Source of the DNA: Trichonephila clavata
Lineage: Eukaryota
Direction: 5' to 3'
Assembly: GCA_019973975.1 (NCBI GenBank)
Contig: BMAO01019611.1
Coordinates: forward strand, 12,564 to 76,563
Length of the DNA stretch: 64,000 nucleotides
In this document: positions 1-64,000 of the stretch, piece by piece
Position numbering within the stretch: the stretch's first letter is position 1
Layout: each line of letters starts with the position of its first letter
Notes under the pieces: generated by a model
Seen by the model: only the letters and a program-made list of their open reading frames with translations
Databases searched by the model: none
Told to the model about the DNA's origin: nothing
Program-made: the position numbers and the translations under genes

Positions 1-2062
1 TCTGTAAACATTTACCCAGGGGACGGGTTGACCGAAAATGGTGACAGGGGTTAGGCCCACTGGTAATTGGTTTCGCCTCGTGAACATAAGGCAGGCACTT
101 GTGGAGGCGTTAACTTTAATTTTCCAGTCCGTGAGCCAGAGCTCAAGCAAAGAGACATAATGTTGAAGATTAGAGATTACCACGGAGAATCTCTTATATT
201 GTTGTAGATCTCTAAATTTCATCAATTTGCAAACTAATTCTTGAAATCATGCGGACTTAATCGGTTCGCACTACCGCAAAATGAGGCATATAATAAGCAG
301 GGGCGTAGCTATCTCCGTATCAATGATGCTGGTCCCCCTACCTACAGGGGCTCAGGACGTGTGTAAGCAAAAAATCGTAAAATGTTATCAATAATTTCCT
401 TTTATATATATAAAAAAATCGTCTGTCACTGGCTTCAAACAATTAAAATTTCCAAAGGGAACTCTACACCTTGGTGCCTTCAATTAGAACCTTTAAAAGC
501 TGGTATTATTTTACTCAAAATAATGAGAAGACAAGGAGTGGTATAGACTCGGAAAGGTCTCTAAAAAATTCCTATTGAGAAAGCGGCTCATCAGAAAGAT
601 CTCATTTGAAGTAAAATGCAGATAACATTTATAGAATAAGAAAAATTTATTCGAAATATTATTTGCTTGTAAATTACAACATCCCTCGGTCTGCAGATTG
701 ACTGACTGAAGATAAACGTCGCACTTAGAAATTACAAGAAGGCTTGAGCCTTAGTTGGAGCTTTGTCCAGCAGTGGTCCAATGAAAGAGAATAATTGATT
801 TCTTTTATCTAGATTACTTTTTATTTTTGTAACAGCCAAAAGACCGGATGTGCATTGATGGTCAGCAAGGGTTCGAAAGCTGCTTCCTCTTCTGAGAAAA
901 TATAGGAACATCAGCACCAGAAGTCCTCTGTCACCTCCCAGTCTGTAGTTACTTACCCCATATAACATCACCCCCCTGTAGTGAACAATTCTTTGCCCAA
1001 AATACGACGCTTTCCATTAATAGTCTTTCTAACAGCTCACGATAAGAGGTTTCAAAGTTCGTTTCTTTTCTTTTGTTGCAGGTTCTATTCGAGCCCTTTT
1101 ACTAATCCTCTAGGGGAAAGATACTTTTTTGTAACAGTTGTTTGAGTTTAAAAGCGCCTTATGTAGACAGAACTTGATTTTTTGCTAATTTGAGTGCTAT
1201 TTAAGCTCTCTCTGAAAGTTAAGATTTAGTTATTAGACAGTTATTAAAGTCAGATTAGCGAAGTGACTTTTGGAAGCTTTGGTGTTCTTAAAAAAAAGAA
1301 GCCTTAGACCGGAATATTCAGTTGACCCCGGCGAGTGCTGCTACATCAGATCACTCAGTTACATGCATAATTATTTGTCTTGGGAATTTAGGGTAGTCAT
1401 TTAATTTGATTGCTCCCTCGGTTATATCATTGCTTGATAGTAAATTGCTAGAACCAAATTAATTTAGTTATTTTTATAGCTATGTCTGTTCATTCGATGT
1501 CCCAAACTTCACCAGCGACCTCAGGGTCGCGACACTCTCTGTTAATTTCATTTATTACGTTGATTCTTTGCGCGGCGAGCTGTTGAAAATATGAGCGAAG
1601 ATATATCACATAACAAAGTGGCGCTTTTAAACGTTAAGTTAAGAAAAATAAAGAAAAACATTGCAAAAAATTTACCAATAATTTTATCTTTTTTCAACAG
1701 CGAGTCAGAGTCATTTGGATTGTAGCGGTAAGAACTTTTTTATTATTATTTCCTTATACTATATATAATAGATTTCATAACCCATACGACTTTATTTTTG
1801 CACGTTTGATACGTTGCACAAAACACCGTGTAATAACAAGCGAAATAGATACTATTTGGTATAGTAAAAAGGAGTTACATTCCACATTCTTTTAAGCCAT
1901 GTAATATGAAATTAAGAATTTATTTTTAAAATTGCATATATTTATCATGAATCTTTTATTCATATGTGTTTTAGTGAATAATTAAAATAAAATTTGGAAC
2001 GCATACATATTGCCTCACACACACAATATAGGCATTAATATTATTATTAATACTTCATTATA

Positions 2063-2145
2063 GCCGGCTGGATGGCGTGGTTGGTTTGTCTCTGGCCTTC
2101 TACGCTCAAGGTTGCGGGTTCGACCCCGGCCCAAGTCGGTGGATT
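2063..2145 (+). repeat. tRNA-like sequence (GGTTCGACCCC T-arm motif), probably a SINE head or tRNA pseudogene
   Basis: It has a GTTGCGGGTTCGACCCCGGC T-arm-like motif, but the acceptor stems do not pair. Confidence 0.3.
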
Positions 2146-2448
2146 TTCTTGATGCAGAAAATGGACAGCGGCCATGTCGTATGATTATACGACATGTGAA
2201 AGATCCTTAGAGTGTCTGTTTGGCTTGGATGCTCTCGGCAAAATTAAATTTTAGTGCAAAGTTCGTATCGTCAAGAGCTCAGGTGCCTCCCTCTGTGGAG
2301 AAAACTGAGAATTGCTTGCTGTATTTGGTATCGCCTATATGGTGCAGCGCTAAAAAGTGGTACCAGCTCCTGGGGAATGTACTAGGTCTGCAAAGGTGTA
2401 AAATACCAATGCGCAGCCCCATTGAAAAAATATTTCATTATTCACCAT

Positions 2449-2570
2449 CAGGGGTGGTTTACGCTCATTTCGGGCCCTAGGCTCAGAAGATCTAAAGGCC
2501 CCCTTGCCACTGACGGATCCAAGGAAAGTCTGATTAAGTCAAGCTTAACCGGGTGCGCCAAGGATAAACC
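2449..2570 (+). repeat. SINE family 2 partial copy
   Basis: It shares GCTCATTTCGGGC...CTGATTAAGTC(C/A)AGCTTA with the reverse complement of 52130-52325. Confidence 0.5.
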
Positions 2571-3509
2571 TCTGCACTGTTCACCACTACTTACATATAT
2601 CCCCTTTATTAATACTAAGATTAAGTAAAAATAGCTATTTTCAATATTAAGACTAATAAAGGTTCTCCACATGTAATAAATAACGTTTTGAGAAGCAGAG
2701 CTACCTCCAGAAATATATTGTGTTTTTAACTTATTTTTGATCAGAGAAACAAACTTTTTTTAAATTTATATAATTGCTTTGGTTTATAACTTTTTCCAGT
2801 TTTCTGGATGTTCTAACAGTATGCCAGCTATTTTTTATCCTTCCGCTCTCAACTGCATGAGCTGTAAAAAGTTTATATCAGCTAAAAATTATTTAAAAAT
2901 TATATTAGATCATCACTGGAAAAGATCAATGATCGAACTTTGCAACACTGTCCATAGAAACAAGTAAATTTGAAAGAGTGAAATCTTCTTCTGCTATGGA
3001 TATAATAAAAAAGCGTTTGCCGAATAAAAAAAGTGAGAAAAGTACCTTGGCTAGTTCTTAAGTGATAACATTTTTAAATACGAATGTCTGCGTATGCTTA
3101 TAGTGACACTCAAATAAGTTTTATTTATGCGATTACCCATACACATATTTATTTTCCAAAAAAGGGTCTTCAAGGAAATTTGATAAAGAGCCCACTCAAA
3201 ACTAACTCACAATACATGGTTGTTGCTAATGCCACCTGTCCGATATAGTCAGATCGAGGCCCACAAAATTCATCATGGCAAAGGGCTTAATTGTACACGT
3301 ATCGTTAGCCGTAGCTTTGAGCACTATACGGGTGACAGTACGTTTTGGCTCGGTTCCACCCCAATTTTGAGGGAGAACACCCTGATGGTGGTCAAGTGTC
3401 CCCCACCCCTCTTCACCTTCCACCAACTTCACGAGAGGACTTGAGCTCGACTGCTATTTAGAGTACCCCCCTGCCGCACACAAAGGCTCTATATATTTAC
3501 AAAATCCAT

Positions 3510-3590
3510 GCCTTCTCCGGGATTTGAACCCAGACCCTACGGCACAGTAGTCAACGTCACTAATCACTATACCGGATAGGCGACACAATA
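3510..3590 (-). repeat. tRNA-like sequence on the minus strand (GGGTCTGGGTTCAAATCCCGG T-arm), probably a SINE head or tRNA pseudogene
   Basis: The T-arm is well formed, but the acceptor 5' and 3' strands pair at only 5 of 7 positions. Confidence 0.3.
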
Positions 3591-4860
3591 CATGGTAGGT
3601 CAGGGATATGATGGAGCTGTCTCTATGAGTGGAAAATTACAGGGAGTTCAACCAGGGACGACTTGAGGCCCTGGGCCCTTACACAAATGTAGGCCCCACC
3701 CATGCCTTTGTCCTGAGCTCAGCAACACGTAAGACAGAAATGTAATTTTTTCTTGTTTTTGCCTCCACTGACTATTTTTAAAACAAGATATCAATCATTG
3801 GCATGGCCAAGTAATTTTAGCGCGTTTTTCACATGTTGTATTTTACAATAATGCAACTAATGAACTTTTTACTAACAGAAAGTAGTGTGTACTGTACCAC
3901 TCCTCTAAATGTACTACTATTGAGCTGAAAATAAATAATGACACAAATCTGTATGAGCACTATAAAAAAGCAAAAACTAGCGAAATTCAAGAAAATTTGT
4001 AGGAAAAATCGGGAAAACTATGGGAAAATTTAAATATGATTCGGCTCATCTAGGGCACAAATGCGACCCAATGCCGAAAACCCGAGGTCAATTGGTTGCT
4101 TATTGGCTGAGAAAAAGGTACGACAAAATATGGAACGAAGACGAAATTTGCGTCCTAATAGGCGCTTTTGTTCCACTACGTGAAAAACGCGCTAAAAATG
4201 CCAAATGGTGTTTACCTAACAAAGTTTTGCAGCTGGTTAATTTACTCAAAAACGCAAGACTCATGATTTTGTTTTTATTGTGTACTGTTTTCCAAAAGAA
4301 TGGGAAATGAACAATCTAAACGATTTACAAAAGGCTATAATAAGTGGAGAAAGCTATCAACTGTAATCCAAGATAACGGGCATTCTATTTGTCATTTAAA
4401 TTCATTTATAGCATAGAAAGAATTACTAAAACGACTAAATTTAAGTTCGACTATTGATGAAACAAATCAAATTACTATAAAAAGAAAGTGGAATGACTCA
4501 AACTGTTATTTCAAAGAATTGTAGATGTGTGAGACTACTTTTAGCGTTTAATATTCTTCCACTTCGAGGAAATAACCATGAAATGAAAAGAACGCCTAAT
4601 AATGCAAATTTTTAAAGTTTAATAGAACTATTAATTAAATAATACCCTGTGCTAATGGTTAGTATAAATAAAATTTAAAAAAACTTGGAAAAAAAAAAGA
4701 GTTGTGTACATTATTTAGCACATAGATCACAAGAAGAAGTTATTTCTGCATTAAGGAATGATGTCCTTAACATGATTCAGCCAATTTACAAGGCGGGTCT
4801 TCAACGCAACTGGGTTCAAACTCATGATACGGACAACGGTAGCAACATGAAAGGGAAATA

Positions 4861-6264
4861 CACTGCTGGCCACCGTAAATGCAACACCTTGAAGGAAGCA
4901 CGCAAATAACAAGAAATTTACAACATGCATTAGCGGGGGTGAGATATGCAAATGATAAGAATTTCAGCGCAGACACACATCACGCACGCCTGTGGCGCCA
5001 CCTCAAAGCGCTATTTAAGGCTTGGAGATTTCGACGATTTCAAGTTCGGCAATTGTGTTTTTCTTGCGGTTTTTTCAAAAAACGACCAGTTATGTCTCGT
5101 AGAAATGAGCGATCAGCTTTTGATCAAGTATCCGAGTTCGACAGAGGAAGGATAGTGGGCTACCGAGATTGTGGATTATCTTTCAGGGAAATCGGTAGTC
5201 GTGTTGGACGAAACCAAACAACTGTAATGCGGATATGGGACCTTTGGATGCAGGAGGGTACGACGGACCGACGTGGTCAATCGCATCCACCTCAGTGCAG
5301 CACTTCACGTGAGGACAGGAAAATTATGCGCGTGGCAGTGACGGGTCGCTCAGTCACATCACCAACCATATCACAGCACATTGAGTCTGTAACGCATTAT
5401 TCAGTGTCTGCGCGTACCATTCGACGCCGTTTACAGCAAAGTGGTCTGTCCGCAAGACGTCCATTGCTTGGTCTACCCTTGACGCAGAACCACAGACGTC
5501 TCCGCCGCCATTGGTGCGATGAAAGAAGGATGTGGGCAGCAGAATGGAATGAAGTTGTCTTTACTGACGAGTCACGCATCTGTCTGCAACACCACGATGG
5601 TCGGATTCGAGTTTGGAGACACCGTGGAGAGAGGATGCTGAACAGCTGCGTTATGCACCGCCACACTGGTCCTGCACCGGGTATTATGGTATGGGGCGGT
5701 ATTGGATATCACTCTCGCACTCCTCTAGTATGCATTGCCGATACTTTAAACAGCCAGCGCTACATCTCCCAGGTGTTGGAGCCAGTTGTCCCTTACCTTC
5801 AGGGCTTGGCCACAGCCATATTTCAACAGGATAATGCGCGACCACACGTGGCACGCATTGTCCAAAAATTCTTCGTCAATCACCTGATTGAATTGCTTTC
5901 CTGGCCGGCTCGCTCTCTGGGTCTTTCGCTGATAGAAAACATGTGATCCATGGTTGCTCAACGATTGACCCCGATTACACCCCCAGATACCACACCAGAT
6001 CAGCTTTGGCAACGTGTGGAAGCTGCTTGGTCTGCTGTACCCCAAGAACACATCCAAAGCCTCTTTGAATCATTGCCGAGGCGTGTGGCAGCGGTGATCT
6101 CCAACAATGGCGGCTACTCTGGCTACTGATTCTGGCAGGAACCACACTTCACAGAAGTCTATAAATTTAATCATGTGATACTTGGTCAACATGTTATCTA
6201 CAAATAAATTTAGTTGTGCTATCTCTTGTCTTTCTTGGTGTTGCATTTACGGCGGCCAGCAGTG
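4861..6264 (+). mobile_element. Tc1-like DNA transposon, full length with 30-bp terminal inverted repeats and a TA target-site duplication
   Basis: The left end CACTGCTGGCCACCGTAAATGCAACACC (4861-4888) is the reverse complement of the right end GGTGTTGCATTTACGGCGGCCAGCAGTG (to 6264). TA flanks both ends (4859-60 and 6265-66). The internal ORF encodes a Tc1 transposase. Confidence 0.85.
5092..6129 (+). pseudogene. Tc1-family transposase with HTH and DDE domains, interrupted by a single in-frame TGA at 5944-5946 (TGG to TGA in the ENMW motif)
   Basis: The translation contains DRGRIVGYRDCGLSFREIG, FTDESR, WGGIGYHSRTPLV and QQDNARPHVARIV, and continues in the same frame after the stop as SMVAQRLTP...LWQRVEAAW...NNGGYSGY*. 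Confidence 0.8.
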
Positions 6265-9200
6265 TATAAAAGTGTACGATCTAAAATAATTGTTCTAAAT
6301 TCTCATGTAATTAATGTGCCTCTCCTATCGCACTCTTTTAATTTAATTAATTTGTGAAACTGCTTCTAACAGTATATATATTTTTAAAAAAACACCATTA
6401 GGGTTATTGCAAGGATTATATTGTTTATTTTCTGCATCTACAAAAAGATGGGAAATTCTACAAAAGCATTTAATACTGGTTGATACCAATTTTTTTTACT
6501 ATTGTTTTGATGAAAAAGCAAGTTTTTACATTTTCAGTATTTTAACAATTACCTTTCCAATATATGTTGGTTGCAATAAGTGCACCATTAAATTATGTGT
6601 AACCTCTTTTCTCAAATCTCATTTTCAAGCTACTGAAATAATTGTGTTGTCATCATTGTTGCAAAAAGCACGTTTTAAATAATTTCTATTCACCTCAACA
6701 AACAAGTTCTGCATTATTTAAAAGCCAAAAGCAGAGGTTTTCAACATTTCGTATCAGTCTTGTCAGATTAAACCCTAAATATCTCCACAGTTAATAGTGT
6801 CCAGTCTTTTCTTCTTTCTTTTTTTTGTTTTGTAGTTTGGCAAACGTGCAGAAACTCCTCAGCTGGAAAAGCAAGTACAAACTTTCTCAAGGTATTCCAT
6901 TATATGGGATAAATAACAGGAGAATATATACTGACCAAAATTGCTGGCATCCGCTTCTGAATTTTACTTTAAGACTTTCGTTAGTGCCTAATTCTTATAA
7001 TTTGACATTTTTGTTCAATGTGACCATATGAATTGATTGCCTACTGTGATATTACCATAGTCAAAGCATTATCAAACCTAATTTCAAATTTAAAAAAATG
7101 GACGTTTAAATGTTGAATGTAGGTTAAAACATCTTTATCCTGGCAGAATTTCTGTAACAATTAAGAAGCTGGGAAAATTCGCGACATCTAATATTATACT
7201 CCTTTAGCTTAATTCTTAGAAGAAATGCTAAAATGAGGTCCTTATTTTAACAAAATTTATGCTATAGCCTTGCAACTGCAAATTAACCTCATTAAATTTA
7301 GTAAATAAATCTGTTAAATAGGCAAGTCTGGTTTCAATTTGATTGAATTTCCTTTTAAAGTCAAGATCTGGTTTAATGAGGGACACAATCGTAGCCCCCC
7401 CCCCCAGTTACACCTCATGGACCCCCAAATTATTTTTCTGCTAACGTGGACCCCTTGGAGGTCGTCAGAGACCACTGGGGGTCTATATAGACCACTTTGG
7501 GAAAGCGTAATCACAAAATTTCAAAGGAGAAATTTCTTTTTCAAAACCCATCAAAAAAAATTTCGCCCAAGACTGCTAGAATGCCCAGGATTTTAATTTC
7601 AAGAAATTAAAATCACAATGATTTTATCAAATTTACAAGCTTCGCTCCAAAAGAAGGTAAACAAACTAACAGTTAAGATACAGTTGATTGTGTATAATCA
7701 AATGAAAAAATATACTGGCTTTACAACTGCTTCTCAGATTTAAAAAGCTAATATTAACACTATTATCTGTCAAAAGGGGCATGGCAAAGCAGCTGATTAT
7801 TTTTTAAAAATCATTTTGACATACTTCTAATTTATAAATTAGCCTGTATTTTATATCACTAGAAAGGTCATGAATTGGAGATTTTAGAAATTTTAAAATC
7901 GATAATCTGAAAATTTTTACCACACTGACTGCTTTTAAATGTTACTCTTAAACCATTATGCGACACTCGTTGGAAATCCAAAACAGATTCGGTATACACA
8001 ATTCGAACAAATTTGTTATACTCTAAAAGAATTTGTTTATTTAAGTAACAATAACACAGCGATATCTAAAGCTAAAAGTCTATTGGATTCAGTATAAGAA
8101 ATGGCATTTATTTTATGTTTAATAGTATGGATTGTAATATTGTCCAAAATGAATATTATAAATTAACTATTTCAAGAAAAGCAATTGTTCTTAACTCGGC
8201 TTTTAATTTAGTCAGTAAAATTAAAGCTGAGAAAAAAATTCAATATTTAAGAGCAAAATTTAACATATTTTTGGAATTTAGATGTTACAAATTCCACCAC
8301 CAGTTCTATCAGTGGTTGTTCAACTAATCCTCTTGGGGAAACTTTTCTTTAAGTGAGATTTTACTTAAAAAACCACTTGCTGTAGAGATGACTTGATTTT
8401 ATGGAAATGTAAATACTATTAAAACCCTGATGTTGGCGCGTGTGTGGTTAATCTTGAAATCTAAGAAAAATAGAAAGTGAATTGCGACTAGGGAATCATG
8501 TGGCATAAAATTAATATTCACCTTTGAATCCACCAGGAGTTGGGAAAGGAAATAGCATTGGAGTTGTACAGAGCTATCGTGGTTCAAGGACTGTTACAAG
8601 GAGTTCTGACTTAAGTCATTTTGAATAATCTTATAAGTTAGATTAAGAATTAGGATTCAAGATTGGTCCCAAGGACAAGCAATAAAGCTATAAATCATTC
8701 ATAAAGTATTCAATATAAAATAAAAGTATCTATTTTTAAGATCATGTCTGCTTCTTCCCTGAACCCTTTTACACCTGCGACTAAAAATAGATTTCAGCCA
8801 GTAATAAATATTAATTAAAATTTTCAATAACTGCTGAAAGTTGAATACTAGGGAAAGATATTTCATGAATCTTGTAGGCTACTGTTGCATATGAATCAAT
8901 ATCCCCAGCAGAAATAGACAGGATTTGCAGGGTAGAAACTGGTAGGCATGTTTCCATAAAGAGGTCAAAATATTTAGTAAACCTTCCAAAAGTTTCATCT
9001 CATAAAGTAATTAAAAAGGTTTTCTACCTCCAACAGCTAAATCTTGCAACAAACGTTTCAGCTTAGCAGATCTAAAACAAATTCCTATGAATCTCTCAAT
9101 TAATACCTAGTACCAGTCCTGTTTAAGGATTGGACCTTTACATTTGACAACACTTTCAATTCCAAAACCGCAACCACACATAATGAAGCATAGCTTTATT

Positions 9201-12200
9201 ACTTTCATGGAACAGGCTCTTCATTTGAAAGACCCATGCCTCAGAATTGCTTTCCCAAAAAGATGGTTTGATATTCCAGCCAGTTGACACATCAGGCAAT
9301 ATAAATACTATACAAGCAAAAACAGATGAAAAGATGCATATACTAAAATGTTTTCTAATAGAAAGATTCAGAATTTGAAAGAAATATACTGAGAAAAAGA
9401 CTAGAATAATCAAGAAAGGTAGTGAAAAAAAAATAACCTACTCTCGGAGATCAAAAAGTCTAATGGTTTCAAATCAATGGCATGAAATTGAAGGTGTATC
9501 ACTGGTGAAAGTTCTTGGACGAAAGTTGTTAGTATTTTTTTTAAATCAGGGGTCACCAATTTAGTAAATGCATATTGTAAAAATCACAAACTTAATCTAA
9601 TTCCACAAATTTAATGAAATAACCTATAAATTTAACTGATATACAAAATTTATTACACAAAAAGAAAATTTAAATCTATAAAACAGATGAAAAGTACATG
9701 AAATAGCAGACAGCCACCATATCAAAAGAGTTGAAGTAAAGAATACAATCTTGAATTCCTTTTAGAGTTGTTAACAGTAGCTTTTCAGCTATTTGAAAGA
9801 CAAGGCCAACAGGTTATAACGATAAATGGTTTGATTGGCATATCGTACAGAAATTAAAAAAGCGTTATGATTAAAGGCGCAAAAGATATTTCAACATTAA
9901 ATAGGTTTATAACAGCAAAAAATTTTGTCTTCAAGGAGAGTGTTTCTATCACATTCCTGTAATTCAAAGCAGTGGGAAAATTAAGCATCTATCAGACATT
10001 TACAAATATAACAAGGTCCTGAAAATCTGAATTCCATCATATAAAATTTTAAAATTACTACTCCAACCACTTTTTCATAATTTATATTTATAAATGAGGG
10101 GGGAAATATCAAATATTTAAGCTACTCAAAATTTGTTTCCTTATTGAATGACTGCAATTTTAATAATAGTTGTATAATTTAAATTGAATTTAATACAAAT
10201 AATCTGAATCCAAATTAGTTAGGTGAAGTAATAAATATTTTTCCCTTGATTGAAAATTATTTTAACTTAAAAACAAAAATATGTAAACAAATAAATCAAA
10301 GCATTTTATTAAGTAGGTTATAATTTCCAGAACAATTTCTGAACATATTCATGTTACAAATAAATATGTGGATTTCAAAATCAACATGAAAATTTATTAA
10401 AAAAGGATAATCAAGTTATAAAAATAATTTTCTGAAAGAAAACAAAATAACCAGAAAAATATAATTTCACTTGAATTATATAGACATATATAAAATTTGT
10501 TTAACATTTAAACAGAATTTTTTTTAAAAATGTTTTCAACAAAATTGGAATAATGATGAAAGAATATTATGATTAAGGTTACAACTCATATATCAGATGA
10601 TTTATAAATAATTTTAAAAAATTCTATACTATTTAATAATTTCCTTTTTAGAAAAGACCTAAAAAAATAATATGGATGCAAAAGATCAAAATAGATAAGC
10701 CATTCAATATTTTAGTATATATAATATATCGACATATTAAAATAATTGTTTACATAATTTTAGATAAAATAATTGATAACCAAAATTAATGTAAATTGAT
10801 TATGAATGGAATCATAAATTAGCAATGATATAGCCTAAAAAAATCTTAATTTAGAACTGAACATAAATTTTGACAGAAAAGAAATTTCTTAATTCACAGC
10901 TTCAATTTATATGTTTGTAATTCATTGCAATATTTTCAGCAAATAAGATATGAGTAGCAGCATTAAACTTTGTTCATAAGCATTCACATTACTTTTATAC
11001 ACATTAACTTTATGCTTTTCTTATCACAATTCAATTCATACATCTTTAAAGCATTATTAGTTTATGAATTAAAAATAAGTTAGAAAATATTAAATTCCCA
11101 ATATGGCATAGTATTTATAGCTAAAAATAAACTGTGTACATGAGTAGCAACATTAAATTTAAAAAAAAAAATACTTTCCTTAACAAAACAAATATACAGA
11201 AAGACTTAAGTCATCAAAATTTTTCAATAAAATCACATAATAAAATTCAGTTTAACTTCCATTATTGCTAACAGATACAAGAACAACTGATTTATAATCT
11301 GTGCTACTGTGTTAAAGCTAAATGCAGAAATAGTAAAACATGAGGAACATTTCATATATGTATTCCATACAAATAAATAACTATTTATTTCATAATAAAA
11401 ACTTGCATTTTATAAATAAATATATTTTATTGCAGTATATATATCAATTAGCAGTATACTTAGTTGATTTACAAAAATAGAATTAGCAATATACGTCCTT
11501 TCTCCACTTACGTACTAAAAATACTGCACTGCTCACTGTGTGGAATGATTTTAAGCATTTATCACTTAACTTTTTCATGCATTTAGTTGAAAACATTTAC
11601 AAAGTAAGCAGTGGCTAAATATTGTAACTATGGCTATATATTACATTATTAATAATATAAAAAATTATAACTGGCAATTTTCTTTGTCCCAAAACTTATC
11701 TACCATAAACTTAAACTAAGATCTTTATCTTAGGATCTAAGATCTTAAACTTTATCCATAAGATACCAAAATGGGAAAAACTTTAAAATTCTTCATAATG
11801 ATAAAAACCTTATAATTTTGGTATTTCTCATTTATATCCTGAATATACTTTCACAAACATCCCCCAACCCAATTACAAGCTATCAAAAAAGTAAACACAT
11901 ATATCAAAATTAATTGAGAATCATTCATTTAAAACATTATATATTATAATTAGATTCTCTGTACATCATCCTTGGATTCTTCCTTTTTATAAATATATAA
12001 ATAAAGGCACATTAGCTCAAAAACATATTTTTATAATTTTTTGAAATTGTACAATTTATTCATTGTTTGAAAATATATACATAAAAATAACTGCCAGATA
12101 CAATTAATTTTAAAAAAGATACAATGTAACATAGTATAGAATTTTAAGCTAAAAATATAACATACAGCAAAGCTGTTTACAAATTATTTTCAATCTATAT

Positions 12201-13131
12201 AAAAAACAGATTTTCAATACATAAGTACAAAATGTCAGACATAAAAAGCACCAAGCATCACATATCATATTATTGTGATCTAAGGATAAATAGCCTTTGT
12301 TGCTTTATATACCACAAAACCCGTAACTGTAAGCATCACATACATTCAAAATACTGATTATCATTTTATCCCAAGAAAAAATGGGTGAACAATAAAGACT
12401 ACAATATACTAGCATAAACCTAACTATAAGTGTAACAGTAAATATTACATTCCAAATCAAACAGATTATACACTTAAATGCATTAAAAACACAGATAAAG
12501 ACTAGTTAAGCAGCTTTAATCTTAAGTATAAAATGAATTTTTCATTTAATATATAACATCAACAGCAATATCAAAATACAATCACAAATGTGAAAACTCC
12601 TCAATATATAGATTTATATGTACTGAGATATAGATAGTGTTTCAGTATAGTTGGTATTTCAGTATTTCTCTCTATATATATCTGCATTATGTATATATAT
12701 GATACTATATCAGTATCTCATTAAATACTCAACTTAAAATATCCACAAAGTTTTAATTATAATAATTACATATTTATGATACAGTAAATTTATACTAAAC
12801 ATTATAGAAGATAATACATTTTGTTAACTTTCAAAAATAAAAACAGGAAAAAGCTTTTAATTGTAAAAAAATCAACTACTCGTTTAATTTACACATAGTA
12901 ATAAAGTTTACAAAAAAAATTTATACATGGAATTTCTGAAAAAGTATAGGATTGCAAGTTGTTCGAACATGCTGTAATGCTCAACATTGATAAATAATCT
13001 TTAATAATTTTATGTATTTCTTAAAATTGTTACAAGGATCGAATAATTTCTTCTTTGTGCTCGGTTTTACATCAATTCAAATAAAACAGAACTTTTTATA
13101 AGTAATTAATTACATAATTAGGCCAGAAAAC

Positions 13132-13137
13132 TTTATT
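13132..13137 (-). terminator. Candidate MVP polyadenylation signal (AATAAA on the minus strand, about 155 nt downstream of the stop)
   Basis: The plus strand reads tttatt at this position. It is the first canonical hexamer in the 3' flank, but AT-rich DNA makes chance matches likely. Confidence 0.2.
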
Positions 13138-13291
13138 ATTTATATGACAGATACTCAAAAAATTTGTCTGCACTAATAAAAAAGTTCATTTACTAATTAA
13201 TTTTTAATCACAAAATCCAAAAGATAATTTGAATTTCCAGTTAATTAAATATGACTGGAAATTTAAGTTTTAGAATATGAATTATCACACC

Positions 13292-13444
13292 TTAGGAACT
13301 TATTGATGCTCCACTGTCAAGACGCTGCTTTTTTGCAGCTATAGCTCCTCCAAGGAAACCTTGTGCAGTATTAAAGAGATTGATAGGCGTATTACCATCT
13401 GTAATCAAAGCTGATTGAATTCCAAGACCTTGGAGAAGTTTAAC
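13292..13444 (-). CDS. MVP: MVP terminal coding exon ([50 protein letters not shown]), including the TAA stop at 13292-13294
   Basis: It matches the MVP C-terminus [32 protein letters not shown]. It has a ttttag acceptor and gives 50 codons plus the stop. Confidence 0.8.
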
Positions 13445-14166
13445 CTAAAAATGTAACAAAAATTAAATTTTGCAATAAAAACAAATTATATGTGCAAATA
13501 ATACTAAACATATAATTACATAAACCTTTAACTTAACAAACAATCCATCTTTTCACATACTTTTGTTCACATTAAGACTGTCTTTGCTTAATGTTAAAGA
13601 ATAGGAACCACATTTGGAATATTTTTTCAGATATAAAAGAACTGAAACAAAAATATTACATCCTGGCTTCACTACCCTGTAGAAAGCAGCACAGGAAATT
13701 GATTCATTTTTTCAGGTTATGAAATGTTTTGCATTTTTTCTTCAAAACTGTAATGCTAACTTTAAAAATCTCTTTATGTGTTAAAATGGAAAAATAAGTA
13801 TTTATAGAGTATTTTAAAGTTTTACATATAGTTCAGGCTCTTGTAGATTTGGCAAACACAGCCTTAACCTATCACTAGAACAATACATTAGATTATTTAA
13901 TGATGATTTTTGTAATTTTACATTTTGGTCAGATAAGTACAGCATCTTCACTCACTGAGTACCTCACTCACAAAGATTCATTATATTTTATGAAGATTTT
14001 AAGGTTCAGTTTGATATAACATGGACCAATTATTATTTTCTATGAAAAAATAATGAAAAAAGAACTCAAATCCCACAGTTACAAAGTTGATTTTATCACT
14101 ATTGCCTGATTGCAGTGCCAATGAAAAATCCCATTACTGTGTCAATAAAACCCCAATTCAAGTTAG

Positions 14167-14207
<41 letters not shown>

Positions 14208-15391
14208 ATGTATAAAAACCATATAATGAAAAATACCATATTCATAAATTACAAAAACTAAATGTTATTAATACATTTTAATAGCTTTATGCCAATACAT
14301 ATTTATAGTAATTAAATTAACATTACAATTTGTTTTACCTCACTCATATAATTCACACAATAAAGGACAAATGTATTGGAAACCTATTAACTTTTTGAGG
14401 GAAAATTATAAAAGTGTAAACAAAGAACGAAATGCAAACTATAACATTTGAAAAATATTTATCGTACTTATATTGCATAGTAAAATTTCACAGAAAAAAT
14501 TATTAAAATTGGTAAATATCCCAGTACCTCATTAATTTTGAAGCAGATGTTAATTTCTTCAAAATTTTATAACTCATTTTTTAAGTAATTTAAAGAGCAT
14601 GTGTTTAAGTTAAAATATATGATAAGTTTTTATATATAGATCAAAACTTTATAATAAACACAACTTTTTTTAACAGCACAAAAAAAAAAATTATACCATT
14701 TAAATCCACATAAACCTCAATAAACTAATTTAAAAAATGTTAGGAGACTCTTTACTCACTAAGTTTAGGTTTTTAATAACAAATTGTTAAAGAATATGAA
14801 ATTTCATGAAGGATTTGGTTCTATGATCAATAAAATTAAGAAAGAATTATGAGGAAAATATATTATATGCAATGACACAGAGTTAAATGGCATTAAAAAA
14901 ATTTAATCCTTTAAAAGTTATACAAAAAATTATCAATACAGATAATTTATGAATCAATTGAGTCCCCCTTTCTTTCATTTACATAATTATTATGTAAATT
15001 ATCTTTAACACAGTTTTTATAATTAAATTCAATTATGAAACAAGAAAGAAGTGTTTTAAATTTGGCTTATTATTTTCATTTAGTTATTTTGAGAAATACA
15101 ACTTAATGAAATTTAATTTTAGTTTTTCAGAATAAAATACCTTTATATGTGAATGATGAAAAAAAATTAATGCTTAAAACTAATTTAAGATAATTTAAAA
15201 AACATGATTTACAAACAATCTTAATCTGCCAACAAGCAGAGAATTAAAATTCAATGAAGCTGAAGTTAAAATTTTTAAAAAATATTTAGCACTATTAATA
15301 CATTTAATTAAACACAATCATTAATTCTCTCTAAATTAATTTATTCTACTTGATGAGATTAGAAAAATAAATAATCATAATGGAAATGTAC

Positions 15392-15580
15392 TTGAAAATC
15401 TTGTCCAGCACAAGCCACAGCTTGAATTGTATCACTTCCAAGGCTTTCAACCATATTTTTAAATTTCTGAACTTCAATATCAGCAACTTCTTTCAACTTT
15501 TGAACTTCTATATTATTTTGCTCCTTACGGTAATGTAGTTCTTCCTCTCTAGCTTTACGAAGACGCACCAACTCTGTTTC
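15392..15580 (-). CDS. MVP: MVP exon 13 (ETELVRLRKAREEELHYRKEQNNIEVQKLKEVADIEVQKFKNMVESLGSDTIQAVACAGQDFQ)
   Basis: It matches [61 protein letters not shown]. It has a tag acceptor and a GTACAT donor; the 63 codons were verified by hand translation. Confidence 0.8.
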
Positions 15581-17275
15581 CTACAAATAGTAAATTTTTT
15601 TACTCTGCATCCCTTTCAATTAACAGTTTTGAAGCTTTATGTAACACTTCCAATCAGTAGATGATTATTCATATCATGTCCCTTTGTATAAAAACAATGT
15701 AAACCAAAATTTGAAAAAGAAATCAAGTAATGTTTTCAATGCAAATTATTGAAGCAAAAAAAAAAAAAAACACATTATACATAAAAACAACCAGTGTTGC
15801 ACACAGGAATTTTTCAAGAGGGAGGGGTTGAGAATCCGCCATTCTTGTATTGTACTCCAATAAACTGCCAAACATATTCTTTTGATTTTGTTGATTGCCA
15901 GAAAAAGACAGTGAAAAATAAATTTAATAAACAATGAGAATTAATTAATAAAATAAATTATTAATTACAAATAATTAAATTTTACATACTATATGCATAG
16001 AATTATATTCAAGCAAAAGAAAAAAAATCAATGATGATTGAGGGGTCTGCCCAATGCTCTAACCACTATGAAATGAGCTTGAGTATTTCTGAAGGACTTA
16101 CATATTTCATAAAAGATTTATTTAATGATACAATTACAACACACACAATACACTGCATAACTATCGTGAAAAACAGTGGCACTAGGGAGCGGATTTCATA
16201 ATTTTTCTTGGCAAATAAGGGATTAATAGCAGTGCATAATTTTGTTGAAAGTCAAGATATATGGATGATAAACATAGAGGTGGAACACTAATTAGAAGGA
16301 TTTAAAAGCAAGCAAATACCAGAACTCACACAATGGAAAAACTCAAAACTGGACATAAAATGGAAATTGTAGAACCCGGGCGATAAGAATTTCTTTCATA
16401 AGAATTGATGGCCATGTGAAAAATCCCTACTAGCAAAAGTACAACAATCCTTACTATCACTAAAAGGGACTAATGGGAAGTTATAAAACTTGGACAGAGA
16501 AAGAGTACTTGCTTATTACAATAAACAACCTGCATTTTTACAAGCATGAGAAAAAGTCCCACGGCTCAAGTTCTTGCAGGTTAAACAAAACTTGGCACTT
16601 TTTTTACATAATGAGAATATATATATATATATATAGTGTTTAAACAAATGAAGAATTTAAGCTTAGTAAATATTGTTTTATTTTTCATACAATCACATAA
16701 TTTTTAATTGTATTTGTAATTAAAATTATGAATAGAAGATAAAGAATTATGAAAGATAAAGAATTATGCAGTTTCAAAAGCAAGTGACTAGACACTTTAG
16801 AAGATGGCAACAATATAAAATGAAACAAGAATTTTATTTAATAAGGTACCAAAACTTACATGTAAATTATTTTTTTAAAAATATATATCATTTTTCATAA
16901 ATAAAACTATATTCTTTAAAAAATTACTTTAAAAATGAATGAAAAAATTTCTCTAGGTTTTTAAACTGTTTTATAAAAGAAGCAATGTTTGAAAAAATAT
17001 TTAATAGCTATTCCTTGATGAGATCACAGTCATGAAAAGTGACATTAATAAATATAAAAATTAAATCCTAATTTTCAAACCAGCAGTCAAGAGGGGAAAA
17101 AATATTCACGTAATTTAGAAATTAAGAAAAATGAATTGTTAAAAGCAAAATTAACATAGCTATTAAAATACAAACTTATTAAATATTTACCAAACCAATT
17201 TAAACTTAATTATCAATTCATACTTTTAGCTTTATAAAGAAAAATTAATAATTCACAGAACAATAGGCAACATAC

Positions 17276-17519
17276 TGCTTCAATTGTCATAGCCTCTGCC
17301 TTTGATTTAGCTTGCTCTACAGCAGCTTCAGCTTCAATTCTTTTAGCCTCTGCACGACTCAAAGCTTCTGCTTTAGCCTGACCACAATTTTCAATGGACA
17401 TGCTACTGACTTTTAATTCCAACAAGTTTTTCCTTGATTTTTCTGCTTCTACTTCATCAGATATTCGTTGTCGTTCAAGGCGACCACGAGCTTCTTGCTC
17501 CCTTCTCTCTGCTTCATGT
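17276..17519 (-). CDS. MVP: MVP exon 12 ([82 protein letters not shown])
   Basis: It matches the cap-helix domain [65 protein letters not shown]. It has a tag acceptor and a GTATGT donor. Confidence 0.8.
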
Positions 17520-18989
17520 CTACAATGAGGAGATTAAATAAATAATATTTCGTCATAATAAATGTAATTATATGTTTCCAGCCAAACACTTCATGTGTTT
17601 CACTGTTGCCAACTCTTGTTGTTTACAAAAATTTACTTTCAAAAGTATTTATTTGTGTTATGCCTAATATAAGAACTTTGTTTTGAAAAACTTTTTGAAG
17701 AACATTAATACTAAGACATATTTACCAATTACCAAATTTGAAATTGTATCTAGATTTTATAAGTACTAATCAAACATCAGCTTTGAATTCAATCATGAAC
17801 GCAAGATTACATTTATCATGAATTACTCCTCATAAATTTAGCCCATTTGATAGCATGTGTTTAACAATCATCCAAAGACTATGCTACTTTTTGCATATTT
17901 TGAAGTAAAATATAATAAATGCTTTTCATTGTTGGATTTAAAGGTCATAATAAATCTATAAGCATTTTCATTAGATGTTTTTGATGAAGAGAGGTCTCAA
18001 CTGGTTAATTTACAAAAGTTAACTTTATATTGAATTACAGTAAAGTCCATGTAGAAACAAACAACTACAACTTAGAGAGACTAGTCATTTTTATAGAATG
18101 AACATTGAAAATTAGATCAACTAACAAGAGATGATCCTGTTTGGAGGATCTACAATATTATATCAAATTGATAAATATTTGACTAATACAAAGCAAATTC
18201 AAAGAGCCAGAAGTGAATCTCCTTTGTATTTCTTTAATGCATTTCATCTAATGGAGACAGATACACAGTTAAAAATCATAAACAATAAATGTCTTGGAAG
18301 CTGGAACCAAGAAAAGAATGAAAATAAAATTAATGCGTTTTGTAAATTTTTTGGTGTCAGCTAAAAAATGCCTTCAGTATCAAGTGTTAACATGTGCTAT
18401 TAATCCTAAACTTACTTCATCACATATTAGTGCTTAAAAAAATATTCAGTCATAATAACAAGATAATTAAGTTCTGGATATGTTTGTATATTTTCAGACA
18501 CTGTTTTTAAGAACAAGGAGATTAACTCAGCTTAAATTTTCTATCTCAGTTTATAATAGAAAATTTAAATCAATATAATCAAATAATCATTTTAAATAAG
18601 CAATGCATATCAATTCAAGGCTTATTCTTAATTGTAGTCTAATATCCAAAAATGTATAAATAATCCATATAACTATTTTCAATTAAAGTATTCTATTTGA
18701 TTTGACATGTCTAAAATTTCACTAACTATTTTATTGTAGAAAAATATTTTTAAAATTTAAGCAATTGTAAATATAAATTACATTTAAAATTTTCGGCAAT
18801 ATAATAACACAAATATGTTTAATGCAAACTAATTTCATCAAAGAAAAATATTTGAATTGGTCATAATGATTCATAAAACCATACAAGATAAATATAAATG
18901 AAAAAAATTATTATAATTTTCAAAGATGTATTTAAATGATAAATTTTTACAAAAAATAAATGGATGCAGTTTACGAATATCAAATTTAC

Positions 18990-19201
18990 CTAGCTGTAGC
19001 TTCTTGACTTTGAGTGGTAATTTCTATAGCAAGTTGAACAGATTTTTGTAATGAATCTCTGGTTCGTTGATCTACAGGTTCAACACTTTGAATATCCACA
19101 CTAGTAATATTCAGATTATTTTGAGGGAAGTTAAAAGTTCTTCTAACTTTCTTGTTGTCATCCACGCCAAAAACAGCAGTGCGTATGATTTTGGCAGAAT
19201 T
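18990..19201 (-). CDS. MVP: MVP exon 11 ([70 protein letters not shown])
   Basis: It matches [13 protein letters not shown]...[40 protein letters not shown]. It has a tag acceptor and a GTAAAT donor. It falls below the ORF-track length cutoff, so I translated it by hand. Confidence 0.8.
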
Positions 19202-21447
19202 CTAAAGGAAGAAATGGTGCATAAAATATACAGAACTACAAAATATTTTTAAAAAGTCTTACATTTTGTAGAAATATTCTGCTTTTTCTCAATGAATTTC
19301 TTTTTCTAGACAATTAAAAAAAATTAAACACTATAATTTTTCCATTAAAAATTTTAAAATCAAAAAACATTTTCTTGCATTGTATTATCCAATTTCATAC
19401 ATATTGATTTAGTTTCAAAAGTTATTAAACTAAATCTAGATATATACAGCTAAATAATGTAAATGTAATAAAATATTTTATATAAATTTTTTGACACAAT
19501 TTTTTAAATCTTTCACAATTTCAAATTCCAATTTCAATTGATTTCTCAGCCATTCAAAATTTATTTGCATGCAAACAATCCAGAATACAAAATAATCACT
19601 TTATAGATTCAGTTGTGAAATTGTGTGTGTGGGGGGGTACCCCTCAAAAAACCCCAAAAATACTTTTAGGGAACAAAGCTTCTATGGTGTGCATTTTTTC
19701 CCTGATAGGAAAAGCATCTCTCTTTGTGTTTAGTCCACCAAAATGCATTATTTTGAAAGCAGACCTTTGGTATTTTTTAAAAAAAAGCAGTTTCTTATCC
19801 TCACTTATTTTTATAATGGCTGGTTTAAGAGTACATGACTAAACACAAGATTCGGGAATGAGAAGAGTTGTAGAGAAATGGATTTTTTGTTGTACTTTGG
19901 ATTCTTCATTCAAATGGAAACATAGTATGCTTAGAAAGCACTTACCCTGTAAAGAACCGAGTTCCAAAGCAACCCAGATTTTTTTCCCAAGGTTATTACT
20001 GATGACAAGTCATTGTGTTGTTCTTATGATTCCAGAACCAAATGGCAATCAAGCCACTGAAAGACATCACTATCATCTCATCGAAAAATAGCTCATTAAG
20101 TGAAGTTGAAATATCAAAAACCATGACATGACAAGTCAGATTTAACACAGAAAAAAATGAAGATGCAAATAAGAGAGTTGTGACAACCATTACAACTGAT
20201 AAGTTTGAAATATAATTAAAAAAACAAACATAAAAATGTATTAAGCCAAAGAAGAGTAATTTAAAAATATTGAAATACAATGTATTGAAACTTTATACAT
20301 ATTGAAGAAAACAATATTTTTCTTTTTAAAAATTCCATTTTAAAAGGAGGATACTTTACATATCAACAACTTTCTATACATAATTATCTAATTTTACTTG
20401 ATCCCAATAACTTTTAAATGAACTTCAGCAAATATTTTTATATCAAAACTATGAAAAAATTCCAATTTATCAAGATAGAGCAGTAAATTTAAAAATTACC
20501 CTACTATTCTAGTCAATTTCTGCCCCTAATTCCTATTTCACATTCAACTACATCAGAATTAATAATTAATACAAAGGTTTTAAATTTTTATTAATACCTA
20601 TTTTATTGTAATTTATCAAATATCTCTAGAAGTCAATGAGAAAGTTTTTTTTTAATGAATTAAACATAATAAACAGAAAAGACAGTTTTGCATAAATTTA
20701 TATAATATATATCTCAATTCATCAGTTTACAATTCTTACTTTCATTAAATAATTTTGCAATTATGCTTAAAGTTAGGTTCTTTTGCAGATCTTTCGAGAC
20801 CTAAGGGTTACTTTTATTTTTCAAACTCATAAAAAAAAAACATCCATAAATAACCACAGAAATAAAAATCTCATTTAAATTAGTGTTATACTGAAAAATT
20901 CACTTTACAGTATTTAAAAATATTTTTTTATGAAATTTTCTTTAAAAAATTTTATTTAAAGACTTTTTATAACAATTAAATAATACCTATATCTTTAAAC
21001 ACACATAAACATTAAAATCGTCAAATAAGATCAGTCCAAAGAACTTTGTTACACATGGCTTAAATTAAAAACTTAACTTGAATTTTGATAATAAATCATT
21101 TCATTCATTTCTTAATCATTCAATTCATTTTTTAATCATTAGATAATAAAATTAGAATTTATAGGAAAATATTAAGCAAATATAAAACGCATACATGGTT
21201 TGTGTTATGCCACAGAACAATAAGTTCAATAAAATGACATTTTACACACTGCTGTTTAACTAAAAGTAATAGCTTAGTATTTTAAAGGCAATAAATTTAA
21301 TATTTTCAAACAGGCAATATCACAGTAAGTAAAGTCAACATAAATTTCAAAGTAACTTTCAATTTATAGAGCCACATAACAAATTTATAAGTCTGCCAAC
21401 ATTAAATTCAAAAATTTAAGAATAATTAGTATCTTTGGAGTACATAC

Positions 21448-21589
21448 TTTATGAAAATCATCAAAATTTGTCCCAGCAACAGAGCCACGAATTCTAGAAG
21501 CTATTGCTTTGCAGAGATCACCAATAAAATCTGGAACGCTGAATAATTTAGCAGCTGCTTCAGGGCTTTTATCACCAATATCAAAGTAC
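21448..21589 (-). CDS. MVP: MVP exon 10 ([47 protein letters not shown])
   Basis: It matches the MVP shoulder-domain segment [37 protein letters not shown]. It has an aag acceptor and a GTATGT donor. Confidence 0.8.
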
Positions 21590-22840
21590 CTTCGGAGATT
21601 AAATAAAGGCATTATTAAAATAAAACAAAGATATCTAAATATCATGTAATCAAAGTCCAATCTGTTATGAACAATTTTTCTTTTCTTTTTTAAACTTTAA
21701 TCCAGGACATTTGACATAATACAGAATGGCTGCCTTTTTAAATAATTAATGTGATTGTAAACCTTATTTTTCCAGTAGTACGTTTAAAAACTTACATATG
21801 CCATCTTAAAAAGCAACATTTAAATGAATGACGATAATATCACTATCATAATAACTAACAATAAAAAATATATATATGACAAGATGATTGAAAGATTGCA
21901 TGTTCTTAACAAGGAAGCATCATGTGATTATAAAAGCAATTTAATAATTTAAGCTTATTTTAAAATTAAATAAGCCAAATTATAAAAATCAATTTCACAA
22001 TATGATTTAAGGTATAATTTATTAGCATTTTTGCATTTCCTTTTCAATATGGTTTTTCAACTTTCCATCTTACTGTCCCATAATTATGAATGTGGAATAT
22101 TTCTTTATGAAATGAAAACAGTTTATTTAATTTTAAGCAATCTTATAAATAAAAATGAAATATTTAATAAAACATCATAATAAAAAAGTAAATTTTAAAT
22201 ACATTCCACTACATTTATTCAAATCTAAGCCGCACTCCCCCCCCCAAATATTAATGATATTGAAGATTAGATGTGGCTTAGAATCGCAAGTGGGAAAATT
22301 CATTGGATTGGGGAAATTGAACATGATACTGAGAGTTAGAACAATTACAGGCTCATGTATGTATTTAAAAAATTTTAATACTGATGAAATTAATTACTCA
22401 CTTCTTATTTGTTCTCATTTTTAATTCCATCAATATTTGATAGCAATATAAACCATTTTACACTAATTTTTATTTTTTCACAAAAACTTTTTAGAATTAC
22501 AGACGTGGCTTTGATTCAAATAAATACGGTAAATATATTTTATAAAAACTATTAATTATCCAAGAACTTTTTTTAAACAACTACTATATTTAAAAACTTT
22601 AATATTTCTGTTAATATAATTTAATAACTTATAATAAAATAACACATCTTAAATAGAAATATTTTTTTTTAAATCCAGCAATGAATAATTTTATGTTTAT
22701 GAAATGAGTTAATAAAGTTATTCTTTTTAAATGTTACATTGAAAATATAAACTTTCTTGTGATTAACGTGTTAATAAATATAAAAGCTCATTATCCTCAC
22801 AAAATTAATGTTAACAAAAAATAAAAAAATAGTTACAAAC

Positions 22841-23038
22841 CAATTGTATGAAAGTTGCAGTGAAAGTCTAGCATGGTCAGCAGTTTCAACAGTAATGATA
22901 TCTGTACAAAAATCCGGTCCCAAAAGTAAGCAGAGAGTTTTAATAACATTTGGTCTTTTTGGTTTATCACCGGAAAGACAAAGTTGTGTAAATTGTTCAT
23001 CAGGTGCTAGCATTACCAGATCTGGACCAAAAATAACT
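22841..23038 (-). CDS. MVP: MVP exon 9 ([67 protein letters not shown])
   Basis: It matches [67 protein letters not shown] placed the donor at GTTTGT so that the phase matches exon 10; it is uncertain by a few bp. Confidence 0.75.
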
Positions 23039-23992
23039 CTGAAAGTTAATAATTTTTTTATATTAAATAACTAGATACTGATTTACATTCTATAAAATCA
23101 ATGTGAATTTAAAAATAAAACACTTGTTTATTTAAAATATTTTACAAAATAAGTGTATCAAGTAGAAGATATATCTGATGCAAGTTTCACAAATAAAGAT
23201 GTATTAAAAAAACATGAATATTAATCCATATAAAAAATGATACATTAACGGATACAATATAATGTATATTCAAACATCTTTTTGAAGGAAATATGAACAT
23301 TAAATTTGAAATTTTATACAGTCATTTTAAATCACATAAGTTTTATACATGTTGAATGAATTTTTTCAAATAAAAAACACCTTTCATTCCTAAATAATAC
23401 AATTTAAGATATTTTACAATAAAACAGAACATTTATATAATTTTTTAATAGTTAGCATTCCTCTAAAAAATACATATTATGTTAAAAGCAATATATTATA
23501 CATATTTTCAAAATGTTTCACAATTTATCCTTTCAATAAATACATTTTATCAAATAAAAACTGAACAGGTATTGTTTTCATATAAAGAATTTATAAAACT
23601 CAAGCAAAAAGACAGAATTAAGTGTCCAAAATCATAAGCCATTTTTTTAAATTGCTTTCACAAACTTTTAAGATAACTTGGGAAATATTCTAAAACAGGA
23701 AATTTAAAAAACTTAAGTTATAGAAACCAGAACAATGTTTATTAATTCCTTGTTCATTTCTGATTACAACTTAACACATTTAGAAGTGATTTCAATAGAG
23801 AAGATAATCTACAAATTAACATGATAGCAAGGTCTAAACAAATTAAGAATCTTTTCATTTATACTTTCAACATTATTTTCCCCCGCTTTTCAACTCATCA
23901 ATCAAACTTTATTGGAAAATATACCAATCTTTTGCTAAATATTATATGCAATGGCACACACATGGTAGATGTTTGAAGTTTCAAATCTCACG

Positions 23993-24200
23993 CATTTTTT
24001 CAATTGCTACTATTAACCCACACTCTATATATTTATTTACATATTTATCTTGTTCAAATTTTCAACCATGAATAAAAATTTTCTATTCAACCAATCAAGT
24101 TTAAATAAATTTTTTTAAACTACTAGTGGATGACACTTGATGTTAATATAGTTTTTTCAAATATTAGTTCATTAATAACCTGTTAATTAAACTAAATTAA
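23993..24200 (+). repeat. Copy of an uncharacterised interspersed repeat (family R: TTTTCAATTSCTACTATTA...CTTGTTCAAATTTTCAA...GGTGGATGACACTTGATGTT)
   Basis: It is homologous to 24355-24410 plus 25837-25940 and to 55555-55960. Confidence 0.55.
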
Positions 24201-24410
24201 TTACTGGTTTTTGACACCAACTTAGAATTATCTAAATTGTTGTAACAATGTAACTAACTGTTAAAGCAATAACAAAAGTTGGCATCGAAAACCTGTTTTT
24301 ATGCGAAACTAGCAAAACCAAGAGTGCATTGTTACAACAATGCAGACAAATCATGCTCTTTTTTCAATTCCTACTATTAGTTCACTCTCTCCTATGTGTA
24401 TATATATATA

Positions 24411-25836
24411 ACACTTCTGTTTGTAAAAAATGCAACACCATGAAGAATCATCAGAATTAAATGAGCTTTGCAGCAAGTATAAATTATAGGATGTTACATA
24501 AAATAGTAAAGTTTCAGGCCCCCACGCATGCATGGTGTGTGCAGTACCCTCTGAACTGATGCTGAAAGCGTATAAATAGAGGGCTGTAGTGGGGGGATGA
24601 TGTTGAAAATTGTTAATGATTATTTGTTAGCGGAGAACATTTAGTGAGATCTAAGTATGCCTCCATGACAAAATAAGAAGAAATTAAAACAACTTACGGA
24701 GTTTGAATGGGGGAGGATTATCTGCCTTCAAGAAGGAGGATTTTTCTATCGTGCAATAGGGGCTCATGTGAAGCGGAAATTCACAGTGATGCGAGTTTGG
24801 AAGCAGAGGACCAACGAACACTGAACAACTCGAAAAACTGGCAGTGGACGATGGAAGGTGACGTCAGTATGCAACGATCGACACCTGCTCCGCATGGCTG
24901 TGAATGACAGTACAGCTTCCTGCAGGCAGTTGGTAGCACATTTGTCTACTGCTAAAGGTGTATTAATACCTGCTTTGTCAATTCATTGACGTCTGCTGCC
25001 ACAAATTGCATGCAAGGATGCCTTTATACAGGATCCCCCTCACGGCAAACCATCGACGGTTGTGTCTGCAATGGGCTCATGGGCACAGAGACTGGCAAGT
25101 TGATTGGCACCAAGTTGTCTTTTCAGATGAATCACACTTCAATTTGTGTGACCATGATGGCCGTATTTGTGTTAGATTCTATGCCGGTGAATGCTGCCTT
25201 CCAGAGTGCTTAATCAAACAACATAGTGGCCTTACACACAGAGTTATGATTTGGGGTGTGATTTCCTATCATGGACGATCCAATTTGCTACAAATTGAGG
25301 GTAATCTGAATAGCAACAGGTAATATGTGTATATGAAGTGCTACAGCTCGAAGTTGTTCCCTTCCTTTAAGGCATTCCTGGAGCTATCTTTCAGCAGAAT
25401 AATGCATGCCCACATGTTACAAAGACTGTTTGAAGCTTGTGTTCAGCCCAACACATGCAACTTCTTCCTTGGCCTGCTTATTCACTGGATATGTCACCTA
25501 TTGAGCACGTGTGGGATTTGGTTGGTCGGCGTCTCGCTCATGATCCGCGTCTTTCAGCTTCAAAAGACGAACTTTTGCTGCGCATACAAGCAATATGGAA
25601 TTCTCTTCCACAAGCAGACATTCAAAATCTGTTTGACTCCATGCCACACAGTATAGCGGCATTTATTGTAGCGTGTGGTGGCTACACCAAATATTGATTT
25701 TAGACACTTAATATTGTTTTTTTTTGCTTTTAAAATTTCGTAATTTATTTGTACTAGTACAAGTCGTTTATGCATTAAATTTCATTCAATTCTGATGACT
25801 CCTTCATGGTGCTGCCTTTTTTACAAACAGCAGTGT
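24411..25836 (+). mobile_element. Second Tc1-like transposon with about 35-bp TIRs and a fragmented transposase
   Basis: The left TIR ACACTTCTGTTTGTAAAAAATGCAACACCATGAAG matches the reverse complement of the right end (CTTCATGGTGCTGCCTTTTTTACAAACAGCAGTGT). It is inserted in a (TA)n tract. Internal ORFs carry LTANHRRLCLQWA, VVFSDESHF and PWPAYSLDMSPIEHVWDLV. Confidence 0.8.
24707..25697 (+). pseudogene. Degenerate Tc1 transposase split across at least 3 frames
   Basis: The ORFs at 24707-24907, 25006-25323 and 25437-25697 each carry part of the DDE transposase motifs. Frameshifts and stops lie between them. Confidence 0.7.
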
Positions 25837-26530
25837 ATATATATATATATCTTGTTCAAATTTTCAATCATTAATAAAATACTTCTTATTCATCTATTCA
25901 AAGTAGGAATTGGCTTAAAATTTTTCTTTATATTACTTGTTTAAATACATTTTTTGCCTACATAGCCCCTCTCATAAAAGTCATTTGTGTACTCCATTGA
26001 TTACAAGAATGGTCTTTTTGCACAAATATAATTTCAGCTGCTAATAGAGATTTCTCTTAATTTTCCCATACTCAAGCTTTTAAAACAAATTAAGAATTTT
26101 AAAACATACAACAGAATTTAACATGTTGACTGCCCCTTGTTAATTTGTAGTTTCCATTACTACCCAAGACACCATTTAAAAGTTATCAGGAAGCTTGCTT
26201 TTTAACTTGCCACATTTGAGCACCTATGATAAAATTTACAACATATCAATTTAAATCTGAATTTTGTAACAGTTGTAAGTATTAATTTTTTTTACACTGG
26301 AATCCTGAAAAGTACCATGGCAGACAAAATGTTAAAAAATAATATCCACTTTTAGGAATACATTTTAGAAGTTTTAATTTAGTTTATTGAATTATGCATA
26401 ACTTAAGAGTAACACAATTAAATTTTTAAAAAATAGTTCAGTTATGCTTTCTGCAAAATCAATCAAGACATAATACATATTCAATTAATTAAAAAAATAG
26501 TTCCAAATCATTATTTCTAAAAATGCTTAC

Positions 26531-26793
26531 CTTGATTTTTTTTGTTTATAGTCATAAATTTGGACAGCTGCATTGTGTGGAACTCTTAAAGTAACAGCTT
26601 TGGCCCCTTCCTCTTCTGATTTTGTAGCTTTTTGTTTAAAATGAGCAGTATCTGCCTTTAGTCTCCAGGAACCTCTATCGCTTAAAGGGTCATGACCTTT
26701 ATTTAGCAATTCTTCGATTTGGGGTGGTAATTCCTTCACCCAAAGTTCCTCATCTTGATTAAGCATATAGGTAGAACCAGAAATAAGACGAAC
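26531..26793 (-). CDS. MVP: MVP exon 8 (VRLISGSTYMLNQDEELWVKELPPQIEELLNKGHDPLSDRG...VTLRVPHNAAVQIYDYKQKKS)
   Basis: It matches [41 protein letters not shown]...YRVPHNAAVQVYDYREKRAR. It has a cag acceptor and a GTAAGC donor and ends in phase 2. Confidence 0.85.
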
Positions 26794-28762
26794 CTGACAT
26801 GAAGAAATAAATGTAATTTTAAGTTTCATAATATAACTATGCAATAATCGAATTATCTCAAGAAGGAAATTTATTATAAAACTTAATTAATAATTTTAAA
26901 AAAGTTAAATCTTTTCAAAGATTTGGAAAAAAAAATTTAACTCAGTCTTATAGGTAAACATTTTACAACGCAATACATATGTCCTACGGAAAAGCTACAT
27001 TGTAGCAAATATTAATAAAGATATAAAGGCCATATAATAACAATTCATGGCTAATTTCTTATTTTATTAAAATGAAATACACAAAATAACTCAAAAGGAT
27101 TACAATCTATGATTAAAAGCAAAAATTAAAAGGAAAACAAGCTCATTAATTCTGTTGGGTTGAAGCGAGTGAACTATTTTTTCTTACGAACGGATAACTG
27201 TGTGATAAGCCCACGTGTTTTCTCGCTTCCTCCCACACTATCTTCTACAGGGACCACACTCTATCCATAGGCCGTGTGCACTGATCGGACTTTGTACTTG
27301 CTGTGTGTCATTTTCGTTATTGTTTTATTCGTTTGTCCCAAATAAATTTGTTTTGTCCAGAAAGCTGTGAAGAAGTTATTTTACAAAAAGAACAACAATT
27401 GGTTTTTACAAAAAGAACAACAAAATCATTATTTATCTTTATTATTACTTACGATTTGATTTAGTTGCAAACATTTCTTTGGCATTAGTTTGACTTCTGA
27501 GATGGTCTAATTTTTCGTTTAAGAGTAATTTTGAAGTTGGAATTTTAGATTTGATTTTCAAAAAGTAAAGAAGGTGTTTTGGGGAGTTTTGCAGAATCAA
27601 GGTACAAGCTTATTAAGTGTTTACCGGCACTTAACATGAGATAGAAATCTAAATGTAATGACCACAACAATGGGTTTTACTCCACACAACATTAATGCTA
27701 CAGCTTTAGCAGTTGGCTAGCCTCCTTCTCAAGAAAGTTGAAGGTATGCACAAACCATCATTAAGACAACTATCTTGTCTTGGCTATACAAAATTTCCAT
27801 AAAGTAGATGACTGAATAACTAACAAGAACTAATCATTTCATTCTTAGAACAATTGCTTTCCCTACAAGTCACACAAAGTAAAAAGGCTAATGGATCTTA
27901 ACTAGTATTACATAACAGTTTACTACCTTCCAAGGTATCCATTGCAAGCGAACAGGGATCACAAAAATTACAGAACAGCTTTAAGTATTATATTAAGTAT
28001 ATTACCCCCCATACGCACATTACAGTGAAACTTCAAACCACACCATAAAAATATATGTATTATAAACATATTGCAAAAGGATTGCTCAGTGAGGTTTATT
28101 TGAAGTAAAAGGGACATATGAAAGAAACCAAGAATAGATTTAAACAATAAATACATATGAAAAAGTACTTTATAATTACAATAAGTACTGAAATTATTAA
28201 ATTATAGTTTACATTGTATGGAACAAGCTGAAAGCTACCGGTGACACTTCATAATTTTGAGCTACAGTTAAATTAAAAGGACTACACATGAAAGAATGCC
28301 TCACTTTTTAACTTACATACTACGCTATATAGGGATTTTTTTAGTTCAGATTTTTAACACATAGTGCTTCTCATCATTATATTACTGCACACAGTAGTCT
28401 TTAGTCAAACCAGAACTTGAACCTATAACAGAACTGGAACATTGCCAGAATTAGAAGGTTCCTCACCATGATCATTAAACAAATGATTGACATTCTTAAA
28501 AGTTAACCTTTATTAAAAGTTAGTCATTTTCTCAAAGAAAGCAACATAAAAAAATCACAAATGTAGTGGAAGTTATAGTCATATCATATTATAAATAATT
28601 TCAACAAGTACATCTTAAATTCTACTATTAATTAAATGTTTTCATGTTTCAGTAAATGTTACACAATATTTGCTTAAGATTCTTGCATCTCAAACCATTT
28701 CTCACTGAAAATGAAAAAGTTCTGAAGTTTTTTTTAATGTAAAGGCTGTTGATCTATACTTA

Positions 28763-40393: not shown

Positions 40394-43300
40394 ATTTACC
40401 CCCCTTTAATTTTAATCTGGATATTTCAGTCTCTGACGTAGTCCTTCAAGTATGCAGGAGGTTGCCTATGGCGAGCTGTACGCAATGCTGTGTTCTTGTT
40501 CGGTTCAGTCGAATCTTCTAAAGTGGTATCTGAATCTGAGTTTATTGGCTGTAGATCTGGAAGAACTTGAACATTTTCTTCCGTACCCTTGTTGCCTTCA
40601 GAGCTGGTAGTTTCTCCTCTTGGAGCTAAGTGTCTTATAGAAACAGTTGTTTCCCTTCCATTGCCAAGTTTTACATGTGCATAGTCAGGGTTAGCTTCAA
40701 TTAATTCCACTTTATTTGTTAGCACGCACCTGATTTTTCATTAGAACTGGGCCAGGCTTTGTAAGCCAAGTAGGTATGGAACAGCCGTTATGGGATCTTC
40801 GAGGGTGAGAAAACATTCGTTCATGAGGAGAGGCATCTGTTGCTGTACTCAATGAAGAGTGAATTGAATGCAGAGCTGTTTGGATAACACCTTCCCATTG
40901 TTCAGTTTTCATAATATTGGATCTTAAAGCAAGTTGCATAGTTTTCTAGATTGTTCCATTATAACGTTCAACCTGTCCACTTCCTGCTGGATTATAGGGA
41001 GTAGTACGACTTGTAGCAATTCCTTGAGATGTTAAAAATGATTTTAATTCATTAGACATGAAAGATGATCCTCTGTCAGAATGAATAAATGATGGCATTC
41101 CAAAAATAGAAAAAAGTTTCTTCAAATGCAATATTATGGTTTTCGCAGAAATGTCACTACAAGGGATCGCAAACGGAAATCTAGAGAATTCATCAACTAT
41201 TGTTAAAATATAGTGATTTCTTGAAACACTAGGTAAAGGCCCTTTAAAGTCAAGATTCAACCTTTCAAATGGGGAAGTAGCTTTCACAAGAGTTCTAACA
41301 TGTTTAACAAATCTTGGCTTTAGTTCGTTGCATATTAGACAGGAGTTTGTGACTTTCCTTATATCCTCTAAAGAAAAAGGGAGATTTTTGCAACGAACCC
41401 AATGATGCATTCGTGTCACTCCAGGATGACAAAGAGAGTTGTGAAGATTGTTTAAGTCGACTCTGGGAGTTAGAGCTCCAGTTATACGGGATAATGTATC
41501 AGCAATCACGTTTTGCTTTCCAGGACGATAAATAATGTCAAATTTAAAACTAGCAAGTTAAAGTCTCCAACGGATTAACTTTTCATTTTTAATTTTACTA
41601 CCATGTCGCTGATTGAATACAAATGCGACTGCTTGTTGATCAGTGAACACTTCAAAATGCTTTCCCATCAAGAAGTGTCTCGAATGACGAAGTGATTCCA
41701 CAATGGCATATGCTTCTTTTTCTGGAGATGAATGTCTCAATTCAGATGTATTTAAGGTTCTTGAGAAAAAGGCAACAGGACCTCCAGCTTGACTCAAGGT
41801 AGCTCCAATTGCGAAATCAGATGTGTGTGTGTGAATCAGTTTCCACTCGAAATGGTATGTCATCTTCAATTGTTGCCAAGGCAGCATTTGCCACATCATC
41901 TTTCAGTGAATTAAAAGTCAATACAGCATCTCTAGAAGGAGGAAACTGTTTCTTTCCTAGAAGAGGACATATTTTCTGAGAAAACCCCAGGATCCACCAG
42001 CAATAATGGGCAAACATTCCTAAAGCACGTTGCAATGCAGATGAGTCTTTCGGAACAGGCATATCTCTCAAAGGTTTCAGTCGTTCAGGATCTGGTTTAA
42101 TTATACCATCCCGAACAATGTAGCCTAGCAAATGGACAGAATTACTTGAGTAGGTACACTTATCTAAATTTAGGGTCAAATTATACTTCTTAGCTACAGT
42201 CAGGAACTTCTCTAAGTTGTCATCATGTTCTTTTTGATCTTTTCCACACACAGTAACATCATCAATGAATGGATATGTAAGGGTGAGTCCTTCATCCTCA
42301 ATAATTCTGTCAATGACTCTTTGAAAACAAGCTACTCGATTAGTAACCCCAAAAGGAACACGTAAAAACTGATAGAGCTTTCCACAAGCTTCAAAAGCTG
42401 TATAATGTCTCTCGCTATCTTGGATAGGAATTTGAAGGTAGGCACTTTGGAGATAAATTTTGCTAAAAACTTTATTTTTTGAAATTTTCAAAATTACCTC
42501 TTCTATTTTAGGCAAAGGGTAGGTAGGCATCCAGTAATGTGTATTTATTAATTGTTTGAGAGTAGTCAACTACCATTCTGGGCTTATGATTTTCTCCTCT
42601 AATGACAAAGGCTTGAGCCCTCCTGGTGAGTTACTTGGTTCAATGACTCCTTTCTGAAAAAGTTTCTGAACTTCCAATGCCATAAAATTATTGTCTTCAT
42701 CAGTATGACGCCTCGACTTTGTAACCAAAGGTCTACAGTCTGGATTCAAGTTAGAAAATAATGAAACAGGAGGTACTTGTGCTACAGCCAAAGAACAAAT
42801 TGTTAGTGGAGGTCTATTACCATCAAATCCAATTTCTACTCATGAATGTCTGTTTAGAATATCATGGCCAATCAAAACATCACTACAAAGATTTTTCATA
42901 ACTAAAAGTTCCACATTTTGATAAGTGAAGTTTTCGATTTTTAAATTAACTCTACAAACACCCACTGTTTCAGTCACCATGGAGGAGTTTGCCATGGATA
43001 TTTTTCCAAAATATGGTTCAATTTTTTTATTTACATTTCGCCACATGTTTTTCGTTCAGAAAACTAAGAGAAAACTAAGCTCCCTGTATCAATTAATGCA
43101 CTGAGTTGAATGTTATTAACCAATGCCTTAACAATTGATTTCTGGAGACATTGAGAAGATTTTGAAATAGCTGCCAATAAGTTTGAAGAAGTCACCACAT
43201 TTGAAGAATTTCTACTAGGTCTAGATTTGCACACTCGCTGGTAATGTCCCTTTTCCCCACATTTTCTGCGTATAACATCTCTAGCTGGACAATTGGTTCA

Positions 43301-44006
43301 TGAGTGCAAGTCATTTCCACAAAAGAAGCATTTTTGAGATCTTGAGAAGGAGGAAGCCGCTGATGTTTCTAAGGTTTCTTCTGAAAAATCGCCAGTTTTC
43401 ATTGCTGCAGATTGTACTGGGAAAGAACTTCCCATATAAGAAGCTGCATGCACTTCAGCTGATTCAAGGGTTCTAGTTTGCTCAAAAGCTTGATCGAGAG
43501 TCATCGATATATTTCCGAGGAGTCATTGGCGAATGTGAGGACATTTTAATCCTTGTATGAAAGCATCTCTAATATACTCCTTTCGGTATTCCTCAGCCCT
43601 TACATCAGTAAAGTCACAGTCTTTGCTCAATTGGTTTAAAACTTGTAAATATTCACTGACAGTTTCTTCCGCTTGTTGATTTTGCGTCGACAAGCAATGT
43701 CTAGCGAATATAATGTTACGTTTCTTTATAAAAAGTGAATCAAGTATTGCAATAGCTTGAGCATAAGTTGTGCAATCATTAATGAACTGGTAAACATTTG
43801 AGGTTACATAATTACTCAGCAAAGGAAGTTTATTTTCTTCTGTAAGGATTTTTATGCCTCCTAAAAAGTTTTCAAAAGTTTTTTTCCAATGGCACCATTT
43901 TGTTTCCGCATTAGAATACGAGGGATCGATATCGAAATCTTTCAAGTTTCAGCAGTTGTTCCATAATTAAATTTGAAAATGAAACGATTCAAGAAAACTT
44001 CTAAGT

Positions 44007-44177
44007 TATTAAAATTGTACTATAAATAAGACAATGAGAGTTGAATGGACAGAATTAAGCTTTTAATAACTTAGAAGTGAGGTTACATGATTGATGTTTA
44101 CAGACTGTCTCCTTCAGGCGTTGCCAATACAGAAAACAAAGTTAAGTGATGCCAGATTACATAAGAATAATATGACA
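44007..44177 (-). repeat. 5' LTR of the retrotransposon
   Basis: It is about 95% identical to 40233-40393, followed by the 5-bp direct repeat ATTAT. Confidence 0.8.
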
Positions 44178-44568
44178 ATTATCAACTTCAGCTTTTGTCA
44201 TTTTCATTATGAAACTTAATTTAAACTGGGCTTTAAAAAAACCACCACTGATTTAACAACAAAGATGGATCGAAGCAATATTTATAGCAATAAAAATTAC
44301 AAAATAAATATTTAAACACCAAAAATATTCATAGGAATAATTTTCAGGAATAAAAAAAATGAAGCAAGAAAATTGAACATAGATATATTATAACAGAACA
44401 TAAATAAAATTTTTGGTCAAAAAAATGTTATTTCCTAATTTTAAAAGAATTAATATAAATCTATCAAGAACTATTTCACCATCCCAGTGTTATACAAAAA
44501 GAGATAATTTTTTTTAAAAAATTACATTCACTAATTTAAATACTTAAAATAATGATTGATTTTCATAC

Positions 44569-44764
44569 CACATGAATAACTTCTCCAGGGTATAATGGAA
44601 AGGGATCCTGCTGTAATCTGACTTCCAAATCAGCATGTTTTAACTTGATTTGACCAACATTGTCATAAACCACAGCATTTTCAGCATTTCGAAGTACAGG
44701 ATTGCAAATGATGCAATAATGATAGGGAGGGATAATAATCATATCTTGTGGTCCATGAATAACC
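44569..44764 (-). CDS. MVP: MVP exon 2 ([66 protein letters not shown])
   Basis: The hand translation aligns to the MVP segment RMVTVPPRHYC...[22 protein letters not shown]. It has a cag acceptor and a GTATGA donor, and its phase is consistent with exon 1. Confidence 0.8.
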
Positions 44765-46302
44765 CTGCAAATATATTTATAGAAGTATATGGTGCAAGTG
44801 TCCCTTTAAATAAAAAATTACAATGATTATTTTTCAGCTATAGCTATACCATGCCCTTTTTGTTCTAAATAGCTGTATTTGGCAAAATTTCTTCAAAGCC
44901 TTTAACTCAATAATGGATTTTTTTTCATCATTTCTCTAAGACTGTTTTTCTTTGTTAAATTTATAAAAAGGTAAAATTTGACTTTGATTTCCTTCCTAAA
45001 TCCTTTCAAAAACAGAACATAAAATAGAACACAGAAACAAAAACAGAACAAATGTAACAGGATCTATCAAATAAAATGACTTAATACAATATGCAGACAA
45101 ATTATTTAAAAAATTTTCACAAGCATCATAACTAGATAATAGATTATTTAAAATCAGCATGCAATTATCTAAAAAATACATTTAATACAGAATAAAACAT
45201 TTCTTTGGAATGCAATATAATGTTATAAATGAATTTTAATTAAATCAGAACCCCTAAATGCATGTAGATAGGTTACACCTCTTTACAATTTATTCCTCTT
45301 TCCACAAATAAAAATTACAGTTATAAATATTCATGTAAGGCAGCTTGTGCAAGCCCCTATTTTTTTATAAACTCCAAATTCTAATAGTCAAGAAATATAA
45401 GTTATCCAGCAACAATCTTTTCTGTCACACTATAAAATTTTTTGTTAAATGTATAATAAGGAAAAAAACAAGGACAACAAGAAAAAAAATGAAATGACAA
45501 GGAAAAAAACACTCTTTAATTTCTCTACACAATCCTACAAAACCTATCATAAGTTGAAGAATATATCCTAAATTATTATTTTGCTCTGCTCGATAAAAAT
45601 ACTTTCATCTAAAACAACTTTGTTATGGTCATTAATTACAATTATAAATACAGAGTATTTAAAATTGACAAGTTTCATAAAATGCACATAAAAATAATAC
45701 TTAAAAATATTTTCATTTAAAATCCTTCCCAGAAAACTTAATTAAATTACCTAAATAAGAAAATTTTATTTTAATTAATAAAAGATGAGCAATATTTTGC
45801 TGTAACATAGAAAAGGTATTACACAATTCATTAAAGGAAAAAAAGGTACCTCCTCTTGTATTTGTTCAAGATTATCTAAAAGTTTCAATATGAAAGAAAT
45901 CAAATAAATACTAAGCTACTCTTACATTTCTCTAAAAGCTGATTATGCAACACAATATTTCAAAACATAAAAATAGTTATTACAAAATAATTTTAAAAAA
46001 TAAAAACATTAATGTCCCAATAATTTTACAAATTTCAAACATTAAATAAAGTTTTGATAACTATTTTTTTTTCCAGTATAAAAAAATGCTATTTTTTCTT
46101 TATTGTTTCAATTTCCCCTTTTATAAAAATAATATGCAAAAAAATTATATAATTTGATGGAATAAAATATATTTACATGCATTAAGCTTTGCAACAAAAC
46201 TTTTCAAAATATACAGTATGAAATTATTCAATGTATAAGGATATGAATTTTAAAATTCTAGAAGCATATAAATATTCTTAATTTTTAATTGAAAGATCAT
46301 AC

Positions 46303-46463
46303 CGTTCATTTTCTTGACGAATATAGGTTTTTGGTCCAATTTCAACTCTAGTTATATTTGTTGTTTGATCCAAAACATGCATATATTTATAAGGTGGAAT
46401 TCGAAATATGCTTTCCTCGGAGTGCCCTTTGAAGGATGCATTTGAATCCTTTGGTGGTGCCAT
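46303..46463 (-). CDS. MVP: Major vault protein, coding exon 1 (ATG at 46461-46463; [54 protein letters not shown])
   Basis: The minus-strand ORF matches the conserved MVP N-terminus (IIRIPPYHYIHVLD...[15 protein letters not shown]). The ATG sits in a good Kozak context (aggcATGG). The exon ends at a GTATGA donor, in phase 2. Confidence 0.8.
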
Positions 46464-46544
46464 GCCTAATAAAGAATTGCAGATCAATAAAAGAGCATAC
46501 TTTATAAAAGCATAAAAAAATTATGCTACAAATTTTAAAACCTG

Positions 46545-46560
46545 TATACACACTTTATAT
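46545..46560 (-). promoter_or_regulatory. TATA-like element (TATATAAAG on the minus strand) about 90 nt upstream of the MVP ATG
   Basis: This is position only, and the AT-rich context makes a chance match plausible. Confidence 0.15.
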
Positions 46561-47309
46561 AAAAATAAAGCAATTAATAATAAATGAGTATGATTAACTC
46601 TTTTGAAGTAGAGCCTAACAAAACTAAAAATTATATTGAATTCCTAGCATGCTAATATAAAATTATTGTTGAGAAGAAATTTTACGATTTATCACTTCTT
46701 TATTATAATGCATAACAATAGATTATATGCTTAGGAGATATGTCATGATAATTTATCTTTCATATCAAGCCTTAAAAGGGTAAATTAAACATTTTTATTC
46801 AAACTTCAGAATGTATCTTCATTGTGTTAAGAATTTATATCACTCTTATTGAGATAAGAATTTATCTTAAAACATTTGATCAATGAATTCTTCAAATCTG
46901 TATGTATGTAAGACATATTTTTTCCATTAAAAAACATACATGAAAAGCTGGATAAAAACTCAGCTGAAATTATTAATAAGACAAATACTGGTAGATTTCT
47001 GCTTTCAATAATGAAAGTAAATATTTACAACTTTAAAACTATTCTTAATAATTTTTTTTCTTTCAAAATTCATTTATTGGTGATTTACTTATCAAATGCA
47101 ATACTATTTGGAACAATGCCAATAGCATGAAATTTAAAGTAAGTAAAATAAAAATAAGTATAACTGAAGATCAAATTACTCATTTTTTTTTAACATTCTG
47201 AAGAATCAATACTTACATTTTACATAAAAAAATAAAATCTACTAGCTTTACTAGAACTTACTAGAATTAATCTATCATTTCCTCTCAGTGCATGTTTATC
47301 TATTGGGTG

Positions 47310-47475
47310 CATGATGAAGGCACCCAGGGGCCCACAGCTTTAATTAACAAGATTTTCTGGATGTAAATTTCAATCCGTCTGCGCCAAGGGGGCCTGTAAA
47401 TCATCTGCACCCAGGAACCAATATGAGCCTAAACTGGCACTGTTTCCTCTAGTTTTGTAATATCTGTATCACAAG
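47310..47475 (-). repeat. SINE family 2 copy (headless)
   Basis: It is about 80% identical to 52140-52290. Confidence 0.55.
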
Positions 47476-50400
47476 AAAAAAACTAGTTTCTTTGCAAGCA
47501 TTTAATTGTTTTAGATAAATAAAAAGAAAATTTCACCAATGTAACTAGTTTCAATTAACTCTTTGATATATAATGAACCACTTGGTAGTCATTCGTCTCA
47601 AAAGTGCAATTGTAGACTTCACAAACAGTCTCTAGTAGAACGTTCTTTAAAAATCATGAGTCAATACTGTTTTGCTTTGAATGACCAAAGTTATCTCTTT
47701 TTTAACAGTACAGGAATGCACTCCCATGGAATGGGATATTTTATAATGGTATCATAGTAGAACAAATTTGTAATAATCAAGTAGATTGAAAGCAAAGGAA
47801 GTTTTTTAAGTCAATGTTTATGAAATTATAATATACTTATAGCAAATAATTTTTTGATAATATTCAGTTCACTGGCTACCAGCGATAAATCACCAAATGT
47901 TGACAACAGTTTAAGACGAAATATAGCCAAATGCAACCATTTCTCACTGTTCTCTGTACAGGTTACAGTATTTTTTCAGTAAAATTTGAAACTATTCAAA
48001 ATAAGTTTTTTTTTTTTATTTGTGCATATTTTGTATGTTATCACCAAAATTGTCAGTTTGTATAATTTATACCCATTAAAAAAACTATAAAAAAATAAAA
48101 TTTTCTTAATTTTCATAAAAAAATACTTTTATACTTTCAAATAAAGAAATAACTTAATTGTAAAAAATATGATTGGGGGGAGGGGGGGGAGAACTTCACA
48201 GAAATTAGATATTTATAGTAAAAACAGTAATTATTAGTTTTAAGGCAAAATCTTTGACAAATTACAATAGAGGGAGAAAATTGTTTATCAATCAAGATAA
48301 TAAGTAAGATCAATTTTTGATTATTCTAGATCCGACATTAAGGCACAACATTTTATGTAAAAGAATACAAATAACTATTTTCCAAAAGAAAAATAACAGT
48401 GTCTGAATAATATTTGAATCAGATTTTTTTTTTCCCTTTACATCATGAATGTAAAAAAAAAAGTTGGTACTTTTCCATTTTACCAGCACAGATTTCACAA
48501 AGCAGTTTTTATTGGTGAGAACACACAGTATACACATGAAAGAATGTTAAATGTTAGTTCTAAGAATTCCTTACACTTGGAGGCATAAATATTTTAATAC
48601 TATGTAAGATTTTTCCAAATGGGTTTTTTGTTTGAAATGTAGTGATAAAAGGTTATCAGTGGGAATATTCCATTTGGAGTCAGCTATATCATTTTTGGTG
48701 ACTTAATTGTCTTCATTAGCAAAATCGAAAAGTACAAAAAAGTTTATGCAGTTTTTGTTTCATAAAACACAACATTGCACAGTGTATGTATTATCAACAA
48801 AACAGAAGTTTTATTTTTTTTACTTCACAAATTTTCTAGAATTAGAAATGCATAACTGACACTCACAAGAACGTAACCAGATAATTACTTTAGATATATA
48901 TTTTAATCTATAAAAATTGATATTTTTTAAATCATATGATTTACTGAACAGATTTATGAATAATAAAATATAATCATAATTTACAGACCATTAAAATATA
49001 GTTCCACAAGTTATATATATCATCATAATTCAAATATATTAAAATTCCATAAGATTTAGAAATAATTATATATTCTTTTAGTTTATAAGCCAAAACAATA
49101 AGAACAGCTTTTTATTGTTTCAGTTCTGACAAAGTAATTTACAAATTCAAAAGAAACCGGCATTAGATACTTAATACACGAACATTTTTGGGAATGGGAT
49201 ACAAATACTTAATTCTATCATATTGAATTTTTAAATAGCTACAAGAAATATTTACAGAATATCAATGATATGATACACTGCATCAATTTATTAGCTGCTG
49301 ATCTCTATGAAAGAAGATACAGGAAAAATGGGATAAATACAGGCTACTTTCACAATTAAAGTTCTACTCTGAGATATTCAGAATTTACGATACAGCACAT
49401 TGTGAGTTCTTCTTCGTCTAAAAATACTGCATGTGAAAACATCAACAATTTTTCAACAATGGGATAAGTTTAGATTCGAAAAAAATAAATTGAGATTGTT
49501 CCCATTCAACTCATTCTCACAACTGAACACTTCACTATTACTTACCTACCTATTTTATGAAGAGAAATATATTTCTATTGTAAATGTTTCAAATTATATA
49601 AGCTATGTTTTTAGTCAATATATTTTTTTGAAAAAAATGTCATCTGCGGAAAGAATAACAAGGGGAAAAAACTATTCAAAAGATAGTCGGATTAGAGAAA
49701 GCAGAAAAAAAAGTTAAATGCAACCATATGCAATTTTCTTTTTACCAAAAGATGTAAGAAGTTGCGGCCAATTGATGTCGTCCAACTCCAGGATAAAAGT
49801 AGGTGTGAATCGGTTTTTATCTAAATAGAATTACAATCTATCAGTATTCACAACTTACCAAGCGATTGCATCCAGTAACCGGCAAAAGTGTAATCAATTG
49901 TCAACACCGCACGCAACTTGATGATTAGCTTAGTTTTGTTACGTTTGGAATTCGATAAACATGTACATCGAAACAATTTATTTTAAATTATGTTTTTTTT
50001 TTTACAGATATAAACTTAATTATAGGCAAAATAATAAGATCAAATTTTTAGCTCTTGTTTTATTTAATGAAGAAAAATATCGTTATTTGTTTGAAGGATT
50101 ACTGAGCAGCCGGCTACAATAACCCTGAAGAAGCGCGCTTTTCCGGCAGGACAGAACCCGCGATCTTCGGGTCTGAAGCCGAGTAACTTAGCCACTATAC
50201 CAAAATAATTACTTTAGCACGTAGGCTGTTACTGGCTTGTAAAGATCATACCGCTACCCACTCACTTCACTAATTCTCAAGATGTATAATAGAGTCGGAT
50301 ATTAAACCAAATGATCTATGAGGTATGGTCTCTCACCACAATTCGGATTCTGGTGAAACCCTCCCTGGAGCAGATTTGCGAGACACCTCCCTTGGGAAAC

Positions 50401-50794
50401 AGGAAAGGATCGTGATGATCTGATTGACTTACGTGAAATGCGAAAGGAGACGACATGAAGGGGGGGGGCATTCAAGTGAGCTATCAACAAAGAAATGGCA
50501 AAACTGAATGCTAAATTTAAAGAGCCTGGATCAGAAAAAATAGATTGTGGGAGAGATAGCTTCACTTACTCCGTGCCCTGTACAAGGTTATGCACCCATC
50601 GGAACGATAAACTAACACCCATTCGACAAATATTATTGTCATATACCGCGGCGCACTGCAATTCTTAGCAAAAAATAAATTTCTTACTACCGCATACAGA
50701 CCCCAATTCATAGCGGTGTAGAAGTGACTATAAGCATCATTATAGCCCCAATTTATATTCCTGCTCAACCCGCATGAGAGAGTATTTATTAATG

Positions 50795-50980
50795 TTACAT
50801 TAAAAGCAACACAAGGGCTGTTAGCGACAGACCTCGTAATTTGGAACCATGCACAAGTCACGAGGACGACACTCGGGTTCGTAAACCCTCCCCTTCTCAA
50901 ACGACCACATCTAGTCAACGAGAAGACTTTAAGTTTCGACAGATTTAACGTGCATCACCCCCTCTACATAGCAGATCTTC
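50795..50980 (-). repeat. 5'-truncated SINE family 1 copy in tandem with the neighbouring copy
   Basis: The body and tail are homologous to family 1, but the head is cut immediately at the junction with the tail of copy 50981-51240. Confidence 0.6.
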
Positions 50981-51240
50981 AGTGGCGTGAGTGAGTAAAT
51001 ATTAACATCGCACTATTCAGCTAGTCGAGGGCTTTTGGCGACGGAGCTCGTAAATTTGAACCATGGTCAAGTGACGAGAGTGACCCCTGAGCTTCTAATT
51101 TCCACACCACACCAACGGGAGGGTGTTTGAGCTCTCGACACTATTTATCGTGCATCGCTGCCCTACATGGCGGGTCTTCAGTGGCACTAAAGCTCTAACT
51201 CAGGACACGTCAGTCACACAGTGCCAGTTTATCCATTAGA
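50981..51240 (-). repeat. tRNA-derived SINE, family 1 copy
   Basis: It is homologous to 33506-33785 and abuts the hAT MITE TSD at 51241. Confidence 0.65.
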
Positions 51241-51241
51241 C

Positions 51242-51475
51242 CAGTGATTCCCAAAGTGGTCTATATAGACCCCCAGGGGTCTATGACAACCTGCAAGGGG
51301 TCCATGTCAGCGAAAAAATAATTTAGGGGTCCATGAGATGTAAATGGGGGTCTACGATAGTGACTCTGAATAAAGCATTACATGACTTTAAAAAGAAAAT
51401 TTTATCAAGTGGAAACAGATTTATTTACAAAATTTATATAAATGAAATTAATTTGCAGTTACAAGAACCATCACA

Positions 51476-51514
<39 letters not shown>

Positions 51515-52124
51515 CACATTTCGGCGTTTCTTGCCAGAATGAAGCTTAGGAGTATAATATTGAACGGCCCAAATTTTCCTAGTTTCTCAATTTGCCAGGA
51601 AAAGGACGTTTTAACCTACGTTCAACATTTAAATACTATTTATCCAGATTTTGCAACTAGGTTTGAGAATGCTTTGCCTGTGGTAATACCATAGTAGACA
51701 ATGAATTAACATGGTCACATTGAAAGAAAAAACAAATATCATATTACAAGAGGAACTGATCGTAATAATCACTAAGAAGATCTTAAAGTAAAATTTAGAA
51801 ACACGGATATCAGCAATTTTGAAAGCACCAGATTCATCCCTCCCATTAAAAGCATTTGTTTGTTGCTTAGTTACTTTAAATAACATTTATTTTATGAATT
51901 AATTAAATTTTAATTTAATTAACAAGTGCGTCTTAGGTTGTAAACACCATACTTCACTACTGTTAGAAAATGAAAAATTTTAAACTGTCAACTGTAAACT
52001 ACCAACTGTCAAAAAGACATTTAAGTTGATAAATTTGCAAAAATTCATTAGGTAAATAGGGGTCTACCCAAAACCGAAAAACATGGCAAGGGGTCTATGA
52101 GACAAAAAAGTTTGGGAACCTCTG
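51242..52124. mobile_element. hAT-type MITE (883 bp) with a perfect 8-bp TSD, CATTAGAC
   Basis: The termini are CAGTGATTCCCAAA and, by reverse complement, CAGAGGTTCCCAAA. The octamer CATTAGAC occurs immediately at both flanks (51234-41 and 52125-32). The element has internal GGGGTC(C/T)AT motifs and a (CA)n(TA)n run at about 51474-51514. A partial copy of one terminus lies at 7383-7516. Confidence 0.7.
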
Positions 52125-52129
52125 CATTA

Positions 52130-52325
52130 GACACTTGGGGTGGGTGCCTAGGGCCCGAAGCCCAGATAAGCTGGACTTAATCAGGTTTTCTGGTAATAAT
52201 TTTCGATTCTCCAGTGCCAAGGGTTGCCTGTAAATCTTCTACACCCAAAGCCCGAAATGAGCTTAAATCGGCACTGCAGTCTCGAGTTTGTGATCATAAC
52301 CACTAGGCTACCACGGGCACTGCGA
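52130..52325 (-). repeat. SINE family 2 copy with a tRNA-like head fragment (CCACTAGGCTACCACGGGCAC)
   Basis: It is homologous to 47310-47475 and to 2449-2570 (plus orientation). Confidence 0.6.
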
Positions 52326-55150
52326 TGACTGAAACAAAAACCTTTTTAATTTCTTAGCCAAACATAACAGTGGGGATCCATGAGAAGTTATCTATTTAGA
52401 ATTCCACAAGAACTCAAGGAATTTTAAATATTTCCTTCTTCCCATCCTTTCAATTATTGGATGTAAACTCGTAATCATTTTATCTTTTAGGAAATTTTGT
52501 TTCGTAATTAAAGGGTCTCAGGGGTGTTAACTTTCTCGGAGGGCTGAAAATATAAACAATATTCAAATATATATAACTCTTTGAAATTAAAATTAAATAA
52601 TTCGAACCTTTTACACATTATTTATACAGGAAAAGGGGCTTCAGAAAAGTGTAAAATGTTTAAAATATAATCATAATTTTAAAAATTATAAGCATATGAA
52701 AATAAGAAATATTTCTATATTAATTACGTTGCGCATGCTACTTTCTTAAGTAGTAGCTTTAATTACTAGAAATAAATTGATTTATAAAGTTAAATGTATC
52801 CTTATCACACCGCGTAGTATTATTAAATAAATAGAATAATAAATACTAATTTTTTTAAAATAAAAAAATTAAATTTTCAAATTTTTTAAAAAAAATTTTA
52901 GTATTTTAAAATACAAAAGATATATTATTCTTAAATTAGCAGGGCTTAAAGAGTATGATACATTTTATAATTCTATAAAGTTTTATACATCAAAAGCTAC
53001 TATTTTAGAAAATAGCGTGCACAACGCAAAAATTACTTAATATTTATTACAAAATTATTTCTTATTTGCATTTGATTATAATTTTTAAAATTAGGATTAT
53101 ATTTCAAACACTTTGTACTTTTTTGAAACCATAATCCTTTGTAAATATAAGTAAAAGATTCGAATTATTTAATATAAATTTAAAAGAAATATACCTGTTT
53201 GAGAAAATTGTTTATATTTTCACCCCTCTAGACAAAATTAATACCTCTGAGACACCTTAAAACGCTTTTATGTCTCGAATATTTGCATAAGAGGCTTACG
53301 TATAATCTAATCATTTTATTCAACAATTCGGTGCTTGCTCTCTTTTTCAGAACTATATTTACCCACTATAAGAATATCGCAACACAAATTCATGCACTTA
53401 GTGGCAAGAAATGGAGTTATCTATGCTAAACACTCGCAGTCGACGTAAATTATGATAGCGAGTCACGGCAAAATGTTGGCACCACAACATTTATAAAGCA
53501 GAATAAGAAATTAAAGATGAAAGGAAAAGAAATAAAAAAAACAGATTACTGCTCTTTAACGATTCAAAATACGTCAATGTGCACAATACCTAGGTAAAAT
53601 GCAAAAAACTCTTCTTTTAGATAATACCATACTGAAAAGCAACAGATCTACCAATTTGCAGATTAATTAGGTATTATCCCCATGGACGGATTTTGCATTT
53701 TAGGATAATGTACACACAAAAACTACTACATTATAAACTCCCTAAATTCCTATACACTATCAAAGCAATTTCACTCTAGCTCTATTATAGAGGTTTCTAT
53801 TCTTAAAAACACCTCCTCCTGCAATATTGAAAATATTTATGCTCTCTGAATTGACCACCACTTCTTATCAATAGACCGAGGGGAACAGCATCTTCCAAAC
53901 TCCTGTTCATACCTTCATCACAATAAACTTGATAATGACTTGCACGAATTTCCTTTTTAGAGAAGGAGATTATATTGTATAAATAAGCAGGTGAAGGAGC
54001 CAAGGCGTAATCTGTATGTTAAATTCTAAAAATCTGTTAATCTAAGGGATTCTATCTGTTGAACCGCCAAGCTTCCCTCTTGAGTACGCATCTACAACTA
54101 GATACTTTTTCGAAGTATTGATTTCAAAAACACCATGGAGTTGAATACTGTTATTAATATTAACTCCTCCATTGAAAAGTTTTTCATGCCCTCAGTTAAA
54201 AACAATCAACATCCTTCATCTTAAAACTCCATTCACTTCTTAACTCGCAACAAAAATAGAAGATGAAACTAAGAGCAGTGTAGATAAACCCACCTGAATT
54301 TAATAGGCATCAAAATTAGATTAAAACAGAAAAACAAACAAGAGAAATAAAAAGGAAATCCTATTTATAGAAGTTGTAGCGGCACCTCCTTCTGTAAGTC
54401 GCAAAAAAAAAAAAAAAAACAGTAATAAAAAGCCCTTAACGATTTGCCCAAATAGGGATTCCTTTCGTCTCAGTCGTGCACTTCGAAACCGAAGGTGGCC
54501 AGTTCAAATAGCACTGCACCCAAGCAGCATTCGAGGTTTACCATGGGTCTTCCTCCCCTCCTTCACCAACAGCTTGTAATTGAAAAGTAAATCCAGAAAA
54601 TAATTCTTTTTTGAATATAAATAAGAAAACTTTCTCTAAGAATATACAGAGTGAGACAAAAGATGGATCTTTCGAAACTACTGCACGTATTACAATAAGA
54701 GATACATGAATGTAAAGCATTGGCGTAGTTAGGTATCCAAAGGCCCTGGTGCAAAAAATATATAAAAGCCCTGTCTTGGTTTTATCAAGCAAAAAATAAA
54801 TAAATAAAAAAATAAAAATATATGGATATTTTAAATATACAAAGCTATTTTAACACCAGATCCTTATCGTGCTCTACACAACATAGGAAAGCAAAGCTAC
54901 GTACTACATACAAGTATGTGTATGAGGTTTTTTGTGTGAGTTTTAGTGATCAAAACTTGGTTCAATTTATCACCACAACAGACCTCTTCCAGAACAACTG
55001 TGAAGAGTTTAGGAACTGCCGGAACCGGAAGACGAGAAGTAAAGTAATAGATAACAAAAAATTAAAACAATAACGAACAAGATTACAGTTTATAACATAG
55101 GTATAAGGAAATAAAAAGATGTAGATAAAAGGTTGATTACATGAAGGTCG

Positions 55151-55425
55151 GGCGAGTGAGTGAATATTAACGTCGCACTGTTCAGCTATACGAGGACTTT
55201 TGGAGACGGACCTCGTCATTTTGAACCATGGTCAAGTGACGAGGACAACACCTAAGCTGGCACCCCCTCTCCTAACTACCGCACGCCAACAAAGGAAGGA
55301 CGTTTGAGCTCTCTATAGATTTAATGTGCATTGCTCCCCTACATGGTGGATCTTTAGTGGTACTGGGCTCGAACTCATGACATGCCAGCCACGATCCGAT
55401 ACCTGGACCATTAGGCTACCGTGAC
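55151..55425 (-). repeat. tRNA-derived SINE, family 1 copy
   Basis: It is homologous over its full length to 33506-33785, including the tRNA-like head. Confidence 0.7.
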
Positions 55426-55554
55426 CTCAACATGAAGATCGGACTTACCTATTAACAATAAATTAATAATTTGGTTCACATTCGTTTCATAGCTTTAGTT
55501 TTCGCAAAAGTTCCAATAACTTTGGTTAAATTCAAGGTTAATCCGACTTTGTTT

Positions 55555-55960
55555 TCAATTCCTACTATAAGTTCACTCGTCTTCATTTTAGTCCATTGAC
55601 TCTTCTGGTTTCTTACATTTTACAGTTCTAACTCTGTTTCATGCTATACATACGCTTAGTTAATTCTAGTACAATATACTTTTCCATCATTTTTTATATT
55701 GTGTTTCTTGAAATCTGGTTTAAATCTTCTAGTTTTGTTAGTGGTATAATTTAGTACTATGAATTTTATTATCTGTGTATTTCTCTCATTTTATGATACT
55801 ATATATATATAATATATTTATATATATAATACTTTTTATATTTATCCATTCAAGTTGAAATACGTTTTTTTAAACTTATAGGTGGATGACACTTGATGTT
55901 TATTCAGTTTTTTCAAACATTTATTAATTAATTGAATTAAAAAATGAATAAATTGTAACA
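55555..55960 (+). repeat. Family R repeat copy
   Basis: It shares TTTTCAATTCCTACTATAAGTTCACTC and TAGGTGGATGACACTTGATGTTTATTCAGTTTTTTCAAA with the 24-kb copies. Confidence 0.5.
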
Positions 55961-56794
55961 AAACTAATAATTCTACAGCATATGTAGAAAAGGAAAATCT
56001 TTCACTGTGTCCCTGTTGCCTAATGTATAGTGCGTTGGACTTCAAATCCAAAAGTCGTGGGTTTGAATTTCACCTAGGATAGCCTAATTCCTGAGAATGT
56101 GATTTCTTTTTGACTATACTATTTTATTTGAATAATCAAATTTAATTAATGAATAAATAGTAAACAAAAAAATTGTCCAACACTATACATAGAAAGGAAA
56201 ATGGAAAATTGCAAGGAAAATCGTGTTTTGTCACTTAATATTGTGATTCTGTCATATGTATATAAATATTTATATTAATTGTAAATATTTAATAAAAAGC
56301 AACTAAAAAATTTTTTTTCTTTGTTGACCTGTGTAGGAATTGACTTAAAATTTTTTTTTATATATTACTTGTTTTCAATTTCTTTTAGTGATAAGTGTCG
56401 GAGTCGAGCCTGGCCCCCACTTTTTCTTAGATAATGTTAAATTATTTTTAATTTTCTAAATGATCTTTCAGCTGCTGCAGAAGTGACAGGCATTGTATAG
56501 AATAATTCTTTTTTTTATCAATAATTTTAGTTTTTAAATTTATGTAATACTATTCGTATGTGGTCGAGAGAGTATTTACTGATGTTAAAAGGTAGGAAAA
56601 ACGTAATGCTACGTTACAAAACGTTGTTGGTGAATCCCTGGCTATTTATTTATTAGGAAGGATTGAACCCACACCCACCAAAGAGCTTAGAGCAGGGCCG
56701 GCTCTAGCAATTTTGCCACCCCGGACAGAAATGAAATATATATATATATATATTATATATATAAAGGAGAAAAGCAACTGACTGGCTGACTAAT

Positions 56795-59050
56795 CACGAT
56801 ATATCCGGAACTGTTCCTAATACAGACTTGAAATTTGGTAGACATGTTCCTTTCATAGAGTAGAGATCAGCTAAGAACGGATTTTTTTCGAAATTCTAAC
56901 CGCAAGGGGCGTTACCCGGGTTAAAGGGCGTTATAAATAATTGTTTCCATTTTTAAACTACTCGACGCACAATCTTGAAATTGAGTAAGTAGATTCCTTT
57001 CATAGAGTAGAGATCCGCTACAAAATGAGTTAGGTGAAAATCGACCCCCAAGTGGCGTTGCGGTGGCTTAGATAATTATTTCCGTTTTTAAACTATTAGA
57101 CGCACAGTCTTTAAAATTGATAAATAGATTCCTTTCGTAGAGTAGAGATCAGTTACAAGATGAGTTTTGTGAAAATAGCCCCCCCAAGGGGCGTTGTGGT
57201 GGATTAAGGGGCGTAATAGATAAATATTTCCGTTTTTAAACTGTCATATCTACCTGCTTGAAAATTGGTAGGCATGTTTCTTTCATGGAGCAAATATCCG
57301 CTACAAAATGGGTTTCGTGAAAATCGAACCCAAGTGGCGTTGCGGGGACTTACGGGGCGTTTTAGATAATTATTTCCATTTTTAAACTATTAGACGCACA
57401 GTCTTTAAATTGATAAATAGATTCCTTTTATGAGTAGAGATCAGTTACAAGATGAGTTTTGTGAAAATAGTTCCCAAGCGTTGCGGGATTAAGGCATAAA
57501 GATATATTTTCGTTTTTAAACTGTCATATCTACCTGCTTGAAAATTGGTAGGCATGTTTCTTTCATGGAGAAAATATCCGCTACAAAATGGGTTTCGTGA
57601 AAATCGACCCCCAAGTGGCGTTGCATGGCTTAAGGGGCGTTGATAATTATTTCCATTTTTAAACTACTCGACGTACAATCTTGAAATTTGGTAAGCAGAT
57701 TCTTTTCATAGAGTAGAGATCCGCTACAAAATGAGTTTGGAGAAAATCGAACCCAAGTGGCGTTGTGAGGGCTTAGGGCGGCTTTTTAGATAATCATTTC
57801 CATTTTTAAACTATTCAACGCACATTCTTTAAATTTGATAAGTCGATTCCTTTCATAGATTAGAGATCAGCTACAAAATGGGTTTTGTAAAAATAGTCCC
57901 CCCCCCAATTGGTTTTTTCGCGGGATGAAGGGGTTAATAATATTTCCGTTTTTAAACTACTGGACGTACCTGCTTGAAAATTGGTAGGCATGTTTTTTTC
58001 ATGGAGTAAAATCCGCTACAAAATGGGTTTGGGGAAAATTAACCCCAAGGGATGTTGAGGGGGTTAAAAGGCGTTATAAATTCCGATTTTTAAACTATTA
58101 GACGTACAATCTTGGAATTATGTAAGCGGATTCCTCTTATAGGGTAGAGATCCGCTATAAAAGGGTTTCGTTGAAATTGACTCCCAAGTGGCGCTACGGG
58201 GCTCAAGGAGCATTATAGATAGTTGTTTTCATTTTTAAACTACTGGAAGTACAGTCTTGAAATAGATAAGCAGAATCGTTTCATGGAATAAAGATGCGCT
58301 ATATAATGTGTTTTGTGAAAATCGACCACAGGTGACGTTGCGGGGCTCAGGGAGCGTCATAAATAATTATTCCCATTTTTAACTATGAGACGTACAGTCT
58401 TGAAATTTTGTAAGCAGATTCCTTTCGTATTGTAGAGAACCGCTACAAAATGGGTTTCACGAAAATCAAACCAAAAGTTTCATTTCGGGAAATTAAGGGG
58501 CGTAATAGATAAATATTTCCGTTTTTAAACTGTTATATTTTCCCGCTTGAAAATTGGTAGGCACGTTTCTTCCTTGGAACAGAGTTTTTCTAACAAAAAG
58601 TAAAACGAAAATAGACCTAAGGATGGTTGCGAAGGGTCAAGGGGAGTTATAGAAAAAAAAAATTACTGTTTTTGAATAGTTATACCCCCGTACTTGAAAT
58701 TTGTTAAGCATGTTTCTTTTGTTGAATAGGGAATTACTAAGAATGTATTTTACGGAAATCAACTCCTGGGGGAGCAGGGGGTTACTGGGGGGCGTATTGA
58801 AAAAAATCTCCTTTTTTGAACCAACAAGGACTATAATAATGGAATTTGGTTTGCATTTTCATTTTGTTAAATTGAAATCTGCTAAGAACAGTTATATTGG
58901 AGAACGACTCAACGAATTACAGAGGTTATGGATAGTAAAAACTTCGTTTTTGCTGCATTAGATTTAGACTTTAAATTTGTCTTGCATGTTTATTTTACGG
59001 AGTAGAGATCCACCAAAAATTGGTTTTGCGGAAATATACTTTCTTATAGG
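56795..59050. repeat. Tandem array of about 15 monomers of roughly 145 bp, with monomer subtypes alternating as a ~290-bp higher-order unit and decaying toward the 3' end
   Basis: The spacing of TTCC(A/G)TTTTTAAACT... units is 136-147 bp. Blocks such as 57081-57370 and 57373-57650 are near-identical dimers. No ORF is conserved across the units. Confidence 0.85.
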
Positions 59051-59446
59051 GTTACGAAAGTGCAAGCTTCATTCTATACTTCAATTTACAGTTATAATTA
59101 TATTTTTCAACATAATCGAATTCTTAATGCTAGGGGTTAGATATCAAAAATTTATACATATATATATTTCTATATAAGCAGTATATATTTATAAAATATC
59201 GTGAAATACCCAGCGAAGCGGGTGAGTAACGGCTAGTGTATATATATATATATATATATATAGCCAATGCAGCTAAGCCATTTAATCTATCTTTAAAATT
59301 TGTGAACTGTAAGAAATTTTTTATTAATTTAAATTTTGAGAAACTATCTACACTTGCCAAACTTATTAGCAAAGAAAGTAAAATAAATGCAATAGCAAGA
59401 TTTGGAGCAAATTCTAAAACAGAAATAAATTTTAAAACTTCAACTG

Positions 59447-59486
<40 letters not shown>

Positions 59487-59577
59487 CTGCTAAAGCTGAA
59501 ACTGACATTATCTCATCTGCTCAGTCAAGCGCGTTTACATCCAATGATTCTCCGTCGGTCAACATCATTTCTAGTTT

Positions 59578-60813
59578 TTAATTAAGTAAAGTTTTAAGGG
59601 TATCTCTTAAATCATATATATTGTACAAAAATTGAAAACAATTACTGTCAGTACTCATTAAATTAAATCTGCATTCCAAAGCATTAACTGTTTCGTTCAA
59701 TGTAAAAAAAAATAAAACTATGTTGAATTTTAATTTAGGATATTCCATCGGATCATCTTGTGCTTCATAATTAAAAATTACATTTTTCCATCGAACTCTG
59801 TGGCGTGGCTGCGTCACCTCAAAGTTAGTAGAGATATCAATCTCGACGGCCAGTTCTTTTGCATCACAGTGCATTTTATCAAAAGTCACATCCTTAAAAA
59901 AATCTTTACAATTGCTTGAGAGTTCCATAGTAGATGGTAGATCGTAATATTTTGTTTGCAATAGTTTGCTTATTGGATTTTAATGCAATTAAAGATTTTT
60001 ATACCAAATAATGATGGCCATAGGAACTTGAATTGTTAAGTAGAATTTAATAATCCAGAGGCCTCATCTCTTATAGAGTTGTCAATTTCAGCATTATTAT
60101 CAAAACTAAGCATCATAAAAACCTCCCAATTGATAACTTGAGGGTTTAATAGTCTCTATTCAGCTTTCCCAGCTATTTACACTAAGTGGCTTTAAAGTTT
60201 TATGCCCTTTATACATTTTAATAATATAACCCAATGCAAAGTTGATGGGGGGAAATATTTTTTGAACTAGATTAAAAAAAGTACAGGCTTCTAAGGATGC
60301 TTCTGCCATGTCATTAACGACCAAATTTAAAGAGAGGCTACTACATGGCACATAGACTGTTCACGGATTTAACGTTCTTATTTTAAATTGAGCCCCTGAT
60401 TTCTCGCCTTTCATATTCACTCTGTTATTGTAGGTCTGCCCCCGCATATTTAGCAAATTTAGCCCCTAATTTTTTTTAAAGTTTCTCAACTATTAAATTT
60501 TAAATTTCTCTTCCAGTTAATCTTTCAACTGGAAGGAAACAAAAAAAAAACTCGCATCAGTTTTAACGATAATTTCGTTAAAATTAGATTTCTCAATACA
60601 TGTATATCTTACTATAAATGTCATTTGTTCGATCTTGCTGGCATCAGGGGCGCAATCTAAAATTATCGAATGATATTTAGCTTGTTTAATTATATGAACA
60701 ATGTATAATTTAATATTCTCATATAAAAGAGAAATTATCTCGTTCTGAATATTTTTCCGTAGATAATGTACTTTAACTTCTTCCTTAAACTTCTTCCATA
60801 TTTTCCATAACAA
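59578..60813 (-). pseudogene. Degenerate hAT transposase (ZMYM1-like) in three frame-shifted pieces
   Basis: The minus ORFs are 60517-60813 (KYHSIILDCAPDASKIEQMTFIVRY), 60160-60351 (LNLVVNDMAEASLEACTFFNLVQKI...TLKPLS) and 59578-59961 (the hAT C-terminal region with FKDVTFD...LECRFNLMS...FQFL). The N-terminal part is missing. Confidence 0.65.
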
Positions 60814-61837
60814 AAAAAAGTTTTAAAATTTTGTCCAAATGCTGCCCCTAAAATTTGCCGCCCCGGACATGGGTCCGGTTTGTATAAGGCCCTAGAGCCT
60901 CCCCTGCTTAGAGCTATAAAGTAGTCCACTAGAAAATGATAAAAAAAAAATATGCATGAACAAGAAAATGCAGAACATTATTTTTTTTTTAAAAAAAATC
61001 CACCTTTTCAAAAGAACAGAGGTGAGGGGAAAATAAAATCCATCAGTCTCTAGCAGATACGAGTAGATTACGAAATATTCAAACAAGAAACTAGCTTATT
61101 ATGAATCATATTGTTATTGGGAAAAAAAATGTAACCAGGAAGGAACTGCTTCCTGTGTAGGTTTTTTAAGATGTAATAATAAGTATGGTAAAATTATCCA
61201 CGAAAATTACTTTTGCTTAACTTCCTTGGTTCCCTTGTACCACATGTGATTCAAAAGTTTCATAATTTTTTGTGAAGGCTGAACAACAAAAACAAATTTG
61301 GGACCGGTTGTATCGCAAGAAATTTAAAGTGAAATACCTCATATAATTTCCTCATTTAGTCAACAGATAGCAGTACCTGTCCATGATAGGTTTTTCTAGT
61401 ATATAGCGTCTCTGAATCAAAACAAGATATGTGCAAGGCGTCGTAGGAAGTATTTTTTTTTTCTTATTTATATACACACACACAAATATATTAAACTATT
61501 TTTAAAATATGATTTTTTTTTGTATATGTACTTTTTACTAGTTAACAGCAAAAAAAAAGAAATTTTTAGTAAAATAATTAAAGCAATGATTTGTGAAATT
61601 TGTTTGTATCACTTATGATGATACAATGGGACCCAATCACTTTGAACACTTTTTAAGACAATTTTGTTTTAATTTTTAGTTATATTTTTTTGGGGGGAGA
61701 GAAAATTGATAGAAGTATTTCTTGAGTTAAAATCTTTAGTTGAGGAGTTTGTTTTCCATTTTTACTTGATAATCTTTAATTTAATAAGTATTTTTTAATG
61801 AAATATTTGAAACCACACAGATGAAATTTTAGAGAGG

Positions 61838-62122
61838 ATGAATCGCGATGATTCTGATTTGAGTTCACTGTCAGATGAAGATGATTATCAAAGTGATAAT
61901 GGAAGTGAGATGGATGATGATGATGAAGATCAAGATGTAACTTTTGACTTTTCTGCTCCCACTCAATGGGGAATACATACAGATAAGTTCAATCCGGTTT
62001 CATTTGATTTTCAGGAGGTAGGAGGCTTTAAATATCAAAGTACTCTGTGGCGTGCGTCAGCACCCACCTCATTCGTCTTAACTGGAACCAACTTGCGAGC
62101 AGAGAGAAGTGAACTGATATGA
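61838..62122 (+). pseudogene. Possible piggyBac-like transposase N-terminal fragment (an acidic stretch, then W...F.P..F.F....G)
   Basis: The ORF reads MNRDDSDLSSLSDEDDYQSDNGSEMDDDDEDQDVTFDFSAPTQWGIHTDKFNPVSFDFQEVGGF. No downstream DDE domain is present. Confidence 0.3.
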
Positions 62123-63492
62123 ACGGACACTCAGAAAACCTGTCTTCTTTCGGACACTCGCACTCACTTCTCTCTCTCTGACTCGCACGAGGAAAGACCT
62201 TTATTCAATGTCCATGTTAATTAGTAATTATTATAATATTCTAATTCTGTAAATTAAATATATGTTTAACCTTTTTTAGCATTCATTTTACTATTTATAT
62301 GGCGTGGAATAAACCTTAAATAGATACTCACTTCCCGCCATATACTGCACTTATTGAAAATTTTATGGAATATTTAGATGGATGTTTTTCTTAAGATTTG
62401 ACAAATTTTAGTAACATTCGATGCGTGACATGTACCGGCAAGAGCATTAATGCTACTAGAAATGGTTTCAAGGCATTTTTTTTCTCTCTCTCTCTCTCTC
62501 TCACTAAAAAAAAATAATGTTATTGTAATAATATTTCTAATATGTACCCCAAAAGCCAATAAAATTTAATTTTCATGTTGAACTTATGAATTGAATGTAT
62601 TGTGTGATTAATAACTAAGAATAAACGAATTACTTCAACCTTGCTTAATACTTAAAATTTTTTTATTGTAGTGTCTTGTTCCTGATGTATCACATGTGAT
62701 ACATCCCTCCTAGCTTCTATAAATTAAAAAAAATTTATTCCTTTTTTCAACATCATAGTAATCAAAACACTATTTAAGAACCTCTTACAAAATATCAAGC
62801 TATTATTTTTGTCTTGGGTCTGTGAAAATTATAGAAGAATGAAAATTTGGAAATAGAATAAGCTTTTCAAGAAGTGAAGTTTGCAACACCATACAAACAA
62901 TGGAAAAAATTTAGGGGAATACCCTACTAGTTCGAAATTACTTTCAACTGAGTTACGATGATAATAGTTGCGCTCTCAGCAACCTTTTACATTTATATCT
63001 TAAATGAGGGGGGAATTATGAAAAGTTCTACTTAATGCGTAATCGGAGTCCGAGGGCCCCCTAAGCTTGAGGGTCCCGGTTCACGGCACCGCCTAGCCCA
63101 TTGGTAGCTACGCCACTGCCGTAAAGGGAAATATACCATTTTTTTTTCCATTACAAATGTTTGATGTGTGACTCTTTTGTCACACATCACAACACTTGCG
63201 TCCAATCTGTAATCCAGTTCGTTCCATACATTTTGTATCATTACTCTATCAATGGTTTGCAATGCTGCATAAATGCTTACTCTTAACGTTCTCTACTATT
63301 TGTATCAATTGCCAATGATGCGGATTGAAATTTAGTCATTTTTGTAAAATGTTCCATACCTTTTTCTGGGGCATTCCAAATTCACAGGTGGCAATTCTAA
63401 TAGGCAAAAACTCTTTATCATTCTCTACATGCTTGAATTCTTCATCATAGCGACCTTGAATGTGCTGCAAACAGTTGATCATTGGTAGGGGG

Positions 63493-63934
63493 CAGGGACG
63501 TCTTAAGACTTCTAGAGGCCCTTACGCAAAAGTAGACTCTGGCCCCTGCACAAATGTAGGCCCCATTTATGACCTATAAAAGTAGATAGTGCATTCTTTG
63601 TCAAATACTCGTACGAACCCGAAACAAAAAATGTGTATGACTAACAATCGCACAAACTGGCTCAACCGACTGAGACCATTAGACTGAATGAGTAATGATG
63701 GTATATGGTGGTAGGCCTAGGCCTATACATGAACGATGGTCATTTCACGTAGCCAGTTGACATATCGTCTGAAATTACCAATTCTTCGTAGAATACAACC
63801 GGAAGGAACTTTTGACCGTAGAAATTATTCGAATCATGATCTTATTAATGTTGAGTCGAGAACGAGACGAGGACCCCATTGTGACCTAAGCCCTGGGCGC
63901 GGACCCAGTTGGCCTATGCCTTAAGACGTCCCTG
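63493..63934. mobile_element. hAT-type MITE (442 bp) with an 8-bp TSD
   Basis: The TIR is CAGGGACGTCTTAAG(A/G)C at both ends. The flanking octamers are GTAGGGGG and GTAGGAGG (7 of 8 match). A 63-bp mini-copy of the left terminus lies at 3653-3715. Confidence 0.6.
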
Positions 63935-64000
63935 GTAGGAGGGGGATTAATATATTTATCTTCACATTCACGTATCACTTATAGTAATATGTGCCGTAGT

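Follow-up and report, generated by a model that had tools for sequence, protein, structure and literature searches.

Does a tandem array that lies between the ends of a transposon owe its origin and its spread to that transposon? The question is raised by a locus in a 64-kb stretch of Trichonephila clavata DNA (hereafter the window), in which a single insertion of about 4.2 kb (positions 56693-60906) encloses an array of nucleosome-sized repeats, and which a preliminary description had presented as a hAT-type transposon seeding a satellite. We examined the window alongside seven loci (L001-L007; 123 kb) from a different species, T. clavipes.

The hAT insertion and its transposase pseudogene

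The left terminal inverted repeat (TIR), CAGGGCCGGCTCTAG (56693-56707, plus strand), which is the element's 3' end relative to the transposase, pairs at 13 of 15 bp with the right TIR (60892-60906, minus strand), whose reverse complement is CAGGGGAGGCTCTAG. The 64 kb contain no match besides these two (0.05 expected), which begin with the YARNG-type sequence and fall in the length range (about 10-25 bp) by which hAT ends are recognized, such that the CAGGG-type inverted repeats proposed earlier hold on alignment. On either side, CTTAGAG is repeated perfectly (56686-56692 and 60907-60913), giving a target-site duplication (TSD) of 7 bp, compared with the 8 bp taken as the hAT criterion; an eighth base requires counting twice the G at 60906, which is shared with the TIR. 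Shuffled windows each contained 0-1 cases of a 7-bp direct repeat flanking an inverted repeat of at least 13/15. The subterminal direct motifs of the preliminary description were likewise recovered, as AATTTTGCCACCCCGGACA (56709-56727) and AAATTTGCCGCCCCGGACA (60851-60869) on the same strand, with a chance expectation of 0.01. The first belongs to a 3'-terminal block (56693-56739, plus strand) that is conserved in the T. clavipes copies, and the second to a 5' subterminal region (60787-60891, minus strand) with no counterpart in the retrieved T. clavipes loci, where we also looked for, and did not find, a 5' inverted repeat of the hAT copies.

The ZMYM1-like transposase remnants noted earlier on the minus strand proved to be a pseudogene (59262-60786), identified by protein and nucleotide homology, which matches 'zinc finger MYM-type protein 1' of T. 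clavipes (52% amino acid identity, E = 2.6e-107). It has 22 in-frame stops and lacks about 120-150 N-terminal and about 30 C-terminal residues. At the nucleotide level it is 78% identical to L003 and L004 (over 59267-60517) and 70% identical to L001, L002 and L006. A poly(A)35 tract on the coding strand (59450-59484, minus strand; TRF) is an expansion of a lysine-rich transposase stretch, at which the T. clavipes sequence is AAATAAAAAAGAAAGT.

We judged the domain criterion for hAT transposases, an RNase-H-like core with a C-terminal hAT dimerisation domain (PF05699), through homologues: the pseudogene itself scores 27.3 bits for DUF4371, under the cut-off of 32.1, and its own C-terminal piece has no PF05699 match, while the proteins matched at E = 2.6e-107 carry PF14291 and PF27073 (and in part PF05699) and the 78% identical T. 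clavipes homologue P0020 matches PF05699 with 34.3 bits (cut-off 21.4). With its CAGGG termini, its TSD of 7(-8) bp and its pseudogene for a ZMYM1-like/DUF4371 transposase, the insertion belongs to the hAT superfamily. It resembles the DUF4371/'ZMYM1-like' hATs and their internally deleted derivatives in its CAGGG-type ends, its 7-8-bp duplication and its subterminal motifs; the DUF4371 region, RNase-H-like core and C-terminal dimerisation region of such hATs are seen here through the homologues, and the deletions at both gene ends are those of internally deleted derivatives. No part of the element is functional today.

The tandem array

Between the hAT ends lies the tandem array of ~145-bp monomers that the preliminary description had pointed out, with about 16 units of ~144 bp covering 2.3 kb and ending near 59099. 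TRF reports a period of 144 with 11.9 copies (56827-58531), and TRF, nhmmer and an identity matrix delimit twelve well-preserved monomers (m1-m12; 56827-58545, plus strand) with pairwise identities of 57-90%. Four degenerate monomers (m13-m16; 58546-59099, plus strand), 37-61% identical to the others, were located by profile matches. Three of these are significant (E = 1e-11, 1e-10 and 4e-6), and m15 (58830-58968), which reaches only E = 0.23, was placed mainly from its spacing.

The further proposal that the true unit is a ~290-bp higher-order repeat did not survive closer analysis. A 280-bp period comprises only 2.7 copies in TRF (85%) and is confined to 56997-57747 (plus strand), where TRF, the identity matrix and lag analysis agree on a local dimer duplication, m3-m4 having been copied as m5-m6 (identities of 90% for m4/m6 and 81% for m3/m5, the background being 57-80%). 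The excess of lag-2 over lag-1 identity is restricted to m2-m6, and across m6-m12 lag 2 (66.6%) is not above lag 1 (67.9%). The apparent higher-order repeat is a single local duplication and no array-wide pattern.

Neither a second occurrence of the monomer outside the array nor a second copy of the element was found in the 64-kb window. The monomer array is absent from the 123 kb of T. clavipes loci, and the monomer was not found in protein, metagenome or prokaryote-genome collections, including exact-pattern scans of metagenome_contigs and genome_contigs (0 matches in each); an exact-pattern scan of metagenome_contigs for the hAT end also returned 0. An Rfam scan of the element detected nothing in the array, and a protein search for spurious gene models on further arrays, with the open segments of its minus strand as queries, produced 8000 word candidates, none with E ≤ 0.01. 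GGGGC-type motifs are shared by the monomers and the subterminal regions; their enrichment in the array was discarded as evidence, as it merely reflects monomer repetition.

A foreign block and its resemblance to a Helitron

The T. clavipes copies allow the same end of the element to be compared across species. The 47 bp at 56693-56739 are 87-89% identical to L003 7908-7954 and L004 7928-7973, and CAGGGCCGGCTCTAG is the perfect end of both copies, with one mismatch in L007 and two in L001 and L006; it is on these T. clavipes copies that the presence of dispersed elements with the same ends, a further hAT hallmark, was judged. Measured to the element tip from a C-terminal coding position that the copies share, the distance is 290 bp in L003, 309 bp in L004, about 490 bp in L006, about 505 bp in L007 and, once a nested LTR element is removed, about 460 bp in L001. 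In the window the same interval spans 2.57-2.63 kb, compared with 290-510 bp in the five relatives. None of the seven loci contains a 144-bp repeat array, and the roughly 2.5 kb of non-hAT sequence in the 3' internal region of the window's element has a counterpart in 0 of the 5 relatives. Since five relatives, two of them with an identical TIR, have no array at this place, we regard the array as foreign to this hAT and as an acquisition, and the earlier view of it as a feature of the hAT itself is not supported.

Two simple repeats bracket the foreign block. At its left junction, TRF and inspection of the sequence identify an (AT)14 microsatellite (56736-56763), whose phase breaks at 56755/56756, a possible Helitron 5' junction. 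No TC, the dinucleotide with which a Helitron begins after an A, occurs at 56739-56767, and the resemblance of this junction to the 5' end of the T. clavipes Helitron, TCTATACATATAAA, is at the chance level (z about 0); a Helitron 5' terminus may have been lost or may be hidden inside the (AT)n tract. A short leader follows (56764-56826, plus strand), which has no homology to hAT or to the Helitron 5' region and ends in a partial monomer (about 56801-56826), delimited with nhmmer --max, by which 56801-56886 matches positions 915-1005 of the Helitron profile described below (E = 0.13). The right junction is a (TA)12 microsatellite (59239-59262), defined by TRF and by comparison with L001, L003 and L004, which begins within the transposase codons ...LAAL-A-I. 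We also considered the block at 56764-59238 as a Tc1/mariner-type MITE in a TA site and rejected this reading because the alignment of its inner inverted repeats scores no higher than the mean of shuffled sequences.

Between the array and (TA)12 lies a Helitron-like 3' tail (59100-59236, plus strand), recognized by a hairpin, ACCCAGC-GAA-GCGGGT (59208-59223), that is followed by a 9-nt spacer, CTAG (59233-59236) and then T. This is the arrangement that defines Helitron 3' ends, namely CTRR after a hairpin with T next, although the predicted energy of the hairpin is not unusual relative to shuffles (z = -0.58).

A possible relative of this DNA is present in T. clavipes, where L004 689-1781 and L007 11007-9990 are copies of a canonical non-autonomous Helitron. 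By the criteria used (TC at the 5' end, CTRR at the 3' end with a GC-rich hairpin some 11 nt from it, insertion between A and T, and no TSD), this element is a Helitron: both copies start with TCTATACATATAA directly after an A, and the 3' end reads ACCCGT-GCGAAGA-ACGGGT-ATACCAGCTAG followed by T, with hairpin arms ACCCGT/ACGGGT, a terminal CTAG (CTAA in the other copy) before the T, and no TSD.

We searched the window with a profile built from these two copies. With default filters, nhmmer found nothing. With filters off, the eight best matches in the 64-kb window all fell within the array, all on the plus strand and all to Helitron positions ~844-1005 (E = 0.003-0.13), the best match outside the array having E = 0.56. 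The similarity is weak (3-8.4 bits per monomer), and the eight matches are not independent because the monomers are paralogues. In the reverse direction, the best match of a monomer profile in the 123 kb of loci was the L007 Helitron (E = 0.0044), such that the monomer corresponds, with weak similarity, to a ~150-bp internal Helitron segment. The Helitron's self-similarity around this monomer-like unit is marginal (z = 2.1).

Over its final 330 bp, the L004 Helitron is collinear with 58860-59110 of the window (z = 4.57, 0/300 shuffles; controls z = -0.4 to 1.9). The pattern GCGAAG-N0-3-CGGGT-N6-14-CTAR, which was formulated after both sequences had been inspected, has a single match in the window, precisely in the interval that separates the array from (TA)12 and with CTAG followed by T, and elsewhere occurs only at the 3' ends of the two T. 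clavipes Helitron copies. The Helitron's 3' 40-mer is not the top Smith-Waterman match in the window, and about 800 bp of its 5' region have no counterpart there. From this weak but concordant similarity we infer a Helitron origin of the block: the monomer appears to be homologous to part of the interior of the T. clavipes Helitron, and the block is more likely Helitron cargo.

A proposed history and its implications

We consider it fairly probable that a central tandem-repeat block derived from a Helitron became nested or captured within an old, dead, non-autonomous spider hAT copy. Foreign DNA amounting to about 2.5 kb (roughly 56750-59236) would thereby have taken the place of the final ~30 codons and of the 3' untranslated region, ~215 bp long, that the relatives have, and would consist of sixteen ~144-bp repeats and a 3' tail from a non-autonomous Helitron with 'central tandem repeats'. 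The block would have entered at a TA-rich site, either through the insertion of a Helitron at a (TA)n tract, with deletions afterwards, or as a Helitron fragment copied as filler during gap repair following hAT excision. Because a clean Helitron insertion would spare these ~215 bp, this history has to include either a further event or a mechanism of capture. The array would then have grown and decayed in place, via unequal exchange or slippage, with the m3-m4 to m5-m6 duplication as the most recent visible event.

Some features of the block would suit filler DNA of unknown or unrelated origin, for example a genomic tandem repeat, brought in by template switching at (TA)n in gap repair, with the Helitron resemblance due to chance or to an older shared repeat: the block replaces about 215 bp of hAT instead of merely interrupting it, is bounded by (AT)14 and (TA)12 and has no Helitron 5' end, and the element's 5' internal deletion is typical of gap-repair derivatives. 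We nonetheless think this unlikely, as the significant Helitron-profile matches are confined to the array and to a single strand, the tail runs collinear with the 3' part of the Helitron and the block ends in hairpin-CTAG-T; a captured Helitron fragment, moreover, would itself be a variant of the nested or captured Helitron that we favour. An origin within the hAT family, in which the array was born from the element's own 3' subterminal sequence and spread by hAT transposition so that copies would be potential satellite seeds, is quite doubtful. The array does lie wholly within an intact TIR/TSD pair, arrays internal to transposable elements are a documented route to satellites (PMC9659126), and monomers and subterminal regions have GGGGC-type motifs in common, but the five related hAT copies, among them the two whose TIR is identical, end in a short 3' region without an array, the monomer is unlike any hAT sequence and resembles a Helitron, and the window holds no further monomer or element copy. 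That the entire feature is an assembly or chance artefact, with no real transposon, has a negligible probability and is refuted by the TIR/TSD statistics, which place the TIR, and the TIR joined with the TSD, far beyond chance expectation and the subterminal motif above it, together with the transposase homology and the independent homologous elements with the same ends in T. clavipes.

The nested or captured Helitron block has parallels among non-autonomous Helitrons/Helentrons with central tandem repeats, namely Drosophila DINE-1/DINE-TR1 (Dias et al. 2015, as presented in PMC9659126) and oyster Cg_HINE (PMC7492417). These elements share with it short arrays of satellite-like monomers, each of roughly 150 bp, and a 3' hairpin with a CTRR end, and carry their arrays between Helitron flanks. 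Array length varies between their copies, and the monomer likewise is present about 1-2 times in the T. clavipes Helitron and 16 times here. Unlike these elements, the block has no recognisable 5' Helitron end and sits inside another transposon, and its homology to the one Helitron relative available is weak; the ends of that relative are canonical (TC after A at the 5' end, CTAG before T at the 3' end), not of the Helentron type. Satellite DNAs derived from transposable elements (PMC9659126, PMC12628747) offer a second likeness in their nucleosome-sized tandem units tied to a mobile element, whereas the long, homogenised arrays at many loci or in high copy number that mark satellite DNA were not seen here: the sequences searched contain one 2.3-kb array, whose units are 57-90% identical and decaying.

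It is improbable that the array was acquired before the hAT's last transposition and that the composite then became multi-copy in the host genome. Were this so, hAT cut-and-paste would provide tandem repeats of Helitron origin with another vehicle, independent of the first, and a relay across superfamilies could seed satellite arrays. Satellite-like repeats borne by Helitrons or Helentrons are already well documented from Drosophila and bivalves; a case from a spider would carry this pattern into the arachnids, but one decayed copy contributes little. More generally, the position of a tandem array inside transposon ends is no proof that the transposon created it or spreads it, and the structure described here is most likely an ordinary nest of mobile-element DNA rather than a demonstrated birthplace of a satellite.

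The hAT insertion and its surroundings

The segment at 56693-60906 behaves as a single insertion. Its terminal inverted repeats (TIRs), CAGGGCCGGCTCTAG against the reverse complement of the right end, CAGGGGAGGCTCTAG, match at 13 of 15 positions, and a degenerate search recovered these two sites only in the 64 kb, with 0.05 expected. A perfect target-site duplication (TSD), CTTAGAG, lies in both flanks, such that seven of the 7-8 bp given in the preliminary description stand, and an eighth is obtained only when one G is counted in the TIR too. In a scan of shuffled windows, a 7-bp direct repeat around an inverted repeat of at least 13/15 arose in 0-1 cases each. The subterminal motif AATTTTGCCRCCCCGGACA occurs once by each end on the same strand, and both the hAT-type termini and the subterminal direct motifs described earlier are thus borne out.

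On the minus strand, 59262-60786 translates mostly in one frame, interrupted by 22 stops. The translation matches T. clavipes models named 'zinc finger MYM-type protein 1' (E 2.6e-107, 52% identity), proteins that bear the Pfam DUF4371 and FAM200-ZBED5 RNase-like domains and, in some cases, Dimer_Tnp_hAT, in agreement with the proposed ZMYM1-like transposase remnants; the assignment of the element to hAT was correct. By tblastn, the remnant lacks ~120-150 N-terminal residues, and its C-terminal dimerisation region (59262-59441) ends ~30 codons short; in the decayed pieces Pfam found DUF4371 alone, at 27.3 bits, below the cut-off. This hAT copy is dead and non-autonomous. A 35-base mononucleotide run within the pseudogene (59450-59484) represents a homopolymer expansion, since the corresponding stretch in the T. 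clavipes relatives is short and Lys-rich (AAA/AAG).

A relic of another hAT C-terminal dimerisation domain, unrelated to the element, lies at 56314-56505 (minus strand), 190 bp to its left (PF05699, E 9.6e-4; tblastn matches to many hAT proteins). The element inserted beside or within this older hAT remnant. An Rfam tRNA match at 56009-56081 (plus strand; 39.2 bits, above the gathering score), where ARAGORN called no tRNA, may be a tRNA pseudogene or the head of a tRNA-derived SINE.

Elsewhere in the window, a decayed hAT transposase relic (4111-8193, plus strand) is split by a Tc1/mariner copy at 4879-5946 with a 355-aa open reading frame, and a scan for TSDs with TIRs yielded a Tc1/mariner-like copy at ~24403-25845 (ORFs 25006-25656), with inverted ends ACACTTCTGTTTGT and flanking TA-rich duplications. 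LTR-retrotransposon gag/pol frames, including reverse transcriptase and integrase, occupy 40426-43945 (minus strand). Two minus-strand intervals, 21385-21660 and 30385-30690, contain exons of a gene for major vault protein (Vault repeat and shoulder domains), and their best database matches are Logan/ENA fragments of at most 86% identity. A dispersed repeat of ~270 bp has three copies in the window (55154-55421, 33508-33774 and 50989-51217; 76-81% identity) and is 71% identical to 14122-14388 of the T. clavipes locus L004, which together suggest a SINE or MITE family common to both species.

The internal tandem array and the related T. clavipes copies

A tandem array does lie inside the element, as first observed. 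TRF reports a period of 144 bp, with 11.9 copies and 70% matches, at 56827-58531, and a monomer profile delineates 12 good units (m1-m12) at 56827-58545, preceded by a partial monomer and followed to ~59099 by four degenerate inner-edge units (m13-m16), 2.3 kb in all. Three of these four are significant in the profile search, and the other (58830-58968), with an E of only 0.23, is placed chiefly by spacing. Identity among units is 57-90%, falling to 37-61% when m13-m16 are compared with the others. The proposed ~290-bp higher-order repeat found no support across the array: duplication of m3-m4 into m5-m6 (identities of 81% and 90%; TRF period 280, 2.7 copies) is one local event, and past m6 identity between next-but-one monomers is not above that between neighbours.

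To compare the element with its relatives, we used seven T. clavipes loci (123 kb), reached through protein matches. L003 and L004 match 59267-60517 at 78% identity and end in an identical 15-bp TIR, with the terminal 47 bp at 87-89%, and L001, L006 and L007 hold remoter hAT copies whose ends carry 1-2 mismatches. The L001 relative (~11822-18880) is itself split by an LTR retrotransposon with LTRs of ~320 bp. From a shared C-terminal coding point to the element tip, the distance is 290 bp in L003, 309 bp in L004, ~460 bp in L001 (with the nested LTR element taken out), ~490 bp in L006 and ~505 bp in L007, against 2.57-2.63 kb in the window, and the 144-bp array is absent from the 123 kb. It is therefore doubtful that the array is the hAT's own component, as the satellite-seed interpretation had assumed. 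Since hAT homology stops after ...GCATTGGCTAT, at the onset of a (TA)12 tract, and resumes at ATTTCATTTCTGTCCGGGG, immediately beyond (AT)14, ~215 bp of hAT sequence, namely the final ~30 codons together with the 3' UTR, has been replaced by ~2.5 kb of foreign DNA between TA microsatellites.

Transposon-borne arrays are well documented as sources of satellites (reviewed in PMC9659126 and PMC12628747), the oyster Helentron Cg_HINE elements being one example of such arrays (PMC7492417). The element described here would be a candidate satellite seed only on account of the array itself, which is single, 2.3 kb long and decaying. A profile search found no other monomer copies in the window, the monomer was not found in metagenome and prokaryote-genome collections, and the array's minus-strand frames had no match in a protein-space search.

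A probable Helitron relative of the array

Searched against the T. clavipes loci, the monomer profile produced a single weak match (L007 10210-10259, E 0.0044) and two collinear sub-threshold matches in L004, all within a repeat of ~1.05-1.1 kb common to both loci at 79% identity (L004 689-1781, plus strand; L007 11007-9990, minus strand; assembly GCA_019973935.1). This repeat begins with TCTATACATATAA immediately following an A, ends in ACCCGT-GCGAAGA-ACGGGT-ATACCAGCTAG (or CTAA) followed by a T, and has no target duplication; it is a canonical non-autonomous Helitron family, in which a unit akin to the 144-bp monomer is present ~1-2 times. When a profile of the two Helitron copies was run over the whole window with heuristic filters off, the eight best matches all fell in the array, on the plus strand (E 0.003-0.13), and all mapped to Helitron positions ~844-1005; the best match outside the array had an E of 0.56. 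Furthermore, the 3'-terminal 330 bp of the L004 Helitron are collinear with 58860-59110, the last degenerate monomers and their tail (z 4.57; score equalled in 0 of 300 shuffles), with z 2.39 for the L007 copy and -0.4 to 1.9 for controls from four regions and the reverse strand. The block closes with a stretch (59208-59236) that reads ACCCAGC-GAA-GCGGGT, nine spacer nucleotides and CTAG; a T and the (TA)12 tract come next. The 3' motif that the block has in common with the T. clavipes ends is present a single time in the window and, in the loci, only at those two ends.

Several observations temper this link. Per-monomer scores against the Helitron profile are low, the monomers are paralogues of each other, and nhmmer with default filters found no match between Helitron and window. 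The common 3' motif was framed post hoc; in a plain Smith-Waterman search with the 3' 40-mer the block end was not the top-ranked site, and the hairpin at 59208-59223 is not unusually stable. No Helitron 5' end is demonstrable for the block, which also has no equivalent of the ~800 bp lying 5' of the monomer-like unit in the T. clavipes Helitron. We therefore favour, with moderate confidence, the reading that this central tandem-repeat block within the dead hAT derives from a Helitron.

A further weak point of the Helitron reading is that simple insertion does not account for the loss of ~215 bp of hAT sequence. A Helitron-derived block could have arrived by nested insertion in a (TA)n tract, with deletions afterwards, or it could be filler DNA copied during gap repair following hAT excision; in addition, the hAT copy shows a 5' internal deletion such as gap repair produces. 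In all, this is most likely a commonplace nesting of mobile elements that belong to two known kinds.
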